From Gemmatimonadota bacterium (GTDB taxonomy: Bacteria; Gemmatimonadota; Gemmatimonadetes; Gemmatimonadales; Gemmatimonadaceae): a DNA stretch of 64,000 nucleotides. Shown one piece after another: positions 1 through 64,000 of the stretch; positions within the stretch are counted from its first letter, which is position 1, and each line of letters starts with the position of its first letter. The notes under the pieces were generated by a model. The model had not been told where the DNA came from. It did not search any database and saw only the letters and a list, made by a program, of their open reading frames with translations. Made by a program: the position numbers and the translations under genes. The DNA lies in the NCBI GenBank assembly GCA_021324635.1, contig JAJPIS010000070.1, positions 7,061 to 71,060 on the forward strand, given 5' to 3'.

Positions 1-281
1 CCGCGCACGATCGAGTCCGTGCGCGTGATCATCACGAACACGCGTCCGGTGATCGGACCCTGGTGCGCCGACGCCGGAAAGGTGATCTCGAAGCGGGTGC
101 GTGACGCGGGCGCCGTCCGGGTCTCCACCTGCGCGGCGAGCGGCCGAAACGAAATCAGCGCCAGTGCGCACCCGATGGCGGTCGTCAGGCCGAGCGCGAC
201 GCCAGTGGCGGCGTGAAGGCCGATGCGAGGGCCGATGGCTGTACACGTGGCGCTCCGGGCGCCGCGACCGACGATGTGCAA
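1..281 (-). CDS. 5' part of an exported protein of unknown function; the gene runs off the left edge
   Basis: Not in the ORF track because there is no stop inside the window. Reverse translation from TTG at 281 (GGGGAGG 5 nt upstream) is stop-free to position 1: MHIVGRGARSATCTAIGPRIGLHAATGVALGLTTAIGCALALISFRPLAAQVETRTAPASRTRFEITFPASAHQGPITGRVFVMITRTDSIVR. It has a hydrophobic signal-like segment followed by ordinary composition. Confidence 0.3.
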   Translation of the reverse strand, partial: MHIVGRGARSATCTAIGPRIGLHAATGVALGLTTAIGCALALISFRPLAAQVETRTAPASRTRFEITFPASAHQGPITGRVFVMITRTDSIVR

Positions 282-374
282 CGGAGCCTCCCCTGGGGCA
301 GGTAGATGGACCGAACGGCGCCGACAATATAGGCGCCCATACCATCGCCCGTTACCCGGCGCGCGCCCTGCGCC

Positions 375-425
375 GTGGAGTCAGTGGAGTCAGTGGAGTC
401 AGTGGAGTCAGTGGAGTCAGTGGGA
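375..425. repeat. 9-bp tandem repeat GTGGAGTCA, 5 perfect copies plus a partial one
   Basis: Read directly: perfect copies at 375-383, 384-392, 393-401, 402-410 and 411-419, then gtggga. On the minus strand each unit reads TGA-CTC-CAC, and the first TGA (417-419) is the stop of the gene at 417..1523. Confidence 0.95.
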
Positions 426-1523
426 CGGCGTGGCGGCGCTCTGACTCGTGGGCAGCGAGCTGAAGTCCGGCATGTAGACCACGAGGCCGAGGTTCGCGAG
501 AGTGCGGGAGCGGCCGGCCACCAGCTGGCGGGCGTAGTGTGGAAGGCTCATGTCAAAGGGCGTTCGCGGCTCGGCGTCGATGATCCGGAGGTCGGTGTCC
601 GTCATGAGCAGCTTGCCGAACCGCAGCTCGCCGCCGCGGAAGTAGATGTAGTTCGGGTCGCTCGTGTCGGCCCGGACATACCTGCCGAAGACGGTGTCGT
701 CCGGGTCCCGCGCAAACTGTTGGACGACCGCGTCGCCCTCGATGCCGATCGCCATGAGCCGACCATCGATCGCCGGCGGTGGCAGGATCACGTGTGGATC
801 GAGATAGAGATCGTCGCCCTTGACCGTCGCGCCCCGTGCGCGGGAGAGATCCAGCAGGTCGTCGAGATGGAGGCCGACGAGGTGCAGCACCTTCTCGCCA
901 TTCACGCCAAGCGTCTGCACGGCGGTCGGGTGGAGGCGGATCCGTCCGTCCGGCATCACCGTGAGCGTGCCGCGCAGGCGGAAGCGGACGTCCACGCCCT
1001 TGTGCATCACTCCCGTCTGGATGATCTGTGCCCCGTCCGTGCGGACGCGGATGTCGCGCAGGGGCGCGCCGGGATAGGCGAAGACGCTGTAGTTGAGAAT
1101 GGCGCCGAGATCGTCCCCGGTCAGCGCGACCGTGCCTGCCGTGACGCGAATGTGGAAGGACGTCGGGTCGTCGAGCGTCGCGGGCTGCTCGGGGTGCACC
1201 CGGAGCACTTCGCCATGGAGGACGCGGACACGGATCGTGATCTGATCGGAAAGCCGGAGGTCGACGTTCCGCATGTCGACCCACTGGCGCGGCCGCGCGG
1301 CCGGATGCGCCGCCGCCCGGCTGGCCGGCCCCGCGCGTGCGGACGGGCCCGGATCGGTCGTCGGCCGCCTGGCGTGCGCCCGGCGCGGACTGGGTCCTGG
1401 GTCGTCCCGGGGCGCCGCGCGCCCCACCGCGGTGAGCTGCGCCGCGACGAGCACGACGCACACCGCGCCCGCGGCTCGGGTCCCACCGATCCAGCGCCGT
1501 ACCTCGCGAGCTCTGCGCGCCAT
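417..1523 (-). CDS. hypothetical membrane-anchored or secreted protein
   Basis: Track ORF 417..1799 trimmed to the ATG at 1523 (MARRAREVRRWIGGTRAAGAVCVVLVAAQLTAV, a signal-anchor-like segment). The remainder has ordinary composition (VDLRLSDQITIRVRVLHGEVLRV...). No family recognised. Confidence 0.55.
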   Translation of the reverse strand: MARRAREVRRWIGGTRAAGAVCVVLVAAQLTAVGRAAPRDDPGPSPRRAHARRPTTDPGPSARAGPASRAAAHPAARPRQWVDMRNVDLRLSDQITIRVRVLHGEVLRVHPEQPATLDDPTSFHIRVTAGTVALTGDDLGAILNYSVFAYPGAPLRDIRVRTDGAQIIQTGVMHKGVDVRFRLRGTLTVMPDGRIRLHPTAVQTLGVNGEKVLHLVGLHLDDLLDLSRARGATVKGDDLYLDPHVILPPPAIDGRLMAIGIEGDAVVQQFARDPDDTVFGRYVRADTSDPNYIYFRGGELRFGKLLMTDTDLRIIDAEPRTPFDMSLPHYARQLVAGRSRTLANLGLVVYMPDFSSLPTSQSAATPSH

Positions 1524-1807
1524 CACCTGTAATGTGCGTAGGGGACGGAGAGGACGTAGGAGGCGCAGCGCGCTGCCCCCGCGCGACCGGCCACTTCTGA
1601 CAGGTTGCGGGCCCGGTGTCGCGAACGGTCGTCGTCGGGCGCGAGCATCCTCGACCGGTGAGCTCGGTCCGCTGTCCCGATCCCGCGGACCCCGCGCCGA
1701 CCCGGCGCGGCCCCGGCGGCCCCCGGAGAGCCAGCGGTCGCCCCTGCACCATCGTCCGTCATCCCAACGGCGTGGCCGACACCGGGACCGGCCGGGCATC
1801 CTCTGCC

Positions 1808-2173
1808 ATGCGCGTGCTCATAGTCGACGACGAGCCGCTGGCGCGGGTGCACATGCGGAGCCTGCTGGCCGGCGACGGCGATGTGTCGGAAGTCGTGGAG
1901 TGCGCCAATGGCCTCGACGCCGTCTCGATGATCAGGGCCCATCGGCCGGACCTGGTGCTGCTCGATGTCGAGATGCCCGGGCTCGATGGGTTCGGCGTGG
2001 TGCGCGCCGTTGGGGTGGACGCCATGCCCGCGGTCATCTTCGTGACCGCCCACCACCGCTACGCCTCGGCTGCCCTCGCCGTCCGCGCCGTCGATTGTGT
2101 GCTCAAGCCGGTCTGGGGGCCGCGGCTGACCGACGCCGTGCGGCGAGCCAAGGCACAGATCGCCAGAGGATGA
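1808..2173 (+). CDS. stand-alone response-regulator receiver (CheY-like, LytTR-family-like N-terminus, no output domain)
   Basis: MRVLIVDDEPLARVHMRSLL...PDLVLLDVEMPGLDGFGVV...VIFVTAHHRYA...DCVLKP. Receiver acidic pocket and conserved Lys motif are present. About 121 aa starting from the ATG at 1808. Confidence 0.8.
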   Translation: MRVLIVDDEPLARVHMRSLLAGDGDVSEVVECANGLDAVSMIRAHRPDLVLLDVEMPGLDGFGVVRAVGVDAMPAVIFVTAHHRYASAALAVRAVDCVLKPVWGPRLTDAVRRAKAQIARG

Positions 2174-2227
2174 CCGACCGGGCGGCATGAACTGCCGCCC
2201 CCGGAGCTCCCCGGGGCTCCTCCGGGC

Positions 2228-2845
2228 TCAGCGCCGCGCGACGGTACGACCGGCCCGCGCCCATGGCGCCCACCCGGCTGGCAGCACGGCCCAGCCGCGT
2301 GGACTGGTACCCGGGCGCGGAAAGGCCGGCGTGCCGTCGGGGGCAGCGGGTCTGCCCGCGGTCCCGAGGAACTCGCGAATCGCCTCGATCCCCGCGACGT
2401 GGGCCGCGTGTCCACGACTCGCCGTCGCGCGACCCCAGTATCGGTGCGTGCCATCGCGCATGACGAGCGCGGGGCGGTACCGCTCCACCTGGTCGTCATC
2501 GACCTCCAGACGCTCGAGGACCGCGTCCGCGACATCGGTGATGCGGTGGAGCACGATCGTCGCCCCGACCAGATGCCGTCGCGTGAGGTGGACGATGCCG
2601 CGCGGGCGATCGAACGTGAGCGTGTGGGAGCCGGTCCCCCGGGCGCTCGCCAGCCCCAACACGACGAGCGTCACGCCGACCGCGGCCACGAGAACGATGA
2701 CGCCCCAGGAGTGGGCCAGCGCGCCGCGCGCCGCGATGTAGGCGAGCGCGGCACCGGAGAGCGCGACCAGGGCGCCTACCACGCGGGTCGCATGGGCCGA
2801 ATCGGACGCGATCAGGATGTCGGGTGCGGGACGCCGGATGCGCAT
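2228..2845 (-). CDS. hypothetical membrane protein
   Basis: Two hydrophobic helices (VVGALVALSGAALAYIAA, WGVIVLVAAVGVTLVVLGLA) followed by a soluble tail. No family recognised. Confidence 0.4.
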   Translation of the reverse strand: MRIRRPAPDILIASDSAHATRVVGALVALSGAALAYIAARGALAHSWGVIVLVAAVGVTLVVLGLASARGTGSHTLTFDRPRGIVHLTRRHLVGATIVLHRITDVADAVLERLEVDDDQVERYRPALVMRDGTHRYWGRATASRGHAAHVAGIEAIREFLGTAGRPAAPDGTPAFPRPGTSPRGWAVLPAGWAPWARAGRTVARR

Positions 2846-3083
2846 GGTGCTCGCAGGAGCTGGCAGGTGCTGGCAGTGCTGGCGGGTGAGGTGTCGGGCG
2901 GCCGGCGAGATCCCGCAGGGCCGCCCAGCGCTGGGGGACGATCCGCGTGCAGGACGGCTTGGACCCGGTGGCCGTCACGGGAGCGCGGTGTGCGAGGGTG
3001 TGCCCGCGGTGGTGTGCGGCGGCGGTGTGCCGCGGGGCGGTGCGGCGTCCGTCGCGCCCGGCCGGACGGCTACGTTTCGCAGC

Positions 3084-4586
3084 GTGCGGCTCCTCATCAT
3101 CACGTGGCGACTGTTCCCGATCGCGATCTCGTTCCGGCGCGATTGGGCCCGGTGGGTCGTCGGCGGTGCGCCGATCGACCGCAGTCCCGAGTTCCACCGG
3201 TCCCGGGCACAGCGGATCGCGGCCTCGCTCGCCGCGCTCGGTCCGACGTTCGTCAAGTTCGCGCAACTGATCGGCGCGCGGGCCGACCTCGTGCCCGAGC
3301 CGTACCTGGGCGCCCTCGCATCGCTCATGGACCGGGTGCCGCCCGCCCCCTGGCCGCGCATCGCTCGCCAGCTCACCCGGAGCTATGGCCGGCCGATCGA
3401 CCAGGTGTTCGAGTCCATCGAGCAGACGCCGCTCGCCTCGGCGTCTCTGGGGCAGGTCTACGACGGGCGAGTCGGTGGCCGACGAGTGGCGATCAAGGTC
3501 CTGCGTCCCGGGGTCGAGCGACTGGTGGCCGCCGACCTGTCCGCCTCCCGGCGACTCCTCCGCGCACTCACCTGGCTGTTCGGCAACCGTCCCCGCGTGC
3601 GCCGGATCCTCGGGCAGCTCGCGACGGTCATCGAGGAGTTCGGATTCCGGATCGATGACGAGCTCGACTACCGGAAGGAGGCCGCGAACGCGATCGAAAT
3701 TCGGGAGAACTTCGCCGGCAGCGACGGCATCATCGTCCCCGAGGTGCTCGGCGCCCTCGTCCGCCGGCAGGTGCTCGTGCTCGAGTTCGTGGAAGGGACG
3801 CCGCTCGATGCGCTCGACGCCCGCGTGGCGGCGCGACAGCTCGACATCGCCGCTCTGGTGAGTCATCTGGTCGAGGCGTACGTCGCGATGATGATGGTCG
3901 ACGGGCTGTTCCACGCCGACCCGCACCCCCGGAACTTGCTCGTCGCTCCGGACGGGTCACTGGTACTGCTCGACTTCGGGATGGTGGTCCGCGTCTCGCG
4001 TGCGATGCGCCGCACGCTCCTGGCGACGATCCTGGCGGCGATCCGGCGCGACGTGGACGGTGTCGTGGCCGGCTTCGACGAGCTGGGACTCATTGCGCCC
4101 GGGGCGACCCGTGCCGACGTGCGGCCACTCATCGCGCTCCTGCTGGCGATGGCCTCGGGGTACACGACGGTGGAGGAACGGGTCGAGCTGCTCGCCGACC
4201 AGGTGATGGTCAACCTCTACGACTCCCCGCTCACGCTCCCGAGCTCGATGGTGTATTTCGCCCGCACCGCGGCCTTGATCGAAGGCATGGCGCTGCGCTA
4301 CGATCCGCGGTTCAATCCGCTCGCGGTGGCCACGCCGGTGCTGCTTCGGATGCATCCCACGATCGCGGCGGCGCTCGACCGGACTCACACGCCGAGCCTG
4401 GGGGCGCTCGCCGTCGGGCTCACGGGTGTGATCGGTCAGGGGCTCGACACCGTGGCCACCCGTCTCGGCGTGGGGCAGCGCGGCGAGGTCGCCCGCTGGG
4501 CCGACCGGCTCGTCTCGCGGGCGAGACGATACCTGGACCATGGCAGTCTGAGCAGCAACGGCAGCGGTGCACGCCCCGGTCGCTGA
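3084..4586 (+). CDS. ABC1/UbiB-family atypical protein kinase
   Basis: FVKFAQLIGARADLVPEPYLGALASLMDRVPP, ASASLGQVYDGR..VAIKVLRPGV, FHADPHPRNLLV and LLDFGMV are ABC1/AarF hallmarks. Track ORF starts at 2817, but its first 89 aa are Arg/Gly junk overlapping the opposite gene. The GTG at 3084 (VRLLIITWRLFPI) is the more plausible start. Confidence 0.8.
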   Translation: MRLLIITWRLFPIAISFRRDWARWVVGGAPIDRSPEFHRSRAQRIAASLAALGPTFVKFAQLIGARADLVPEPYLGALASLMDRVPPAPWPRIARQLTRSYGRPIDQVFESIEQTPLASASLGQVYDGRVGGRRVAIKVLRPGVERLVAADLSASRRLLRALTWLFGNRPRVRRILGQLATVIEEFGFRIDDELDYRKEAANAIEIRENFAGSDGIIVPEVLGALVRRQVLVLEFVEGTPLDALDARVAARQLDIAALVSHLVEAYVAMMMVDGLFHADPHPRNLLVAPDGSLVLLDFGMVVRVSRAMRRTLLATILAAIRRDVDGVVAGFDELGLIAPGATRADVRPLIALLLAMASGYTTVEERVELLADQVMVNLYDSPLTLPSSMVYFARTAALIEGMALRYDPRFNPLAVATPVLLRMHPTIAAALDRTHTPSLGALAVGLTGVIGQGLDTVATRLGVGQRGEVARWADRLVSRARRYLDHGSLSSNGSGARPGR

Positions 4587-4688
4587 GCAGCGAAACACAC
4601 GCCGCCGCCCGCACGTACTTCCGGTACTTCGGTCGGGGACTGGCTTCTGATTCGTTCTCGTATCATCGGCGCACTGGGCGCACTGGCC

Positions 4689-7190
4689 GTGATCGGTGCC
4701 GTGGCGTCCCCGCGCGCCGGTGCGGGATGCCCGCCCACGCCCGCCTCTGTGCGGCAGGGGGGCGTTCCGGCCGTGGACGCTCGGCCATCCCCCGGCGCCG
4801 ACACGCTCCAGCGGCGAGACTCGACGGCCAGGCGTCCGCCGAGGCGCGGTGAGCGCCGCGGCATGGCGCGCGTCGTCCCGCTGACACCGGCGCTCCTGGC
4901 GTCGGCGTACGACGGCGACGACACGCGGGCGCTGGTGGCGCTCGCCCGGGCGGCGCGGGCCAGCGACGACTCGAGCCTCCGTGATTACGATGTCGGCTCG
5001 GTCGAGCGGTTCTCCGTGTGGCTGGCGATCGGGTCGATCGGCCGCCCGCGGTTGGTGTTCCGGCGCGAGCGCGCCGAGCACGCGCGGTGGCAGCGCGGCC
5101 TGGGCGCGCTCGTCGATGTCACCGGGTCGCGCACGGCGCTGCCGCTCGCGCCGGACGAGCAGGATGTCGAGGACGACGCGATTTCCCTTCCCTACGTCCC
5201 TGGTCGGCGGCTACTGGCGCTGGGCGGGCAGCGTGGGGCCGACACGACGCAGTACGCCGAGATCGACGACATCGTCGACCCCGTCGCCGCGGGCGCCGAG
5301 GCGTACTATCGATACAGCCGCGGCGACTCGGCGATCCTGCGCATCCCCGTTCGCGGTGGCGGGCAGCGGGTGCTGCACCTGCGCGAGATCCGACTGCACG
5401 CGCGCGAGCCCGTGTGGAACCTCGCCGCCGGGTCCCTCTGGTTCGATGGCGAGAGCGGTCACCTCGTCCGGGCCGTGTACCGGTTCGCGGCCCCGATGAA
5501 CATCGTCGCGGTGGCCAAGGACGCGGACCCGCACGCCTTCGATGACGTACCGGTCTGGGTGCGGCCCCTGATCACGCCCATGACGGCGAGCCTCGACGCG
5601 GTGACGATCGAGTACAGCCTGCTCGACGGGCGCTTCTGGCTCCCGGTCGCGCGCTACGCCGACGGCAGCGCGCACGTGAACATGATGCGCGCCCCGGTGC
5701 GGTGGGAAGTCCGATACCGGTATCGCAGCGTGAACGGCCCCGACACCCTGCCCCGCCTCCCCGAGTTTGCCCGCGCCGCGGCGTCCCGGGCGTCGGCGGC
5801 GACGACCACCCCGCCCGGCAGCTCCCCTGCCCCGAGCGATACTGTCATCCCCGCCCGACCCGTCGACGGCGGTCGCGCACACGACCGGGGCGCCGGGGGC
5901 GCAACGCACCTCTCCATGCGCTCGGGCGCCGCGCGCGACGATCATTCGGATTCCGCCGAGCGTGCGATCCGCGCCGCCCAGTGTGCGCGGAGCGGCAGCT
6001 GGGAGCACGTCGAGGTGCACGACGGCTCCGTCCCGGTGGTGATTCGCACGCCGTGCGACACGGCGGCGCTCGCCCGGTCTCCGGAGCTGCCCGCGTCGAT
6101 CTACGATGACGGGACGCCGACCTTCGGGGTGCACGATCTCGACGCGCTGCGCCAGACCCTTGGGCGGGACCCGCCCCCCGACTGGCGTCCGCAGCCTGTC
6201 GAGCTTCGCTGGGGCGTGCGGGACGCGCTGGTTCGCTACAACCGGATCGAAGGCCTGTCCGTCGGCGCGGCCGCCGTCGAGGAGCTCGGGCTCGGGTTGT
6301 CGGCGCGGGCGGAAGGGCGGCTCGGCACGGCCGACCTCGAGCCGAATGGCGAGCTGCGACTGACGCGCACGACACCCGCCAGCACCGTCGGTCTCGCGCT
6401 CTATCGGCGCCTGGACGCCGCGACCGACTGGGGTGACCCGTTCAGCGTCGGCAGCTCGGTCTGGAACCTCCTCTTCGGAGGCGATGAGGGGTTCTACTAT
6501 CGCGCCTGGGGTGGCGAGCTGGCCGGCGTCGAGCGTGACTCTCCCCTGCCCTTCAGTTGGCGGCTGTTCGTCGAGGACGAGTGGACCGCCAGCGTGAAGA
6601 CGCGATTCGCGCTCACCCGTCTCGTTGGAGGCGCCCAGCTCCCTCGTGCCAATCTCGCCGCGCGCGCCGGGACCCTGAGCGGACTGGCCTTCCGGCTGCA
6701 TCCTGCGTGGGGGTCCGACCCGAGCGGGTTCCAGCTGTCGGCCGATATCCGTGGCGAGGGTGCCGGCGGGAGCTACTCGTACATTCGCGGCGCGGCCGAT
6801 CTCACCGTCGTTCACCCCATCGCGCCGTTCGCCGACGCCGCGGTCACCGTCGGCGGCGGCACCTCGGCCGGCGACCTACCGGCCCAGCGCGCCTGGTATC
6901 TGGGTGGTCTCCGCAGCGTGCGTGGGGAGCCGCCGGGGACGCAGGTCGGCGACGCCTACTGGATGACGCACCTCGAGATCGGTGGCCGCAGCCCGCTCGT
7001 GCGCCCGATCGCCTTCTACGACGTGGGCTGGGCCGGGAGCCGGTCCCTCTGGGCCCACGAGGGCCGTGCCCTCAGCGGGGCCGGCGTCGGCGTCTCATTG
7101 TTCGACGGCCTCGTTCGACTCGACATCGCCCGCGGCGTCTGGCCGTCCCACGGCGTTCGCGTCAACGCCTACTGGCAGGGCACCTTCTGA
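4689..7190 (+). CDS. Omp85/surface-antigen (D15) family outer-membrane beta-barrel protein
   Basis: C-terminal part: AWYLGGLRSVRGEPPG...YWMTHLEIG...FYDVGWAG...GAGVGVSLFDGLVRLDIARG...VNAYWQGTF, ending in an aromatic residue as outer-membrane proteins typically do. The in-frame upstream sequence WLLIRSRIIGALGALAVIGAVASP looks like the signal peptide but contains no ATG/GTG/TTG, so the true start is unresolved. Confidence 0.6.
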   Translation: MIGAVASPRAGAGCPPTPASVRQGGVPAVDARPSPGADTLQRRDSTARRPPRRGERRGMARVVPLTPALLASAYDGDDTRALVALARAARASDDSSLRDYDVGSVERFSVWLAIGSIGRPRLVFRRERAEHARWQRGLGALVDVTGSRTALPLAPDEQDVEDDAISLPYVPGRRLLALGGQRGADTTQYAEIDDIVDPVAAGAEAYYRYSRGDSAILRIPVRGGGQRVLHLREIRLHAREPVWNLAAGSLWFDGESGHLVRAVYRFAAPMNIVAVAKDADPHAFDDVPVWVRPLITPMTASLDAVTIEYSLLDGRFWLPVARYADGSAHVNMMRAPVRWEVRYRYRSVNGPDTLPRLPEFARAAASRASAATTTPPGSSPAPSDTVIPARPVDGGRAHDRGAGGATHLSMRSGAARDDHSDSAERAIRAAQCARSGSWEHVEVHDGSVPVVIRTPCDTAALARSPELPASIYDDGTPTFGVHDLDALRQTLGRDPPPDWRPQPVELRWGVRDALVRYNRIEGLSVGAAAVEELGLGLSARAEGRLGTADLEPNGELRLTRTTPASTVGLALYRRLDAATDWGDPFSVGSSVWNLLFGGDEGFYYRAWGGELAGVERDSPLPFSWRLFVEDEWTASVKTRFALTRLVGGAQLPRANLAARAGTLSGLAFRLHPAWGSDPSGFQLSADIRGEGAGGSYSYIRGAADLTVVHPIAPFADAAVTVGGGTSAGDLPAQRAWYLGGLRSVRGEPPGTQVGDAYWMTHLEIGGRSPLVRPIAFYDVGWAGSRSLWAHEGRALSGAGVGVSLFDGLVRLDIARGVWPSHGVRVNAYWQGTF

Positions 7191-7199
7191 GCCCCGGCA

Positions 7200-7409
7200 C
7201 GAGTCCTGGCGCAGCGCTCCGGCGGGCGCCGCCTCAACTGAACGATTTCCCACGATGCGCGCTTGGGAGCAGCCGGCGCGCCGGCCTGGCGTGCGGTCAG
7301 CGCCACGCGACGCACCCGCGCGTGGCTCCGCCTCGCCGCGTTCGATCGCTCCCGCTTCCGTGAGCGCGTCGGCGAGAAGCCGTCCGTACTTCGTCGTTCC
7401 CTTCCTCAT
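7200..7409 (-). pseudogene. decayed HigA/XRE-type antitoxin
   Basis: Starts MRKGTTKYGRLLADALTEAGAIERGEAEP, a typical N-terminus for this antitoxin class. The continuation RVRRVALTARQ...SWE..QLRRRPPE is only found in another frame, and the helix-turn-helix core between them is missing. Confidence 0.45.
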
Positions 7410-7670
7410 CGTTCTCCATCCAGTTCTCGGACCAGCCGCTCGGCGTAGTCCGATCCTTCTCGGTCAGCGCCCCCTGCCTGTTCTTCCCGTATGCGAGCAG
7501 CAGGTAGATCCGTCCGCGAGGTTCCAGGTACACGTAATCACCCTCGCATCACCTCGTCGTCCGACCCCTCCGGCGACGACCCGGATCTTCCGCACGCCGC
7601 GGGTCCCGCGCTCACCTACGCCCAGTCGCGGGTCAACGATCAGCCGTCGTTCGATGTCAGCGAAGTCCTC
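7406..7670 (-). pseudogene. decayed RelE/HigB-like toxin (GxRKxR...RVIY...YLLxxYxKN class)
   Basis: Three frame segments: EDFADIERRLIVDPRLGVGERGTRGVRKIRVVAGGVGRRGDARVIT; then YVYLEPRGRIYLLLAYGKNRQGALTEKD; then DYAERLVRELDGER-stop, whose TGA overlaps the antitoxin ATG (ATGA). There is no start codon, and the first segment begins directly after the parB-like stop in the same frame. Confidence 0.6.
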
Positions 7671-8948
7671 TCAGGCCTGCCGCAGCGCGGTCTCCCGCGC
7701 CCGGACGCGCTGGAGTTGCGTCTCCAGGGCTTCGCGCACCACGGCGACGTCGCCGGCGTCGAGCGACTCCACGCTCCGGTGTACCTCGATGATGAAGCCA
7801 CCCGTGCGGGTCGGACGGCAGCGATACGCCGGCCGAATCCGGGTCGTGCGCCGGCCGGTCGGGCCGAGGCCGACGAGCTGACGCAGGGCAGCCACGCGCT
7901 TGCCGTCATCGGCCTCATTGGCCAGTCGCTCGAGATCGCGGTAGGCCGCGCGCGACAGTCGGTCCTCGATGACCCCGGCGCCCGCTCCCCCTTCCCCCTT
8001 CCCCGCCCCGTCCCACTCTCCCTCGGGGCCGGCGGCCCGGGCCAGAAATGCCGGGGAGAGCGCCCGGCGGATTCGCAGCAACATGTTGACCTTGCCGTGG
8101 CTCCATCCCATCACCGCGCCCAGCGAGCGGACCGTGTCGTGGTAGCCGTCGGCGCGCCGACGCTCCTGGACCTCGGTGACGAGCACCGCCTCCTGCCAGG
8201 TCGTGAAATTCTCCCGGTGCAAGTTCCCGCGGAGCACCGTGGCCGCCGCTGCGGCGCTGGACATCGTCCCGCGATCGAGCGCTGGCACCTGGCGGAAGCC
8301 GGCCAGTCGTGCGGCAGCGAGCCGTCGGTGTCCCGCCAGGCACTCGTACCGGCCGTCCTCGGCGACCCGCACCTCGACCGGCGTCCGCACCCCGTGCTCG
8401 GCGACGTCGAACGCGAGCTCGGCGAGCCGGGCCGCTTCCGGGTCGAGCCGCGCGAAGAGCGTCATCCCGTCGGGACTGACGAGCGCGTGCAGCGAGCCGG
8501 CCGCGGCGATCGCCAGCCCGACACTCTGGACCGCGGCCGTGGACGGCCGGCCCTTGGGCTGGAACGGCGACGCTCGGATCGCCGCGACGTCCATCTCCCG
8601 AATGGCGAGGTCCAGCGTGTCGCTCGCCGGGCGATCCACCGCGCCCGCCCCCCGGATGGGCGCTTGTGACGCGCGGCTGACGTCAGACTGGCGCGTGAGC
8701 GGCGCCTCGCGCTCCGACGACCGGACCGCGTCCGCGGCCGATGCGCCGGGCGCGGGCTCCGCGGCCGCGCCGGTGGACGGGGGCGTGGACAGGGGCCGAC
8801 CCGCCCCTTCGATCGCCGTCATGGTGTGCGACTCGGGGACCTGCTCCGACGCGAGTTGCTCGGCCATCGCGAGCAACTGGTCGCGCCGGCCGGTTTTCAC
8901 CTTCCCGGTCGGCGGCGCCATCCCCTTCTTGGGCTGCGGCAACGGCAT
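7671..8948 (-). CDS. parB: ParB/Spo0J-like partition protein (ParB N-terminal nuclease-like domain), atypically long at 425 aa
   Basis: IREMDVAAIRASPFQPKGRP (ParB box I-like), GVRTPVEVRVAEDGRYECLAGHRRLAAARLAG (GxRR arginine patch), then an HTH-like region LGAVMGWSHGKVNMLLRIRR. Lies 3 nt downstream of parA. Confidence 0.75.
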   Translation of the reverse strand: MPLPQPKKGMAPPTGKVKTGRRDQLLAMAEQLASEQVPESHTMTAIEGAGRPLSTPPSTGAAAEPAPGASAADAVRSSEREAPLTRQSDVSRASQAPIRGAGAVDRPASDTLDLAIREMDVAAIRASPFQPKGRPSTAAVQSVGLAIAAAGSLHALVSPDGMTLFARLDPEAARLAELAFDVAEHGVRTPVEVRVAEDGRYECLAGHRRLAAARLAGFRQVPALDRGTMSSAAAAATVLRGNLHRENFTTWQEAVLVTEVQERRRADGYHDTVRSLGAVMGWSHGKVNMLLRIRRALSPAFLARAAGPEGEWDGAGKGEGGAGAGVIEDRLSRAAYRDLERLANEADDGKRVAALRQLVGLGPTGRRTTRIRPAYRCRPTRTGGFIIEVHRSVESLDAGDVAVVREALETQLQRVRARETALRQA

Positions 8949-8951
8949 CGA

Positions 8952-9764
8952 TCAGCTCTCCGGTGAGGGGACCCTCAGGGTCCTGTCCGACACGCCGCCC
9001 GGGCGACCGAGCCCGGCACGCGGTTCCCCCGGCGGTGCCGCCGCTCGCTCGACCGGCGATCCCCCAGCGCCGGCCCGCGTGCCGAAGAGTTCTTCCACGA
9101 GTTGGACGATGGCTCTCGCCGCCTTGGAGCGCCTGGCGTACATGGTGACCGGCTGCCCGGCCATCACGCACTCGGCGGCCTTCCCGTCGAGCGGGATGAC
9201 GACATCGCTGAAGTGCCCTTCGTGCTGCTTCTGCATGGCGAGAAGGGTCGTGTTGTTGAGGAGCACGCTCCGATGGATCGCCGGAACCAGCACGTAGGGG
9301 ATGTGCCGTCGCGACACATACGCGACCAGCTCGTTCAAGCTCTGGAACGACCCCGGCTCGGTCTTGATGGCGCCGATGAGCATCACGTCGGTCCGCGCGA
9401 AGACGACCCGGTGCGCGGCGTCCGTCAGCGCCGGCGCCATGTCGACGACGAGGACGCGCTCCTCACCGCCGGCCAGGGCCCGCTCGAGATGGTCTCCGAT
9501 CTCACCCTCCGACGCATGGGCGAGCGCTCTGCCTCCGCGGTACAGGGCCAACCCATGGACAGCCACCGGGGGATCGCGCACAGGATCCTCGGTCGGGATC
9601 CGCTTGGCGTACCCGGTGAGCCCCGCCTGCGGATCGAGGTCGACGAGCGCGACGTCAGTTGCCGTGCCCGATCGTCGGAGTGCGTCGGCAATTGCGAAGG
9701 CGAGCGTTGATTTCCCGGTACCGCCCCGACCCGCGGCGACGGCTAGTACTCTCAGTGGTGTCAT
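8952..9764 (-). CDS. parA: ParA/Soj-family partition ATPase
   Basis: MTPLRVLAVAAGRGGTGKSTLAFAIADAL (deviant Walker A with Arg where the signature Lys is usual), VALVDLDPQ, VLVVDMAP (Walker B-like). Track ORF trimmed to the ATG at 9764. Confidence 0.85.
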   Translation of the reverse strand: MTPLRVLAVAAGRGGTGKSTLAFAIADALRRSGTATDVALVDLDPQAGLTGYAKRIPTEDPVRDPPVAVHGLALYRGGRALAHASEGEIGDHLERALAGGEERVLVVDMAPALTDAAHRVVFARTDVMLIGAIKTEPGSFQSLNELVAYVSRRHIPYVLVPAIHRSVLLNNTTLLAMQKQHEGHFSDVVIPLDGKAAECVMAGQPVTMYARRSKAARAIVQLVEELFGTRAGAGGSPVERAAAPPGEPRAGLGRPGGVSDRTLRVPSPES

Positions 9765-9885
9765 GCGGTGTGGGGGGCAGCGGCGACGAGTATGCGACTG
9801 AGCGACCGAAGGTACAGGCCACGGTCGTCGATGGCCAGTCACGTCGGCGTACCGGGGCGACGCGCAACGGCGCACCGCTCTGCGG

Positions 9886-9903
9886 CTGTCCAACGTTGGA
9901 CAG
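9886..9903. promoter_or_regulatory. parS-like perfect 18-bp palindrome CTGTCCAACGTTGGACAG
   Basis: Read directly; lies 122 bp upstream of the parA start. The 16-bp core TGTCCAACGTTGGACA shares 10 of 16 positions with the canonical parS TGTTTCACGTGAAACA. Confidence 0.6.
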
Positions 9904-10019
9904 CGGTCACGCCGGAGCGGTGCTCGGCGCTAACGGCCGGGTGCCGGTCGTAGGCGCGAGCGGATCCACCCCGCGCGCAGGCGGAACGCCGCCAGGGCGA
10001 TCACCGAGCGCTCGAGAGC

Positions 10020-10035
10020 TGTCCAACGTTGGACA
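10020..10035. promoter_or_regulatory. second copy of the parS-like 16-bp palindrome TGTCCAACGTTGGACA
   Basis: Read directly. Centre-to-centre distance to the first copy is 133 bp. I saw no further full copy in the window. Confidence 0.6.
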
Positions 10036-10046
10036 ACCCCCTGGCT

Positions 10047-10799
10047 TCAGTGCTCGGATCCTGGGGCACCCGCGGGCGCAGCGGGACGCTCCCCGCGCAC
10101 CGTGCTCAGCGCGCGCGCGATCCCGTGTTGGAGTTCTGCCAACGCGGCGACGGCGCGGCTCTCCGCCGGCGAGAGTCCGGCAGACGCCCTGCCCAGCTCG
10201 CCGCCGGCGGGATCGGGTCGCTGGCTTCGGACGGTCGCCACGATCCGACCGAGCGATTGGCTCGCGAGCATCCCGGGGCCGTGGCGGCGCTCGATTGCGA
10301 TCGCAAGGCTCTGTTGAGCGCCGGCATGCAAGCTGGAAAGTTGGCCGAGAAATTCCTCGACCGCTGCCGCCGGGTTCGCGAGGGCGCGGGGCGTGTCCCA
10401 CGGGGCGGCTCTCGTGTTCGCGGCGGGCGGCTCGGAGGCCGGTCGCCGGCGGGTGCGTCGTGGCGTGCGGGGAGCCGAAGGTGCCGGGGTGAGGCTCGCC
10501 CGCAGGGCCGACCGGATCTCGGCGCTGCTGCGGCTTCGCCGCACCGCTGCCGCGACCATGCGGTACGTGAGGCGCGGGGTCCGGAAGAACGCCAGCTCGG
10601 CGGGGGGCAGGCCACGGAGCGCCTCACCGAGTCGGACCACGTGTGAGACATAACAACTGCTTCGGCGTTCGCTGCGGGGCAGAGACCGGCGCAGGTCAGC
10701 CTGCGTGAACCCGCCGGGCATGCGGACGCGGTCCGCCCACGCCGTTGCCCGATCGACCAGGAGCCCCGGTCGCATCTGCGCGCGTCGCATTTGTCGCAC
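10047..10799 (-). CDS. hypothetical protein, possibly DNA-binding
   Basis: Ordinary composition compared with the overlapping + strand ORFs. The segment SSCYVSHVVRLGEALRGLPPAELAFF weakly resembles a ParB-type HTH. No confident family call. Confidence 0.4.
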   Translation of the reverse strand: MRQMRRAQMRPGLLVDRATAWADRVRMPGGFTQADLRRSLPRSERRSSCYVSHVVRLGEALRGLPPAELAFFRTPRLTYRMVAAAVRRSRSSAEIRSALRASLTPAPSAPRTPRRTRRRPASEPPAANTRAAPWDTPRALANPAAAVEEFLGQLSSLHAGAQQSLAIAIERRHGPGMLASQSLGRIVATVRSQRPDPAGGELGRASAGLSPAESRAVAALAELQHGIARALSTVRGERPAAPAGAPGSEH

Positions 10800-10869
10800 C
10801 CTGTGGTCCGGAGGAAAAGCGCAATCGGCAGTGCAGCTTACGGTGTCGTGCGCCGCTCACGAATACGTT

Positions 10870-11240
10870 AAGCTGCTTAACCTCGATCTGGAAGTACGGG
10901 TCGTTGGACGGGTGGGGGGTAGAGGGGCACCGAAGCCGAGCTGCGATACCGCCTGGCGCTCCTGCCCCCGGCCGGGCGGCAGGAGCGGCTTCTCATGCAG
11001 ATCGAGGTCATGCTGGCCGAGGATTTTGCCGGCCGCATCGTTCCCTTCGACAGCGCGGCGGCCGTCGAGTTTGCCCGCATCGCGGCCGCGCGCCACCGTG
11101 CCGGCCGGCCGATCGCCCAGGGAGGCGCACAGATCGCGGCCATTGCCGCCGCCCGCGGCGCATCCCGCGCGACGCGCAACGTTGCCGACTTCGTCGACTG
11201 TGGAGTCGGCGTCGTGGATCCATGGCGCGTGCCCGCGTGA
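10870..11240 (+). pseudogene. truncated VapC/FitB-like PIN-domain toxin
   Basis: From 10923 one frame reads RGTEAELRYRLALLPPAGRQERLLMQIEVMLAEDFAGRIVPFDSAAAVEFARIAAARHRAGRPIAQGGAQIAAIAAARGASRATRNVADFVDCGVGVVDPW, which matches the C-terminal two thirds of FitB-type VapC. An in-frame TAG at 10920 and a frame change cut off the N-terminal LLDTNV acidic motif; at best a weak KLLNLDLEV remains in another frame. No antitoxin lies upstream. Confidence 0.55.
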
Positions 11241-11405
11241 TGCCACCCTGACCGGGGCGGGTCGTACCCCCGGGCCGGCGCTTGCGACCCTCCGGCACCG
11301 CCTCTACATCTCTCGCCCCGAACACCGCCTCCGCGCCCGCGCGAGCGGACGCGATCGAGGCTCGGCGGCGCACGCCTGGTGCGCGCATCCCGAGAGGAGC
11401 CTGTC

Positions 11406-13529
11406 ATGTTCGCGAGCTGTCGTCAGGTCGCTCACGTCGTCGCTACCACGCTCGCCGTCGCGGGAGGAGTGACCGCCGGACTCGCCGCCGGAGCCGGTTG
11501 GACGCCGCCCCTCGCGGCGCAAGGACTCCAGAGCGGCGACCTGTCGCGCTTCCGGAATGTCGGACAGGTCGCCCTCTCTCCGGATGGTCGAACGGTGGCG
11601 TACACCGTCGTGATGCGGGACGAGCCGGGACGACCGTACGCGCAGCTCTGGGTCATGGATCTCGCGACGCAGAAGGCGACGCGGCTCGGCGGCGACAAGT
11701 CGCGCGCGTCGCAACTGCACTGGTCGCCCGACGGGAAGTGGATCGCGTACGAGGGCGGCGACGGGAGCCAGTCGGGGCTCTGGGTCGTGCACCCCGACGG
11801 GTCGGACGCGACGCACGTGGCCGACGTCTCCGGATCGAACTCACCGCTGCCGGGGCAGGGGCAGTCGGTCACCTGGTCCCCCGATAGCCGGCAGATCGCG
11901 TACGTGTCGGCGACCCCCGGCCCGGAGACGGCCGACGCCACCGGCGACCCGATGGTCATCACGCGCTACCTCTACCGGCCCACCGCGGGAGAGGGGTTCA
12001 CGCACTACAACGACAATCGGCGACTCCACATCTTCGTCGTCGACGTCGCCTCGAAGCAGGTCCGCCAACTGACCAGCGGCGTGCGCGACGACCATTCGAT
12101 CGACTGGTCGCCGGATGGGAAGGCGATCCTCTTCGTCTCGAACTACGAACCCAACTCGGACGAGTTCTTCAACTACGACGTGTTCACGGTCAGCCCGACG
12201 GACGGTCAGATCCGCCGACTGACGGCCACCGAGAACACCGAGTACGCGCCGCTCTGGTCGCCCGACGGCAAGCACATCGTCTACTCGGGAACCAAGCGCG
12301 GGCTCACCGACCGCGAGACGACGATGGAGGACACCCACGTCTGGATCATGGATCCGGACGGGAGCCACCGACGCGAGGTCGGAGCCGTGATCGACGGACG
12401 GCAGGGGCACCCGGAATGGTCGGCCGATGGCGGCGCCGTGTACTTCACGGTGCAGGAGCGCGGGCAGACGCACCTCGTCCGGCTCCCGGTGGCCCCCACC
12501 GGCACGGCCGGACAGCCGCAGACGGTCGTCGCCGACGTGGGCGTGGCCGGCGCGTTCGCGGCAGGGCGGGGTGGGCAGCTCGTGTACAGCCTCTCGACGC
12601 CGGGCGACATGGCCGAGCTCTACGTGCGGACCGGGAGCAGCGCGCGCCGGCTGACTGACCTCAACGCCGACGTGTTGACGGGGAAGCCGGTCGCGCCGGT
12701 CGACTCCTTCACCTTCATCAGCAATGACAACCGCTGGGAGGTCGAGGCGTTTCTGGTCACGCCGGTCGGGCTGCACGAGAATCCGCAGGACACCTCGCCC
12801 GCGCAGAAGTACCCGATGATCGTCGAGCTTCACGGCGGACCGCACGGACAGAACGGACCGGCCTTCAACTTCCAGGATCAGGTCTACGCCGCCCACGGCT
12901 GGGCGACCCTGCACGTCAACTACCGTGGCTCGACGGGCTACGGCCAGAAATTCGCCGACGCGGTCTTCCGCGATCAGGATGGGGATGAGGGGCAGGATGT
13001 GCTGTACGCCGTGAACGCCGCCGTGCGCCGCAACCCCTGGATCGATCGCGAGCGGATGGGGATCGAGGGCGTGAGCTACGGCGGGCAGCTCAGCGACTGG
13101 CTGATCACCCAGACCAACGAGTTCAAGGCGGCCGTCCCGATCGCCGGGATCAGCAACTTGATCAGCTACAACTACATCACGTACTACAACCAGTACGAGG
13201 AGATGGAGTTCGGCGAGTTCTTCCACCAGGGCACGACGATGGACGAGGCGTGGAAGCGCTCCGCGATCCGCTACGTCGCCCAGGTTCACACGCCGACAAT
13301 GCTCGTGCACGGGGACAACGATCCGGACGTGCCGACGGAGGAGGCGGAGCAGTACTACATCGCGCTCAAGGATGTCGGCGTCGAGACGGTGCTGGTGCGC
13401 TACCCGCGCGAGGGCCATGGGCTGGCCGAGACGAAGCATGTCATCGACGACATCAACCGGAAGATCGCCTGGTACGAGAAGCACTTCCCACCCACCGGGT
13501 CGACGGTCGTCACCAACGTGCAGCCGTAG
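11406..13529 (+). CDS. S9-family serine peptidase (prolyl oligopeptidase / acylaminoacyl-peptidase type) with TolB-like beta-propeller
   Basis: Propeller repeats (WSPDGKWIAY, WSPDSRQIAY, WSPDGKAILF, WSPDGKHIVY). Catalytic motifs GVSYGGQLS (GxSxGG), HGDNDPDVP and EGHGL. GAGAGGAG RBS precedes the ATG at 11406. Confidence 0.85.
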   Translation: MFASCRQVAHVVATTLAVAGGVTAGLAAGAGWTPPLAAQGLQSGDLSRFRNVGQVALSPDGRTVAYTVVMRDEPGRPYAQLWVMDLATQKATRLGGDKSRASQLHWSPDGKWIAYEGGDGSQSGLWVVHPDGSDATHVADVSGSNSPLPGQGQSVTWSPDSRQIAYVSATPGPETADATGDPMVITRYLYRPTAGEGFTHYNDNRRLHIFVVDVASKQVRQLTSGVRDDHSIDWSPDGKAILFVSNYEPNSDEFFNYDVFTVSPTDGQIRRLTATENTEYAPLWSPDGKHIVYSGTKRGLTDRETTMEDTHVWIMDPDGSHRREVGAVIDGRQGHPEWSADGGAVYFTVQERGQTHLVRLPVAPTGTAGQPQTVVADVGVAGAFAAGRGGQLVYSLSTPGDMAELYVRTGSSARRLTDLNADVLTGKPVAPVDSFTFISNDNRWEVEAFLVTPVGLHENPQDTSPAQKYPMIVELHGGPHGQNGPAFNFQDQVYAAHGWATLHVNYRGSTGYGQKFADAVFRDQDGDEGQDVLYAVNAAVRRNPWIDRERMGIEGVSYGGQLSDWLITQTNEFKAAVPIAGISNLISYNYITYYNQYEEMEFGEFFHQGTTMDEAWKRSAIRYVAQVHTPTMLVHGDNDPDVPTEEAEQYYIALKDVGVETVLVRYPREGHGLAETKHVIDDINRKIAWYEKHFPPTGSTVVTNVQP

Positions 13530-13835
13530 ACGGGCGCCGGCGATGCCGAGGGCGCCGGCCACCCGCGAGGTGTAGCGAGCTGGCAACACATAGTGAGGGC
13601 CGGACGCGGCGCATCGCGGACCGGCCCTCGTGCATCACGACCGCGGCCTGTGTCCAACCGATCTCCGGTTAGCGCGTTGTGGCGGTGGATCAGGACCGTA
13701 CTCGACCGGCGGCGGCGAAGTCGCCGCGGCGCGAGACGCCGCCGGCGACGTCATCCGTTTGGGCGTGAGACCTGCACCCGAGCTCGGCAGGCGCGGGCCA
13801 GTCCGGCTCGCACCCCGATCTCCTCTTCTACGCTC

Positions 13836-15299
13836 ATGTATCGCCGCCCATTCATGCCAGCAGGTGCCGCCGCCCTCGTCGCCGCGGGGCTGCTCGCGGC
13901 CGGATGTAGTAGCTCACCCCGAAACGCGATCACGGGGCCGGGGTCCGGCACCCCGGGACCGGGACCGGGGAAGCCCGCCGACACCACGGGCTTCCTGAGT
14001 GTGACAGTCACACTCGGTCCTCAGGCGTCGGGCAAGGTCACGGTCACCGGACCCGGCAACTTCCAGCAGGTCCTCACCGCGTCGACCGTTCTCACGAAGC
14101 TCGCGCCGGGATCGTACACGCTCGCCACCGACTCGGCCACCGTCGCCGATTCGATCGTCGGCTCGATCGTCGTGCGGGGCTCGGTCAGCGCCAGCGCGGT
14201 CACGGTAGCCGCCAAGGACACGGCCAAGGTGAGCGCCACGTTCACGAGCCAACGCTTCGGTGGTCTCGTGATCGACGGCTTCGACAGCAGCGAGGTCCTC
14301 GAGGTGCTTCCGAGCCAGCTCGGCGCCACCGCCACCGTCACGCCCGGCGCCGACATCGGGGCCACGGTGGGCCAGCCCTCGGCGTCGACGCTCGACGCGA
14401 GCGGCAACCTCTGGGTCGCATCGTTCCAGAACAACAGCCTCTCGATGTTCACGCCGGCGCAGCGCGCGGCCGCCAACGGCGCGGTGACGCCGACGGTCGT
14501 GATCACCGGCCCGGCGCTCGCGCGGCCGTTCGGGATCGCGGTCGATAGCCACGGCACCGTCTGGGTCACGAACGTGGGCAATAGCACCCTCGTCGGCTAC
14601 ACCGCGGGCCAGGTCGCGGCGAGCGGCAGTCCGACGCCGGCCGTCACGCTGTCCGACACGACGGCCGCGCACAGGGTGTTCAACAGCCCCGCCGGGATCG
14701 CCTTCGACCACTCTGGCAACCTCTGGGTGAGCAACAACGGCGGCGTCATCGACGAGTTCACGCCGGCCGAGCTGGCGGCGAGTGGTGTCGCCGCTCCGAC
14801 GGACACGATCACGAACGGCACCATCGAGCCCGATGCGGTTGCCTTCGACGGGGCCGGGAACCTCTGGGTGAGCGGCTATAATGGCGCGATCGCCGAGTAC
14901 GCGCCCGGTCAGCTCACGGCGAGCGGATCGCCCACGCCGGCGGTCCTGCTGTCCATGTCGGCGTCGGGCGCGCCGCCGCACCCGTGGGGCGTGGCGTTCG
15001 ACCGCCGCGGATACCTGTGGACCGTGTCGGCGGACACGGCGGGTGCGACTGCGCCCGCGGCGGCGTACGGCTTCGCGCCGTCCCAGCTCGCGGCGAGTGG
15101 CGCGCCGACGCCCACCACCGTGGTCACGATCAACTCGACCCATCACGCCACCGGATCGCTCGGACTGCTGTTCGACCCGTACGTTCTCATGCCGGGCGAC
15201 AACCCGTCGATGAACCGGGCCGGGCCTCCGTATCACGGCCCCGCCTACGTCCCGCGGAGCGTGACCGCGTCTCGCGGCCCACACCACGGCGCGCGCTGA
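13836..15299 (+). CDS. NHL-repeat lipoprotein
   Basis: MYRRPFMPAGAAALVAAGLLAAGCSS (lipobox), then repeated GIAVDSHGTVWVTN, GIAFDHSGNLWVSN, AVAFDGAGNLWVSG and GVAFDRRGYLWTVS. Confidence 0.7.
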   Translation: MYRRPFMPAGAAALVAAGLLAAGCSSSPRNAITGPGSGTPGPGPGKPADTTGFLSVTVTLGPQASGKVTVTGPGNFQQVLTASTVLTKLAPGSYTLATDSATVADSIVGSIVVRGSVSASAVTVAAKDTAKVSATFTSQRFGGLVIDGFDSSEVLEVLPSQLGATATVTPGADIGATVGQPSASTLDASGNLWVASFQNNSLSMFTPAQRAAANGAVTPTVVITGPALARPFGIAVDSHGTVWVTNVGNSTLVGYTAGQVAASGSPTPAVTLSDTTAAHRVFNSPAGIAFDHSGNLWVSNNGGVIDEFTPAELAASGVAAPTDTITNGTIEPDAVAFDGAGNLWVSGYNGAIAEYAPGQLTASGSPTPAVLLSMSASGAPPHPWGVAFDRRGYLWTVSADTAGATAPAAAYGFAPSQLAASGAPTPTTVVTINSTHHATGSLGLLFDPYVLMPGDNPSMNRAGPPYHGPAYVPRSVTASRGPHHGAR

Positions 15300-15327
15300 C
15301 GGCCGCTGATCGAGCGCGCCACAACCG

Positions 15328-15365
15328 ACGACGGCCCCGGTGGGTACACCCACCGGGGCCGTCGT
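15328..15365. terminator. bidirectional hairpin between convergent genes
   Basis: ACGACGGCCCCGGTGGGT-ac-ACCCACCGGGGCCGTCGT, a perfect 18-bp stem, located between the NHL gene (+) and the gene at 15410..15919 (-). The T-tract is weak. Confidence 0.55.
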
Positions 15366-15409
15366 TCATCTCCCATCGGGGGCGCTCACATCGGTCGCGT
15401 CCGACGCCG

Positions 15410-15919
15410 CTACGGACTACTCGACTTGGACGCCTGCTGAAGCTTCTCGATCTCCGCGCGGTGTGCGGCGTAGAACTGGATGTTGTCGGAATTGGTGGGG
15501 AAGCCCGCGGCGATCTGGGCTGCCTGCGCGTTGCCATGCTGCTGGGCCATGTAGCCGACCGCGGCGTACATCGATGAGAGGACCGTGAGCATGTAGTCGC
15601 GGGCCGTCAGGTTGTGCTTCGCGAGCACGGCTTGCACGCCCGGGAAGGAGTTCAGCCGGTCGGTCAGCTCACTCAGCGTCTTGACATTGCCGTTGGACTT
15701 GGCCGCGGCGGCGAGCTCCGGGTTGCGCTTGCCCAGCTCCTCCAGGTCGCGGGTCGCCGCCGCCGCATCGCTGACCTTCGCCATCGTCAGGTGGTAGTTG
15801 CGCAGCGCCGCCTGTTCGGCCGGCGGCAGGTCGGGCCCGAATCGCTGTGCCCGCGCCGAGGGGGCCGCGAGCATCGTCGCGGCGACCAACAGTGACAGTC
15901 CACGAGTGGCGTGACGCAT
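15410..15919 (-). CDS. hypothetical secreted protein
   Basis: MRHATRGLSLLVAATMLAAPSARAQ signal peptide, then a helical, ordinary-composition body. No family recognised. Confidence 0.55.
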   Translation of the reverse strand: MRHATRGLSLLVAATMLAAPSARAQRFGPDLPPAEQAALRNYHLTMAKVSDAAAATRDLEELGKRNPELAAAAKSNGNVKTLSELTDRLNSFPGVQAVLAKHNLTARDYMLTVLSSMYAAVGYMAQQHGNAQAAQIAAGFPTNSDNIQFYAAHRAEIEKLQQASKSSSP

Positions 15920-16106
15920 GAGAAGGTCCCTCCTGGGCAACGGGGAATGTGGGGCCCCAATCTAGCAGCGTTTTGGTCGGCGCACGCGTAGACCCACGGC
16001 CCTCGGGGGGGGGCACAGGTGACGCGACGCACCTGGCACGCTCGGAGCCAGGCGGACTGGACCGGACGCGCGCAGGACCCGCCCGGCATCACGACCCTGC
16101 ACACTC

Positions 16107-16826
16107 ATGAAGACGGAAACACTCGAATACTCGGACGGGCCGACGATCCTCCGTGGGTTCCTCGCCCTCGACGGGCGCGCCGCGGGCACCCGCCCGGGAA
16201 TCCTCATCATGCCGCAGGTGTGGGGGCTCACGGACCATGAGCGCGAGCGCGCCCGGCGCCTTGCGACACTCGGCTACGTCGCGCTCGCGGCCGACCCATA
16301 CGGCAATCGGGAGCCGATCACCAGCTTCGAGGAGGGACGGAAACTCGCGGGCCCGCTGCGGGAGGATCCGTCGGCCCTTCGGCGACGCGCGCGCGTCGGT
16401 CTCGATGCGCTCGCCGCCCAGCCGGGGGTCGATCCGGACCGGCTCGCGGCGATCGGCTTCTGCGTGGGCGGGATGTTCGCTCTCGAGCTCGCCCGGAGCG
16501 GCGCCCCCGTCCGGGGCGCGGTCTCGTTCCACGGCACGCTCTCGACCAAGCAGCCGGCGGCGCGCGGGACGGTGATGGCCAGCCTGCTCGTCTGCACCGG
16601 GGCCGACGACCCGCTCGTCACCTGGGACCAGGTCAAAGGCTTCGCCGACGAGATGCGGAGCGCCGGCGTCGACTACGAGATCGACCTCTATGCCGGGGCG
16701 AAGCACGGCTTCACCGACCGGCAGGCCGACCACCGCGGTGTCTCCGGGCTCGCATACAATGCACGGGCCGACGCGCGCTCGTGGACGGCGATGCACGGCT
16801 TCTTCGCCGAGGTTCTGGGGCGCTAG
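16107..16826 (+). CDS. dienelactone hydrolase family protein
   Basis: GILIMPQVWGLTDHERERARRLATLGYVALAADPYG, IGFCVGGMFALELA (nucleophile elbow with Cys), GAKHGF. Confidence 0.85.
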   Translation: MKTETLEYSDGPTILRGFLALDGRAAGTRPGILIMPQVWGLTDHERERARRLATLGYVALAADPYGNREPITSFEEGRKLAGPLREDPSALRRRARVGLDALAAQPGVDPDRLAAIGFCVGGMFALELARSGAPVRGAVSFHGTLSTKQPAARGTVMASLLVCTGADDPLVTWDQVKGFADEMRSAGVDYEIDLYAGAKHGFTDRQADHRGVSGLAYNARADARSWTAMHGFFAEVLGR

Positions 16827-16923
16827 GGCAGGGTCCGCGTCCCCTGCGTCTTCGTCGATCAGCTACCTCTTCCGGATGTGGTGGACCCGCCCGGCGCACG
16901 TCGTGCAATGCGACGGGTCCTCG

Positions 16924-17637
16924 ATGGCTCACCGCACGCGTGCGACCCAGACCGCACTCACGACGCTCGCCGCCACGACCCTGGCCGCCCTCGCCACGGC
17001 CGGGTGCAGTGGGAGTAGCGCCAGCGCGCCGAGCCCGCACACGCAGCTCCGCGTGGTCAACGCCGCGCCAGACGCGCCGCCGCTCGATGTCACGGTTTAC
17101 GGGTCGCGCATCGTCACCGGGCTCCCGTATGACACGCCCACGTCCTACATCCCGATCGGCTCGGGCGCGGCCACGATCACCGTGAACGTGACCGGCGATT
17201 CGAGCGGTGGCTTCACATCCAAGGGGGCGTTCGTGGCCGGACGGTCGTATTCACTGCTGGCGATCGGCCGGCTGGCGTCGCTCACGACGCTCGTCACGGC
17301 CGACTCCACCACGCCGGCGCCGACCGACAGCGCGCGGATCCGTGTCATCGATGTCTCGCCAAGTGCCCCGACGCTCGACGTCTATGTCATGCCGGTGGGC
17401 GGCATCCGGCCGGCCACTCCGACGTTCACCGGCGTCGGGTTCGGGCAGGTCTCGTCGTACACGGTCGTGGCCGCCGCGCCGGTCGAGGTCGTGATGACGG
17501 TGGCAGGGTCGACTACGGTGGCGGCCGACGACACGCTGAGTGCGCTGCCCGGAGGGGCCGTGCGTACGGTGCTCGCGCTCGACCACGCCGGCGGCGGCAC
17601 CCCGATCCTGACCAAGAACCTGGCGGACCACGGATAG
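16924..17637 (+). CDS. DUF4397-like lipoprotein
   Basis: MAHRTRATQTALTTLAATTLAALATAGCSG lipobox. Repeated LRVVNAAPDAPPLDVTVYG and IRVIDVSPSAPTLDVYV motifs typical of DUF4397. Confidence 0.65.
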   Translation: MAHRTRATQTALTTLAATTLAALATAGCSGSSASAPSPHTQLRVVNAAPDAPPLDVTVYGSRIVTGLPYDTPTSYIPIGSGAATITVNVTGDSSGGFTSKGAFVAGRSYSLLAIGRLASLTTLVTADSTTPAPTDSARIRVIDVSPSAPTLDVYVMPVGGIRPATPTFTGVGFGQVSSYTVVAAAPVEVVMTVAGSTTVAADDTLSALPGGAVRTVLALDHAGGGTPILTKNLADHG

Positions 17638-17655
17638 CGGCGCTACTTACGAGGG

Positions 17656-18906
17656 GTGGCTGCCCGCGACCGCCTCACTCCGTCACCGCAGAAGCGGATG
17701 CTCGCCATCGATGGCGGCGGGATCCGCGGGATCATTGCCCTCGAGGTGCTGGCGCGGATCGAGACGTTGCTCGCGGCAGCAACCGGCCGCGGCCCGGACT
17801 TCCGGCTGGCCGAGTACTTCGACTTCCTGGCCGGCACGAGCACGGGCGCGATCATCGCCACCTGCCTCTCGCTGGGGATGCCGGTCGCGCTGCTCCAGGA
17901 GTTCTACCTGACGAGCGGACCGGCCATGTTTGCACACGCCGGCATCCGGCGGCGCTTCTGGTACAAGTACGACGCGACGCACCTGTCCGAGCGACTCCGC
18001 GCGGTCTTCCGCGAGTTCCTGACGCCCGATGATCGCGCAGCCGGCCGATCGGACATCACGCTGGGCTCCGATGCGCTCCGTACGCTGCTGCTCGTCGTCA
18101 TGCGCAACGCGACGACCGACTCGCCATGGCCCGTGTCGAACAACCCCCGCGCGAAGTTCAACGACCGCGCCCGGGCCGACTGCAATCTCGATGTGCCGCT
18201 GTGGCAGCTCGTGCGGGCGAGCACGGCCGCCCCGACCTACTTCGCTCCCGAGGAGGTACAGCTCGGCCCCCACCGATTCCTCTTCGTCGATGGCGGCATC
18301 ACGCCGTACAACAATCCGGCGTTCCTCCTGTTCCTGAACGCCACCGCGCCGCCGTACGACATCCGGTGGCCGACCGGTCCCGAGCACCTGCTGCTCGTCT
18401 CGGTGGGCACCGGCCGCACGCGACAGGTGCGCCGCGATCTTCAGGCCACCGATCTGACCCTGTGGTACAACGCCGGCACCGTCCCGCTGGCGCTCGCGAC
18501 TGCCGCGGAGCTCCAGCAGGACCTGCTCTGCCGAGTCTTCGGACGGTGCCGCCATGGCGACCCGATCGACCAGGAGGTCGGGACGCTCGTCGATGATGGT
18601 GGCGCCCCCGGCGCGACTGGAGCTGCCGCTGAGAGCGCCCCGGGGAGCGTTGCCCAGGACCGCCGGCCGCTACCGGCGCTCTTCACGTACCTGCGCTACA
18701 ACGCCGACCTCAGCGAGCAGGGCCTGGCGGACCTCGGCGTTCCCTCCATCCGATGGGAGGACCTTCAGCGGCTCGATTCGCTCGCGCATGTCGATGCGCT
18801 CCGCGCGGTCGGCGCCGCCGTTGCCCGGACGGTGGAGCTATCGCACTTCGCGGGCTTCACGGATGTCCGTGGCGCCGCGTCCGCGGGCGCCGCAGGACAT
18901 CCATGA
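17656..18906 (+). CDS. patatin-like phospholipase
   Basis: LAIDGGGIRGIIALEVL (GGGxRG oxyanion hole), LAGTSTGAIIA (GxSxG), FVDGGITPYNNP (DGG catalytic Asp). The start may instead be the ATG at 17698. Confidence 0.85.
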   Translation: MAARDRLTPSPQKRMLAIDGGGIRGIIALEVLARIETLLAAATGRGPDFRLAEYFDFLAGTSTGAIIATCLSLGMPVALLQEFYLTSGPAMFAHAGIRRRFWYKYDATHLSERLRAVFREFLTPDDRAAGRSDITLGSDALRTLLLVVMRNATTDSPWPVSNNPRAKFNDRARADCNLDVPLWQLVRASTAAPTYFAPEEVQLGPHRFLFVDGGITPYNNPAFLLFLNATAPPYDIRWPTGPEHLLLVSVGTGRTRQVRRDLQATDLTLWYNAGTVPLALATAAELQQDLLCRVFGRCRHGDPIDQEVGTLVDDGGAPGATGAAAESAPGSVAQDRRPLPALFTYLRYNADLSEQGLADLGVPSIRWEDLQRLDSLAHVDALRAVGAAVARTVELSHFAGFTDVRGAASAGAAGHP

Positions 18907-18913
18907 GCGCGCC

Positions 18914-19438
18914 TCAGTCCTCCTCGCCGCCCAGGGCGCGCGAGAGCAGGATGGTCGTGATGCTGCCGAGGGCAAAGGCGGTCAGCAGGGCAGGCCAGGG
19001 CCTCGCGCGCGTCTGGCGTGTGATGAGATCCCCGAGCTCGGTGACGTCGTATCGCCGAAGCCCGTAGGCTGCGGTCTCCATCGTGTCGCCGAGCCTCGAT
19101 CGGAGCGCGGCCGCCCGGCTGTCGTCGCGCGCTGCTCCGCCTCTCGTCCCGCGCGTCCGCTCCCCGCGCACGGCCTGGGCGCCGGCCTCGAGCTGGTCGG
19201 CGACGATCGCCTGCGCATCACCGACCTTGCCCCTGGCCGCTCCGACGGCGTCGGCCACCGCATCGGCTGCACGCGTTCGGGCGGTGGAGACGGCGTCGGC
19301 CGCCCGCTCGCGCGCCGCGGCGGCGACCTGCTTGATCCGCTGGGCCGGCCTCGTGCGGGGCTCGCGGGATTCACGGGTCCGCTCGTCGCCCTGGTCGCTC
19401 GTCTGGTCGCTCGTCTGGTCGCTCGTCTGGTCGCTCAT
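18914..19438 (-). CDS. DUF883/ElaB/YqjD-like tail-anchored stress protein with N-terminal (SDQT)n repeat
   Basis: MSDQTSDQTSDQTSDQGDE..., an Ala/Arg-rich helical middle, and a C-terminal PWPALLTAFALGSITTILL membrane anchor as in ElaB/YqjD. GGGAGG lies 6 nt upstream of the ATG at 19438. Confidence 0.6.
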   Translation of the reverse strand: MSDQTSDQTSDQTSDQGDERTRESREPRTRPAQRIKQVAAAARERAADAVSTARTRAADAVADAVGAARGKVGDAQAIVADQLEAGAQAVRGERTRGTRGGAARDDSRAAALRSRLGDTMETAAYGLRRYDVTELGDLITRQTRARPWPALLTAFALGSITTILLSRALGGEED

Positions 19439-20999
19439 CCGTGGCCTCCCATGCAGCTGGTGGCGAGTCGCCTTTCGTGGAGCTACCCTGGACCGGCAGG
19501 GGTCGTGCCGACCGCGCGGACCCCGCCGTCTCGGCAGCGCTCGAGAGAGGGGTCGCGACCGTCTCGAGTGAGCGGCGCTCGGCGGCGATCCCGAGCCCCA
19601 GCTCGACCGCCGCTCCGCCGACCATGAGCGCTGCGCCGACGAGGTATCCCCAGACGACCTCCATCCGCTGTCCGCTGGCGATCAGGCGGCCGAAGAGCCA
19701 GGGCGCGGCGACGCCACCGAGCAGCGTGCCGCCGGCGTAGAAGAGCGCGATCGCGAGGGCCCGGATCTCGAGGGGGAAGGATTCGCTGACCGTGAGATAT
19801 GCCGCGCTGGCCGCGGCCGACGCGAAGAAGAAGATGACCGACCAGGCGACGGTCTGAGACGTGGCGTCGAGGGTCCCGTGCGCGAAGAGGACGGCGGCGA
19901 CGGCGAGGAGGACCCCCGAGAGCGCGTACGTCGTGGCGATCATCGGACGGCGACCGACGGTGTCGAAGAGGCGACCGAGGAGCAGCGGGCCGGTGAAGTT
20001 CCCGAGCGCGAACGGGAGCAGGTACCAGCCGACGCGAGCCGCCGGGATGTCGTAGAACTTCCGTAGCACCAGAGCGTAGGTGAAGAAGATCGCGTTGTAG
20101 AAGAACGCCTGGGTCGCGATGAGGGCGATACCGAGGATCGTGCGGCGCGGATAGACACGAATGAGCGTGCGCCCCACCTCGCGGAGCGACACGGGTCCGC
20201 GCCGCCGGAGGTGAATGCGGATGGTCGCCGGCGCGAGCGGCGCGCGCGTATGGTGCTCGACCCGTCGCTCGATCTCGGCGACGACCTGCTCGGCGTCATC
20301 GACGCGGCCGTGCACCATGAGCCATCGCGGGCTCTCGGGGATGAAGCGGCGGAGGATGAGCACGCCGAGTCCGAGCACCGCACCGATCGCGAAGGCGGCG
20401 CGCCAGCCGACGTCCGGCGGCAGGCGTCCCGGGACGAGCAGGACCAGCGTGCCGGCGGCGCCGAGCGCGGCCCCGACCCAGAAGCTCCCATTGATGGTGA
20501 GGTCGGTCCAGCCGCGGAACCTGGCCGGGATCAGCTCCTGGATCGCCGAATTGATTGCGGTTCCCTCACCCCCGATGCCCGCCCCGGTGAGCCCGCGGAA
20601 GACCGCATAACTCCAGAAGCTCCAGGAGAACGCGGTCGCGGCCGTGGCGATCAGGTACAGCCCGAGCGTGATCGTGAAGAGCCGCTTCCGTCCCCAGCGG
20701 TCGGTGAGCCAGCCGAACCCGAGGGCACCGGCGACGTTGCCGATGAGATAGGCGCTGGCCGCACCACCCACCTCCGGCGCGGTGAGGTGGAGGCGCGGGC
20801 TCTCCTGGAGCGCGGCGGCGACCGATCCCGCCAGTGTGACCTCGAGGCCGTCGAGGATCCAGGTGATCCCGAGCGCGACTACGACCAGCGTGTGGAACGC
20901 GCTCCACGGCAGCCGGTCGAGCCGAGCCGGGATGTCCGTCGAGAACCGGGCGCTCCGGTCCTCGCCCATGCGTGGGCCGGCGAGCGGAGTCGAGGCCAC
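19371..20999 (-). CDS. MFS transporter (sugar-porter / metabolite:H+ symporter-like)
   Basis: LDRLPWSAFH..., GWLTDRWGRKRLF (motif A-like), GLTGAGIGGE, and 12 predicted hydrophobic helices. The start is the GTG at 20999 or the ATG at 20969. Confidence 0.85.
   Translation of the reverse strand: MASTPLAGPRMGEDRSARFSTDIPARLDRLPWSAFHTLVVVALGITWILDGLEVTLAGSVAAALQESPRLHLTAPEVGGAASAYLIGNVAGALGFGWLTDRWGRKRLFTITLGLYLIATAATAFSWSFWSYAVFRGLTGAGIGGEGTAINSAIQELIPARFRGWTDLTINGSFWVGAALGAAGTLVLLVPGRLPPDVGWRAAFAIGAVLGLGVLILRRFIPESPRWLMVHGRVDDAEQVVAEIERRVEHHTRAPLAPATIRIHLRRRGPVSLREVGRTLIRVYPRRTILGIALIATQAFFYNAIFFTYALVLRKFYDIPAARVGWYLLPFALGNFTGPLLLGRLFDTVGRRPMIATTYALSGVLLAVAAVLFAHGTLDATSQTVAWSVIFFFASAAASAAYLTVSESFPLEIRALAIALFYAGGTLLGGVAAPWLFGRLIASGQRMEVVWGYLVGAALMVGGAAVELGLGIAAERRSLETVATPLSSAAETAGSARSARPLPVQGSSTKGDSPPAAWEATDERPDERPDERPDERPGRRADP
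19391..19438. repeat. 12-bp tandem repeat CTGGTCGCTCGT x4 (the last unit ends in cat, the ATG of the DUF883 gene)
   Basis: Read directly. It lies inside the 68-bp overlap of two same-strand genes and is translated as (TSDQ)n in one and (DERP)n in the other. Confidence 0.95.
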
Positions 21000-21080
21000 G
21001 CGAGTCAGTGGGCAAGATCGGCACCGGCGCCGCGCCGATCCCCCCCGCGGCGGACCATGCTCGGCGCGCCACCGGTCTGC

Positions 21081-21404
21081 TCAGCGCGGCCGTCGCTTCC
21101 ATGGACGGAGGGGCTCGTAGCGAGGCACCGCGGTGGGCCGCTCGCGGTGGACGCCGAGGAGGCGGCGACGCATCAGATGGCGCACGGCCGCCTGGACGGT
21201 GCGCTTCGAGAGCCCAGTTCCCTCGGCGATCTGCCGCAGGCTCGCCACCGTCGTCGGCGCGCGTCGGACGGCCGCCTGATGCCAGAGATAGACGTAGACC
21301 AGCAGCGCCGACGGTCGGCCATCGTGGCCGACCAGATCGGGCATGAGCGTGTCCAGGACGTACGCGTCGAGCACGACGTTGGTCGGGCGGCGTTCTGCGG
21401 TCAT
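21081..21404 (-). CDS. small winged-helix DNA-binding protein
   Basis: MTAERRPTNVVLDAYVLDTL...SLRQIAEGTGLSKRTVQAAVRHLMRRRLL (HTH). Lies directly upstream of the MFS gene. Track ORF trimmed to the ATG at 21404. Confidence 0.55.
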   Translation of the reverse strand: MTAERRPTNVVLDAYVLDTLMPDLVGHDGRPSALLVYVYLWHQAAVRRAPTTVASLRQIAEGTGLSKRTVQAAVRHLMRRRLLGVHRERPTAVPRYEPLRPWKRRPR

Positions 21405-21546
21405 GAGTGCGAGGGTGGCACGGTGCCCGGGGGTGGCGGGGGCCAGGGGCAGGCTAGGGGCAGTGGTTGCTATAGCATGGGCCGCGCGACTGGCGTGCGC
21501 AACCGAACGCGTCGACATTGCCGCCTTCGACCTCCCCGGAGCGACC

Positions 21547-21915
21547 ATGATCAAAGGCATCAAGTTCATCAGCGTGCCGGTCCGCGATCAGGACCGCGCA
21601 CTCGAGTTCTACACCACGCGCCTGGGCTTCGCGGTCGCGACCGACCAGCCGTTCGACGACAAGCAGCGATGGATCGAGCTGCGTATCCCCGGTGCGAACA
21701 CGGGCCTGGTGCTCTTCACTCCCGACGGCCACGAGGACCGGATCGGGAGCTTCCAGGGGATCTCCTTCTACGCCGACGACGTCGACGCGACGTACCACGC
21801 GCTCGCCGCCACCGGCGTCGAGTTCACCGGTCCCCCGCAGCGGGCCGACTGGGGCACGGCCGCGATCTTCAAGGATCCCGACGGGAACACCTTCGTGATC
21901 TCCTCGCGCTCGTAG
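21547..21915 (+). CDS. VOC/glyoxalase-bleomycin-resistance family protein
   Basis: MIKGIKFISVPVRDQDRALEFYTTRLGF...WIELRIPG...AIFKDPDGNTFVI. Confidence 0.85.
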   Translation: MIKGIKFISVPVRDQDRALEFYTTRLGFAVATDQPFDDKQRWIELRIPGANTGLVLFTPDGHEDRIGSFQGISFYADDVDATYHALAATGVEFTGPPQRADWGTAAIFKDPDGNTFVISSRS

Positions 21916-21983
21916 CCCCGGACCCCGCGCAACGCGGGCAGCGGAGCGCCGCTGGACACCGAGCCCCCTCCTGGCCGTATTGA

Positions 21984-22014
21984 TATGGCCATAGCCGCAC
22001 CAACTTGGCCATAA
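21984..22014. promoter_or_regulatory. candidate antitoxin operator: TATGGCCATA palindrome plus a TTGGCCATAA half-repeat
   Basis: The 10-bp perfect palindrome at 21984-21993 and a related site at 22005-22014 are spaced 21 bp apart, 16-46 bp upstream of the Phd-like ATG at 22030. Confidence 0.35.
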
Positions 22015-22029
22015 CGGTCGAGGGCGACG

Positions 22030-22548
22030 ATGAAGAAGGCTGTACGCGCGGGTGGCCCGACTCCGTCGACCACCCTGGACGCTCCGGAGATCGTGGAGAT
22101 CAAGGCCAGTGTGTTCAAGGACACGTGCCTCGAGCTGATGGACGACGTCCGCGATCACAACAAGCAGATCGTCATCACGAAGTACCGTCGGGTCGTAGCG
22201 AAGCTCGTCCCGCCTGACGTGGAGGAGGGGCCAAGTGCCTTTTCTCCTGCTGAGCACCCGGTTGCCGGGGGCAGTCCACAACGATCTGGCCGACCGGATG
22301 CTGATCACGACGGCCCAGCTCAACAACCTGCCGCTGGCCACCGCCGACCGCGCGACCGTCGACTATGCGCGGTCGCACCCGGGGACGCCCGTGATCGACG
22401 CGCGGCCCCGATCCTGGCCGCGCGCTGGTGCGACTTGCCTAGCGGCCGGCGGTCGCCGATGGCGGGGCGAGAAAGGCGCGCATCGCGTGTGCGACCGTGT
22501 CGGGGCGGACCAGGAAGATGTAATGGGTCGCGCCGCGCAGCTCGATGA
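22030..22548 (+). CDS. Phd/YefM-type antitoxin N-terminal domain; the ORF has lost a nearby stop
   Basis: IVEIKASVFKDTCLELMDDVRDHNKQIVITKYRRVVAKLVPP is Phd/YefM-like. After about residue 65 the ORF becomes Arg/Pro/Gly junk that overlaps the opposite hydrolase gene, so only roughly 22030-22240 is credible. Confidence 0.5.
   Translation: MKKAVRAGGPTPSTTLDAPEIVEIKASVFKDTCLELMDDVRDHNKQIVITKYRRVVAKLVPPDVEEGPSAFSPAEHPVAGGSPQRSGRPDADHDGPAQQPAAGHRRPRDRRLCAVAPGDARDRRAAPILAARWCDLPSGRRSPMAGRERRASRVRPCRGGPGRCNGSRRAAR
22235..22410 (+). pseudogene. VapC (PIN) toxin relic with an internal deletion
   Basis: VPFLLLSTRLPGAVHNDLADRMLITTAQLNNLPLATADRATVDY. This is the N-terminal LLLDTH-like start joined directly to the C-terminal LPxHHRDPFDRMLIAQA...LVTxD motif. 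About 85 core residues are missing, the acidic residues are substituted, and there is no nearby stop. Confidence 0.5.
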
Positions 22549-23524
22549 TGCGCGCCCTCGGCACCTTGGCCTTGAACTCGTCGCGCTGTGCGGCGTGCCA
22601 CTTCTGGGCGACCGCGAGCCAATGCGGCGCGCTGGTATCGGTCGCGGCGATCCAGGGGAGGAACTCGGCGGCCGAGATCGGCCAGTCGTAGATCGCGAGC
22701 ACCGGGACGTGGACCTTGCCGAACGGCGGCGCGAGCGCTTCGGCCGACCGGACGACGGCCTCCGTGAACGCCGGGGGGGATGCGGGGCCGAGGTCGCGCC
22801 CGCTCGGGCTCAACTTCTCCGTCGCGCGGTACGTCGCCTCGGGAATCGGCGCATCGCTCAGCCGCCGGGCATAGGCGAGCCCCGCGGCCGGTGACGCCGA
22901 GTCGGCGGCGGTCATCGCCGGCGGCTCGGGGTAGGGGCGCGGCACCGGATGCGCATGATAGTCGAAGCCCGCGTCGAGGTACACGAGCCGGTCCACCTGG
23001 CCGGGGTACGTCGCAGCCACCCACGTCAGCTCCTGCCCGGCGATCGAGTGGCCGACGAGATCGACGTGAGAGAGATGCAGGCTGTCCAGCACCGCGTGCA
23101 CATCGCTCGCCAGCGCCGGGATCGTGTACCCGCTGTCCGGGTGGTCGGACGCTCCCCAGCCGCGCCGGCTGACCGCGAGCACGTGAAAGTGATCGGTGAA
23201 CTGCGGCGCGAAATCGTCGAAGATGTGGCCCGTATCCTCGAGCCCCGGAACGAACACCAGCGGCTGCCCCGTGCCGCCCCAGTCCAGGACCTCGATCCGC
23301 ACCGGTCCCGGCACGGTCACGCCCGGCACGGAAACGAATCGCACCGTGTGGGGCGACGGGTCGTGCCAGGCGGTCGCGTCGGGTGCGGCCGCGCTGTCGC
23401 CGTGGCCCGCCGACTGCGCCGGCTTGCCGCCGCTGCACGCGCTGAGCGTCGCGGCCGCCGCGAGGGCACCGAGCATGGCCAGGAGCAGAGGCGCGGGCGT
23501 CACGCGGGCGAAGCGCTGAGACAC
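22439..23524 (-). CDS. alpha/beta-hydrolase lipoprotein
   Basis: VSQRFARVTPAPLLLAMLGALAAAATLSACSG lipobox; LVFVPGLEDTGHIFDDF; DLVGHSIAGQEL (GxSxG). GGGAGAG RBS precedes the GTG at 23524. Confidence 0.8.
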   Translation of the reverse strand: MSQRFARVTPAPLLLAMLGALAAAATLSACSGGKPAQSAGHGDSAAAPDATAWHDPSPHTVRFVSVPGVTVPGPVRIEVLDWGGTGQPLVFVPGLEDTGHIFDDFAPQFTDHFHVLAVSRRGWGASDHPDSGYTIPALASDVHAVLDSLHLSHVDLVGHSIAGQELTWVAATYPGQVDRLVYLDAGFDYHAHPVPRPYPEPPAMTAADSASPAAGLAYARRLSDAPIPEATYRATEKLSPSGRDLGPASPPAFTEAVVRSAEALAPPFGKVHVPVLAIYDWPISAAEFLPWIAATDTSAPHWLAVAQKWHAAQRDEFKAKVPRARIIELRGATHYIFLVRPDTVAHAMRAFLAPPSATAGR

Positions 23525-23793
23525 GGACTCTCCCTTGGTGGTGGGTCGGGACGAAGTTGGCAACCCGGGCGCGCGATAGCAACCGCCGGCGCGAGGAGTG
23601 CGCCGGTCGTGCGGTCGCACCAACCCATTGCGCGGCCGTGGCTTGCCGCCGGCGCCGAACGCTCAAGCCCGCTGTCCCAGGGATTGGGAAGCCACTCTGG
23701 TATCCCAGAGTGGCGCCCCGGATCCCGCGTCCCCCGCCGCCGCCCGGGCCGACGGCCTCGCCGCGGCGCGCGAAAGTGGGTTTATTTCAGGCC

Positions 23794-24648
23794 ATGTCCG
23801 ACACGCAGACCCTGGCGCAGGCCGGCGCGCCGCCATCGTCCGCACCGCTCGAGATCCGGCATCTGCGGAGCTGGACCGAGTTTCAGGCCTGTGTCGCGCT
23901 CCAACAAGAGGTCTGGGGGGTCAGCTTCGCGGATCTCGTGCCCGCGTCGATCCTCAAGGTGACGCAGCGTGTCGGCGGAGTGACCGCCGGCGCGTTCGAG
24001 CCGGACGGGCGACTCGTCGGGTTCGTGTACGGGCTCACCGGCGTCGAGGACGGTCGACTCGTCCACTGGTCCGACATGCTGGGCGTCACCGCCAGGTACC
24101 GCGACCACGGTGTCGGGCGCGCGCTCAAGGAGTTCCAGCGCGATACGCTCCGGGGGCTCGGCGTGTCGGTCATCTACTGGACATACGATCCGCTCGTGGC
24201 GCGCAACGCCCACCTCAACCTCAATCAGCTCGGGACCGAGGTGGTGGAGTACGTCGTCGACATGTACGGTCCCAGCACGTCGAGTGTGCTCCACGAGGGC
24301 ATCGGTACCGACCGCTTCGTGGTCGCCTGGCACATCGATGACCGGACCCCCCGGCGGCCCGTGCCGCCGGTCCCGGCGCTCGACGCACCGGACATCCCGA
24401 CCCTCAATGGCGCGCCCCACATTCCCGACGGCGCCCGCTGGGTGCGGGTCCGCGTGCCGCTCCACATCGATCGCGTGCAGCAGGCGTCGTTGAGCGAGGC
24501 CGCCCGGTGGCGCGCCGAGACGCGCCCGGCGTTCCAGAACGCGTTCGCCAGGGGCTACCGCGTCGCGGCCTTCCAACGCGACGATACGACCGAGACCGGG
24601 GTCTACACCCTCGTGCCCGACCCGCCGCCGCGGTCGGCCGGCCGGTAG
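23794..24648 (+). CDS. GNAT-fold acyltransferase (candidate D-amino-acid N-succinyltransferase by context)
   Basis: EIRHLRSWTEFQACVALQQEVWG..., WSDMLGVTARYRDHGVGRALKEFQR (acyl-CoA binding loop-like). First gene of a three-gene set with the racemase and amidohydrolase. Confidence 0.6.
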   Translation: MSDTQTLAQAGAPPSSAPLEIRHLRSWTEFQACVALQQEVWGVSFADLVPASILKVTQRVGGVTAGAFEPDGRLVGFVYGLTGVEDGRLVHWSDMLGVTARYRDHGVGRALKEFQRDTLRGLGVSVIYWTYDPLVARNAHLNLNQLGTEVVEYVVDMYGPSTSSVLHEGIGTDRFVVAWHIDDRTPRRPVPPVPALDAPDIPTLNGAPHIPDGARWVRVRVPLHIDRVQQASLSEAARWRAETRPAFQNAFARGYRVAAFQRDDTTETGVYTLVPDPPPRSAGR

Positions 24649-24722
24649 CCGACCGGTCGCCGACCCGCAGCCGACCCGTCCACCCGCACCCGCCACCTCG
24701 AACCTCTGCCGAGTCGATTCCC

Positions 24723-25877
24723 ATGCTCGTCGTCGATCGTATCGTCCTGCGCGAGATCCGGCTCGCGCTCAAGGAACCGTTCCGCATCTCGTCCGGCGTG
24801 GTCACGGAGCGCCGTATCTTCCTGCTCGAGCTCCACGACGCCTCCGGCGCCACGACGTGGGCGGAGTGTGTCGCCGGTGAGCACCCCAACTACAGCGCCG
24901 AGACGATCGACACGGCCTGGGATGCGATCGCTCGGTGGGTCGCGCCCCGGGTGCTCGGCGCCCGACTGGACGGGCCCGAGAGTGTCCACTCGCTCCTCGA
25001 GCGCGATTTCCGCGGGCATCCGATGGCCAAGGCGGCGGTCGAGATGGGATGCTGGGGTCTGGCAGCGACGATCGAGGGTGTGCCCCTCGCCCAGCGCATC
25101 GGCGGCACGAGGACCCGCATCCCAACGGGCATCTCGCTCGGGATCCAGAAGACGCCCGACGCGCTCGTCGAGCGTGCCCGGGCCGCGTACGCGCAGGGCT
25201 ACCGCAAGATCAAGCTCAAGATCGCGCCGGGCTCGGACGTCGCCTTTGTGCGCGCCGTTCGCGAGGCGCTCGGCGCCGAGGTCCACCTCATGGCGGACGC
25301 GAACTCGGCCTACCGGCTCGCCGACGCGGACCATCTCGCACAGCTCGACGCGTTCGACCTCATCATGATCGAGCAGCCGCTCGGCCAGGACGACCTGGTG
25401 CGGCACGCGCAGCTCCAGCGCCGGCTTCGCACGCCGATCTGTCTCGACGAATCGATCACGAGCGTCGATCGGGCCGAGGACATGATCGCCCTGGGCAGCG
25501 GCAAGATCGTGAACATCAAGCCGGGACGCGTCGGCGGGTTCACGGTCTCGCGGGCCATCCACGACCTCTGTGAGCGGTCCGGGATCCCGGTGTGGTGCGG
25601 CGGGATGCTCGAGAGCGGCGTCGGCCGCGCGTACAACGTCGCGCTCGCGTCTTTCGCCAACTTCAAACTGCCCGGCGATCTCTCGCCGAGCGCGCGCTAC
25701 TGGGAGCGGGACGTGGTGATCCCGGAGTGGACGATGGACGCCGAGGGGATGGTGACCGTGCCGCGCTCGCAGCCGGGGATCGGCGTCGCCGTCGATGTCG
25801 ACCGCGTCGATGCCCTCACGGTCCGGACGCAGACACTCGCACGCACGGCCGCCCGCCCGGCCGGAGCCGCCGCGTGA
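24723..25877 (+). CDS. enolase-superfamily o-succinylbenzoate synthase / N-succinylamino-acid racemase
   Basis: MLVVDRIVLREIRLALKEPFRISSG..., KIKLKI (catalytic KxK), LMADANSAY, MIEQPL, LDESI, NIKPGRVGG. Confidence 0.85.
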   Translation: MLVVDRIVLREIRLALKEPFRISSGVVTERRIFLLELHDASGATTWAECVAGEHPNYSAETIDTAWDAIARWVAPRVLGARLDGPESVHSLLERDFRGHPMAKAAVEMGCWGLAATIEGVPLAQRIGGTRTRIPTGISLGIQKTPDALVERARAAYAQGYRKIKLKIAPGSDVAFVRAVREALGAEVHLMADANSAYRLADADHLAQLDAFDLIMIEQPLGQDDLVRHAQLQRRLRTPICLDESITSVDRAEDMIALGSGKIVNIKPGRVGGFTVSRAIHDLCERSGIPVWCGGMLESGVGRAYNVALASFANFKLPGDLSPSARYWERDVVIPEWTMDAEGMVTVPRSQPGIGVAVDVDRVDALTVRTQTLARTAARPAGAAA

Positions 25878-27115
25878 GCGACGCGCCGGCCGGCGCGGTG
25901 ACCGCGAGCGCCGTGCCCGTGCCGAGCCGGCTCCAGGTCAAGTTTCCGCCCGAGCTGCACGACCAGCTCATCGCACTCCGGCGGGCGCTGCATCAGCACC
26001 CGGAGCTCTCCGGGCACGAGACCGAGACGGCGACCCGCCTGGCCGGCGCGGTCGCCGCGGTGACCGCCCGCCGCCCGGCCGCCATTCAGCGGCCGGGGAA
26101 GGGGAATATGGTCGTGGCCCGCGTCCCCGGACGGCGGCCCGGCGCCCCGCTCGTCGCGATCCGCGGCGACATCGACGCGCTCCCGATTCAGGAGGAGACC
26201 GGGCTGCCGTACGCGTCGCAGGTGCCGGGAGTGATGCACGCCTGTGGGCACGACGTGCACGCGACCTGGGCGGTCGGCGCGGCGGGCCTGCTGTCGGCGG
26301 CTCCCGCGGCCGGCGATGTCCTCATCGTTCTCCAGCCGGCCGAGGAGACGGGGCGGGGTGCGCTCGACGTCCTCGAGACCGGCGCGCTCGATGACGTCCG
26401 GGCGATCTTCGGCGGGCATGTGGATCGGCGGTTCACGGTCGGGCAGGTCGTGGCGGACGAGGGATCGCTGGCCGCGTCCGCCGACACGTTCACGATCGAG
26501 CTGATCGGTCGCGGCGCGCACGCCGCTCGCCCGCACGAGTCGGCCGATCCGATCGTCGGGCTCGGCGCAGTCATCAGCGCGTTCCAGACGATCGTCGCCC
26601 GGCGCCTGAACCCCGCGACCCCCGGAGTCGTCACGGTCGGCCGCGTCCGCGCGGGCACCGCGAGCAATGTCATCCCCGAGCGGGCGACGCTCGAGGGCAC
26701 GTTGCGGGCGATCGACCCCGCCACTCGACAGCTGCTGCGGGACGAAATCGAGCGCATCGCATCGGCGATCGCGGCCGCGCACCGGCTGGAGGCGCGTGTC
26801 ACGGTCGACCTCGGCACGCCGCCGGTCGTCAATCCGCCGGGCGCGACGGCGTGGGCGCGCACCGCCGTCACCAACACGCTCGGCGCGGACGCCCTCACGC
26901 CCCTCGGCTTCGTCAACCTCGCGGGTGAGGACTTCGCCCACTATCAGGAACGCATCCCGGGATGCTTCGTGCGCATCGGCGCCCGCGAGCCGGGCGGCGA
27001 GGCCATCCCCGCCCATTCCCCGCGCTTCACGGCCTCGGAGAGCAGCATCTTCGTCGGCGCCGCAGTGCTGGCCGAGGCCGCTCGCGTCGCGTCGGAGGCC
27101 CTGGCGAAGGGATAG
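25874..27115 (+). CDS. M20-family N-acyl-L-amino-acid amidohydrolase (hippurate-hydrolase type)
   Basis: LIALRRALHQHPELSGHE, RGDIDALPIQE, MHACGHDVH, LQPAEETGRGA, GEDFAHY. GTGA overlap with the racemase stop. Confidence 0.85.
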   Translation: MSDAPAGAVTASAVPVPSRLQVKFPPELHDQLIALRRALHQHPELSGHETETATRLAGAVAAVTARRPAAIQRPGKGNMVVARVPGRRPGAPLVAIRGDIDALPIQEETGLPYASQVPGVMHACGHDVHATWAVGAAGLLSAAPAAGDVLIVLQPAEETGRGALDVLETGALDDVRAIFGGHVDRRFTVGQVVADEGSLAASADTFTIELIGRGAHAARPHESADPIVGLGAVISAFQTIVARRLNPATPGVVTVGRVRAGTASNVIPERATLEGTLRAIDPATRQLLRDEIERIASAIAAAHRLEARVTVDLGTPPVVNPPGATAWARTAVTNTLGADALTPLGFVNLAGEDFAHYQERIPGCFVRIGAREPGGEAIPAHSPRFTASESSIFVGAAVLAEAARVASEALAKG

Positions 27116-27214
27116 CGGCGCCCCGACCGGAACCTCCTCGGCGCCTCGCGGATTGAGAGGCGATGCAGCGCACGGATCAGCGATTCGCCGTCCTCCGGCC
27201 CGCGGTCAGCGGCC

Positions 27215-28873
27215 ATGGCGACTGACGCGGCCCGACTGCCGGCCCCGCCGGGCGCCGGGGTGGCGCGGCCAGCGCCCGCCGCGCCGGCCCTGGCTCCGGC
27301 GGACGACGCCGACGTCCACGAGTACCGCTGGCTCATCCTCCTCGGCCTCATCACGGCCGCCATCATGGAGGTGCTCGACACCACGATCGTGAACGTCGCG
27401 CTCCCGCAGATGGCCGGGAACCTCGGTGCGACCTACGACGAGATCGCGTGGGTGGCGACCGGCTACATCCTGTCGAACGTCGTCGTGCTCCCGATGACGG
27501 CCTTCTTCACGGCCACCTTCGGCCGGAAGAACTATCTCACCTTCTCGATCGGGCTGTTCGCGTTCGCCTCGTTCATGTGCGGGACCTCGCACACCCTGAT
27601 CGAGCTCGTCATGTGGCGCGTCGTCCAGGGCGCCGGCGGCGCGGCACTCCTCTCGACGGCGCAGGCGACGCTCCGTCAGGTCTTCCCCCGGGAGCAGCAG
27701 GGGCTCGTCCAGGCCCTCTTCATCCTCGGGATCATCGTCGCGCCGACGATCGGCCCGACCCTCGGCGGCTGGATCACCGACAACTACAACTGGAACTGGA
27801 TCTTTTTCATCAACATCCCGATCGCCGCGGTCTCGATCTTCCTGGTGACGGGCTTCCTGCACGATCCCCCGTGGATGCGGCGGAAGCCGGAAGGGGTCGA
27901 TCTCCCCGGCATCATGCTGCTCATCGTGGGGTTGGCGTCGTTGCAGTACGTGCTCGAGGAGGGGAAGCGCTTCGACTGGTTCGAGAACAGGACGATCGTG
28001 CGGCTGGCGATCCTGTCGAGCATCTGCCTGCTATCCATGCTCTGGTGGGAGCTATCGCGCCGCAATCCGCACCCGGTCGTGAACTTCCGGGTCCTCCGGA
28101 ACAAGCAGCTGTCGGCGTCGATCTTCCTGTTCATCGCGCTCGGCTTCGGTCTCTACGGCGGGGTCTTCATCTTCCCCCTCTTCACGCAGAACCTGCTGGG
28201 GTTCACGGCAACCGAGACGGGACTCGCGCTTCTGCCCGGTGGGCTCGCGACCGCGCTGGCCGCGATCATCTCCGGACGTCTTCTGAACGGTGCCAAGCCG
28301 CTCGTCGACGGCCGAGTGCTGATCGCCGTCGGCGTCGGCATCTTCCTCGTGTCCATGTGGATGCTGGGGCACCTCACGACCCAGGCGGGCGAGCCGGACG
28401 CCCGATTCGCGCTCTTCATCCGTGGCCTGGGACTCGGCTTCCTCTTCACCCCGATCAACAACGTGGCGTACGGAGCGCTCGAGCCTCGCGACGCCCAGCA
28501 GGCGTCGGGGTTGATCAATCTCGCGCGCCAGCTCGGCGGCTCCTTCGGGATCGCCGTCCTCAACACCTACGTGACCAACCACACGCAGCTCCACCGCGTG
28601 GACCTGCTGAACTACGTCTACTCGTACAACCCGCGGGTCCTGGAGCGGCTGCACATGGTCGCGAGCGGGTTGATGGCGCACGGCTACAGCGCGCTCGACG
28701 CGCAGCGGGCCGCCGTCGGCGTGCTCGATCAGATGCTGATGCGACAGGCCACGATGCTCGCCTTCAACGACGCCTGGATGCTGATCCTGATCTCGTTCGT
28801 CGTCACCGCGCCGGCGATCCTCCTGCTCGGGAAGCCGCGCGTGGGCGGCGCAGGCGCCGGCGCCGGGCACTAG
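27215..28873 (+). CDS. MFS transporter, DHA2 (EmrB/QacA, 14-TMS) family
   Basis: WLILLGLITAAIMEVLDTTIVNVALPQMAGNLGA...WVATGYILSNVVVLPMTAFF..FGRKN; length and helix count fit DHA2. Confidence 0.85.
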   Translation: MATDAARLPAPPGAGVARPAPAAPALAPADDADVHEYRWLILLGLITAAIMEVLDTTIVNVALPQMAGNLGATYDEIAWVATGYILSNVVVLPMTAFFTATFGRKNYLTFSIGLFAFASFMCGTSHTLIELVMWRVVQGAGGAALLSTAQATLRQVFPREQQGLVQALFILGIIVAPTIGPTLGGWITDNYNWNWIFFINIPIAAVSIFLVTGFLHDPPWMRRKPEGVDLPGIMLLIVGLASLQYVLEEGKRFDWFENRTIVRLAILSSICLLSMLWWELSRRNPHPVVNFRVLRNKQLSASIFLFIALGFGLYGGVFIFPLFTQNLLGFTATETGLALLPGGLATALAAIISGRLLNGAKPLVDGRVLIAVGVGIFLVSMWMLGHLTTQAGEPDARFALFIRGLGLGFLFTPINNVAYGALEPRDAQQASGLINLARQLGGSFGIAVLNTYVTNHTQLHRVDLLNYVYSYNPRVLERLHMVASGLMAHGYSALDAQRAAVGVLDQMLMRQATMLAFNDAWMLILISFVVTAPAILLLGKPRVGGAGAGAGH

Positions 28874-28973
28874 CCGGCCCTTCGTTTCCTGGCCCTGTCG
28901 GCGGTCGCGGCCGCCGGCGGGGTCGGCGCCGTGATCCCGGGCGGGCGTGTGGGCGCCCAACCACCAACGACGG

Positions 28974-29760
28974 GGGGGCATCGTGATGCCCCGTAGGGGC
29001 GGCATTCATGCCGCCCGCGACCCGCATCCCGCACCAATGCCGGGGCGGCATTCATGCCGCCCGCGACCCGCATCCCGCACGAATGCCTGGCCCGGCGTGT
29101 CACGCGGGCCGCGTCCCGCGGCCACCAAAGGAAGCGTTATTGTTGATGGTGCCAGGGGCAATCGCTTCGCGATTGCCCCTGGCACCGGGAACCGCAACGA
29201 CCGGAGCGGGATGGTGGGCCCGTCGCGGTGGGGCCGGGGCGCGTGTGGGTGCGTGGATGCCCGCGGCACCGGGAACGGCGGGCGGGAATGCATGGTGTCG
29301 CCGCGGGCGCACGTCGCCGTGCGCGCCCCGCGTAGGGGCGGCATTCATGCCGCCCGCGATTCGCATCCCACACGGATGCCCGGCCCGGCATTCATGCCGC
29401 CCGCGACCCGCATCCCACACGGATGCCCGGCCCGGCATTCATGCCGCCCGCGATTCGCATCCCGCACCAATGCCTGGGCGGCCGTGGGACGCGACCGGCG
29501 TGCGGCATCCCGCGCCACGCGGGGCGTCGTATATGCCGAACGGCAACGGCGAATGACGTGAATGCCGGGCCGGACATTGGTGCGAAATGATGGCAGCGGG
29601 CGGCATGAATGCCGCCCCTACGGGGGTGCGTTGGCCGGCATTTCGCACCACGGGGGTGCGTTGGCCGGCATTGCGCACCAATGCCGGGCGGCATCCGCAC
29701 CGGTGCCGGTGATGCTGGGCGGCATCCCCACCGATGCCGGCGGCCGGCATGTCATGCCGC
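28974..29760. repeat. REP/BIME-like array of GGCAT..ATGCC mini-hairpins in both orientations
   Basis: 46-bp units GGGGCGGCATTCATGCCGCCCGCGACCCGCATCCCGCACCAATGCC occur x2 (28996-29087) and x3 (about 29335-29475). An inverted copy GGGCGGCATGAATGCCGCCCCTACG is at 29598-29622. A 30-bp unit occurs x2 at 29621-29680. A 15-bp-stem hairpin GCCAGGGGCAATCGC-ttc-GCGATTGCCCCTGGC is at 29151-29183. The array fills the convergent gap between the MFS gene and the sigma gene. Confidence 0.85.
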
Positions 29761-31023
29761 GCCGTCGTTCACGCACGCGGCCGCCCGTTCGAGGAGCAGC
29801 GCGCGCTCGCGGGTATTGCGGGTCAGGGCGGCGGCGCGCTCGAGCGCTGAGCGCGCCTCCTCGAAGCGCCCGAGCTTCATGAGGAAGTCGGCCCGCACGG
29901 CCGGCAGGAGATGATAGCTGGCGAGCGACGGGTCGTCGGCGACCGCATCGGTGGCCTCGAGCCCCGCGGCCGGTCCGAACGCCATCCCCAGGGCGACCGC
30001 GCGGTTGAGCTGCACGACGGGTGAGGGGACGAGCTCTGTGAGCGCGTCGTACAGGGCGACGATACGATCCCAATCGGTCTCGGCGGCCGTGCGCGCCTGG
30101 GCGTGACAGGCCGCAATCCCGGCTTGCAGCGTGTACGGGCCGAAGCTGCCGAGTGCCTGAGCGCGGGCGAGCGCCTCGAGACCGCGGCCGATGAGCAGGT
30201 GATCCCACCGTGCGCGGTCCTGGTCGAGCAGCAGGATCGGTTCGCCCGAGGCCCCGGTGCGGGCGCGGGACCGCGACGCCTGGAGCTCCATGAGAGCCAC
30301 GATCCCATGGACCTCGCCCTCCTGTGGCATCAGCTCGGCCAGGATGCGCCCCAGCCGCAGCGCCTCGTCACAGAGCTCCGGCCGGATCCAGTCGTCTCCG
30401 CCAGTCGCGACGTACCCCTCGTTGAAGATGAGATAGATCACCTCGAGCACCGATGCGAGGCGCGCCGGCCGCTCGTCGGCGCGCGGCACCTCGAACCCGA
30501 CGTGCGCCGCGGCGAGCGTCCGCTTGGCCCGAACGATCCGCTGGGCGATCGTCGCCTCGGGGACGAGGAAGGCCCGGGCGATCTCGGGAGTCGTCAGCCC
30601 GCCCAGCAACCGGAGCGTGAGCGCCACGCGTGCGTCGGGCGAGAGGACCGGATGACAGGTCGTGAACACGAGCCGCAGGAGGTCGTCACCGATGTCGTCG
30701 TCGAGGGCGGCGTGGATGTCCCGCTCGGTCGTCTCCTGCCGCGCGTCGAGCTCCCGACCCAGCTCCTCGTGGGTCCTGACGACCCGCTGCGTACGCCGGA
30801 AGCCGTCGATCGCCCGACGCTTGGCAGTCGTCATCAGCCACGCGCCCGGGTTTGCCGGCACGCCCGACGCCGGCCACTGCTCCAGCGCCGCCACGAGCGC
30901 GTCGTGCGCGAGGTCTTCCGCTTGCCCCACATCGCCGACCATGCGCGCCAGGCTGGCGATGAGCTTTGCGGACTCGATGCGCCAGACGGCATCGATGGCG
31001 CGGTGAACCGCCGATTCGGTCAT
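29752..31023 (-). CDS. ECF sigma factor with long C-terminal TPR-like extension (ECF42-type)
   Basis: DLAHDALVAALEQWP..GVPANPGAWLMTTAKRRAIDGFRR (region 2), TPEIARAFLVPEATIAQRIVRAKRTL (region 4), then about 220 aa of extension. Track ORF trimmed to the ATG at 31023. Confidence 0.85.
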   Translation of the reverse strand: MTESAVHRAIDAVWRIESAKLIASLARMVGDVGQAEDLAHDALVAALEQWPASGVPANPGAWLMTTAKRRAIDGFRRTQRVVRTHEELGRELDARQETTERDIHAALDDDIGDDLLRLVFTTCHPVLSPDARVALTLRLLGGLTTPEIARAFLVPEATIAQRIVRAKRTLAAAHVGFEVPRADERPARLASVLEVIYLIFNEGYVATGGDDWIRPELCDEALRLGRILAELMPQEGEVHGIVALMELQASRSRARTGASGEPILLLDQDRARWDHLLIGRGLEALARAQALGSFGPYTLQAGIAACHAQARTAAETDWDRIVALYDALTELVPSPVVQLNRAVALGMAFGPAAGLEATDAVADDPSLASYHLLPAVRADFLMKLGRFEEARSALERAAALTRNTRERALLLERAAACVNDGAA

Positions 31024-31084
31024 GGCGTCGTGAAGGCGGGCGCCGGGGCCGACGGAGGTCGGCCCCGGTGGGTTTCGCCGTCGG

Positions 31085-31513
31085 TCAGCGGCGCTCGGGC
31101 TGGGCCGCCCGCTGCTGGAGCTCCGGGAAGCCGTCCGCGGCCTGCCGGACATCCGTCGGGAAGTCGGCCATCTCGAATACCTGGCGAACCTCGATCACCT
31201 CGTTGTCCGACGCCGGGCACCGGCTCGCCCACTCGATCGCCTCCTCCCTGGACTTCACCTGAATCATCCAGTACCCGCCGATAACTTCCTTCGCTTCCGG
31301 GAAGGGTCCGTCCATCACCTTGGGCTTGCCGCCGGCGAATGAGACCCGGGCCCCCATCGAGGGCGGCCGCAGTCCGTCGAGCGCGAGCAGGACGCCGGCC
31401 TTCTGGAGCGATTCGTTGTACTTCATCATTGCCGAGACCGCCTTGGCGTCCGGCATCCGGTCCGGGGCGGCGGATTCGTACCCCTTGGGGATCATGAGCA
31501 TCATGAATCGCAT
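31085..31513 (-). CDS. YCII/DGPF-domain protein
   Basis: MRFMMLMIPKGYES...KYNESLQKAGVLLALDGLRP...MDGPFPEAKEVIGGYWMIQVKSREEAIEWASRCP. Only the last 142 codons of track ORF 31085..32416 are credible. Confidence 0.8.
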   Translation of the reverse strand: MRFMMLMIPKGYESAAPDRMPDAKAVSAMMKYNESLQKAGVLLALDGLRPPSMGARVSFAGGKPKVMDGPFPEAKEVIGGYWMIQVKSREEAIEWASRCPASDNEVIEVRQVFEMADFPTDVRQAADGFPELQQRAAQPERR

Positions 31514-31786
31514 GGGAGTGTCTCTCGGGTGGTGGGTTTCGGGCTGGACCGGCGTCGGACCGGGTGGCCTCTGCTCATACGTCGAACGAAATTCGGCCGG
31601 ATCGACACGACCGGCGCCGAGCGCCGCGTTCCCTCCGCCGAAAGGAAGCGATGATCGGGCTCGGCTGGAATGACGGCCGCCCGCCTCGGATTCATCATCG
31701 GCGCACTCAGCGTACCGCGCCGCGACACCGGCTACCTGCGCTGCACGGATCCCCGCCCCCCCTCCCCACCCCCGCCCCCGCCCCTC

Positions 31787-32152
31787 ATGTCCCCCGACAA
31801 AGCCAACCTTACCGAGAAGTTCGCGGCCTTCAACGAGCACTGGTCGCCGAAGATCGTGGCCGAGCTGAACGGCCAGCAGGTGAAGCTCTCGAAGTTCAAA
31901 GGGCCGTTCATCTGGCATCAGCACGAGCACGAAGATGAGATGTTCCTCGTGCATCGCGGGAGCTTCCGGATGGAGTTTCGCGACCGGACCGTGACGCTGA
32001 ACGCCGGGGATTTCCTGGTCGTTCCTCGCGGCGTCGAGCACCGGCCGGTGGCCGACGAGGAGGTCCACGTGGTGCTCTTCGAGCCCGCCGGTACCGTCAA
32101 CACAGGAAACGTGCGCGACGCTCGCACGATCGAGAACCCGGCGCGGCTCTAG
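31787..32152 (+). CDS. cupin-domain protein
   Basis: FIWHQHEHEDEMFLVHRG...GDFLVVPRGVEHRP (two cupin motifs). Confidence 0.8.
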   Translation: MSPDKANLTEKFAAFNEHWSPKIVAELNGQQVKLSKFKGPFIWHQHEHEDEMFLVHRGSFRMEFRDRTVTLNAGDFLVVPRGVEHRPVADEEVHVVLFEPAGTVNTGNVRDARTIENPARL

Positions 32153-32211
32153 AACCGTCGGGATGATCCGACCCACCCGACACCGCCGTCGTCTCTCGAC
32201 GACGCAGCCAC

Positions 32212-33321
32212 CTACCGCTTCGCGGTCGCCCGCCGGAGGTGCTGAATCAGCGCATCGGACCAGAGCGGCAGATGGCCACCTGCGGCGTCCTGAGCCCTGG
32301 CGGTGCGCTGATAGCGGAGCACGAGCTGTGTGGGATGACAGAGCGTGGCCATCAGCGCGGCATGGCCGTGGGCCTTCTCGACCGTGCGAGTCATGAGATA
32401 GCCGACCGTGTACCACGGGCCCTGCACTGTGCCGAAGAACGACATCGCCCGGGCCGTCACCGTGTCGCGATTCGTCACCCGACGATCGAGGATGTCGGTG
32501 AAGAACCGGTCGAGCTGCGCCAGGTCGGCGGCCACGTTGCCGTAGTTGCGATCCCAGGTGGCGCGCGCGCTCGAGTCATCGCCGGCGTGCGGGTAGACAT
32601 CCGGGCCGCCGGCCGCGGCGAGCATCGCCCAGCCTTCGCCGAAGGCGCCCATCCATGTCGTCACGGACGCGAGCGGCGTCGCCTGGGAGGTGTCCAGCCC
32701 CGGGCAGGCGGCCTCGTAGCCGATGTGGTGGAGCTCGTGTGCGATCTCGTTCTCGAAGCTGGCGGCCCCGATCGATGGGTCGTCGGCCACGAAGATACTC
32801 GGCCCACTGTCGGTCTTGAACACGAACGTGTTCAGGCGCGGCTTGACCTCGAAGTAGAGCGTCGCGTGAAAGGCCGTCCCCGGCGGTAGGTAGGCGGCGG
32901 CGCGGCGGACGGACTCGCGGATGTCGGCGTGGCGCCACCGCGTGAGCGTCGCCTCGAGTGCCGGCGCGCGTCGGGCCGTACTATCGGACCGGAGAAAGGC
33001 GCGAAATGCGGAGTCGGTGACCGAGCGGTGAAAGGCGGCCTCGCGGACGCGGAGCGCCCAGTACCCCTCGCTCGCGCGGACGCGCTGCCACGCCTGGTCG
33101 GCCGCCTCCGGCGTCGGCGCCCTGATCACGGCGAGCGCCGCGTCGGCCTCATCGGCGACCACACGGAGCCGCGCCGCTCCCACCTGCTCCACGACGGCGC
33201 GCGTTTCTGCCGCGCGCGATGCGCCAGGTGACTGGCCGGGGAGCGAGCCCCCGATGAGCGCCGCCACAGCGACCACCGGCAGATCGATGCGCCGGCCCCC
33301 CTGACCCTGCGTCCTACCCAC
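32212..33321 (-). CDS. putative secreted HExxH zinc metalloprotease (DUF5700-like)
   Basis: FENEIAHELHHIGYEA (HExxH), with a signal-like IDLPVVAVAALIGGSLPG. GGAGGGAG RBS precedes the GTG at 33321. The upstream 286 codons of the track ORF are junk. Confidence 0.55.
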   Translation of the reverse strand: MGRTQGQGGRRIDLPVVAVAALIGGSLPGQSPGASRAAETRAVVEQVGAARLRVVADEADAALAVIRAPTPEAADQAWQRVRASEGYWALRVREAAFHRSVTDSAFRAFLRSDSTARRAPALEATLTRWRHADIRESVRRAAAYLPPGTAFHATLYFEVKPRLNTFVFKTDSGPSIFVADDPSIGAASFENEIAHELHHIGYEAACPGLDTSQATPLASVTTWMGAFGEGWAMLAAAGGPDVYPHAGDDSSARATWDRNYGNVAADLAQLDRFFTDILDRRVTNRDTVTARAMSFFGTVQGPWYTVGYLMTRTVEKAHGHAALMATLCHPTQLVLRYQRTARAQDAAGGHLPLWSDALIQHLRRATAKR

Positions 33322-33495
33322 GGCTCCCTCCCGTTCCGGATCTGCAGACCGGCTTCGGGCCTGCGTGCAAACCCGGCGGCCGACGGCCACCGGGCGCGCG
33401 GCGCCCGCCCGAGCGCCGAGATATTGGAGTCCGAATCCGTGAGATCGGTTGCGTCCTGAGGCTGGCGCTGGTGTCGCGGTCGGGGACCGGCGAGA

Positions 33496-34092
33496 TTGGC
33501 GAGACACTGTCGGAGGATCGCAGTGACGGCGCCAGCGGTCGCAGGGCTCCCCGACTGGGGAAACTTCTACGTCATCATCGGGTCGGCCGGGGCCGGGCTC
33601 ACCGGGCTGATGTTCGTGGTGATCACGCTGGGTGCGCAGGCGGGCGCGGTACGGGCCGAGGAAGGTCTGCGGGCGTTCGTGACGCCGACCCTCATCCATT
33701 TCTGCGCGGCCGTGCTCATCGCCGCGATCGTGACGAGCCCCGGGCAGACGCCGGTGTCGCTCGGACTGATGACCGGCGCGTGCGGCATCGTCGGGCTGGG
33801 GTTCGTGGCTCGAGGGTTCCGGGCGGCGCGCCGCCAGGCGCACTACTCCCCGGTGACCGAGGACTGGATCTGGTACATGCTGCTGCCGGCCGTCGGCTAC
33901 GCCGCCATTCTTGCCGCCGCCGCGCTCCTCGTGTGGCTGCCCTCGGGCGCCGGCACCTACGTCCTGGCCGCGGCGACACTCTTCCTCCTCTTTACCGGCA
34001 TCCACAATGCCTGGGATGCCGCCGTCTGGGTCGCCATCAGCATCAGTCGGCCAGGCGACACGGGCCAGGGATCCGGCCCGTCGGCGCCGTGA
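33496..34092 (+). CDS. hypothetical integral membrane protein
   Basis: Five or six hydrophobic helices (FYVIIGSAGAGLTGLMFVVITL, LIHFCAAVLIAAIV, WIWYMLLPAVGYAAILAAAALLVW...). Confidence 0.5.
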   Translation: MARHCRRIAVTAPAVAGLPDWGNFYVIIGSAGAGLTGLMFVVITLGAQAGAVRAEEGLRAFVTPTLIHFCAAVLIAAIVTSPGQTPVSLGLMTGACGIVGLGFVARGFRAARRQAHYSPVTEDWIWYMLLPAVGYAAILAAAALLVWLPSGAGTYVLAAATLFLLFTGIHNAWDAAVWVAISISRPGDTGQGSGPSAP

Positions 34093-34106
34093 GCGGCGCG
34101 GCGGTG

Positions 34107-34721
34107 CTAGGGTAGCAGCTCCCTGGGGATCGGGCTGCCGGGGCGCTCGTCGTCCCAGGACGCGGCGATCACCCACCATCGCTTGCCGTCCCAGAAGAGG
34201 TCGATGCTATTGACGCCGCGGCCGGTGACCGGCCCGCTCCCGATCGCCCGCGTCTCGTAGGTGCTCATCACGTGGGCGATGTTGCCGATGCGGCTCGTGA
34301 CGCGGTGAATCTCGTGCTCCTCGAAGCCGTTCGCCACGAACGCCGAGTCGACCCCATCGACGAACTGCTGGTGCGTCATCACGTGCATGACGGGTGTGCC
34401 GTCGGGCTTCACCCCCGCGGCAAAGAAACGCAGCCCGGGCCAGTAGAGCGTGCGGTCGCGACCCCACTGGCGCGGCTGGCCGGGCGGGCCGCTGATCACG
34501 CCGTAGTAGGCGGCGATCACGCCATCGATCGAGGAGACGTCCTGCGGCCGGGGCGCGAGCGTCGGGACCACGACGTGGTGCCGGGGTGGGGCGGCGCCGG
34601 CGGCCTGCGCGCCGAGGGCCGGCGTCCCGGCCAGTAGCTGCACCGTGGCGAGACCGGATACGGCGAGCGCTCGGCGCAGGCCACGGTGGGCACGGTCGCT
34701 GACGGGATGCATGGCGGTCAC
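34107..34721 (-). CDS. secreted SnoaL/NTF2-like (DUF4440-like) protein
   Basis: Signal-like LAVSGLATVQLLAGTPALGAQA, then IDGVIAAYYGVISG...GVNSIDLFWDGKRWWVIAASWD. GTGA overlap with the aminotransferase stop. Confidence 0.45.
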   Translation of the reverse strand: MTAMHPVSDRAHRGLRRALAVSGLATVQLLAGTPALGAQAAGAAPPRHHVVVPTLAPRPQDVSSIDGVIAAYYGVISGPPGQPRQWGRDRTLYWPGLRFFAAGVKPDGTPVMHVMTHQQFVDGVDSAFVANGFEEHEIHRVTSRIGNIAHVMSTYETRAIGSGPVTGRGVNSIDLFWDGKRWWVIAASWDDERPGSPIPRELLP

Positions 34722-35929
34722 GCTCCCACCGTCAGGAGGCGCCGAGCCCGTGGCCGCGCCGACCCGGGTGCTCGGACGGCCGGCCGCTGCCGCTTCCCTT
34801 GCAGCTCGGCGAGCAGGGTGTCGACGCGCGCGAGCCCGGCGAGCGTCTTGCCCATGTCGTAACCGTAGCCGACCCGGATGTATTTGCCGACGCCGAAATG
34901 TGCGCCCGGCGTGATGAGCACCGACTGCTCGACCCGGAGCCGCTCGAAGAGCCGCGCCGACGTGATCGGCAGCCGGTACTTGATGAGCACGATCGCGCCG
35001 GCGCGCGGCCGGATGTAGTCGAAGATGTCGGCGTGGGTGTCGATCCAGCGCTCGATCTGTGGCAATTGCCGCTGGAGAATGCCGCGCGCGCGCGCGATCA
35101 GCCGCTCGCGCCGCGCGGGCTCGAGCGCGAGCCGCGCCAGCCGGTCCGACAGGGTGGCCGGCGTGAGCGTCGTGTAGTCCTGATACGACCAGAGATGGTC
35201 CGCCGTGCGCGGCGGGGCCACGACCCAGCCGATGCGGAGCCCTGGCATCCCGAAGGTCTTCGAGACCCCGGAGGTCACGATCACCTTGTCGTATCGCCCC
35301 CAGAACGTCGGTGTGAGGGTCGCGCCTCCCACCTCGGCGCCGCGGTAGACCTCATCCGACACGATCCACGCCCCGACGCGGCGCGCGACGCGGATGATCT
35401 CCGCCATCTCCGCCTCCGTGAGCACACCGCCGGTCGGATTGTTCGGGTTCGTGACCAGGATGAGGCGCGTGCGCGCGGTCACGGCCCGGTGCAGGCTCTC
35501 GACGTCGAGTCCCCAGCGGCGCGTGCCGTTCTCCTCCATCTCGACCAGCCGATAGGGATCGGCGCGGCCGGCGTAGGCGCGCGCGAGCCCCCACGTCTGG
35601 AGATAGTTGGGGATCATGATCGCGGCTCGCCCACCGGGATCGAGGAGCCCCCAGAAGGTCGAGTAGTTCGCCTCCGACGTGCCGATCGACACGAGCACGT
35701 TGTCACGGGTCGCGCCCGGGTACCAGGTGGCGATGTGGTCACGCAGCAGCACTGAGCCGTTCGACTCGGCGTACTTGAGTGGGATGTCGAGAAACGCCGA
35801 TTGTGCGGCCTCGCCGTCCAGCAGCTCGCGCGCGGTGATCGGGAGGACGCCGCTCTCCGAGAGGTTGTACTCGACTTCGTTCTCGTAGCGGCACTGCGTC
35901 CGTTCCATCTGGAAGCGGTCGATACGCAT
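34718..35929 (-). CDS. class I/II PLP-dependent aminotransferase
   Basis: VTNPNNPTGGVLTEAEM, IVSDEVYRG, SGVSKTFGMPGLRIGW (PLP lysine). Confidence 0.85.
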   Translation of the reverse strand: MRIDRFQMERTQCRYENEVEYNLSESGVLPITARELLDGEAAQSAFLDIPLKYAESNGSVLLRDHIATWYPGATRDNVLVSIGTSEANYSTFWGLLDPGGRAAIMIPNYLQTWGLARAYAGRADPYRLVEMEENGTRRWGLDVESLHRAVTARTRLILVTNPNNPTGGVLTEAEMAEIIRVARRVGAWIVSDEVYRGAEVGGATLTPTFWGRYDKVIVTSGVSKTFGMPGLRIGWVVAPPRTADHLWSYQDYTTLTPATLSDRLARLALEPARRERLIARARGILQRQLPQIERWIDTHADIFDYIRPRAGAIVLIKYRLPITSARLFERLRVEQSVLITPGAHFGVGKYIRVGYGYDMGKTLAGLARVDTLLAELQGKRQRPAVRAPGSARPRARRLLTVGA

Positions 35930-36043
35930 CTCGGGACCTGTGACGGAAAGGGAGGGGGCGAGGAGGCGCGGAGGGGTGGCAGTCGCCACCGCGCGGGTGA
36001 TACTTGTACAATGGGGCCCGCGAAGTAAAGACCGGAGGTCGGG

Positions 36044-37066
36044 ATGCTGATCCTGGAAGAACCGGAGATCCGCGAGCTACTCGACCCGGTGTCGTGCATC
36101 GCGGCCGTGGAGGCGGCGTTCACGGCCTACGCCGCGGGTCACGCCGAGCTGCCGGACGTCATCCACCTCGACGTCCCGGAACGCCGGGGCGAGATCCACA
36201 TCAAGGCCGGGTACCTCCATGGCGGCACGTGCTGGGCGGTCAAGGTGGCGTCGACCTTCCCGTCCAACCCCGTCCTCGGACGCCCCGCCAATGGCGGTCT
36301 CGTCGTCGTCTTCGACGCCGAGACCGGCGTGCCGGCGGCGCTTCTCCTCGACAATGGCTACATCACGGACCTCCGGACGGCGGCGGCTGGCGCGGTCGCG
36401 GCCCGGCAACTCGCCCGGGAGGAGATCGACGTCGTCGGCGTCGTCGGCTCCGGCATACAGGCTCGGCTCCAGGTGCAGCTCCTGGCGCACGTCCGCCGGT
36501 TCCGCGAGGTGCGGATCTGGGGCCGTCGGGTCGACGGGGCGCGCGACTGCGCGGCCCAGCTACGGGCGACCGGCGCGTTGCCCGAGGGGGTCACGGCGCG
36601 GGCCGAGCCGATGATCGAGCGGGCGGTCCGCGGGGCCGACCTGGTGTTTACCGTCACCCCGAGTCGCGTGCCGCTCGTCCGGGCCGAGTGGGTCGGAGCG
36701 GGAAGCCTGGTGATCGCGGTCGGCTCCGACGGGGCAGACAAGCAGGAGCTGGACGTCGGAGTCCTCGCCGCGGCCGATCGCGTCGTCGCCGACAGCCTCC
36801 CCCAATGCCGACGGATCGGCGAGATCCACCACGCGGTGCTGGCCGGCCTGCTCGACGAGCAGCGTGTGACCGAGCTGGGCCAGATCACCGGCGGGCGAGC
36901 GCCGGGCCGCCGGCGGGCCGACGAGCGGATCGTGTGTGACCTCACGGGCGTCGGCGTCCAGGACGTGGCGGCCGCCGCGCTCGTGGTCGACCGCGCGCGC
37001 AGGGCCCGCGCGGCGCGGGAGGGCGCTGGCGGGCGCGTACCGCGCGACGCCGTCGGACCAGCTTGA
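36044..37066 (+). CDS. ornithine cyclodeaminase / mu-crystallin family protein
   Basis: DLRTAAAGAVAARQLA, VVGVVGSGIQARLQVQLL (Rossmann GxGxQA), typical length. Confidence 0.85.
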   Translation: MLILEEPEIRELLDPVSCIAAVEAAFTAYAAGHAELPDVIHLDVPERRGEIHIKAGYLHGGTCWAVKVASTFPSNPVLGRPANGGLVVVFDAETGVPAALLLDNGYITDLRTAAAGAVAARQLAREEIDVVGVVGSGIQARLQVQLLAHVRRFREVRIWGRRVDGARDCAAQLRATGALPEGVTARAEPMIERAVRGADLVFTVTPSRVPLVRAEWVGAGSLVIAVGSDGADKQELDVGVLAAADRVVADSLPQCRRIGEIHHAVLAGLLDEQRVTELGQITGGRAPGRRRADERIVCDLTGVGVQDVAAAALVVDRARRARAAREGAGGRVPRDAVGPA

Positions 37067-38013
37067 CGCTCGGGGCTCGGGCGACAGAATACGGGGTACG
37101 GAAGGGAAGGGGACCGGCGCGGAACCCATGCAGCGGAGGGGCCGTGGACAGGGCACGACGGACAGGCGGCGCCACAGTCTGGGCGCTGAGTGTGCTGCTC
37201 GGAGGCATCTTCCTCGCGGCTGGACTCGGGAAGCTCGCCGGTCAGGACGTGCTCGGGTTTCAGGCGGCGACGATGCAGGGATTCCCGGCGTGGATGCGGA
37301 CCCTCGTCGGCGTCTTCGAGGTACTCGGCGGGGTGGCGCTCCTCATCCCCGCACTCGCCATCTACGGCGCCCTCGGGCTCGCCGTCCTCATGGTCCCGGC
37401 CGCGATCACGCAGGCCGTGAGCGAGCAGCCTGGCGTGTACGTCCCGGTCATCGTCCTCATCCTGCTCCTGATCGTGGCCTGGCAGCGCGACGCCATCACG
37501 ATGCGGGGTCTGTACCGTGGCATCGCCGGCCCGCGCGGACCGGTCGTGCGCGAGGGGGTGATCGCCGGCGTGATCGGGGCAACGGTGGTCGCCGTCTGGT
37601 TCTTCATCGTCGACATCGTGGCTGGCCATCCGCTCTTCACGCCGACGGCACTGGGTCAGGCGCTCGTCAGTGTGCTGCGCCTCGCGCCGCTCACCGCGCC
37701 GCCGGCGGCGTACATCGTCGCCTATACCGTATTCCACTACCTGGCCTTCATCGTCGTCGGCATCGTCGCCGCTGACTTCTTCGCCTGGGCGGGTCGCGAG
37801 CCGGCGCTGCTGTTCGGGTTCATCATCCTGTTCGTCGCCTTCGAGGTCGGCTTCTACGGCTTTGTCGCCCTGCTCCAGCAGGCGAGCGCGCTGGGCGGAC
37901 TCGCGTGGCCGCAGGTGATGGTGGGCAATCTCCTGTCGGCGGCCGTGATGGGCACGTACATCTGGCGCGCCCATCCGAAGCTCCACCAGCAATTCGCGCA
38001 CGTGTTCGATTGA
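37063..38013 (+). CDS. DoxX-like membrane protein with an extra C-terminal membrane domain
   Basis: LLGGIFLAAGLGKLAG...MRTLVGVFEVLGGVALLIP is DoxX-like. The start is uncertain (TTG at 37063 overlapping the upstream stop, or an internal GTG). Confidence 0.5.
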   Translation: MTLGARATEYGVRKGRGPARNPCSGGAVDRARRTGGATVWALSVLLGGIFLAAGLGKLAGQDVLGFQAATMQGFPAWMRTLVGVFEVLGGVALLIPALAIYGALGLAVLMVPAAITQAVSEQPGVYVPVIVLILLLIVAWQRDAITMRGLYRGIAGPRGPVVREGVIAGVIGATVVAVWFFIVDIVAGHPLFTPTALGQALVSVLRLAPLTAPPAAYIVAYTVFHYLAFIVVGIVAADFFAWAGREPALLFGFIILFVAFEVGFYGFVALLQQASALGGLAWPQVMVGNLLSAAVMGTYIWRAHPKLHQQFAHVFD

Positions 38014-38051
38014 GCACGACGGTCGCCGAGCGTTCGTACGCGGCCCCGGGG

Positions 38052-39284
38052 ATGACCGCGCGCGGACGTGGGGACGCGGCGCCGTCCGACCGGACGGCGC
38101 CGCGATCTCGCACCCTGCTCTGGGTCTGGTCGCTCCCGGCCTGGCTCATGGTGTGCGACATGGAGGCGTCGGCGTACATCAACGGCGCCGCGCTCCCGGG
38201 TGTGCGCGCCGCCGTGCCGGCGCTCGCCGAGTGGTACCTGTGGGTACTGCTGACCCCCGTCGTGCTTCGCCTCGGCAGGCGATGGCCGATCGGGGCGACC
38301 CGACCCTGGCGCACGTGGGCGGTGCATGGCGCGGCGGTCGTCGTGACATCCCTCCTTCGCGGGATCGTGTATGGCGTCGCGACGGTGTTCGTCGCGCGGA
38401 GCGCGCCGGACATTCCGCTCAACGCCTTCTTCGTGCGCCTGGTCGTCGGCTTCCTCCCGACCGCCGCCGTCCTCTATGGCGGCATCCTCTCCTACGGCGT
38501 CGCGACCGCCTATGCGCGCCGCCATCGGGAGAGCGAGGTGCGCAACGCACAGCGCGAGTCGCGGCTCGAGGCGCAGTTGGCGCGCGCCGAGCTGGCCGCC
38601 CTACGCGCGAACCTGAACCCGCACTTCCTGTTCAACGCTCTGCACTCCGTCGGTGCCCTGGTGCGGAGCGGCGAGCGAACGGCAGCGGTCGACGTGGTGA
38701 GCGAGCTGAGTGAGCTGCTCCGCCATCTCCTCCGGCGGAATGCGCCCGAGGAAGTGACACTGGCCGCAGAGCTCGCCTTCACGCGCCGCTACCTGGCGAT
38801 CGAGCAGGTGCGCTTCTCCGACCGGTTGCGCGTCACCTGGTCGGTCGAGCCCGGGACTGAGCGGGCGCTCGTGCCGCGGCTCCTGCTCCAGCCCCTGGTC
38901 GAGAATGCGATCCGACACGGCGTCACGCGCGCGACCGCCGCTGGCGCGATCTCGATCGGGAGCGCTCGGCGCGGCGACATGCTCGAGATCCGGGTGATCG
39001 ACGACGGCCCGGGGCCGGCCCTCCCGGTGCCGCCCCAGGCTGTGGCGTCGGAGCGCGGCGGTGGGTACGGGCTCGACGCCGCGCGCGCGCGGCTCCGGCT
39101 GGCCTATGGCGACCGCGCGGACGTGGTGCTGGCGGCCGGAGCCGGTGGGGGCGCACTCGTCACCGTGGTGCTGCCGTACCGAGCAGCTCTTGTCGATACC
39201 CCGGGCGGCGCGCCGGTGGCGGTGGCGGACGGTGGGGCGGCCGTGGAGTCCGATGTCGCCGAGAGTGTCGCGAGTGGCCGGTGA
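38052..39284 (+). CDS. LytS/YehU-type sensor histidine kinase
   Basis: LRANLNPHFLFNALHSVGALV (His_kinase pfam06580 signature), LLLQPLVENAIRHGV (N box), GYGLDAARARL (G box), and N-terminal helices. Confidence 0.8.
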   Translation: MTARGRGDAAPSDRTAPRSRTLLWVWSLPAWLMVCDMEASAYINGAALPGVRAAVPALAEWYLWVLLTPVVLRLGRRWPIGATRPWRTWAVHGAAVVVTSLLRGIVYGVATVFVARSAPDIPLNAFFVRLVVGFLPTAAVLYGGILSYGVATAYARRHRESEVRNAQRESRLEAQLARAELAALRANLNPHFLFNALHSVGALVRSGERTAAVDVVSELSELLRHLLRRNAPEEVTLAAELAFTRRYLAIEQVRFSDRLRVTWSVEPGTERALVPRLLLQPLVENAIRHGVTRATAAGAISIGSARRGDMLEIRVIDDGPGPALPVPPQAVASERGGGYGLDAARARLRLAYGDRADVVLAAGAGGGALVTVVLPYRAALVDTPGGAPVAVADGGAAVESDVAESVASGR

Positions 39285-39285
39285 G

Positions 39286-40065
39286 ATGCGCGTCGTCGTG
39301 GCGGACGACGAGCCCCTGGCGCGGCGGGTGATCCGGGATCTCCTCACCCGCTACGAGGACGTCACCGTCGTCGGCGAGTGTCGGAGTGGGACGGAAGCGG
39401 TGGAGGTCCTGCGGGCGACGGCGCCCGACCTCCTCTTCCTCGACATCCAGATGCCGGAGCTCGACGGGTTCGGGGTACTGAGGGCGGTGCTGCCCGCCTG
39501 TCCGCCGGCGGTCGTGCTGGTGACCGCGTACGACGAGTTCGCGGTGCAGGCGTTCGAGGCCGAGGCCCTCGACTTCCTGGTGAAGCCGTTCACGGATGAG
39601 CGCTTTCACCAGGCTGTGGGCCGGGCGCGGCGTCGTCTGGCGTTGGAGGAGGCGAGCCGGATGAGTCGTGCCCTCGCGGGCCTGCTCGAGCGGGTCGGCC
39701 CGGGTGGCGGCGCCGCGATCGCCGAGCCGCCCGCGCGTCGCACGCGGCTGCTCGTGACAGCGGGGGCGCGGACCATCGCCGTCCCGGTGTCGGGGATCCG
39801 CTGGATCGAGGCCGAGGACTACTACGCGCGGATCCACACCGACCGCGGGTCGTACCTGTTGCGCGAGTCGCTGGGTGCCCTCGAGCGCGAGCTCGATCCC
39901 GCCGCCTTCCTGCGCGTGCATCGATCCGCGCTCGTGCACACCGGCAGCATCCGCGAGGTCCGGCGCCATCCGGCGGGGCGGTGCGTGGTGGTGCTGACCG
40001 ACGGGACGAGGCTGCCGGTGAGCGACCGGCGGCGGGGCGCCGTGTTGCGGCGGCTGGGCGGCTAG
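39286..40065 (+). CDS. LytTR-family response regulator
   Basis: MRVVVADDEPLARRVIRDLL...LLFLDIQMPELDGF...DFLVKP receiver domain, plus the LytTR domain IRWIEAEDYYARIHT...FLRVHRSALV. Confidence 0.9.
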   Translation: MRVVVADDEPLARRVIRDLLTRYEDVTVVGECRSGTEAVEVLRATAPDLLFLDIQMPELDGFGVLRAVLPACPPAVVLVTAYDEFAVQAFEAEALDFLVKPFTDERFHQAVGRARRRLALEEASRMSRALAGLLERVGPGGGAAIAEPPARRTRLLVTAGARTIAVPVSGIRWIEAEDYYARIHTDRGSYLLRESLGALERELDPAAFLRVHRSALVHTGSIREVRRHPAGRCVVVLTDGTRLPVSDRRRGAVLRRLGG

Positions 40066-40203
40066 TCCGTCGCGCGTGTTGCCCGAGGGTCGCTCTCGGC
40101 GGCGTCGCGCGGCACGGGACTGGCGCGGGTGAGCGGGCGACCGAGAGACACGGCGCCCGGGGCGGATCCGACACCCCTGGGCATTCCGTCAGGGGGAGAC
40201 TGC

Positions 40204-40602
40204 ATGCCGCTCACCGACCATCAGCGTGACCATCTTGCCCGGCGCCTTCGCGAGGAGCGCGAGCGCATCGACCGTGAGCTCGCACGATATGGCGAGCGGT
40301 TCGATACCACCGATCAGGACGCTTCCGGCGACCTCACGAAGCTGCCGTTCCATCAGGCCGACGAGGGGACGGACACCTACGATCGGGAGTTCGACGCCCA
40401 GGAGGTCACGCGGCTGAGTCGGGAGCGGGAGGAGATCGACGACGCGCTGGAGCGGCTGTATCACGACCCGGCGCGCTACGGCCGGGACGAGCGGACCGGC
40501 GAGGAGATTCCGTTCGAGCGCCTGGACGTGATCCCCTGGGCCCGCACGCGCATCGACCGCCGCCCCCGCCCGGCGGCCGGCGAGGCCGACCGCTCGATCT
40601 GA
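40204..40602 (+). CDS. DksA/TraR-family protein lacking the four zinc-finger cysteines
   Basis: Coiled-coil DQDASGDL...HQADEGTDTYDREFDAQEVTRLSREREEIDDALERL, then ARYGRDERTGEEIPFERLDVIPWARTRI where the canonical proteins have CxxC...CxxC. Confidence 0.6.
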   Translation: MPLTDHQRDHLARRLREERERIDRELARYGERFDTTDQDASGDLTKLPFHQADEGTDTYDREFDAQEVTRLSREREEIDDALERLYHDPARYGRDERTGEEIPFERLDVIPWARTRIDRRPRPAAGEADRSI

Positions 40603-40640
40603 GACAGGCGCCGGCGAGTTCTGCTCAGGTCGGCGGCTCG

Positions 40641-40666
40641 GAGTTACATTGCAAGCATTGTAACTC
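40641..40666. promoter_or_regulatory. inverted repeat GAGTTACA-N10-TGTAACTC upstream of the DUF433 gene
   Basis: Read directly. It is a locally AT-rich element 14 bp upstream of the ATG at 40680, and the spacer contains TTGCAA. Confidence 0.4.
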
Positions 40667-40679
40667 GCGAGGAGCGACG

Positions 40680-41096
40680 ATGTCCAAAGTCGTCAGCCTG
40701 CGGTTCCACGACCGGCAATTCGCGCGGCTTCGGCGGTTTGCCCGGCGCTTGGGACGAACGCCGAGCGAGACGGGAGCGTTGCTCGTCGAGGAAGCTCTCC
40801 GGCGGGCGGAATTCGCCCACATCGACTTCCGGGATTCGCCGGCGGGGCGACAGGCCTACATCATCGGAACGGGGCTCGCCGTCTGGGAAGTGGTGCTGAT
40901 CGCGCGGCATTACGACGTGGATGAAGCGCGGACGGCGGCGCACCTCGAGTGGCCGATCGCGAAGGTGCGCGCGGCGCTCCTGTACGCGGCCGCCTTCCCC
41001 CAGGAGATCGACGAGATCCTGGAGGAGCTGGCGGACACGGACCTGGCCGCGCTGACCCGGATGGTGCCGGAGACGGCCGCGTTCGTCGTGCGGTAA
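40680..41096 (+). CDS. DUF433-domain antitoxin-like protein with an N-terminal RHH-like segment
   Basis: MSKVVSLRFHDRQFARLRRFARRLGRTPSE (ribbon-helix-helix-like), IDFRDSPAGRQAYIIGTGLAVWEVV (DUF433). Confidence 0.65.
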   Translation: MSKVVSLRFHDRQFARLRRFARRLGRTPSETGALLVEEALRRAEFAHIDFRDSPAGRQAYIIGTGLAVWEVVLIARHYDVDEARTAAHLEWPIAKVRAALLYAAAFPQEIDEILEELADTDLAALTRMVPETAAFVVR

Positions 41097-41112
41097 GGCG
41101 CTGCGCCCGCGT

Positions 41113-41505
41113 GTGCGGTTGCGTGTGCGCCCGCTCCTGGACGAGCACCTGTCGCCGACGGTGGCGGCGCAGCTCGGGCGCCGTCAGCCGACGTTGCTCG
41201 TCACCACGGTGGCTCACTGGGAGCGCGGGGCGTACCTTGGCGCGCCGGCCGCCGTGCTCTTGCGGGCCGCCGCGGCCGCCGGGTTGACACTCGTCACGTA
41301 CGATCTCCGAACGATTCCTCTACTGCTGAAGTCGTGGGCCGAGGCCGGTGCTGCGCACGGCGGAGTCATCTTCATCGACGCGCGGACCCTGAAGCCGGAC
41401 GACGTCGGAGGACTCGTGCGCGCGCTCGCCCAGCTCGTCGCCAAGCTGGGCGACCTGGAGTGGCAGGACCGCGCCGTCTATCTGACCCGACTGACCCGAG
41501 CGTGA
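41113..41505 (+). CDS. DUF5615-family PIN-like putative toxin
   Basis: RPLLDEHLSPTVAAQL..., LTLVTYD, GVIFID. It is the usual partner of DUF433 genes and lies 17 bp downstream. Confidence 0.6.
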   Translation: MRLRVRPLLDEHLSPTVAAQLGRRQPTLLVTTVAHWERGAYLGAPAAVLLRAAAAAGLTLVTYDLRTIPLLLKSWAEAGAAHGGVIFIDARTLKPDDVGGLVRALAQLVAKLGDLEWQDRAVYLTRLTRA

Positions 41506-41655
41506 CGCTGCCGGCGATGCCAGCGTCGACCGCCACGTGCTTTACACGCGGAAGCTGGCGCCAACGGCACCCACGGCACCCACGGCGCGCATGCCACGTC
41601 GACCGTGACGGCGGACACCGACGTCACCGCCCAACGGCGGTGATCCGGTGAGAGA

Positions 41656-42630
41656 TCACGGGGGGACGATCCCGAGCTCCTCGGCGAGGAACTGAATGCG
41701 GTCGACACGCGCTTGCGGGTCATTGAACTCGTGGCTGGAATAGTACCAGCGCTGCGTTTTCGGCTCGCCGGCGGCCGCGTAGTATCGGCTCGCGGCGCCC
41801 GGCGAGATGTAGCGGTCCACTCGGGCCCACTGGAAGAAAAGGTGCGCCGGCGCGGAACGCGAAACGAAATGCACCGGGTTGATCGGCTCCATCGCGGTCT
41901 CGTACGCCGCGCGCTCGGGAGCTGGCCGGGCGGTGAGATCGCGCCGGATCACCGGGTCCGGGAAGTCGGTATCCGTCAGCGTCGGCAGGCCGCCCATGAG
42001 CACAAACGCCCTGATCCGGTGCTCGACGCCGGCAACCACACCGCCCCAGGTGGCGCCCAGGCTATGGCCCACATAGCCGATCCGGGCCGAGTCCACCGTC
42101 GGATCCGCGACGAGGAGATCGACGCCGCGTCGGATGTCGACGACGAGCTGCTCGTACCCGGCGCGTTCAGCCGCGGGTCCCTGCCGAGCGCGGTTGGGGT
42201 CGTCGAGCCGATTGAACGGCGCATCGATCAGCAGGGACTCCACCCCGCGCGGCGCCAGCGCGACGGCTTCCGCCAGGAACTCCGATCGATTCCCCTGCCC
42301 CCAGTGCACGAACACAACGCCGGCTCGGCGCGTTCTGCCGGGCGCGGCGCCCGCCGGAGCTACCAGGTAGGCGGGCACTCGACCGCCCCTGGGGCTCGTG
42401 TAGGAGATGTCCCGGACGACGGCGGAGCCGACCACCGTGGAGTCCTGCTGGCGGACATCGAGCGGGGCGCTCCGATCGTACGCGAAGGCGTCACCCGCTC
42501 CCGGCGCGTGCTGTGCCCGTGCGATGCCGGCACCGGCGAGGATCATCGATAAACGCGCGGCCCACCGCAACGAAAATGATGGCAAGGTCGGTCTCCTGAG
42601 CTTCGATGGGGTGGGGTCGGCCGGCGGCAT
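41656..42630 (-). CDS. secreted alpha/beta hydrolase (dienelactone-hydrolase / esterase-like)
   Basis: Signal-like LRWAARLSMILAGAGIARAQ; VVFVHWGQGN; IGYVGHSLGATWGG (GxSxG). Track ORF trimmed to the ATG at 42630. Confidence 0.7.
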   Translation of the reverse strand: MPPADPTPSKLRRPTLPSFSLRWAARLSMILAGAGIARAQHAPGAGDAFAYDRSAPLDVRQQDSTVVGSAVVRDISYTSPRGGRVPAYLVAPAGAAPGRTRRAGVVFVHWGQGNRSEFLAEAVALAPRGVESLLIDAPFNRLDDPNRARQGPAAERAGYEQLVVDIRRGVDLLVADPTVDSARIGYVGHSLGATWGGVVAGVEHRIRAFVLMGGLPTLTDTDFPDPVIRRDLTARPAPERAAYETAMEPINPVHFVSRSAPAHLFFQWARVDRYISPGAASRYYAAAGEPKTQRWYYSSHEFNDPQARVDRIQFLAEELGIVPP

Positions 42631-42656
42631 CGGTGGAGGGATTCGCGCGCGGCGGC

Positions 42657-43394
42657 TCAGCGCTGGGCGTCCGTGGCGACGCCCGGCAGGGATGTGGTCA
42701 CTCGTCCGGCGCTGTCGAGGAAGTCGATCCGCGGCGAGCCGGCGGAGTCCACCACGAGACGCAGCCGGGAGCGGCCTCGCGGGTCGGCGAGAACGACCGT
42801 CGCCGCGCGGTCCGGGGTCTTCCCGGCGAAGAGGCGCGTCGCGCCGGTCAGCGCTTGGAGCGCCTGCATGGCCCGCGTCCGCGTCGGGCCGTCCGGCATG
42901 CGGCGGATCGCCGCCATCGAGTCGAGCATCCGGTCGATCGGCATCCCGTCGGGGCGGTCCCACACGTGTAGCCCCGCGGTCCGCCTCCCGTTCTGATCCT
43001 GGTACTCGAGCCCGACGGTCTGATCCTGCCCGTACTGGTCGAACATCAGCTCACCCGACGCCTCATAGGCGCTGTCCCGGTGCGTGGCGCCGTACGAGAT
43101 CCCGCCATCCTCGGTCCCCTCCTCGTTGAAGAAGAGGAGTCCCGCCTGCCCGCGCGCGTACGGGTACTCCTTGCCCTTGATGATGACGCCGGGATACCGC
43201 GCTCGGTTGGAGAGCACGAGGCGGATGGTCCCGTTCGTGTCCACGACGTTGATGCGCTCGACCGTGATCTCCTGGAAGCGCGTCGCGTCACGCGATGAGC
43301 GAAAGGCCGACACCCCGAGCACGAGCAGCGCGAGCGTCGTGACGAGCGCGTACGCCTGGAGGACGCGCACGTCGCGACGGAGATCGGTGGTCAC
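42657..43394 (-). CDS. hypothetical membrane-anchored protein
   Basis: VTTDLRRDVRVLQAYALVTTLALLVLGVSAF anchor. GAGGGAGGA RBS precedes the GTG at 43394. No family recognised. Confidence 0.5.
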   Translation of the reverse strand: MTTDLRRDVRVLQAYALVTTLALLVLGVSAFRSSRDATRFQEITVERINVVDTNGTIRLVLSNRARYPGVIIKGKEYPYARGQAGLLFFNEEGTEDGGISYGATHRDSAYEASGELMFDQYGQDQTVGLEYQDQNGRRTAGLHVWDRPDGMPIDRMLDSMAAIRRMPDGPTRTRAMQALQALTGATRLFAGKTPDRAATVVLADPRGRSRLRLVVDSAGSPRIDFLDSAGRVTTSLPGVATDAQR

Positions 43395-43503
43395 ATGTCC
43401 TCCCTCGAGAGTGGAGATGGTCGGGGCCCGGATGCAGTGCGGCGAGACGGAGCGCGCGGCGGCACCGCGCCGGGCGAGCGAGGGGCGAGCCGGCCGAGAT
43501 GAA

Positions 43504-43785
43504 CTAGCCGCCGGAGACCGCGGGCAGGATGTACACCTCACTACCGTCGGCCACCGGGGCGTCGAGACCCTGATGCTTGCGGACGATCTCCTGGCCGACG
43601 AAGAGATTCACGTGCGGCCGGACCTCGTTCGTCTCGGTGATCACCCGATCGTAGACACCCGGCCAGCGCGCACGGATGGCGCGCATGACGCCGCCGACCG
43701 TCGCCGGGGCCGGGTCCAGCTCCAGCACACCCGTCCCCGCCGCCAGCGGCTGGAGCACCGACGGGAGCACGACGCGGACAGCCAC
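43504..43785 (-). CDS. MoaD/ThiS-family beta-grasp protein ending in Gly-Gly
   Basis: About 93 aa, ...VNLFVGQEIVRKHQGLDAPVADGSEVYILPAVSGG-stop. The GTG start overlaps the stop of the upstream BNR gene (TAGTG). Confidence 0.7.
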   Translation of the reverse strand: MAVRVVLPSVLQPLAAGTGVLELDPAPATVGGVMRAIRARWPGVYDRVITETNEVRPHVNLFVGQEIVRKHQGLDAPVADGSEVYILPAVSGG

Positions 43786-45080
43786 TAGCGCGCGCTCCTG
43801 GCCGACGTCCGAGCGCGCTTCCCGATCGAGCGTGCCCGAGCCCCGGAGGATCGTCGCTGCGTTGCCGCCACCTGCTTCCCGGTGCGCCCGCGCGCGCGCA
43901 GCGCCGACCCGGTTGCCCGGTGCGCGGCGGCCGCCGAGCGCGTTGCCGCCTGTGCCGGCGCCGCCAGCGTCGCTGCCTTGACGCAGACGACCGGAGGCAG
44001 ACCACCGGCGATGAGCGTCCATGACATCCCGCCGTCGCGCGCGCCGAAGAGCTTTCCGCTCCGCGTCCCGAAGTAGATCCCCGCCGGCTCGCCGGCGTCC
44101 GCGCCCATGGCATCACGGAGCACCGTCTCGAACGCACCCTCCTGCGGCAGCCCGCGGCTCAGCGCCTGCCACGACCCGCCGCCGTCGCGCGTCCGATAGA
44201 CCCGGAGCTTCGCCTCGGGGACGCAGCGGAACATGTCACTCTCGAGCGGCAGGATGTACACCGTGTCGGGATCGTGGGGGTGCATCGCCATCGCGAACCC
44301 GAAATCCGATGGCACATCGCGGGCGATGTCGTGCCACGTGTCGCCCCAGTCGTCGCTCCGGTACAGTCCCCAATGGTTCTGGAGGTAGAGCCGCTCGGGG
44401 CGTGCGGGATGGTGCACGACCTTGTGGACGCACTGCCCGAACTCCGGATGCTTGTCCGGGAGGAACTGGGCGCGCACTCCGACATTTCGCGCCCGCCAGG
44501 TGCGGCCCGCGTCGTCCGTGCGATAGACACCGCCGGTCGAGATCGCGACCAGCATCCGGCGAGCGTTCGTCGGGTCGCGCACGATCGTGTGCAGGCAGAG
44601 CCCTCCGCCGCCGGGTGCCCACTGTCGGCGATGGGGGTGTTCGAGCAGCCCGAGCACGGGCGACCAGGACCGGCCGCGATCCGTGGACTGGAAGAGCGCC
44701 GCCGGCTCGACACCGCAGTACAGCTGATCGGGATTCGCCGCGCCGTCGGTCGCGATCTGCCAGATGCGCTTGAGCGAGAGGCCGGACCCTTCGGGGAACT
44801 TGACCAGCGCCTCGGTGGGCACCGCCCAGGTGGCGCCCAGGTCGTCGCTCGTCGCGAGGTTCGCGCCCCAGTGTGGGCTGTCCGTCGAGGCCCACAGTCG
44901 CGGCCGCGGGCCACGCGCGTCGCAGGCCATGGCGTAGATCGAGCTCCCCCGAAAGTGCGGCCCGCTCATCGTCCATCTGCGCCGATCGTCGGTGCGAAAG
45001 ACAAAGGCGCCCTTGGTCGTGCCGACCATGAGCAGCGTGGCGGTCGCATCGTTCGCGGACCGGCGCGATCGGGTCGCCAT
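43785..45080 (-). CDS. BNR/Asp-box repeat beta-propeller protein (sialidase / PSII-stability-factor-like fold)
   Basis: Repeated SxDxGxTW boxes: TSDDLGATW, STDRGRSWS, RTDDAGRTW, RSDDWGDTW, TRDGGGSWQ, ARDGGMSW. Track ORF trimmed to the ATG at 45080. Confidence 0.7.
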   Translation of the reverse strand: MATRSRRSANDATATLLMVGTTKGAFVFRTDDRRRWTMSGPHFRGSSIYAMACDARGPRPRLWASTDSPHWGANLATSDDLGATWAVPTEALVKFPEGSGLSLKRIWQIATDGAANPDQLYCGVEPAALFQSTDRGRSWSPVLGLLEHPHRRQWAPGGGGLCLHTIVRDPTNARRMLVAISTGGVYRTDDAGRTWRARNVGVRAQFLPDKHPEFGQCVHKVVHHPARPERLYLQNHWGLYRSDDWGDTWHDIARDVPSDFGFAMAMHPHDPDTVYILPLESDMFRCVPEAKLRVYRTRDGGGSWQALSRGLPQEGAFETVLRDAMGADAGEPAGIYFGTRSGKLFGARDGGMSWTLIAGGLPPVVCVKAATLAAPAQAATRSAAAAHRATGSALRARGRTGKQVAATQRRSSGARARSIGKRARTSARSAR

Positions 45081-45208
45081 CTCGAGCCTCGGCGTGAGGG
45101 GGTGGGAATGGTCCCGGACGGTCCCCGGACGGGCTCTAGGTATGGCGTTGAAGCGGGGCGAACGCAAGATGCACGACGCACCCCGACGCCCGTGGCAGTC
45201 CGGTCCGC

Positions 45209-45976
45209 TCAGCGATGCTGCGGGGCGGCGGGCGTCTTGCCCGGGGCGCTCATCTGCGCCGGCACCTCGGCGTACCCCGCCGGCGCGATGAAGGTCGAGT
45301 CCGGGGGCGGCGTCCGATCGATCCTGGTCGCCTCGAGGTCGACCACGGGCTTCCCGTCGACAATGCGCGACGACTCGAGGACGCCGCGGCCGCCCTTGAG
45401 CACATCGCGAAGCGCCGCGAGCCGCGCGCCCGCCGCGCCGCCGTGCGTCACCGTGCCGGCTGGCAGGTCGAACGGCGAGAGCCCGACGCCCGATGCGACA
45501 CACACCTCCCCGGTGTCAGCGGTCCCGCCGGTCACGCCGGCCCCACGGTACACATCACAGCGCACGCCGGCGATCGTCTGCGAGCGGCCGGTCCGCGTCA
45601 TCGAGAGAGTGGCGCCGCCGTCCGTGCCCGCGCCCGGCGCCTGGTGCGCCGCCACGGTGTCGGCCTGCGCCTGGAGCTGCTCCCTGGAGATGCGGACGAA
45701 CACGCGCTGCGCGGGGAGCACGAGGATCGCGCTCCCGCTGGACTGGTCGTAGATCATTCCGCCGCGACTGGCCGTCGAGTCCCCACGACCGCCAAACCCC
45801 TCGATCCGGACCTTCGATCCCTTCTGCGACTCGACGAGCACGCCGCCCGCGCTGTCCGGGCCATGCGTCCGGTACGTGATTGTGCCACTGAATCCGGTCT
45901 GCGCACGCGACGCCCGCGGACCGGCTGCCGCGAGCGCGGCGGCCGCGCCGACCACCATCATGCCCCATCTACGCAT
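45209..45976 (-). CDS. secreted DUF4412-like protein
   Basis: MRRWGMMVVGAAAALAAAGPRASRAQ signal, then FSGTITYRTHGPDS...KVRIEG. Confidence 0.5.
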   Translation of the reverse strand: MRRWGMMVVGAAAALAAAGPRASRAQTGFSGTITYRTHGPDSAGGVLVESQKGSKVRIEGFGGRGDSTASRGGMIYDQSSGSAILVLPAQRVFVRISREQLQAQADTVAAHQAPGAGTDGGATLSMTRTGRSQTIAGVRCDVYRGAGVTGGTADTGEVCVASGVGLSPFDLPAGTVTHGGAAGARLAALRDVLKGGRGVLESSRIVDGKPVVDLEATRIDRTPPPDSTFIAPAGYAEVPAQMSAPGKTPAAPQHR

Positions 45977-46124
45977 GAGCTTCCTCGTCTCGCGGTGTGG
46001 AAAGACGACGCCACGAAGGTGGTACGTCCGAGGCCATCAGGCCGATGGCACGAGAGGGCAAGAATCGTGTCGCCGAGGGGCCTGCCCTGCCGGGGCCGGC
46101 AGGGCTACCCACCTCACAGGGCCC

Positions 46125-47216
46125 TCAGTGTGTCGTCCGTGAGTACCCGATGCCGTCGGACCACGTCCCCGTCGGCATCGTCGCGACGACAGTGCGGGTC
46201 GCAATATCGACTGCCGCGGCGAGGTTCCGACCCTGGAGTGTGACGTAGACGGTCCGCCCGTCCGGCGTCACGATGAGTCCTTCCGGGCAGGGCGAGCCCG
46301 GGAACTCGGCGGTCGGCACGATCCCCTCCGCCGGGAAGGTGACGCGTCCCACCTCCGCACGCGTCGCGATGTCGATGAAGCGGACGGCGCCGCCCGCCGG
46401 GTCGGTGATGATCGCCGTCCGACCGTCGGAGGTCACCGCAAGACGGTACGGGAACCCGAAGCCGCCGATCGTGTCCGTGACGGTGCCCGACGCGGTCCGC
46501 ACGATGCTGACGGTCTTCACCGAGTCACTCCCGACCCAGACCTGATCGCCGGACGGCGTCACGGCGATCCCCTCGACGCGCGCGGCGACCGGCATCGTCC
46601 GCACGAACGCGTGCCCCTCGACGTCCAGCTCGGAGATCGTACCGTCGCCGACGTTGCTGGTGAAGGCGCGCCGACCATCGGCCGTGAGCGCCACCATGTG
46701 CGAGACGCGACCGTTGGTCGGGATGGTCGCATCCACGGTCCCCCGCGCGAGGTTCACGAGGAGCACAGCCTGGTTCGCCTGGGCGGTGACCAGCAGGGTC
46801 GTGTCGCCCGGGAGGAAGGCCGATCCGTGCGGGCGATGGTAGGGTCCGAGGTCGATCGTCCGCGTGACGACGGGCGTCGGGGGCGCGAGATCGATCACCG
46901 TGAGGGTGTTGCCCGGTGTCTCGCGCGGTCCGTAGTTGGAGACGATGGCCCAGCGGCCGTCATGCGAGACCGCGACCTCGTGCGGCGCCGCCCCCGTGGC
47001 GAGTGTCGCCAGCGTGCGCCGCGAGGCGAGATCGATCACGGTCGCGGTGTTGTCGTTCATGTTCGTGACGACGAGTGTCCCCCGGAGCGCCGCCGGCGCG
47101 ACGGGCGCCGCCGCCCGCCGGCCTGCGGTGTCCCCGGCCGGTGACCGAGTCCCGAGGGTGACGGCGACCGGCGCCAGGGCGATGAGCGATGCAACCACGG
47201 GGCGCGCAGGCGACAT
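46125..47216 (-). CDS. YVTN-family beta-propeller repeat protein
   Basis: Repeated ...TVIDLA..., PHEVAVSHDGRWAIVSN, VALTADGRRAFTSN, IAVTPSGDQVWVG, LAVTSDGRTAIITD, LIVTPDGRTVYVT. GGAGGA RBS precedes the ATG at 47216. Confidence 0.7.
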   Translation of the reverse strand: MSPARPVVASLIALAPVAVTLGTRSPAGDTAGRRAAAPVAPAALRGTLVVTNMNDNTATVIDLASRRTLATLATGAAPHEVAVSHDGRWAIVSNYGPRETPGNTLTVIDLAPPTPVVTRTIDLGPYHRPHGSAFLPGDTTLLVTAQANQAVLLVNLARGTVDATIPTNGRVSHMVALTADGRRAFTSNVGDGTISELDVEGHAFVRTMPVAARVEGIAVTPSGDQVWVGSDSVKTVSIVRTASGTVTDTIGGFGFPYRLAVTSDGRTAIITDPAGGAVRFIDIATRAEVGRVTFPAEGIVPTAEFPGSPCPEGLIVTPDGRTVYVTLQGRNLAAAVDIATRTVVATMPTGTWSDGIGYSRTTH

Positions 47217-47317
47217 CGGGTCCTCCACGGAAAGGAGAAGGTCAGCGGCGTTCGGCGCCGGCTCGCCGCTGTTCCGAATTGGTCACCTGCCGGGCGTCCG
47301 GGGGTGCCACACGTCGG

Positions 47318-48712
47318 TCAGCCCGCGGCTGCGTCCCGGGCGATGCGCACGACGGCCTCCAGGCTACGATCGATGTCGTCGTCGGTCGCCTCGTGAGAGG
47401 AGACGCTGATGCGCATCGCGGTGTGCCCCTGCCATTCCGTGCCGCCGCACCAGCAGGTGCCGTCCTTCTGGATCGCCGCGATCACGCGGCGTGTGACCGC
47501 CGGCTCGCCGAACGAGACGAGCACCTGGTTCACCACGACATCGTTCAGGACGCGGACGCCCGCTCGCGCCAGTCCGTCCGCGAACCGGGCGGCGAGCCGA
47601 CAGTTGCGCTCGACCATCTCGGCGAGCCCCGAGCGGCCGAGCGACCGGAGCGCAGCCCAGATCTCGACGCCACGCGCGCGTCGCGACGCCTCGGGCGTGT
47701 AGTAGGCCGGCTCACGAGTCCCGGTCGTGGGCAAGTAGGCCGCGCTCACCGCCATGGCCTGACGGAGATGCTCGGGGTCGCGTACCAGCGCGAGTCCGGA
47801 ATCGTACGGCACGTTCAACCACTTGTGGCAGTCCGTCGCCCATGAATCCGCCTCGGCGAACCCGTCCATGAGGTACCGTCGCCTGGGCGCGGCCGCGACC
47901 CAGAGGCCGAAGGCGCCGTCCACGTGGACCCACGCGCCGCGTGACCGGGCGACCGGGCAGATGTCGGCCGCTGGATCGAACGCGCCGGTGTTGACGTTGC
48001 CGGCCTGGATGCACACGATCGTCCGGTCGTCGAGCACCGGGAGCTCGCGCGCGCGGATCCGGCCCTGGCTGTCGACCGGCACGCGCGTGACACGCGACCG
48101 GCCGAGCCCCAACAGGGCCAGCGCCTTGAGCAGCGACACGTGCACTTCGCCCCCGACCACGACGCTCAGCTCCGGGGCGCCGAACAGGCCCCGCTCCTCG
48201 GGGTCCCACCCGGCGCGGCGGAGCAGGGCCGTCCGGGCCGCCGCCAGGCAACTGAAGTTGGCCATGGTCGCGCCGGTCACGAAGCCGGCGCCGCTCGTCG
48301 CCGGCAGGTCGAAGATCTCCCGCAGCCACCCGAGCGCGATCTCCTCCAGCGCGGCGGCGACCGGCGACATGACCGCCAACGCGGCGTTCTGGTCCCAGGC
48401 GCCGGCCAACCAATTGGCCGCCAACGCGGCCGGCAACGTGCCGCCGTTGACGAAACCGAAGTACCGGCCGCTGGGCGACGTGACGGTCGCCGGTGAGCCG
48501 ATGTCGTCGAGCAGTCGAATGACCTCCGACGGCTCGGACGGCCCCGAGGGGAACGGGCCGCCCAGATCCCGGAGCCGGCCGACGTCCTCGACACTCGGCG
48601 CCACTCGGCGCGCCGGGACCGAGGCGAGATACGCCGTCGCCCGGCCCGCCACGTCCTCCAGCACATCGCGCAGCGCGCTGCGCACGCTCGGCCCCACGAC
48701 TCGCGATGTCAT
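47318..48712 (-). CDS. group II PLP-dependent decarboxylase
   Basis: GGTMANFSCLAAAR, VHVDGAFG, SWATDCHKWLNVPYDSG (PLP lysine). Confidence 0.85.
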   Translation of the reverse strand: MTSRVVGPSVRSALRDVLEDVAGRATAYLASVPARRVAPSVEDVGRLRDLGGPFPSGPSEPSEVIRLLDDIGSPATVTSPSGRYFGFVNGGTLPAALAANWLAGAWDQNAALAVMSPVAAALEEIALGWLREIFDLPATSGAGFVTGATMANFSCLAAARTALLRRAGWDPEERGLFGAPELSVVVGGEVHVSLLKALALLGLGRSRVTRVPVDSQGRIRARELPVLDDRTIVCIQAGNVNTGAFDPAADICPVARSRGAWVHVDGAFGLWVAAAPRRRYLMDGFAEADSWATDCHKWLNVPYDSGLALVRDPEHLRQAMAVSAAYLPTTGTREPAYYTPEASRRARGVEIWAALRSLGRSGLAEMVERNCRLAARFADGLARAGVRVLNDVVVNQVLVSFGEPAVTRRVIAAIQKDGTCWCGGTEWQGHTAMRISVSSHEATDDDIDRSLEAVVRIARDAAAG

Positions 48713-48814
48713 CCCGTCCCTCGTATGTTGGGACCCGGGCCCGTTCAGCCCCTGCGGAACGGGGGAGCCCCCACGTGGTCGAATCTACCGACCGACAGCC
48801 CCGGGTGCGCGGCG

Positions 48815-49291
48815 ATGCTCGTCATGCTACGGGATCTCGTCCAGCACAAAGGGTACGCCAACGCATCCCTGCTTCGTGCCGTGCGCGAGCATCCGACCGC
48901 GGCGGACGACGATGAGCTGCGGCGGCTCCTGCACCACATCATTCTGGCGAATCGGTTCTGGGTCTATCTCACCATCGCGCGGCCGTTCGCCGACGAGGTA
49001 CCGCGAGTCCCCGATTCGCTCGACACGGTCGTGCAGGAGTACCGCGAGCTGCACGCCGACGAGTGGGCATGGCTCTCGCAGGCTGGGGACGCCGATCTCG
49101 CCCGGGCCCTGGAGTCACCGTTCATCCCCGGACGCCGCGTCTCGGTCGCGCAGGCATGGATGCAGGTGTGCCTGCACAGTCACGGACACCGCGCCCAGTG
49201 CGCAACCCGACTCCGGTCGCTGGGTGGCGCGCCGCCGATGATGGACTTCGTGAGCTGGCTGACGGAGCGCCGACCCGCCGACTGGTCGTAG
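48815..49291 (+). CDS. DinB-family protein
   Basis: LVQHKGYANASLLRAV..., LHHIILANRFW, and LHSHGHRAQ (His triad typical of the DinB fold). Confidence 0.6.
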   Translation: MLVMLRDLVQHKGYANASLLRAVREHPTAADDDELRRLLHHIILANRFWVYLTIARPFADEVPRVPDSLDTVVQEYRELHADEWAWLSQAGDADLARALESPFIPGRRVSVAQAWMQVCLHSHGHRAQCATRLRSLGGAPPMMDFVSWLTERRPADWS

Positions 49292-49294
49292 CCC

Positions 49295-52147
49295 TCAGTA
49301 CCCCAGTGTGAGGCGCAGGACGAAGTAGCGCGGGAGCGGGATCACCGACGGCATGGTGGCCGGGTTGAGTGCCGACCGGTCGACCTCCGGGTCCGGTCCG
49401 CTGTAGCGCGTCGACAGCCAGAGATTGCGCGCGAGGAGCGACAGCGCGGCCGTCCCCGTGTGGAGCCGGTGCGCGAGGGCGGGGGTCGCGGCGTACGTCA
49501 CCGACAGCTCGCGAAGCCGGAGAAACGATGCATCCTGTGTCGGCCCCACGTACCCTTGGCGGCCCACGACCGCGGCCTGTGCCTGCTCGGCGAGCGGCGC
49601 GCGCGGGTCGTTCGCTCCGCGGGCCGTGGCGACCGCTTGGAAGGCGGCCGCCTGGTCGATCAGGCGGTTGCCTCCCTGGTAGTCGAGCAGCCCACCGAAT
49701 CGGAGATGTCCACCGAGCACGCCGAGCGCGGATCGCAGCGAGAGTCCACGCGTGGGCAACGAGGTGCCCTGGTCGGCCAAGGGTCCGAGTGTCACCTCGT
49801 TGGGCTCGATGACGCCATCGTGGTTCGCGTCGGCGTACGAGAGCGTCGGCTCCCAGATCGAGTACAGCGCGTGTCCCACCGTGGCGAGGAAGACGGGCGA
49901 GGCGCCGTACGTCTCCTGCGGCAGCCCGGGCGCGAGCGAGACGAGCCGGTTCTGGTTCGCCCAGCCGCCGAGCCCGACATCCCACGATGCGCCGCCGGTG
50001 CGAATCACCGTCGCATCGGCCTCGATCTCGACGCCGCGGTTCCGGATCGCGGCGTCGTTCAGCTCGATGGTCGCGGCTACCCCACCGGTCGAGACCTGGG
50101 CCGGAAAGAGCGCGTCGGTGGTCGTCTTGTCGTATACACTGGCGCTGAGCGTCACCCGGTCGCGGATCGACGCGTCGGCGCCCGCCTCGTACTCCCGTAT
50201 GTGCTCGGGGCGTGGCAGTGGGCCGCCTCGTCCGATCCCGTTCCGGCCGTCGATCAGGTTGGGAACGAAGATGTTGAACACCGGGGGCAGATCACCCGTC
50301 TCCCCGATGGCGGCGTGGAGCCGGAGCGGGTTGGAGCGGTGGCGGATCGCCAACCACGAGATGGCAGCGCGTCCGTACGTGGCCTCGGGCGCACCCTTCT
50401 CGCCGTAGGCGTCGCGGCGCACCGCTCCGGTCACTGACAGCCGATCGAGGAACGTCACCGCTTCCTCGAGAAACGCGCCACGCCGTTGTGCGTTTTCGCC
50501 CGACGTGTACATCTGCTGGACGGTGCCCGTCGGCGGGTTGACGCCCGACAACAGGTTGAGAGCCACGATCGACTGGCTCGCGTAGCCGATCTCGCGGTAC
50601 GCCCCTCCGACCGTGGTGACCGCCGAGAGCAGGCCCGGAACCTCGGCCGTGCCGGAGACCGCGAGGCTCGCCGAATAGCTGTGGTCGGCGATCCGGTCGC
50701 GCGTGAACATGCCCGGAAGGGCGTCGAACGGGTCGTCGGCGGGGTCGAGGTACTGCTCGTTGCGTTCGCGACCCTTGTCGACCCCGCCGTTCGCGTGCGT
50801 CGACAACCAGCTCACCGGCGTCCAGATCCAACTGGCGCCCGCGTCGTATCGCTCGACGCGATCGGCCGACTCGTTTGCGAACAGATATCGTGGCCGTGCC
50901 GGCCCGCCGGCCCATCCGTCGTTGCTGGCCGCCGTCCCGCTCCCGGACGCGACATCGGTGGCCAGCAGCGACTCGTTCGCGGCGCCCTGGCCGCCACCGA
51001 TCGCGCTACCCGTGATCGTCACCTCGCCGAGTGCCGGGAGGGCGGTCGTCACGGAGGCGTGTCCATTCGTGCGGTCGAGCCGATTCGGCCACCGGATCGC
51101 GTTGGGCGGCGCATGGCCGTCCTGCGCCGCATAGAGCTGCGCCTCCGGGGTCGGCATGGCGAGGATGCCGCGCTCGTTCTGGCGCTCGCCGCTCACGAGA
51201 TAGCGCACCGGCCCGGTCCCGCCGTCGAGCTGGAGATTCGCCGCATCGCGGTTGCCGCCGGTGAGCGGCGACGTCCGGGTGGTAGCGAGCGGCGAGAAGT
51301 GCGTGAGGCTATCGAGGACGCACGTCCCAGCCGCGCGCGGCACCGGGCCACACCGGACCTGCGTCGTGCCGCCCGTCGCGTGGCCCCAGGCCATCCAGCT
51401 CTCGTACTGATTCGTGCTCGGGACGCCGAGCGCGCCGACCTCGGACGAGAACGCCCAGTGGAGCGCGTCGGTGCTCGGGCGGCGTGTCGTTACGAGCACG
51501 ACCCCGTTCGCGGCATCGAGCCCGTACTCCGTCGTCGCCGCCGGCCCGGTCAGCACATCGATCCGGGCGATGTCCCACGGGCTCAGCTCGTCCAGCGTCC
51601 CGATGCGCGACGGGCCGACCGGGTGGCTCTGCGCGGGATTCGCGGGATCGGCGGCGCCGCCGCGGTCGGACGCGACACGGACGCCGTCGACGTACACCGC
51701 CGGATCGGTGGTGGCGAAGATGCTCCCCACGCCGCGCACGATGATCCGTGCGCCACTGCCGCTCTGCGCGCCGGCGCTCTGGACATCGGTGCTGTGCAGG
51801 CGCCCCGAGAGCAGGTCCGTGAGCTGAAAGACCGGCGCGCCGGGTGCGACACTGTCGGCGAGAATCGCCGCCCCGGATGACGTCGTGCCCTCGTCCGTCC
51901 GCGTGGGTACCCTGCTTTCGCCCGCCGAGTCGGTGCCAGGCCGAGTCGCGGGCGCGTCGGCGGCAGGAGTCCGGCCGCCGCCATCCCCCTGGGCCTGGGC
52001 GGTCGACGTGAGCAGGAGCAGCCCGACCGAAAGGGCGGTTGGGTAACGCCAGGAGCGGTGAATCACGGAAAGATTTGACGGGGAGGGAGAGCCGAGTGGT
52101 CGCGAGCGAACGGCGGGGCTCGCGCAGCCCGGGTGGCGCGGGGGCAT
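49295..52147 (-). CDS. TonB-dependent receptor (no STN extension)
   Basis: Plug: ARIIVRGVGSIFATTDPAVYVDGVRV, IARIDVLTGPAATTEYGLDAANGVVLVTTRR. The barrel ends YFVLRLTLGY. Signal YPTALSVGLLLLTSTAQAQ. The GTG at 52066 is an alternative start. Confidence 0.85.
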   Translation of the reverse strand: MPPRHPGCASPAVRSRPLGSPSPSNLSVIHRSWRYPTALSVGLLLLTSTAQAQGDGGGRTPAADAPATRPGTDSAGESRVPTRTDEGTTSSGAAILADSVAPGAPVFQLTDLLSGRLHSTDVQSAGAQSGSGARIIVRGVGSIFATTDPAVYVDGVRVASDRGGAADPANPAQSHPVGPSRIGTLDELSPWDIARIDVLTGPAATTEYGLDAANGVVLVTTRRPSTDALHWAFSSEVGALGVPSTNQYESWMAWGHATGGTTQVRCGPVPRAAGTCVLDSLTHFSPLATTRTSPLTGGNRDAANLQLDGGTGPVRYLVSGERQNERGILAMPTPEAQLYAAQDGHAPPNAIRWPNRLDRTNGHASVTTALPALGEVTITGSAIGGGQGAANESLLATDVASGSGTAASNDGWAGGPARPRYLFANESADRVERYDAGASWIWTPVSWLSTHANGGVDKGRERNEQYLDPADDPFDALPGMFTRDRIADHSYSASLAVSGTAEVPGLLSAVTTVGGAYREIGYASQSIVALNLLSGVNPPTGTVQQMYTSGENAQRRGAFLEEAVTFLDRLSVTGAVRRDAYGEKGAPEATYGRAAISWLAIRHRSNPLRLHAAIGETGDLPPVFNIFVPNLIDGRNGIGRGGPLPRPEHIREYEAGADASIRDRVTLSASVYDKTTTDALFPAQVSTGGVAATIELNDAAIRNRGVEIEADATVIRTGGASWDVGLGGWANQNRLVSLAPGLPQETYGASPVFLATVGHALYSIWEPTLSYADANHDGVIEPNEVTLGPLADQGTSLPTRGLSLRSALGVLGGHLRFGGLLDYQGGNRLIDQAAAFQAVATARGANDPRAPLAEQAQAAVVGRQGYVGPTQDASFLRLRELSVTYAATPALAHRLHTGTAALSLLARNLWLSTRYSGPDPEVDRSALNPATMPSVIPLPRYFVLRLTLGY

Positions 52148-52271
52148 CAGGCGACCTCATCCAGGACGGCCTGGAGTTAGTCACCTCCTGCGTCGGCGTC
52201 AAGCGCCCGGCGCCCCGGGGCAATACCCGGCGCTTGCGGCAAACTGCGACGGGCCATACTGTATCGGGGCA

Positions 52272-52397
52272 ATGGTCACCGTGTCCGTCCGTCGCGCCGC
52301 CGCGCTTGGCTACTGGTTTAGCGGCTTTGGCTACCCCTATCGACAGGGGGCCGAGGGCGCTGCGTGGCGCGCCGAGGACTGGGAGCGAGAGTCGTAG
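52272..52397 (+). CDS. candidate 41-aa aromatic-rich leader peptide
   Basis: My own translation (too short for the track): MVTVSVRRAAALGYWFSGFGYPYRQGAEGAAWRAEDWERES. Six of eleven consecutive residues are Tyr/Trp/Phe, and the ttt, ttt and tat codons used are unusual in this GC-rich DNA. The RBS is weak. Confidence 0.35.
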   Translation: MVTVSVRRAAALGYWFSGFGYPYRQGAEGAAWRAEDWERES

Positions 52398-52445
52398 CAA
52401 ATAAGCGAGCACCGCCCAGCACTCGACGACGACACGGAAACCCCC

Positions 52446-52484
52446 ACGGCCCCCGGACAGACACCGGGGGCCGTTCTGTTTGTG
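52446..52484 (+). terminator. intrinsic terminator / attenuator hairpin in the DAHP synthase leader
   Basis: ACGGCCCCCGG-acagaca-CCGGGGGCCGT (perfect 11-bp GC stem) followed by TCTGTTTGTG. Lies 43 nt upstream of the ATG at 52527, with no + strand gene upstream for it to terminate. Confidence 0.55.
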
Positions 52485-52526
52485 ATCCGAGCCTCGAACC
52501 CGACCCTTCGCCCCCCCCCCACAGCC

Positions 52527-53681
52527 ATGATCATCATCACCAAGCCCGACATTGCCCCCTCCGCCTTCGACGCCATCCTCGAGCGGATCGAGCGGGCCGG
52601 GCTCGTCGCTCACGTGAGCCGCGGCACCGAGCGGATCGTCATCGGGTGCGTGGGTGACGAGCGCGCGCTTGAAGACGTGCCGCTCGCCGCGCTGCCGGGC
52701 GTCGATCGTGTCATGCCCGTGCTCAAGCCCTACCGGCTCGCCTCGCGAGAGACCCGCGCCGCGCCCGAGGCGACGACCGAAGTCGTCCTTGGCGTCGAGA
52801 GTGGTGCGGACCCCTGCGTCGTGGGCGGGCGCGCCCTCGCCATCATTGCGGGGCCGTGTTCCGTCGAGGGGCGTGAGATGCTCCACGACACCGCCGGCGC
52901 CGTTCGTGGCGCGGGTGCGTCGGCGCTCCGGGGTGGTGCGTACAAGCCGCGCACCTCGCCGTACGCCTTCCAGGGGATGGGCGCGCCCGGACTCGAGCTG
53001 CTGGCCGACGTTCGTGCGAGCACCGGGCTGCCGGTCGTGAGTGAAGTGATGGATCCGCGGCAAGTCGAGTCGATGGCGGGCGTCGTCGACTGCCTGCAAG
53101 TGGGCGCGCGCAACATGCAAAACTTCGCCCTGCTCGCCGAAGTCGGGACCGCGCGCGTTCCCGTGCTCCTCAAGCGCGGACTGTCGGCGACCGTGCACGA
53201 GCTGCTGATGGCTGCCGAGTACGTGCTCTCCCGCGGCAACCCCCACGTGATCCTCTGCGAGCGCGGTATCCGCACCTTCGAGACCGCCACCCGGAACACC
53301 CTCGACGTCGCGGCGATCCCCGTGCTGCGGGCCGAAACCCACCTGCCCGTGCTCGTCGACCCGAGCCACGCGGGAGGGAAAGCGGCGCTCGTGGCGCCAC
53401 TCGCGTACGCCGCCATCGCCGCCGGTGCCGACGGGTTGATCGTCGAAGTGCACCCCGATCCGTCGGCCGCTCGATCGGACGGCGAGCAGAGCCTCACCTT
53501 CGAGCAGTTCCGGGCGATGATGGTGCACCTCGGCGCATTCGCCGCCGCCGCCGGGCGGACGATGGGGCACGTGGGCGCCGGCTCGGCGGCGCGCTCCGGC
53601 GTCGTGGCCGGACGTGGTGCGCTCGGGGTGGCGCTTCCCGCCCGGAGCGGGTCGCGGACGGGCGGAGGCGCGGCCGCGTGA
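52527..53681 (+). CDS. 3-deoxy-7-phosphoheptulonate (DAHP) synthase, type I-beta, with N-terminal ferredoxin-like regulatory domain
   Basis: MIIITKPD...VIGCVGDE...[11 protein letters not shown], then [65 protein letters not shown]. Collinear with the Thermotoga-type enzyme. Confidence 0.9.
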
Positions 53682-53724
53682 CCGTCTCGCGCGCCGGGCG
53701 GCCGCGCACCGGCTCGGTCGTGCG

Positions 53725-54312
53725 GTGACCTCTGAGGGCGGCTATCGTCCGCCCGGCCGCCTCCGCGTCGCGTACCAGGGGGAGCCGGGCGCCTTCAGCG
53801 AAGTGGCGATCGCGCAGCTCTGGGGTCGCGCGGGGGACGGCGTGTCACGGCACGACTTCCCGGACGTCGTCCGCGCCGTCGTGGACGGGGCGGCCGACGC
53901 CGGCGTGCTCCCCGTGTGGAACGCCGTCGTCGGGCGGATCGCGTCGAGCGTGGCCGCGCTGCGTGAAACGCGGGCGCTCGCCGTGGTGGGGGAGACCGAA
54001 GTCGCGGTCCGGCTGCAACTGCTCGCGCTCCCCGGCGTGCCGGCGTCGGTGCTCTGCCGCGTCGCCAGCCATCCCGTGGCGCTCGGGCAGTGTGGGCGCT
54101 ATCTGGCCCGGCATCCCGGTCTTGCGCCGGTGCTCGCGCACGACACCGCCGGCGCGGCCCGCGCGGTCGCGGAGTCCGGCGATCCCCGGAGCGCCGCGAT
54201 CGCCGGCCCGGCCGCGGCCGAGCGTTACGGGCTCGTCGTCCTGGCTGACCGGATCGCCGACCGGTCCGACAATCGGACCCGGTTCGTCGCCGTCGTGCGT
54301 CGCACCGGATAG
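53725..54312 (+). CDS. pheA: prephenate dehydratase catalytic (PDT) domain only, no ACT domain
   Basis: LRVAYQGEPGAFSE, GVLPVWNAVVGRI, ASHPVALGQC, NRTRFVAV, then a stop where the ACT domain normally begins. Confidence 0.8.
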   Translation: MTSEGGYRPPGRLRVAYQGEPGAFSEVAIAQLWGRAGDGVSRHDFPDVVRAVVDGAADAGVLPVWNAVVGRIASSVAALRETRALAVVGETEVAVRLQLLALPGVPASVLCRVASHPVALGQCGRYLARHPGLAPVLAHDTAGAARAVAESGDPRSAAIAGPAAAERYGLVVLADRIADRSDNRTRFVAVVRRTG

Positions 54313-54325
54313 GGGCGCTCGCGCC

Positions 54326-54580
54326 TCAGGCAGCCGGCGGCGGATCGCGCCGACTCGGGTGCGGCAGGATCAGCACGCAGCGCTCCCGGCGGGCCCGCGG
54401 GTTCCTGACGGGGGCGGTGACCCATCCGCCCATGTCCGGTCGTCGGGGGACCGGCGCATAGGCCGTGTGTCGGACGATCGTGTCCGCGACATCGACCCAT
54501 CCCCATTCCTGTCCCGGAATGAGGACGCGGAGCGACGGATCGAGACCTTCGAGGGCGGCGTAGAGCTGAGCGATAGTCAC
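54326..54580 (-). CDS. small hypothetical protein
   Basis: MTIAQLYAALEGLDPSLRVLIPGQEWGWVDVADTIVRH... The first half has ordinary composition and the second half is Arg/Pro-rich. No family recognised. Confidence 0.35.
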   Translation of the reverse strand: MTIAQLYAALEGLDPSLRVLIPGQEWGWVDVADTIVRHTAYAPVPRRPDMGGWVTAPVRNPRARRERCVLILPHPSRRDPPPAA

Positions 54581-54602
54581 GGGTAGAGCCGAAGGGGCAG
54601 GA

Positions 54603-54640
54603 GGAGTCGTCGGGAGTCGTCGGGAGTCGTCGGGAGTCGG
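54603..54640. repeat. 10-bp tandem repeat GGAGTCGTCG x3 plus a partial copy
   Basis: Read directly: 54603-54612, 54613-54622, 54623-54632, then ggagtcgg. Intergenic. Confidence 0.9.
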
Positions 54641-54758
54641 CCCACGCGGGCCGCTACTTACTAACTCTCCGCCGACGGCCTCTTCCCCTCGCTCGGCGCC
54701 GACCCGCGGGGTCGCCTGGCGCCGGGTCGACCCCCGATCAACACCTGGTCAGCCCCGG

Positions 54759-55022
54759 TCAGCGCTCGCGGTCGGACTCCGAGAGCAGCCGCGCCGGCGG
54801 CACCTTGAGAGCCCGCGCGAGCTTCTCGATCGTGTCGAGTGACGGGTTGGCGAGACCGCGTTCGACCAGGCTGATGAACGTCCGGTGCATGCCGACGGCG
54901 TGCGCGAGCGACTCCTGCGAGTACGACGTCTGCGTCTTGCGGAGATGGGCGACCGTCCGTCCGAAGCGCACGCGCAGCGGTGGCATGGTGCAATGGTGCA
55001 CCCGCCCCGGTGCATCGGCCAC
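54759..55022 (-). CDS. XRE-family HTH transcriptional regulator
   Basis: FGRTVAHLRKTQTSYSQESLAHAVGMHRTFISLVERGLANPSLDTIEKLARAL. The start is the GTG at 55022 or the ATG at 54986. Confidence 0.8.
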   Translation of the reverse strand: MADAPGRVHHCTMPPLRVRFGRTVAHLRKTQTSYSQESLAHAVGMHRTFISLVERGLANPSLDTIEKLARALKVPPARLLSESDRER

Positions 55023-55034
55023 AGCATATATAGC

Positions 55035-55102
55035 GCCACTATATACAGTGCATCACACGCATCGGCGCGCGCGGCGGCGACGCTTGCACTATATGTAGTG
55101 CA
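55035..55102. promoter_or_regulatory. two TGCACT-N6-AGTGCA-type palindromes in the divergent XRE / sigma promoter region
   Basis: Site 1 at 55035-55052 is GCCACTATATACAGTGCA (reverse complement TGCACTGTATATAGTGGC). Site 2 at 55085-55102 is TGCACTATATGTAGTGCA. Centres are 50 bp apart in the only AT-rich patch of this region. Confidence 0.45.
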
Positions 55103-55405
55103 GCGTGAGATTGGCGCCCATGTGGTGCGCGGGGGCGACGGGGCGCTGCTCGGGGCGAGTTCGCCGTCGTCCGGCGGCTGGCCGGTCAGCCGGTGACGGC
55201 ACGCTGACGCGTCGGCGTGAGTGTCGGGTCCATGATCGCTCCCCCGCGGCGGACGCGGCGTCTTCCTCGTGGCGGCATTGGCGAGCGGCCGGTCGCTCCC
55301 TGGCCTGGTGCGGCGGGCTCGGCGCGCGGGCGTCGTGCCCGGCGGGCGCGGGGGGCCGACGGCGGTCCGCTCGGCGCGGGGTTGCCGGCCGGTGTCCTGG
55401 TCTGG

Positions 55406-56170
55406 ATGGACCGGGAGTGGGCCTCCGTCGTGGCTGAGCTGGCGCGGTGGGTCGCCGAGGGAGCGGGAGGCGGTGCGGGGGAGGGGGGTCGGGGCGGCGG
55501 GGGCGGCGGGGGCGACACCAGGCGCGACGCGGTGGACGACGCCGCGCTCCTCGCGCGGATCATGGCGGGCGACGAGCGCGCGCTCGAGGCGCTCTTCCTC
55601 GCGCATGCCAGTCGGCTGTATCGCGTGGCCTATCCGTATCTCCAGTCCGGGTGGGCGGCGCGGGCGGTCGTGCAGGACATCTTCACCAGCCTGTGGAACC
55701 GGCGTGCGGATCTCGACGTGCACGGCTCGGTGACGGTGTATCTGACCGCCGCCACGCGCAACCGCGCGATGTCGGTGCTCCGGGAGGAGATCCGCCGGCG
55801 GGAGCGCGACGGGCGATGGGCACAGTGGGCGGCGGCCGAGTGGGAGGCGGGAGACGCCGGCCGGGTGACGGCGGGCGAGGCAGGGTGGGCCGGACAGCGG
55901 GCTGGCGGTGCCGCGTCGAGCGCCGGCGCTGCCATGCGGTCCGCGATCGAGCGCGCGCTCGCCGAGCTCCCCGAGCGTCAGCGGCTCGTTTTCCGGCTCC
56001 GGGTGGAGCGACAGCTGACGAGCGCCGAGGTCCGCGACGCGATCGGCGCCGTGTCGGTCAAAGCCGTCGAGCTCCTGTATGCGCGGGCCGTGAAGTCGCT
56101 GCGGGCGCGCCTCATGCCCGACCGTGGGAACGATCCCGAGCGCTCGTCCGACCCCGAGCGCGAGGGATAG
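55406..56170 (+). CDS. ECF sigma factor (FecI-like)
   Basis: ALEALFLAHASRLYRVAYPYL...VQDIFTSLWNRR (region 2), LPERQRLVFRLRVERQLTSAEVRDAIGAVSVKAVELLYARAVKSLR (region 4). Start uncertain; the GTG at 55532 is also possible. Confidence 0.8.
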   Translation: MDREWASVVAELARWVAEGAGGGAGEGGRGGGGGGGDTRRDAVDDAALLARIMAGDERALEALFLAHASRLYRVAYPYLQSGWAARAVVQDIFTSLWNRRADLDVHGSVTVYLTAATRNRAMSVLREEIRRRERDGRWAQWAAAEWEAGDAGRVTAGEAGWAGQRAGGAASSAGAAMRSAIERALAELPERQRLVFRLRVERQLTSAEVRDAIGAVSVKAVELLYARAVKSLRARLMPDRGNDPERSSDPEREG

Positions 56171-56232
56171 ATGACGGGCGGCGCGGGCGCCGTCCGTGAG
56201 GGGTCGCCGCCTTCGGCGGCGACTACTGAGAT

Positions 56233-57465
56233 GTGAGCGACACGCCCGCACCGTCCCGGCGCCCCGAGGCGTCGCCCGAGCGATCGAGCGCGGTCCCGAG
56301 CGTCGGGGAGCCGCTGTCGGGGGTCGACGTGGATGCGTTGCTCGCGGCCTTCCTCGCCGGGACGTTGCCGGCGGCCGACCGCGGGCATTTCGAGCGGTGG
56401 CTCGACGCGGAGCCCGGTCGGCGGGCGATCGTCGCGGCGCTGCGGGGCGGGGGCGTGGAGCGGGCGGGTGCGGGTGAGGCGGGGGTGCGCACGCCTGCCG
56501 TGCTGCCCGGTCCCATCGACGTGCACGCATGGTGGCGAGCGGTCGGCGCCTCCCTGGTGAGTGCAGGTGATGGGGCGGCTGTGCGGGATGCACCGCGTCG
56601 CGCGCCGCTGGCGGTCGTGCGGTCGGAGCGGGCGGTGGCCGCTGAGCGACCGCGGTCCACGCCGGTCCTCCGGCGGTGGCACGGCCGGCCGGCGCGGCTG
56701 GGGCGCCCGGTCTGGTGGGCTGCGGCGGCGGCAGTCGTCGTCGGGGCGGCGTGGCTCGAGGCACGCGTGGGGCCGTGGGCCGGTCCGGGGTCAGCGCACG
56801 GCGCGGCGGTGCGCACGTACGTCACCGCGCGCGGTGAGCGGGCGGTGCTGACGCTCGAGGGGGCGCGGGTCGTGCTCGCGCCGGAGAGCGAGCTCCGAGT
56901 GGGGGCGGACTATGGCGATCGGGTGCGCGCCGTGACTCTTCAGGGCCACGCGTTTTTCGACGTCGTGCACGACTCCGCTCGGCCCTTTCGGGTTCGCACG
57001 CAGTCGCTCGTGACCGAGGACATGGGGACGCGGTTCGACATTCGCGCGTATCCGGGCGGCGCGGCCGCGCAGGTGATCGTCGCGGACGGCAGCGTCGCCG
57101 TCGCTCGCCCTGCGGGGGGTGCGGTGGAGCGGCTGGTTGGTGCCACGATCGTGCGGCGTGGATCCCGGATGATGCTCGACACCTCGGGGGCGATGCGTGT
57201 CGTGAGCGGGCTCGCCGTCGAGCGGGACATCGCGTGGGCGGACGGGCGATTGGCGTTCGTGGACGTGCCGCTCGGCGATGTGGTGCGTGAGCTGGGCCGA
57301 TGGTACGACGTCGACTGGCGGCTTGCGGATCCCGACCTGCGGACGCGTCGGCTGACGGCGACGTTCGCGGGCGATCCGGTGGAGGATGTCGTGCACGCGA
57401 TCGAGCGTGCGTTGGGTGTGCGAGCGCGGTGGAGTGGGCGGACCGTCACCCTCTTTCCGCCCTAG
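56233..57465 (+). CDS. FecR-family anti-sigma / signal transducer
   Basis: N-terminal anti-sigma helix LLAAFLAGTLPAADRGHFERWL, TM segment VWWAAAAAVVVGAAWL, and a FecR domain (VLTLEGARVVLAPESELRV...HAFFDVVHDSARPFRVRT...TRFDIRAY). Confidence 0.8.
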   Translation: MSDTPAPSRRPEASPERSSAVPSVGEPLSGVDVDALLAAFLAGTLPAADRGHFERWLDAEPGRRAIVAALRGGGVERAGAGEAGVRTPAVLPGPIDVHAWWRAVGASLVSAGDGAAVRDAPRRAPLAVVRSERAVAAERPRSTPVLRRWHGRPARLGRPVWWAAAAAVVVGAAWLEARVGPWAGPGSAHGAAVRTYVTARGERAVLTLEGARVVLAPESELRVGADYGDRVRAVTLQGHAFFDVVHDSARPFRVRTQSLVTEDMGTRFDIRAYPGGAAAQVIVADGSVAVARPAGGAVERLVGATIVRRGSRMMLDTSGAMRVVSGLAVERDIAWADGRLAFVDVPLGDVVRELGRWYDVDWRLADPDLRTRRLTATFAGDPVEDVVHAIERALGVRARWSGRTVTLFPP

Positions 57466-57692
57466 GCAGCGGTAGCGCGCGGCCGTCGACCTGGCCCGGC
57501 CGGTATCGGACACGCCGCGCGCGTTCACGAGACCAATTCACGATCAACCGCCCACGGGAGTGGGGGGGAGCTATGCGTCATCTCTGTGGTCGCGGTGATG
57601 CCGACCGGGGTGCGTGCGAGCGCGCGGGTCGGCGTGGCGAGGGGGAGCAAGAGGCGGGTCGGGCGGCGCCGGCGGGGCGGGCGGTGTCGCTG

Positions 57693-60467
57693 ATGGCACG
57701 GTGGGCGGTCGTCGTGCTCCTCGAGTTGCTCGGGGCGGTGTACGGCGGCGTGCTCGTCGCGCAGACGCGGGGAGGGGTGGCGGGTGGCGAGCAGGTGACG
57801 CTCGCCGAGCGGGGCCCGCGATTCTACTGGTGGGCGCCGGACGGCGGCGGGGCGAGCGGCCGGGCGGGCCGGCCGGTGCGGGTCGAAGCGCGGGGCGTGG
57901 CCGTGCTCCGGGCGCGGATCGGTGTCGCGCTCGAGGACGCGACGCTCCCCGCCGCGCTCTCCGCGATCGGTGCGCAGGCGGGGCTGCGGCTCGTGTACGA
58001 CCCGTCCATCCTCCCGCGGGACGCTCGCGTCTCGCTCCGGGCGGAGGACATCACCGTTGCCGCCGCGCTCACCCACGTGCTCCTCGACGCGAACGTCGAT
58101 GTCGAGCTGGGTCCGGGTTCGATCGCCACCCTGACCGCGCGCCGTGGCAGCGCGGCCGCGCGTCCGCCGGCGACCGGGTCCGTCGCGGGCCACGTGACCG
58201 ACGTCAGGACCGGCCGCCCGGTGCCGTACGCTACCGTGCAGCTCGTCGGGACCGGCCGCGGCGCCTCGGCGACCGACAGCGGCACCTATCGGATCGCCAA
58301 CGTGCCGCCGGGGGCCTACACCCTCGAAGCGCGCGCCCTCGGCTACACGCCCGCTCGCCAGCCGGTGACCGTGTCCGCCGACCAGGTCACGGTCAGCGAC
58401 ATCGCCATCGAACGGTCCGCGAGCCAGATGGACCAGGTCGTGGTGACGGGGACCGTTGCCCCAACCGCCGTGCGGGCGGTTTCCACGCCGATCACGGTCG
58501 TGACCGCGTCTGAGATCCGCGATGAGCATCCGCGGACGATTGACCAGATCTTCCGTGAGGCCGTTCCCAGCGGCGTCGCCTGGGACCCCACCTCGAATCC
58601 CGAGAGTACACCGATCACCGTGCGAGGGGCGAGCACCCTCAACGCGGCTTCGGGGAGCGTCAAGATCTATCTCGACGGCGTCGAGGTCAGCGACCGAAGC
58701 TTTGCCGCGATCGACCCCAACAGCATCGACCATATCGAAGTGGTGCGTGGCCCGCAGGCTGGGACGCTCTACGGGTCGGACGCGATCGGAGGCGTCATGC
58801 AGGTCTTCACGAAGCGTGGGGACCCGGGGCTCAAAGTTCCTCTGATCGAGGCGTCGGCGGCGGCCGGGACGGCCCAGAGCCCGTACCGGGGGTACAGCGG
58901 GGCGATGCGCGAGGAATTCAGCGCATCGGTGCGAGGGGGAACGCCCGACATCGGCTACAATCTCGGCGCCGGCTATCAGCACACAGATGCCTGGGTGCTC
59001 GAGGGGCAGGCGGCGATCCCTAGCCTGTACGGCGGGATGCGATTCACGCAGGGGCCGCTTTCGATCGACCTGACGGCGCGCTACTACAGCCAACAGACCC
59101 CGCAGGCGGGTGACCCGCGGCTGGCCGCCACCGGGGATCCGTACTATTCCAAGCCATTCTACGTCCAGCAGACGTCGACCGAGGAGACATACGGCGCCCA
59201 CATCGTGTACGCGGCAAGTGACCGCTGGCGGCATACCGTCACGATCGGCGTCGACCGGTTCAGTGATGACGGACGCCAGCTTCAGCGTCGCTTCACGACG
59301 CCGGCCGATACCGAGCTATTCGTCGTTGGAGAGCAAGAGCCCAAGGCATCGCTCGGGTACAACACGTCTTTCACGATGCCGCTGTCCAGGAGTATCGGAA
59401 GCACGGTCACCGCCGGCGTGGACCACTACACCCTTACGACAACCGACTTCTTCACGACAGGCGCTCTGGCGTCGGCCGGCACCATTCCGTTCGATCCGGC
59501 GGTTCCGCCTTCGATCGCACGGAACGTGACGCAGAACACCGGTTATTTCGGGCAACTGCAGCTCGCGGTCGGTGGCGCGCTGTTCCTCACAGGTGGATTG
59601 CGTGCAGAGCAGAACTCGAACTTCGGCCGAGCGCTCGGCACTCCACTCTCCCCGCGGTTTGGGGTCGCATACGTGCGCACGTTCGGCGCGACGACACTAA
59701 AGACTCGGGGCTCGTACGGTGAAGCGATTCATCCGCCCGACCCGAGCGAGAAGGACGCCATCGCGTTCGCGACAAACCTCCAGCTTGCGAACCCCCGGCT
59801 CGGTCCCGAACGGCAGCGTGGGTGGGACGCGGGGGTGGACATCGCGGTCGGGTCCAGGGCGACATTCGGCGCTACGTACTACGATCAGGTCGCGGCGGAC
59901 CTGATCTCGACGGTGCCCGTCAGTGCGCAGAATCAGAACTATCAATTCCAGAACGTCGGTCGCGTGCACAATACTGGGATCGAGCTGGAGGGGAGCTACT
60001 CGGCCGGTCCGGTGATCCTTCGGGGCCAGTACGCATACACGAGGAGCCGGGTCAATTCCGTCGGTGCCAACTACACCGGAGATCTGCGGGTTGGGGACCA
60101 GGCCTGGCTGGTACCTCATTCGACGGCCGGCGCATCCGCGACCGTGAATGTGCTGCGGCGGACGAACGTGACGCTCGGGCTCAGCGCCGTCAGCAGTTGG
60201 ACGTACTACGACCTGTTCACCGAGTTCAAGTGCTTCGCTGGCTCGGCTGTCGGCTCGAGCGCGTGCCCGACCACCACGCGAGGCTTCCTCGTGCGATACC
60301 CCGGGTTCGCGAAGGTACGCCTCGGCGTGGACCAGGAGATCACTTCGCGGCTCTCTGCCTTTGTCGCGGTCGACAACCTCACGGACAACCAGAACTATGA
60401 GCTGATCAACACGTCCCCGGTGCTCGGTCGGATCACGATGCTCGGCATCAGAGTGCGGGCAAGATGA
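57693..60467 (+). CDS. TonB-dependent receptor of the signalling type (STN domain + carboxypeptidase-regulatory-like domain + plug + barrel)
   Basis: STN: LPAALSAIGAQAGLRLVYDPSIL. CarbopepD_reg: GSVAGHVTDVRTGRPVPYATVQLVGTGRGASATDSGTYRIANVPPGAYTLEARALGY. Plug: VVVTG...ITVVTASEI, ITVRGASTLN, IDHIEVVRGPQAGTLYGSDAIGGVMQVFTK. Ends MLGIRVRAR. Confidence 0.85.
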   Translation: MARWAVVVLLELLGAVYGGVLVAQTRGGVAGGEQVTLAERGPRFYWWAPDGGGASGRAGRPVRVEARGVAVLRARIGVALEDATLPAALSAIGAQAGLRLVYDPSILPRDARVSLRAEDITVAAALTHVLLDANVDVELGPGSIATLTARRGSAAARPPATGSVAGHVTDVRTGRPVPYATVQLVGTGRGASATDSGTYRIANVPPGAYTLEARALGYTPARQPVTVSADQVTVSDIAIERSASQMDQVVVTGTVAPTAVRAVSTPITVVTASEIRDEHPRTIDQIFREAVPSGVAWDPTSNPESTPITVRGASTLNAASGSVKIYLDGVEVSDRSFAAIDPNSIDHIEVVRGPQAGTLYGSDAIGGVMQVFTKRGDPGLKVPLIEASAAAGTAQSPYRGYSGAMREEFSASVRGGTPDIGYNLGAGYQHTDAWVLEGQAAIPSLYGGMRFTQGPLSIDLTARYYSQQTPQAGDPRLAATGDPYYSKPFYVQQTSTEETYGAHIVYAASDRWRHTVTIGVDRFSDDGRQLQRRFTTPADTELFVVGEQEPKASLGYNTSFTMPLSRSIGSTVTAGVDHYTLTTTDFFTTGALASAGTIPFDPAVPPSIARNVTQNTGYFGQLQLAVGGALFLTGGLRAEQNSNFGRALGTPLSPRFGVAYVRTFGATTLKTRGSYGEAIHPPDPSEKDAIAFATNLQLANPRLGPERQRGWDAGVDIAVGSRATFGATYYDQVAADLISTVPVSAQNQNYQFQNVGRVHNTGIELEGSYSAGPVILRGQYAYTRSRVNSVGANYTGDLRVGDQAWLVPHSTAGASATVNVLRRTNVTLGLSAVSSWTYYDLFTEFKCFAGSAVGSSACPTTTRGFLVRYPGFAKVRLGVDQEITSRLSAFVAVDNLTDNQNYELINTSPVLGRITMLGIRVRAR

Positions 60468-62725
60468 CCGGGGCGCCGGCTGCCCCTTCGAGCACGATGA
60501 TGGGGTGCGTGATGCACTGTTGCCGTCCGGCGTCCCTGTTGCTCACCGCTGGACTACTCCTCGCGTCGTGGGCTCATGGGCAACCGACGAGCCGGGAAGG
60601 GACGAGGATGTCAGTTGCGGCGCACGAAGGGGAGCGGAGCGTTCTATCCCGGCGACACAGGCTGGATCTGGACGACATTCTCACCAACCAGACAATCGGT
60701 GATGCTACGATGTCGCCGGCCGGCGACCTGGCGGCAATCGTGATTCAGCGAGCTGAGACGGCAGCCGTCGAACGGTACGGGTGGGTCGATGGTCCGTGGA
60801 ATCGCGCCGATGTCTGGCTCGTGCCTCGGCGCGGCCGACTCAGGAACATCACCAACGGCGTGCGCGATGGCACCTGGCACTGGCAGCCGACCTGGTCGCC
60901 GGATGGCCGGTACCTCGCGATCCTGACGACGCGCGTGACCAACAACGTTGGAATCGAGGTGTGGGACGAACGAGCGGGCACGCTTCGCCGCGTCGGACCG
61001 CCCGGCGTGGACCTGGACGCCCACCTGGAGGCCTGGGGCCAGCCGATGGAGTGGGTCGACTCGACGACGTTGCTGGCGGCGTTCGTCCCGGCGGGGACGA
61101 TTCCGCTCTACTACGCGTACGGTCCAAATCAACGGATCCGGCGGGATAGCGCCTGGGCGCGTACCGAACACGGCGCGCAGGCGTCGGTGAGCTTGCTCGA
61201 AGGTGGGGTCGAAACCCCGGCGGCTGCGCGCCCCCAGGGCTCACTGGCGCTGATCGATGTGCGCACCGGGCGGGTGACGATCGTCGCCCAGGCAAACATC
61301 CGCGAGACCGTCCTGTCCCCGGACCATCGGCAGGTCGCGCTCATCGCCGACGACGGCAATGACGTCATGGGACCAGGAGAAGGGCCACGCTGGCCGGAAG
61401 ACGGCTCGTTCATCCGATTCTTCATGCACCGACGGCTGGGGCTCGCGCAACTGCAACCCGCTGGTCAGGTCCGCTGGATCGAGGGACTGCATGATCCTTA
61501 CCTGAGCCCCTCCGGCGGTGCGTGGGCGGTCGATGGGTCGAAGTTTGTTGTGGCAACGCACTCGGGCGCGAGCCAGGCGACTCCCCTGGAGCATGTGGTC
61601 GTCGACGCCCACGGCATGGTCGGCGCGCTCACTCCGGACAGCTCCTTCCCTCGCGACACGCCAGTCTCGCCGCCGCCGGCGCAACGATCGGAGCTGGTGC
61701 TTGCCGTCGAGTCGCCGCGGACAGGGTTTGCGCTGTACACCTCCGAGCCAGCGGACGGATCGCTGATATGGACCAGGGATACGTCGAACGGTGCCCCCCA
61801 CGTTCGGATGCGCCTCAATTCGCACCTGGGCAAGGTCGAGGACGACGTCGGGCAGGAGCGGCTGATTCACTATCGAGGGGCCGACGGCGCCCGTTACGCA
61901 GGTCAGGTACTCCTCCCCGCCGGGTATGTATCAGGCGTCCGCTACCCGACCATCGTGTGGCCGTACCCCGGGCACATCGTGCCGGACTCCTTGCCCCGAC
62001 GAGCCTCCGGCAAGCCTCACTCTGCCTTCTATCCGATGATGGATCCGCACCTGTGGTCCACGCGCGGGTACGTCGTGCTCCAACCGTCGATCCCTCCGTC
62101 AAATGGAGATCCCGTAGTGTCGGTCGCGGGATACATCGACCCGGCGATCGACTCGCTGGTCGCGATGGGCGTCACAGATTCTTCGCGGCTCGCCCTGGTC
62201 GGCCATAGTCACGGTGCCATCCTGGTCTATGGTCTGATCACCATGAGCACGCGGTATCGAGCGGCAATCGCGATCGCGGGGTGGAGCGACATCCTGTCGT
62301 ACTACGCAGCCTTCATGGCGAGCTACTGCTACTGCCGCGCCGACTTTCCCAACGAGTGGGTGCCGACGGGGCTGACGCAGTTCGAGGCGAGCAATGCAAC
62401 GACCCCCTTGAGCCATTCGCTGCGGATCGGGGTGACGCCGTGGGAAGACCCGCTCCGGTGGCATCGCAACAATCCGATCGAGCATTTCGACCGGGTGACC
62501 ACACCGCTCATGATCGTCAAGGCGGACAATGACACGTTCTATATGAGCGATGGAGATATCGCGTTCCAGGCGTTGAGCAGGCTGGGGAAGCGGGTGCGCT
62601 ACGTACGCTACTGGGGCGAGGGCCACACGCTCTCCTCTCCGGCGAACCTGCGCGATTACTGGAGCCGCGCACGCGTCTGGCTGGACGACCTGCTTCATTC
62701 CAGCTTGGGGTCGGCGTCGCGCTGA
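60464..62725 (+). CDS. S9-family (prolyl-oligopeptidase-like) serine peptidase with N-terminal propeller; candidate lasso-peptide isopeptidase by context
   Basis: WSPDGRYLAIL propeller repeats. Catalytic motifs LALVGHSHGAIL (GxSxG), MIVKADNDTFY and WGEGHTL. Signal-like ASLLLTAGLLLASWAHGQ. ATGA overlap with the receptor stop. Confidence 0.8.
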   Translation: MTGAPAAPSSTMMGCVMHCCRPASLLLTAGLLLASWAHGQPTSREGTRMSVAAHEGERSVLSRRHRLDLDDILTNQTIGDATMSPAGDLAAIVIQRAETAAVERYGWVDGPWNRADVWLVPRRGRLRNITNGVRDGTWHWQPTWSPDGRYLAILTTRVTNNVGIEVWDERAGTLRRVGPPGVDLDAHLEAWGQPMEWVDSTTLLAAFVPAGTIPLYYAYGPNQRIRRDSAWARTEHGAQASVSLLEGGVETPAAARPQGSLALIDVRTGRVTIVAQANIRETVLSPDHRQVALIADDGNDVMGPGEGPRWPEDGSFIRFFMHRRLGLAQLQPAGQVRWIEGLHDPYLSPSGGAWAVDGSKFVVATHSGASQATPLEHVVVDAHGMVGALTPDSSFPRDTPVSPPPAQRSELVLAVESPRTGFALYTSEPADGSLIWTRDTSNGAPHVRMRLNSHLGKVEDDVGQERLIHYRGADGARYAGQVLLPAGYVSGVRYPTIVWPYPGHIVPDSLPRRASGKPHSAFYPMMDPHLWSTRGYVVLQPSIPPSNGDPVVSVAGYIDPAIDSLVAMGVTDSSRLALVGHSHGAILVYGLITMSTRYRAAIAIAGWSDILSYYAAFMASYCYCRADFPNEWVPTGLTQFEASNATTPLSHSLRIGVTPWEDPLRWHRNNPIEHFDRVTTPLMIVKADNDTFYMSDGDIAFQALSRLGKRVRYVRYWGEGHTLSSPANLRDYWSRARVWLDDLLHSSLGSASR

Positions 62726-62754
62726 ATCGGACGGCCGCGGAGGGTCGGGGAATG

Positions 62755-62787
62755 CGACGAGGGCCGGGATGCTCCCGGCCCTCGTCG
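62755..62787. terminator. bidirectional intrinsic terminator between the peptidase gene (+) and the peptide genes (-)
   Basis: CGACGAGGGCCGGGA-tgc-TCCCGGCCCTCGTCG (perfect 15-bp stem) followed by TTCTTC. Confidence 0.65.
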
Positions 62788-62801
62788 TTCTTCGGGACCG
62801 T

Positions 62802-62936
62802 TCAGAGCGCGAAGCCGACGCTGCCCTCGGGCATGGCCAGCCCGAGCGCCTCGTGCACGCGCGGGCCCGTCACCCTGGTCGTGCGAACGGCGTCCGCCGT
62901 CTGCGTCACTGCCGGGGTCTCATAGGGCCGTTTCAT
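62802..62936 (-). CDS. candidate lasso-peptide precursor A2 (44 aa)
   Basis: MKRPYETPAVTQTADAVRTTRVTGPRVHEALGLAMPEGSVGFAL. GAGGAGG RBS lies upstream of the ATG at 62936. Embedded in track ORF 62802..63041. Confidence 0.6.
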   Translation of the reverse strand: MKRPYETPAVTQTADAVRTTRVTGPRVHEALGLAMPEGSVGFAL

Positions 62937-63108
62937 CGTGCCTCCTCGCCGCATTCGCGGCATGATTGTCAGCAACGTGAGTACGATTGCAGCAAGTGCG
63001 GGGCGGCGGTCACCGGGCCGCGACGCGTCGATCTGACTCACGGTGGAGGTGTAGGGTCAGGCGATCAACCGTGAGGGTGCTCACGCCCGGCCCTCGCCCC
63101 CGAGAGCC

Positions 63109-63243
63109 TCAGAGCGAGTACCCGAGACTTCCGACCGCCTCGCCCCGTCCAAAGCTCTCTGCCACCTTCTGACCGATCTGCGACGTGACGGCGACGACGG
63201 GCGCCGACGATGTCACTGCGGGTGCCTCGTAACGTGTCTTCAT
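63109..63243 (-). CDS. candidate lasso-peptide precursor A1 (44 aa)
   Basis: MKTRYEAPAVTSSAPVVAVTSQIGQKVAESFGRGEAVGSLGYSL. GGGAGGA RBS; the ATG overlaps the stop of the upstream cyclase-like gene (ATGA). Embedded in track ORF 63109..63471. Confidence 0.6.
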   Translation of the reverse strand: MKTRYEAPAVTSSAPVVAVTSQIGQKVAESFGRGEAVGSLGYSL

Positions 63244-64000
63244 ACGGTCCTCCCTGTGGCCGCGTCGAAGCGGCCGGTCAAGTGTGTCCCCTGCTGGTGG
63301 TGCAAATCGCTGTTGCCCTGCTCGCGTCGCGTCTCGGTGACCGGTCGACCAGAGCGCACGTGCAGCCACGTCTCGACGGCGAGTGTATAGATGGCCGCCG
63401 AAACGAGCTCTTCCGCGCCTGTACGGCATGCCTCGTCGATACCGGCGCGAAGTCTCACCGGGTCGATGCATCCCAACTGGGCCAGGAGCGGATCGTCCAG
63501 GATCCGGGCGATCGTAGGTCGCTCGCGGATCAGAGCTTGATGAACGAAGCCGAGGTTTCCACCCTTACCGACCCGTGTCCGCACCGGCTCCGGCAGGATA
63601 CCCCGCATCGCTTCGCGCAGAATCCACTTGCGGGCATGCGGCTGCACACACATCTCCGGCGGCAGTCGAAGCCCGAGTTCGACCAGGGGCCGGTAGAGGA
63701 ACGGGTGTCGCACATCGAGGCCTTCCAGCAGGTCATGGCGGCGGAGCCCGAGTGGGATCGACCGCATCTGCTCCTGCACGAGAGCGGCGTACTTCAGCCC
63801 GCGCGGACCTGCGTAGCTATCGTCGGCCGACGTCCCGACGATGTGTGCCGACTCGGCGGCGGACCGGCGAATCCAGGGCGGCAGGCTGGCACCTGGTACA
63901 AGACGCCGACGGAGGGTGGCCGGGAGGAGTGGGAGCAAGGCATTCCGGTAGGCCAGGTTCCAGAACGAGACGCGACCGATCGCGGCGCGTCTCAGCATCT
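63240..64000 (-). CDS. asparagine-synthetase-B-like C-terminal domain (lasso cyclase-like); the gene continues beyond the right edge
   Basis: ...LEGLDVRHPFLYRPLVELGLRLPPEMCVQPHARKWILREAMRGILPEPVRTRVGKG... is the conserved C-terminal AsnB-type region (DxRxPFLDxxLvE....P......KxiLReA..g.LP..i..R.KkG). Confidence 0.65.
   Translation of the reverse strand, partial: MLRRAAIGRVSFWNLAYRNALLPLLPATLRRRLVPGASLPPWIRRSAAESAHIVGTSADDSYAGPRGLKYAALVQEQMRSIPLGLRRHDLLEGLDVRHPFLYRPLVELGLRLPPEMCVQPHARKWILREAMRGILPEPVRTRVGKGGNLGFVHQALIRERPTIARILDDPLLAQLGCIDPVRLRAGIDEACRTGAEELVSAAIYTLAVETWLHVRSGRPVTETRREQGNSDLHHQQGTHLTGRFDAATGRTV

Follow-up and report, generated by a model that had tools for sequence, protein, structure and literature searches.

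A candidate leader-peptide attenuator before a DAHP synthase operon in Gemmatimonadota

Introduction

Leader peptides that couple the supply of an amino acid to the expression of a downstream gene have been described in several bacteria. In C. glutamicum, the aromatic leader peptide aroR (Phe-Tyr-Phe) lies before the DAHP synthase gene aroF, and Phe limitation leads to ribosome stalling and more read-through (Neshat et al. 2014, as summarized in PMC11802643). Leader peptides can also be leaderless, as in Deinococcus deserti, for which 14 were predicted and where they had been missed by gene callers (PMC4007540), and in mycobacteria, which carry polycysteine leaderless short ORFs (bioRxiv 10.1101/834739; Canestrari et al. 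2020 as cited in PMC13236596).

Gemmatimonadota are common in soil but have been little studied, and how they regulate their genes is poorly known; our literature search found no paper linking the phylum with leader-peptide attenuation. Here we examine a 64,000-nucleotide stretch of DNA (the window) from a Gemmatimonadaceae-like genome of 4.09 Mb and 71% GC. As in C. glutamicum, a leader peptide with clustered aromatic residues stands directly before a DAHP synthase gene. An earlier reading, made from the letters of the window only (the sequence-only reading), had proposed a ribosome-mediated attenuator at this place and had added that no such element was known for this kind of organism. The second statement holds for Gemmatimonadota, as far as our search goes; the kind of element is known from aroR-aroF. 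The first is supported by the conservation of the ORF and hairpin and by the covariation of the stems described below, and we give a probability of roughly 0.85 to the reading that transcription of the aroF-pheA operon is under ribosome-mediated attenuation by this leader peptide.

Results

The operon and its leader

The leader lies in an intergenic gap of 379 bp (52148-52526), which is bordered by the following genes.

49295-52147, minus strand: TonB-dependent receptor gene (Pfam Plug and TonB_dep_Rec_b-barrel), divergent, on the other side of the gap
52527..53681, plus strand: DAHP synthase with an N-terminal ferredoxin-like domain, the putatively regulated gene (Pfam DAHP_synth_1, 2.8e-79; DAHP_snth_FXD, 5.8e-21)
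53725..54312, plus strand: prephenate dehydratase with a catalytic domain only, the gene that ends the two-gene operon (Pfam PDT, 1.1e-46, residues 15-192 of 195)

This layout, with a convergent minus-strand ORF after the prephenate dehydratase gene, indicates that the leader serves a two-gene aroF-pheA operon that has no same-strand gene upstream. For prephenate dehydratase, a GTG at 53614 is a possible alternative start. Within and around the leader, all on the plus strand, we identified these elements.

52234..52239, plus strand: putative -35 box, TTGCGG; TTGACA, TTGCGC and similar boxes occur at the same distance in relatives
52257..52262, plus strand: putative -10 box, TACTGT, separated by 17 nt from the -35 box and by 9 nt from the ATG
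52272..52397, plus strand: leader-peptide ORF, 41 codons plus TAG; 54 of 100 orthologous loci have a homologous ORF at this position
52311..52340, plus strand: regulatory codon cluster, Y14 W15 F16.. F19. Y21. Y23 (TAC TGG TTT ... TTT ... TAC ... TAT), read from the sequence
52320..52338, plus strand: region 1 (AGCGGCTTTGGCTACCCCT), which pairs with region 2 in the minimum-free-energy helices and overlaps codons 17-23
52345..52361, plus strand: region 2 (AGGGGGCCGAGGGCGCT), whose partner is either region 1 or the terminator 5' arm (and which then acts as the predicted antiterminator; 2:3 duplex, -26.0 kcal/mol)
52446..52456, plus strand: region 3, the terminator 5' arm (ACGGCCCCCGG), from the hairpin, the duplex energies and the alignment
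52464..52474, plus strand: region 4, the terminator 3' arm (CCGGGGGCCGT), from the hairpin and from pairing in 96.5% of alignment cells
52475..52484, plus strand: U-rich tail (TCTGTTTGTG), 5 T in 10, an interrupted U-tract
52485..52526, plus strand: C-rich, G-poor spacer that includes ten C in a row (52511-52520) and lacks a Shine-Dalgarno motif, preceding the ATG at 52527

The leader ORF translates as MVTVSVRRAAALGYWFSGFGYPYRQGAEGAAWRAEDWERES and has a GC3 of 80%. Six of its codons 14-23 are aromatic (3 Tyr, 2 Phe, 1 Trp), a density that is rare in the genome: 6 aromatic residues in 12 were found in 4 of 23,263 small ORFs (15-70 aa), the window leader among them. The three other dense aromatic ORFs were rejected as leaders, one lying in the dnaN upstream region, one overlapping tRNA genes and one being antisense to a gene. 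Rare regulatory codons are a known trait of classical attenuators. Across 1,584 long high-GC3 ORFs of the window genome, TTT accounts for 8% of Phe codons and TAT for 18% of Tyr codons, while in the leaders of this and related genomes the corresponding values are 60% and 38%.

The hairpin at 52446-52474 consists of 11 pairs (10 G-C) around a 7-nt loop, and its 29-mer occurs once in the genome. An intrinsic terminator is thus predicted between the leader ORF and the DAHP synthase gene, with 42 nt from the end of the tail to the ATG at 52527. Region 2, which is separated from region 3 by 84 nt and lies 41 nt before the stop codon of the leader, offers a competing partner for the terminator 5' arm, so that the predicted antiterminator would exclude the terminator by occupying that arm. 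In the minimum-free-energy fold, the 1:2 pairing is made up of helices 52320-23/52358-61, 52325-31/52350-56 and 52334-38/52345-49. The three competing pairings are similarly strong (1:2, -26.6; 2:3, -26.0; 3:4, -24.8 kcal/mol) and the regulatory codons lie inside region 1, which together make this a classical attenuator layout.

All of the features named by the sequence-only reading were recovered in this analysis. The 41-codon ORF with its dense aromatic centre, the scarcity of ttt and tat in this DNA, the TTGCGG-N17-TACTGT element at 52234-52262, the 5'-arm segment CGGCCCCC at 52447-52454 and the possibility of an alternative pairing were all found as described. Small corrections apply elsewhere: the leader has no upstream plus-strand gene, but its length had been given as 376 bp; the 11-bp GC hairpin and tail do span 52446-52484, but 43 nt had been counted to the ATG; and GGGGGCCG is present and complementary to the terminator arm, but at 52346-52353 instead of 52347-52354.

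Taken by itself, the window is only suggestive. The whole-leader fold has a z-score of -2.7 relative to shuffles, and duplexes of -20.7 kcal/mol or better were obtained from shuffled ORFs in 7% of cases and from random genomic windows in 2.7%, so that a match like that of region 2 to the terminator is also given by 3-7% of controls. The case is for this reason decided by comparison with other genomes.

Conservation in the phylum

Among the first 15 Gemmatimonadota orthologues examined, the window excluded, 12 had an aromatic-rich ORF ending 80-130 nt upstream, and in most cases a GC hairpin with a T run came after it; such ORFs include MTRATAYRYYYYFATRL..., MTTHATSYLAYFTSFWGYSPGSR and MTTVRLSGAFYFTYAGFPFRGG.... 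The same-genus relative L083 also has an aromatic-rich leader. We then considered 100 orthologous DAHP synthase loci from 301 genomes of the phylum, scoring ORFs with at least 3 aromatic residues in 12 and a stop codon 55-145 nt before the gene. A leader ORF of 19-40 codons was present in 54 of the 100 loci, and 50 of these 54 also had a terminator (hairpin and T run). By family, leader ORFs were found in 25/25 loci of f1, to which the window belongs, 15/16 of f2, 4/4 of f4, 4/4 of f8 and 6/40 of f7; in the same survey, none were found in the two f6 loci or the nine f10 loci. A strand control gave at least 4 aromatic residues in 53/100 sense sequences versus 6/100 reverse complements. Some f1 genomes that are assembled as a single contig carry the leader; in G096, for instance, MTRHASAITYACRFYYPPTRMGPGEFGMRS stands before aroF. 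The small ORF and hairpin are thus kept in relatives, and the stems covary (see below), so that both sequence comparisons proposed by the sequence-only reading favor it.

The genome also encodes a paralogous DAHP synthase, about 50% identical, on another contig (C36) between smc and lolA, which served as a control. At 26 paralogue loci no convincing leader was seen: an aromatic-rich ORF lay near the gene in one (L100), and it was followed by a terminator in none. The paralogue and its orthologues do have a Shine-Dalgarno motif (AGGAGG).

With 41 codons, the window leader is longer than most of those in relatives (19-40). A long ORF is a trait of the genus, the range being 37-41 codons in the window and in L082 and L083. 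The peptides are not conserved except for the aromatic cluster and the codons that encode region 2; because region 2 is encoded within the ORF, peptide endings such as '...TGRG...' and '...PGGR...' recur.

Promoter and start of translation

Conservation extends upstream of the ORF. We defined a promoter grammar as a TTGACA- or TTGCGC-like box, a 16-18-nt spacer, an nAnnnT box and 4-11 nt to the start codon. This grammar was present before 43 of 51 leaders; among random ATG or GTG sites it fitted 0.35%. Relatives mostly have 6-7 nt between the -10 box and the start codon, and the window has 9 nt, which would make transcription start there at about 52269-52271. Since the promoter spacing in these 43 leaders puts the predicted transcription start at or beside the start codon, the leader peptide probably comes from an mRNA that is leaderless or nearly so. 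A Shine-Dalgarno-like motif was found at 3/51 leader starts versus 56/100 DAHP synthase starts. The weak ribosome-binding site of the small ORF, raised as a caveat by the sequence-only reading, is thus real and shared by relatives, and it is what a probably leaderless mRNA leads one to expect. For the C. glutamicum aroR leader, Neshat et al. are said to have found in 2014 that it, too, is translated from a leaderless transcript.

An ORF with a promoter, a high GC3 and a terminator could also be an independent small-protein gene, in which case the terminator would be its own and the DAHP synthase gene would have a separate promoter. The peptide, however, is unconserved outside the aromatic cluster and the region-2 codons, the distance between the terminator tail and the ATG is only 42 C-rich bases with no promoter-like site in them, and the arrangement is tied to one DAHP synthase orthologue group across the phylum. 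We find such a gene barely credible and return to the attenuator.

Covariation of the competing stems

We aligned 13 leaders from the subfamily of the window. The terminator pairs in 96.5% of cells, and both sides have changed in 8 of its 11 pairs, a result matched by 0 of 500 shuffles. In the antiterminator, 91.5% of cells pair, versus 38-62% with a slid partner; there are two compensatory positions, with A-U compensations in three leaders (L002, L005 and L136), and the covariation score was equalled by 8 of 500 shuffles. Each terminator 5' arm pairs better with its own leader ORF than with the ORFs of other leaders (-18.7 versus -15.5 kcal/mol; permutation p ≤ 5e-5, n = 50; the comparison was also made with n = 13), and while the relatedness of the sequences means that such p-values overstate independence, the direction is nevertheless consistent. 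In addition, CGGGC-type and GGGGC-type terminators always occur with a region 2 of the same type (9/0/0/9).

Models of the stalled ribosome

We next modeled how a stalled ribosome would affect these pairings. In a first model, transcripts were cut just after region 3 and all RNA was masked up to the leading edge of the stalled ribosome. For the window, pairing of region 3 with the leader ORF (2:3) had a probability of 0.00 in the free RNA and of 0.73-0.85 with the ribosome stalled on an aromatic codon, and over 51 leaders the mean 2:3 pairing was 0.42 free versus 0.75 stalled. With a 30-nt footprint in place of full upstream masking, the means over the 51 leaders were 0.72 stalled versus 0.42 free (Wilcoxon p 8e-7). 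When the 5' RNA of the window was left free in this second model, stalling gave the antiterminator at F19 (0.56) and at no other codon: region 1 has a second copy (GCTTGGCTAC, 52304-52313), and this copy is able to reach region 2 across the ribosome and pair with it. The footprint model allows such pairing; a helix closing a loop filled by a ribosome is unlikely on steric grounds. As modeled, then, the stalling geometry of the window itself is less clean than that of its relatives. Its long ORF, late stop codon, wide gap between regions 2 and 3 and interrupted U-tract also make it an untidier case than most of them.

In about half of the relatives, the free RNA at equilibrium already favors the 2:3 pairing, and the off state in these must therefore depend on kinetics or on the position of the ribosome. 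The lack of a clean off state in their equilibrium folds, the interrupted U-tract of the window (TCTGTTTGTG) and a DAHP synthase start that follows a C-rich tract and has no Shine-Dalgarno motif would all suit a different output, in which the ORF is translated and senses aromatic tRNA but a stall would break the coupling of translation to transcription and alter Rho-dependent termination, or act on mRNA stability or downstream translation, the hairpin being secondary. Pyrimidine-rich spacers comparable to that of the window occur in several relatives. Against this stand the strong GC hairpin and T-rich tail in 50 of 54 leaders, with a covarying stem, and the covariation of the competing segment, which is what a switch built on an intrinsic terminator predicts. 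The tails of relatives are comparable to or stronger than that of the window. We consider an output of this other sort improbable, and attenuation at an intrinsic terminator remains our preferred reading.

Leader composition and operon content

The gene after the DAHP synthase gene varies among relatives and may be prephenate dehydratase, chorismate mutase plus prephenate dehydrogenase, trpE or none of these. Leader composition varies with it. Leaders with at least 4 Tyr were found in 11 of 13 tyrA-containing operons versus 1 of 54 others. Only three leaders have 3 Trp (WWPW, WWTW), and these are the only three with trpE downstream. The enzyme tree resolves these cases into few independent lineages: for tyrA there are three supported contrasts, all in the expected direction, and the trpE cases form one clade. 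On this basis, amino-acid specificity seems to follow the operon that is controlled. Together with the enrichment of TTT and TAT, this match lends indirect support to a translated ORF whose read-through would respond to charged tRNA. A link between Phe-rich leaders and pheA was considered as well and dropped: mean Phe content differs (3.75 versus 1.1; Mann-Whitney p 5e-5), but independent contrasts gave no support, and we do not claim the link because the pheA-linked enzymes are essentially one clade. The window enzyme falls inside this clade (support 99), and the cluster in its leader is mixed (3 Tyr, 2 Phe and 1 Trp).

These patterns raise the prospect that leaderless aromatic attenuators form a family that spans the class and goes with one DAHP synthase lineage, each with a codon make-up tuned to the co-transcribed branch enzyme: leaders before tyrA would be rich in Tyr, those before trpE rich in Trp, and those before pheA, the window leader among them, would contain Phe or be mixed. 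Some genomes (G214) would then have two differently tuned copies. We give this generalization even odds.

Similar devices in the genome and Rfam searches

A scan of the whole genome with a grammar composed of promoter spacing, a 12-50-codon ORF, complementarity to the following terminator and a T-rich tail returned only four matches, including the aromatic leader. One of the others is a His-rich leader, VSAIVRHHHHHVHLHG... (HHHHHVHLH), located 42 nt before hisG-hisD (Pfam HisG, HisG_C). Another is a Cys-Cys ORF before a rhodanese gene, and the fourth is doubtful. Given these other matches, leader-peptide attenuation is apparently used more generally by this organism. The trpE gene of this genome, on contig C104, lacks its own leader.

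A search of 51500-53000 against Rfam, with E values up to 10, gave only noise and no match to a leader family or T-box. The His and Cys leaders of the same genome were missed by Rfam as well, so this silence is uninformative about mechanism, the models not reaching the phylum.

Alternative 1:2, 2:3 and 3:4 pairings would suit any terminator/antiterminator switch, including one of the TRAP, T-box or riboswitch sort that is read by a protein or small molecule, with the ORF untranslated and the aromatic codons a by-product. Apart from the missing Rfam match at E values up to 10, what is conserved speaks against such a switch: a reading frame whose start codon keeps its distance from the promoter and which holds an in-frame Phe/Tyr/Trp cluster of varying nucleotide sequence. 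Moreover, leader composition tracks the branch gene of the operon (Tyr with tyrA, Trp with trpE), and the same grammar yields a run of His codons before hisG. We judge a protein- or metabolite-read switch very improbable, and the discussion below follows the ribosome-mediated attenuator.

Discussion

The working of the proposed attenuator can be sketched as follows; the transcription start, the translated ORF, the working terminator and the response to amino acids are all predicted from sequence. Transcription would start a few bases before the ATG at 52272, and a ribosome would load on the leaderless or nearly leaderless mRNA and translate the leader behind RNA polymerase. When charged Tyr-, Phe- and Trp-tRNAs are plentiful, the ribosome would clear the aromatic codons and region 1 would re-pair with region 2. 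This 1:2 pairing would leave region 3 free to form the 11-bp 3:4 terminator, and transcription would end near 52484. When an aromatic tRNA is scarce, the ribosome would stall on codons 14-23 and cover region 1. Region 2, now free, could then pair with region 3 as it emerges, no terminator would form, and polymerase would enter the DAHP synthase and prephenate dehydratase genes. The most likely effect of the element is thus to raise transcription of the operon when charged aromatic tRNAs run low.

For Gemmatimonadota, the element offers a concrete regulatory unit with a defined promoter, a probable leaderless start, a sensing peptide and a terminator. The unit is kept across most of one class of the phylum and is missed by current RNA family libraries. 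It also bears on annotation: gene callers may miss small ORFs and terminators of this type, and the hairpin could pass for the end of a transcription unit. If the class-wide family proposed above is true, leader peptides would take the part that the isoenzyme-specific repressors TyrR and TrpR play for the three E. coli DAHP synthases. Because the mechanism itself is textbook, the gain lies in range and detail and not in principle.

The comparison with known systems can be drawn at three levels. The enterobacterial pheL-pheA, trpL-trp and hisL-his attenuators (Rfam RF01859 Phe_leader, RF00513 Trp_leader and RF00514 His_leader) share this logic: their regulatory codons fall in region 1, the pairings 1:2, 2:3 and 3:4 are alternatives, and an intrinsic terminator precedes the biosynthetic operon for the amino acid that is sensed. 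Unlike these, the leader in the window has no Rfam match, has no Shine-Dalgarno motif at what is probably a leaderless start; its regulatory codons stand for three amino acids, and its target would be entry into the pathway (DAHP synthase) and not only a terminal branch. Like the short ORFs of D. deserti and mycobacteria, it lies before genes for amino-acid biosynthesis or related functions, and it probably begins at or beside the 5' end of its transcript. Transcription starts were mapped in those organisms, whereas the start in the window is placed by promoter spacing, and the amino acids and lineages differ. Compared with C. glutamicum aroR-aroF, which belongs to Actinomycetota and not Gemmatimonadota, the window has a longer aromatic cluster of mixed composition (3 Tyr, 2 Phe, 1 Trp), its enzyme has a ferredoxin-like N-terminal domain, the operon partner is prephenate dehydratase, and the function is a prediction. 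As the two phyla are distant, an origin independent of aroR is the more likely explanation for the shared arrangement of an aromatic leader peptide and a DAHP synthase gene.

Leader architecture and the spacer before the DAHP synthase gene

The leader carries two copies of region 1, the segment that pairs with region 2: GCTTGGCTAC at 52304-52313 and GCTTTGGCTAC at 52324-52334. Each copy is followed by aromatic codons, and in fold models region 2 can take the first copy as its partner in place of the second. On these models, the duplication could make the switch answer mainly to ribosome stalls at F19-Y23. Further downstream, 6 nt separate a run of 10 C residues (52511-52520) from the DAHP synthase ATG, a start codon that lacks a Shine-Dalgarno motif. 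The spacers of several relatives are likewise C-rich or pyrimidine-rich and G-poor. Once the antiterminator has formed, these C residues might conceivably base-pair with region 4, which is rich in G.

Aromatic pathway genes and distribution of the probably attenuated unit

Two further aromatic pathway genes lie elsewhere in the genome that contains the window (G000):
Contig C36, 23232-24344, minus strand (locus L215, 1278-2348): second DAHP synthase, with a ferredoxin-like domain.
Contig C104, 30850-31614, minus strand: anthranilate synthase gene trpE.

The second DAHP synthase is 50% identical to the attenuated one, is flanked by an SMC gene and a LolA-like gene, and is preceded by an AGGAGG ribosome-binding site. 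No leader was found upstream of it, so one of the two entry enzymes in this genome would be attenuated and the other apparently not. The gap upstream of trpE is short and contains neither a leader ORF nor a terminator; the tryptophan synthesis genes also appear to be unattenuated. Within the operon itself, the prephenate dehydratase (53725-54312) consists of the catalytic PDT domain alone (Pfam match to residues 15-192 of 195). Since it lacks an ACT regulatory domain, feedback by Phe on the enzyme may be missing.

The attenuated orthologue is present in only two of nine same-genus genomes (G001 and G002), and three that are >90% complete (among G003-G009) have the paralogue alone, which suggests that the aroF-pheA unit is accessory in this genus. 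In one family of the 100-locus survey (f2; loci L198, L206, and L208), aroF-trpE operons are preceded by leaders with many Trp codons (WWPW, WWTW). Genome G214 has two attenuated DAHP synthases, one Phe/Tyr-type and one Trp-type (L199 and L208).

Other candidate attenuators in the same genome

Two more leader units of G000 were located outside the window:
Contig C119, 16113-16275 (locus L213, 214-376): His-codon leader VSAIVRHHHHHVHLHGPRAAARHAHMDDRRMI.
Contig C110, 5717-5840 (locus L214, 218-341): 25-codon ORF MHVRGTCCRLLTAALMRPGRHAGVS.

The first has a promoter (TTGACG, 17 nt, TATCTT, 7 nt, GTG) and a terminator, and hisG-hisD begins 42 nt downstream. The unit has the appearance of a classical his attenuator with the leaderless design proposed for the aromatic leader; the Rfam His_leader model did not match it. 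The second contains two neighboring Cys codons, shares the promoter spacing of the other leaders of this genome, and has a terminator; the gene downstream encodes a two-domain rhodanese (sulfurtransferase). It may be a Cys-sensing attenuator, comparable to the polycysteine short ORFs of mycobacteria.

Follow-up and report, generated by a model that had tools for sequence, protein, structure and literature searches.

A predicted lasso-peptide locus of a Gemmatimonadota bacterium as a variant of the isopeptidase-type design built from non-orthologous parts

Does the right end of a 64,000-nucleotide stretch of Gemmatimonadota DNA (hereafter the window) encode a system that makes lasso peptides and takes them back again, and if so, are its parts those of the isopeptidase-type clusters known from Proteobacteria? 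The role of such clusters has been called enigmatic (PMC9266682), and a recent review places isopeptidase genes primarily in alpha-proteobacteria (PMC13352647, 2026). A sequence-only reading of the window had proposed the produce, re-import and linearise logic of the astexin clusters in a genomic background that did not look alphaproteobacterial. Here we report that one arm of a two-operon system, and part of the other arm, lie at the right end of the window, and that the locus is a variant of the known isopeptidase-type lasso design built from different, non-orthologous parts. Judged by its sequence, it is a genuine gene cluster for two class II lasso peptides, and the lasso operon is probably faced by an operon that would sense, re-import and cut these peptides.

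The gene set, the ATGA overlap of the receptor and peptidase genes and the 15-bp hairpin were all found where the sequence-only reading had placed them (Table 1). Positions 53109-64000 are matched at 99.93% identity by two metagenome contigs (L001 and L002), both of which extend beyond base 64000; on these the biosynthetic operon reads B1-B2-C-A1-A2 on the minus strand, B1 and B2 lying outside the window. The hairpin between the convergent operons has two arms of 15 nt each (62755-62769 and 62773-62787) that are 100% complementary, and its chance expectation in this intergenic stretch is ~1e-5 by a rough estimate. Because no T-run is found at 62755-62787 it is not a classical intrinsic terminator; it is probably a bidirectional transcript end or a stabiliser.

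Table 1. Features of the two arms and of the region between them (positions in the window unless a contig is named)
Feature	Position	Strand	Evidence and remarks
XRE/Cro-C1-type HTH regulator	54759..55022	-	Pfam HTH_3 E 4.2e-13; divergent from ECF sigma gene
ECF-type sigma-70 factor	55217..56170	+	Pfam Sigma70_r2, r4_2; TIGR02937 sigma70-ECF 55.2 bits (cut-off 42.9)
FecR-like anti-sigma / transmembrane signal transducer, 410 aa	56233..57465	+	Pfam FecR E 9.1e-14, FecR_C E 1.6e-12
TonB-dependent outer-membrane receptor	57693..60467 (ORF open from 57300)	+	Pfam barrel E 1.2e-31, Plug 7.4e-19, CarbopepD_reg_2 5.2e-18
Secreted S9 (prolyl-oligopeptidase-family) serine hydrolase	60464..62725	+	Pfam Peptidase_S9 E 4.3e-15
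Hairpin	62755..62787	none	Perfect 15 bp, GC-rich, 3-nt loop, between two convergent operons
Precursor A2, 44 aa	62802..62936	-	Leader MKRPYETPAVTQTADAVRTTR; predicted core VTGPRVHEALGLAMPEGSVGFAL, Val1-Glu8 ring
Precursor A1, 44 aa	63109..63243	-	Leader MKTRYEAPAVTSSAPVVAVTS; predicted core QIGQKVAESFGRGEAVGSLGYSL, Gln1-Glu8 ring
Lasso cyclase C, C-terminal 252 aa	63240..64000, continuing past edge	-	Pfam Asn_synthase E 1.2e-17
B2 transglutaminase-like leader protease	L001 7558-8049, outside window		NF033537 lasso_biosyn_B2 and Pfam Transglut_core3

The identity of the biosynthetic genes and the completeness of the set are established. A leader protease and an RRE, neither of them visible in the window, are encoded just beyond its edge together with the full cyclase of 652 aa. 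B2 scores 86.9 bits on NF033537 (cut-off 33) and 82 bits on Transglut_core3, whilst B1 scores 57.6 bits on Pfam PqqD (cut-off 23.4) and 46.9 bits on NF033530, under the cut-off of 70; the solved structures nearest to B1 are the lasso RREs TbiB1 (E 1.8e-6) and TfuB1. The cyclase keeps the SGGLDSS ATP-binding (ATP-pyrophosphatase) motif and lacks the N-terminal Cys nucleophile (Cys2) of AsnB; across nine cyclases of its clade the Ser, Gly, Gly, Asp, Ser and Ser of this motif are invariant, and the consensus N-terminus is MxFFxC. On NCBIfam it scores higher with two lasso-cyclase models (133 and 130 bits) than with AsnB (107 bits), all below the full-length cut-offs, and the proposal that the AsnB-like ORF is a lasso cyclase is thus borne out. 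It belongs to a large, uncharacterised lasso family of soil Gemmatimonadota and Acidobacteriota, with 509 cyclase relatives (E <= 1e-3) in the metagenome scan.

The two precursors have 19 of 44 residues in common. The start of A1 overlaps the cyclase stop codon as ATGA, GGAGG-like ribosome-binding sites precede both genes (that of A2 lies 5 nt before its start codon), and four metagenome contigs have the exact A1 peptide among their called genes; small ORFs 3' of the cyclase are also kept by dozens of loci related to this one, as one would wish of true precursors. Both peptides show the YxxPx[L/V]...T(-2) motif of lasso leaders, with Y5, P8, V10, T20 and E29 (core position 8) and with the leader Gly replaced by Ala. 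Their register is established by that of the clade, which both match: among 105 distinct precursors Thr occupies the expected -2 position in 83 and Asp or Glu falls exactly on core position 8 in 71, as against 4-19 for shifted registers. A core starting at Gly24 was rejected, as it would need an impossible 6-residue ring. Core residue 1 is predicted to be Gln (A1) or Val (A2), neither Gly, Ala, Ser nor Cys. The predicted lassos have 23 residues, loops of ~12 residues, which is long, and exact masses of about 2334.20 (Gln1) and 2289.19 Da (Val1) that give targets for detection. A conserved C-terminal motif, GS[VL]G[FY]xL, is common to about half of 106 precursors.

In the facing arm the order of ECF sigma factor and FecR-domain anti-sigma factor, both above cut-offs, is that of FecI/FecR. 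The start of the sigma factor is uncertain (metagenome calls of 254 or 312 aa), and a shared ECF-type promoter was not detected. The XRE gene, called shorter in the metagenome (54759-54986, 75 aa), has homologues adjoining the ECF gene in five related loci (L004, L091, L097, L127 and L128); it is present as had been read, but it is not the sole type of regulator, AraC-like regulators being found in the biosynthetic arm. The receptor comprises a signal peptide, a weak STN-like N-terminal extension, CarboxypepD_reg, Plug and a beta-barrel, and a start at 57693, with the signal-peptide-like MARWAVVVLLELLGAVYG, appears more likely than one at the opening of the ORF. Its earlier description as an STN-type TonB receptor holds for the receptor, but the STN label comes solely from a weak, sub-threshold match (18.2 bits, cut-off 28.4, E 0.0022), which is located before CarboxypepD_reg as expected; an STN match is recorded in the receptor of L006. 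On TIGR04056 (SusC/RagA) the receptor scores 123.6 bits, below the cut-off of 368, and SusD is missing from the window; L004, L097, L127 and L139 each carry a weak SusD-like gene. A second TonB receptor is encoded at 49295-52147.

The arrangement of the two arms recurs in other genomes. A convergent lasso operon is present at 10 of 80 genomic loci with relatives of the S9 hydrolase, all of them in Gemmatimonadota (six species representatives) or Acidobacteriota (four), which agrees with a non-alphaproteobacterial background; lasso genes are absent from 69 of the 80. Starting from the cyclase, 31 of 50 metagenome loci of its clade have an S9 gene that converges on the lasso operon, and a TonB receptor is found in 20 of 22 related loci with at least 5 kb of flank, where random adjacency would be expected to give ~1-2% or less (a rough estimate). 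The facing operon recurs at just 30-45% protein identity (in L004, the 10 species representatives and metagenome loci), and the hydrolase gene directly follows the receptor gene, with the ATGA overlap in the window (given the first ATG of the peptidase) and, in L094 and L091, with 13-20 bp between the two genes. The module from B1 to the receptor has a GC content 6-9 points under both flanks and looks as if it had moved as one unit. Strong conservation of the linkage is established, and the pairing of the two operons is not due to chance. In sister loci with the same peptide family the hydrolase slot holds instead a Peptidase_S8 or a PD40 plus amidohydrolase protein, which suggests that selection acts on having an amide hydrolase in the periplasm, whatever its fold, and speaks for hydrolysis after uptake as the function under selection; the swapped hydrolases are new enzyme families for testing. 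In six of 48 related loci the receptor is present and the slot is without hydrolase.

What, then, is the S9 protein? It consists of a beta-propeller (Pfam PD40, weak) and an alpha/beta-hydrolase domain, its triad columns Ser (GHSHG), Asp and His are invariant, and its N-terminus (...RPASLLLTAGLLLASWAHG/Q) resembles a signal peptide; a second S9 protein is encoded at 11379-13529. We infer a putative lasso-peptide hydrolase that would open the ring. Membership of the AtxE2 family, to which it had been likened, was rejected: its NF033523 score is 46.5 bits (cut-off 400), and this over the C-terminal catalytic part only. Lasso-linked S9 relatives score 85 (P0002), 115 (P0004) and 53 bits (P0005), and the S9 proteins P0006 (153 bits) and P0008 (177 bits), which are not linked to lasso genes, score above the window protein. 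A phmmer search with the S9 sequence matched neither AtxE2 nor SpI-IsoP at E <= 0.01, and when a profile of its lineage was compared to solved structures AtxE2 came seventh (62 bits) and SpI-IsoP reached 27.7 bits. In a Foldseek search with a structure model of moderate quality (pLDDT 63), SpI-IsoP ranked 12 and AtxE2 24, after S9 carboxypeptidases, though the modelled propeller and hydrolase fold is common to all three. The claim of the same logic as in the astexin clusters therefore stands for the convergent layout, and becomes an analogy where the hydrolase, from a different S9 lineage, is concerned.

The reading that we prefer, to which we assign a probability of about 0.7, combines the lasso operon with an ECF-FecR-receptor-S9 arm that senses, imports and cuts the cell's own lasso, most likely by ring opening. 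B1 would bind the YxxPx[L/V] leader, B2 would cleave two residues past the conserved Thr, and C would close an 8-residue ring by coupling Glu8 to the new N-terminus (Gln1 or Val1). The peptide would then be exported (no ABC exporter is encoded within 10 kb of the locus, in keeping with the known isopeptidase-type clusters), and the extracellular lasso would be sensed at a receptor presumably specific for it, the signal most likely passing via FecR to the ECF sigma factor. The same receptor would bring the lasso into the periplasm and the S9 hydrolase would cut it there, the isopeptide bond being the most likely site.

Alternatively, the arms may be linked and the S9 protein be a carboxypeptidase or an endopeptidase whose substrate is the imported or periplasmic lasso; it would trim the conserved C-terminal tail (GS[VL]G[FY]xL) or cut the long loop instead of opening the ring. 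We consider this unlikely, even if the best sequence and fold matches are the S9 carboxypeptidases 8wt1 (101 bits, TM 0.60), 7ep9 and 5yzo, the slot can hold a subtilase (typically an endopeptidase), the predicted loops are long and a C-terminal motif is common to about half of the precursors. This motif is equally frequent in loci whose partner is an S9, an S8 or an amidohydrolase protein and in those that have none, and is therefore not tied to an S9 carboxypeptidase; if its Phe/Tyr were the lower plug, a carboxypeptidase would reach two residues only. Moreover, AtxE2 and SpI-IsoP belong to the same S9 fold group, and the model matches them at similar TM.

Antimicrobial lasso peptides are known to enter their targets through TonB-dependent receptors (references listed in PMC13352647), and the receptor and hydrolase could likewise be a device of defence or piracy that, as a form of immunity, captures and destroys the lassos of competitors or excess self-peptide, instead of recycling a peptide that carries cargo or a signal. 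The lack of an ABC immunity pump and the interchangeable type of hydrolase would suit such a role, but it strikes us as very improbable: taking up a toxin only to degrade it is costly, the tight one-to-one pairing with a biosynthetic operon and the inducible FecR/ECF design better fit self-recognition, and the peptides of isopeptidase-type clusters are mostly without antimicrobial activity (PMC9266682). Least credible of all is an ordinary peptide or nutrient uptake operon that happens to neighbour a lasso cluster and is functionally independent of it, for although S9 peptidases and TonB receptors are abundant in the genome (the window has a second of each) and most loci of S9 relatives are without lasso genes, the convergent layout recurs in two phyla at low identity in the proportions given above and the B1-to-receptor module shares its low GC content.

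Beyond self-recognition and cleavage of the lasso, a broader reading in four parts can be put forward tentatively, its parts taken jointly. The cyclases may accept almost any core residue 1, those predicted in the family being Gly, Ala, Ser, Asn, Met, Ile, Leu, Phe, Thr, Gln, Val and Lys; a tolerance of Gln, Val, Ile and Met would be useful to lasso engineering. A conserved C-terminal tag, GS[VLI]G[FY]x[LV], might be a steric lock, a handle for the TonB receptor or both. Breakdown of the lasso after import may have arisen independently in at least three unrelated folds (S9, S8 subtilase and propeller-amidohydrolase), none of them orthologous to AtxE2. From these three parts follows the suggestion that the peptide could be a self-made, receptor-sensed signal or shuttle that hydrolysis turns off.

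The general idea of such a circuit is already known, and its function at this locus is read from sequence; the make, sense, re-import and cut design would recur in two other phyla as an independent build from different parts, i.e. a split B protein, another S9 lineage, a SusC-like receptor and other regulators. The closest parallel in layout is offered by the isopeptidase-type clusters of Proteobacteria (astexins/AtxE2, sphingopyxin I/SpI-IsoP, caulosegnins, benenodin, rubrinodin and metanodin), in which the lasso operon likewise converges on an S9 propeller-hydrolase gene beside a TonB receptor and a sigma/anti-sigma pair, and which share with our locus several precursor copies and the lack of an ABC exporter (PMC9266682). 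In contrast to these, our locus has a B protein split in two (B1 and B2) and a leader of the RRE-type YxxPxL, the gene order is B1-B2-C-A instead of A-C-B, AraC-like and XRE regulators take the place of GntR, the S9 protein is of a different lineage, the receptor is SusC-like with CarboxypepD_reg (some sister loci add the SusD-like gene), and the hosts are Gemmatimonadota and Acidobacteriota.

The biosynthetic arm itself resembles the split-B clusters of Actinobacteria and Firmicutes (fusilassin TfuB1/B2, TbiB1, lariatin and paeninodin), with a separate PqqD RRE and transglutaminase-like protease, a YxxPxLx3Gx5Tx leader, a B1 nearest to TbiB1 and TfuB1 amongst solved structures and a cyclase whose top NCBIfam match is the actinobacterial-type model. 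In such clusters the precursor usually comes first, an ABC exporter is usual too, and a receptor, FecR or hydrolase arm is, to our knowledge, lacking, whereas here the precursors come last and the host has an outer membrane. Precursors downstream of the cyclase, which had been thought new and are confirmed, are less so, because the order B1..B2-C-A(-A) with an S9 'isopeptidase' is already tabulated for the Acidobacteriota soil-metagenome clusters 364, 468 and 9882 (Negri et al. 2025; PMC12670498, Table S2). In the material cited a product is reported as detected for none of the three, and their biosynthetic operon itself includes the S9 gene, which is placed between B1 and B2 and accompanied by a phosphotransferase, whereas in the window the S9 gene belongs to the receptor operon opposite and a kinase is absent; neither receptor nor FecR genes appear in the tables of part 2 of that supplement, and the term 'TonB' is absent from the supplement (PMC12670498). 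The facing arm, finally, resembles FecIRA signalling and the ECF/anti-sigma SusC/SusD loci of Bacteroidota in its ECF sigma factor, FecR-type anti-sigma factor and N-terminally extended TonB receptor. The SusD-like partner is found in the four sister loci named above and not at the window locus, and the STN domain, unlike that of FecIRA, is below threshold. The ligand differs as well: ferric citrate or a glycan in the FecIRA and Sus systems, and here presumably a lasso peptide of the cell's own making.

At the right end of the window two arms face each other: a minus-strand lasso peptide operon and a plus-strand operon encoding an ECF sigma factor, a FecR anti-sigma factor, a TonB-dependent receptor and an S9 peptidase. 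Every gene at 54.7-64 kb is as the sequence-only reading had it, including the receptor, which is indeed of the TonB type; only its label 'STN-type' falls below threshold (18.2 bits vs 28.4). The receptor probably starts at 57693, judging from a signal-peptide-like sequence at that point, and for the S9 and XRE genes the start codons chosen by gene callers differ from the ORF starts. The first ATG of the S9 gene overlaps the receptor stop codon (ATGA), and the precursor gene A1 overlaps the stop codon of the cyclase gene C in the same fashion. A1 and the second precursor A2 are identical in 19 of 44 residues, and an exact-protein look-up found A1 among the called genes of four public metagenome contigs. 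The hairpin between the arms carries no T-run. The GC content of the window is 71%; no tRNA or Rfam match was found anywhere in it, and tblastn of its other ORFs against the fetched loci returned nothing useful.

Coordinates of the features in the window and in related loci (L numbers)
Feature	Sequence	Position	Strand	Remarks
XRE-type HTH gene	window	54759-55022	-	ORF 87 aa; divergent from sigma gene
ECF sigma factor	window	55217-56170	+	domain match
FecR anti-sigma	window	56233-57465	+	domain match
TonB-dependent receptor	window	57300-60467 (ORF)	+	CarboxypepD_reg, Plug and barrel domains
S9 peptidase	window	60464-62725	+	Peptidase_S9-type ORF, 753 aa
Cys-Tyr-Cys insertion of S9	window	~62150-62215		P0001 residues ~565-585
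Hairpin	window	62755-62787	between arms	perfect 15-bp stem, 3-nt loop
A2	window	62802-62936	-	44-codon ORF; GGAGG-like site precedes start
C-terminal motif of A2	window	62802-62825
A1	window	63109-63243	-	44-codon ORF; GGAGG-like site precedes start
C-terminal motif of A1	window	63109-63132
C (Asn-synthetase-like)	window	63240 to beyond 64000	-	last 252 codons; Pfam Asn_synthase E 1.2e-17
Ordinary S9 peptidase	window	11379-13529	+	Pfam 148 bits; no lasso genes adjoining
ECF sigma factor fused to DUF6596	window	29752-31152	-	no lasso genes adjoining
Second TonB-dependent receptor	window	49295-52147	-	no lasso genes adjoining
Second PqqD-like gene	L001	5879-6187
263-aa AraC-like paralogue	L001	6201-6992		directly upstream of B1
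TPR protein	L001	2781-4448
TPR protein	L009	1910-2920
TPR protein	L038	329-1336
TPR protein	L080	3726-4808
Non-S9 slot gene	L091	6588-10007	-
Non-S9 slot gene	L094	2619-5915	-
Non-S9 slot genes	L102, L125, L163
S9 C-terminus fragment	L008	5399-6004		frameshifted

Two of the four contigs with A1, L001 (91 kb, ENA) and L002 (Logan), match window positions 53109-64000 at 99.93% identity and extend past base 64000. They give the full C protein of 652 aa and, upstream of it, the leader protease and RRE that the sequence-only reading had looked for: B2, a 163-aa Transglut_core3 protein with 86.9 bits on the NCBIfam model lasso_biosyn_B2 (cut-off 33), and B1, a 114-aa PqqD protein (Pfam 57.6 bits) whose nearest relatives of solved structure are TbiB1 and TfuB1, which bind lasso leaders. 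B2 has no match among solved structures. The identification of the Asn-synthetase-like ORF as a lasso cyclase is likewise upheld: its N-terminus (VSFFLLLAH...) is devoid of Cys2, and the protein scores higher on lasso-cyclase models (133 and 130 bits) than on the AsnB model (107 bits), all of these scores being below the full-length cut-offs. The ATP-binding motif SGGLDSS is kept in nine cyclases of the clade, with only the Leu varying; among solved structures the cyclase profile matched AsnB-type enzymes and none of the lasso cyclases. With B1, B2 and the whole of C read on L001 and L002, the operon B1-B2-C-A1-A2 is therefore complete; on L001, B1, B2, C and the precursors occupy 7214-10442. 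No ABC exporter lies within 10 kb of the locus.

Beyond B1 in the upstream direction are three more genes: another PqqD-like one, one encoding 263 aa and one of AraC type. The first two were considered as a tailoring enzyme for the conserved precursor C-terminus, a candidate that we rejected: the 263-aa family is a paralogue of the AraC-like regulator, matching the neighbouring HTH_18 protein in hhalign (96% probability, E 3.7e-9) and, weakly, the AraC-family regulators VirS, CsvR and Rns. Other loci have these genes as well: the AraC-like one is present in L004, L064, L084 and about 21 of the 80 metagenome loci, and the second PqqD-like one in L004 and about 11 metagenome loci. Together, a leader-binding PqqD-like fold and a transcription factor might make up a peptide-sensing regulator. 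Near about ten metagenome loci there is also a TPR-containing protein of ~555 aa and no clear family, situated on the biosynthetic side in the window-type locus and adjoining the ECF gene in L009, L038 and L080.

Both precursors possess an RRE-type leader, Y5-x-x-P8-x-V10-x3-A14-x5-T20-x21. Cleavage two residues past the Thr would yield the cores QIGQKVAESFGRGEAVGSLGYSL (A1) and VTGPRVHEALGLAMPEGSVGFAL (A2), each with a Glu at position 8; taking Gly24, the one Gly nearby, as the first core residue was discarded, as the resulting ring of six residues is below any known lasso ring size. With the Glu8 ring closed, a loss of 18 Da, the predicted masses are 2334.197 Da for A1 ([M+2H]2+ 1168.106) and 2289.194 Da for A2 ([M+2H]2+ 1145.604). 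The register was tested on 106 distinct precursors from related loci, 105 of which have the leader motif and were counted from YxxP. All 106 sit downstream of the cyclase gene, in one to four copies per locus, and the conservation anticipated for the small ORFs is thus borne out. Of the 105, 83 have Thr at -2 as expected, and 71 have Asp or Glu exactly at the eighth core residue; moving the register by one to three residues lowers the latter count to 4-19. Core residue 1, as predicted, is variable; in the 83 precursors with Thr at -2 it is Gly (27), Ala (14), Ser (12), Asn (6), Met (5), Ile (5), Leu (4), Phe (3), Thr (2), Gln (2), Val (2) or Lys (1). Asn at this position was first proven experimentally only in 2025, for metanodin (PMC12670498). 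About half of the precursors (44-53 of 106), A1 and A2 amongst them, end in G-S-[VLI]-G-[FY]-x-[LVI], a motif that may represent the steric-lock region, a recognition handle or both. The loci concerned include L004, L017, L064, L084 and L087-L131; rings and loops vary, and the motif is seen equally with S9, S8 and amidohydrolase partners.

The association of the two arms extends well beyond the window. Its S9 protein (P0001) has very few close relatives; the gene of P0002, 46% identical, has a receptor fragment on one side and, on the other, a small ORF convergent with it and an Asn-synthetase-like fragment. P0004, 35% identical, belongs to L004, where two XRE genes adjoin an arm of ECF, FecR, receptor, a SusD-like gene and S9, which is met by two 45-aa precursors, C, B2, B1, an AraC-like gene and a PqqD-like gene converging on the S9 gene; L004 repeats the whole two-arm design. 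In L006 the P0005 gene closes the series ECF, FecR, STN-receptor, S9, with C convergent on it. GTDB species representatives were scanned with a three-sequence S9 alignment (a five-sequence alignment was too divergent as a seed), yielding 80 loci, in 10 of which C and B2, often with B1, are convergent right after S9. The hosts are six Gemmatimonadales or Gemmatimonadaceae MAGs, two Pyrinomonadaceae, one Acidiferrales and one MAG labelled only 'Acidobacteria bacterium'; in all six Gemmatimonadota loci the receptor is directly upstream of S9, and four have the FecR and ECF genes. The nearest match among the GTDB representatives (58% identity; L008, Gemmatimonadota MAG JBGQIW010000012.1) comes without lasso genes or flanks in common with the window and looks like the remains of a decayed gene. 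The genome of the window itself matches no GTDB species representative, and its taxonomic placement is judged from the hosts of the relatives.

In the other direction, a cyclase alignment run against metagenome contigs returned 509 relatives. Among the best 80 of these, a convergent S9 gene is present in 31 of the 50 loci where 1.5 kb or more follow the cyclase gene, a strongly matching receptor in 20 of the 22 with at least 5 kb, and upstream of the cyclase B2 in 51 of 51 and B1 in 48 of 51. These relatives are 30-45% identical to the window proteins, indicating conserved synteny rather than recent shared ancestry. Although S9 and receptor genes are common in the window, random adjacency cannot explain such frequencies, and we regard the gene functions and the linkage of the arms as demonstrated. 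The segment from B1 through the receptor (window ~57.7-64.0 kb; L001 7001-15000) has a GC content of 64-68%, compared to 73-77% on both flanks, which include the FecR/ECF and AraC-like genes. This suggests that the low-GC module moves as a unit; it may have been laterally acquired.

In the S9 protein the Ser (GHSHG), Asp and His of the triad are invariant, with the Ser at residue 534 of P0001 and about residue 582 of the 753-aa ORF, the long ORF begins with a signal-peptide-like sequence, and the predicted structure combines a propeller with an alpha/beta-hydrolase (pLDDT 63, pTM 0.64). A Cys-Tyr-Cys insertion in the hydrolase domain (YYAAFMASYCYCRADFPNEW), in a low-confidence region of the model, is common to P0001 and its closest relative P0002 and absent from P0004. 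The sequence-only reading had proposed an isopeptidase of the AtxE2 type. On NF033523, the NCBIfam model of that family, the protein scores 46.5 bits (cut-off 400), less than S9 proteins without lasso context (153-177); phmmer found no isopeptidase match in the PDB; the S9 family profile places AtxE2 seventh (62 bits) and SpI-IsoP at 27.7 bits, behind the S9 carboxypeptidase 8wt1 (101 bits), a chloroplast glutamyl endopeptidase and an acyl-peptide hydrolase; and Foldseek ranks S9 carboxypeptidases top (TM 0.52-0.60), SpI-IsoP 12th and AtxE2 24th. Membership of the known isopeptidases is therefore rejected. The fold search does not separate isopeptidase from carboxypeptidase function, and with carboxypeptidases outranking isopeptidases in both the profile and Foldseek searches the enzyme may instead trim the tail or cut the loop of the lasso. 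Support for a role analogous to that of the known isopeptidases comes from the genomic context. In a neighbour-joining tree most lasso-linked S9 proteins group loosely and those of L004, L006, L045 and L071 fall elsewhere; branches throughout the tree are too long for interpretation.

In each of 48 metagenome loci we determined what kind of protein is encoded by the first large gene converging on the precursors: an S9 protein in 32, a PD40-propeller plus Amidohydro_1 protein (~1140 aa at full length) in four, a Peptidase_S8 subtilase (1098 aa) in one and the receptor itself in six, with five unclassified. The gap between the receptor gene and the next gene is 20 bp for the amidohydrolase (L091) and 13 bp for the subtilase (L094), and the peptides encoded in these loci belong to the same family, ending in ...GSVGFHL. 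That unrelated hydrolase folds replace one another in a single slot speaks for selection on a secreted amide hydrolase working after the receptor. In L133, L143, L149, L153, L155, L160 and L166 the receptor gene itself converges directly on the precursor genes, without an intervening hydrolase gene; the peptides of this sub-group are of a different, shorter type, MHSTIKQGYVAP...GEPVAGYHF.

A lasso operon faced by a re-uptake operon thus holds as an observation and is supported as a reading, with 'isopeptidase' denoting an analogy rather than a family assignment. In the proposed circuit B1 would bind the leader and B2 remove it, whereupon C would close a ring between residue 1 and Glu8 around the tail. 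The peptide would exit the cell and bind the dedicated TonB receptor outside. A signal from the receptor would then reach the ECF sigma factor by way of FecR, and the sigma factor would raise expression of receptor and hydrolase. The receptor would also bring the peptide into the periplasm, where cleavage by the S9 protein would end the signal or release a lasso cargo. Export, sensing and import by the receptor, and S9 cleavage are modelled on astexin-type clusters and FecIRA signalling (PMC9266682). When 21 intergenic regions between FecR and receptor genes were searched, by a crude method, for a shared ECF promoter, no motif rose above the shuffled controls, the best one occurring in 8 sequences vs 5-7 in shuffles.

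The overall design is already known. In all isopeptidase clusters described by 2022 the layout hardly varies: the precursor gene is preceded by a GntR-like regulator, and the isopeptidase gene is followed by a TonB transporter and a sigma/anti-sigma pair (PMC9266682, a 2022 review). These clusters are found primarily in alpha-proteobacteria (PMC13352647, a 2026 review). The window locus retains the same circuit but differs in its split B protein and RRE-type leader, in gene order, regulators and receptor type, and in peptidase lineage and host phylum. The nearest published case is a set of Acidobacteriota soil clusters (B1-phosphotransferase-S9-B2-C-A) in the supplement of Negri et al. 2025, reported there to give no product in E. 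coli (PMC12670498). As tabulated there, they share with the window locus the precursor in last position and the S9 gene, but not the opposing receptor/FecR/ECF operon. What is new and testable is the independent assembly of the circuit in Gemmatimonadota and Acidobacteriota, together with its interchangeable hydrolases, variable first core residue and conserved C-terminal motif.
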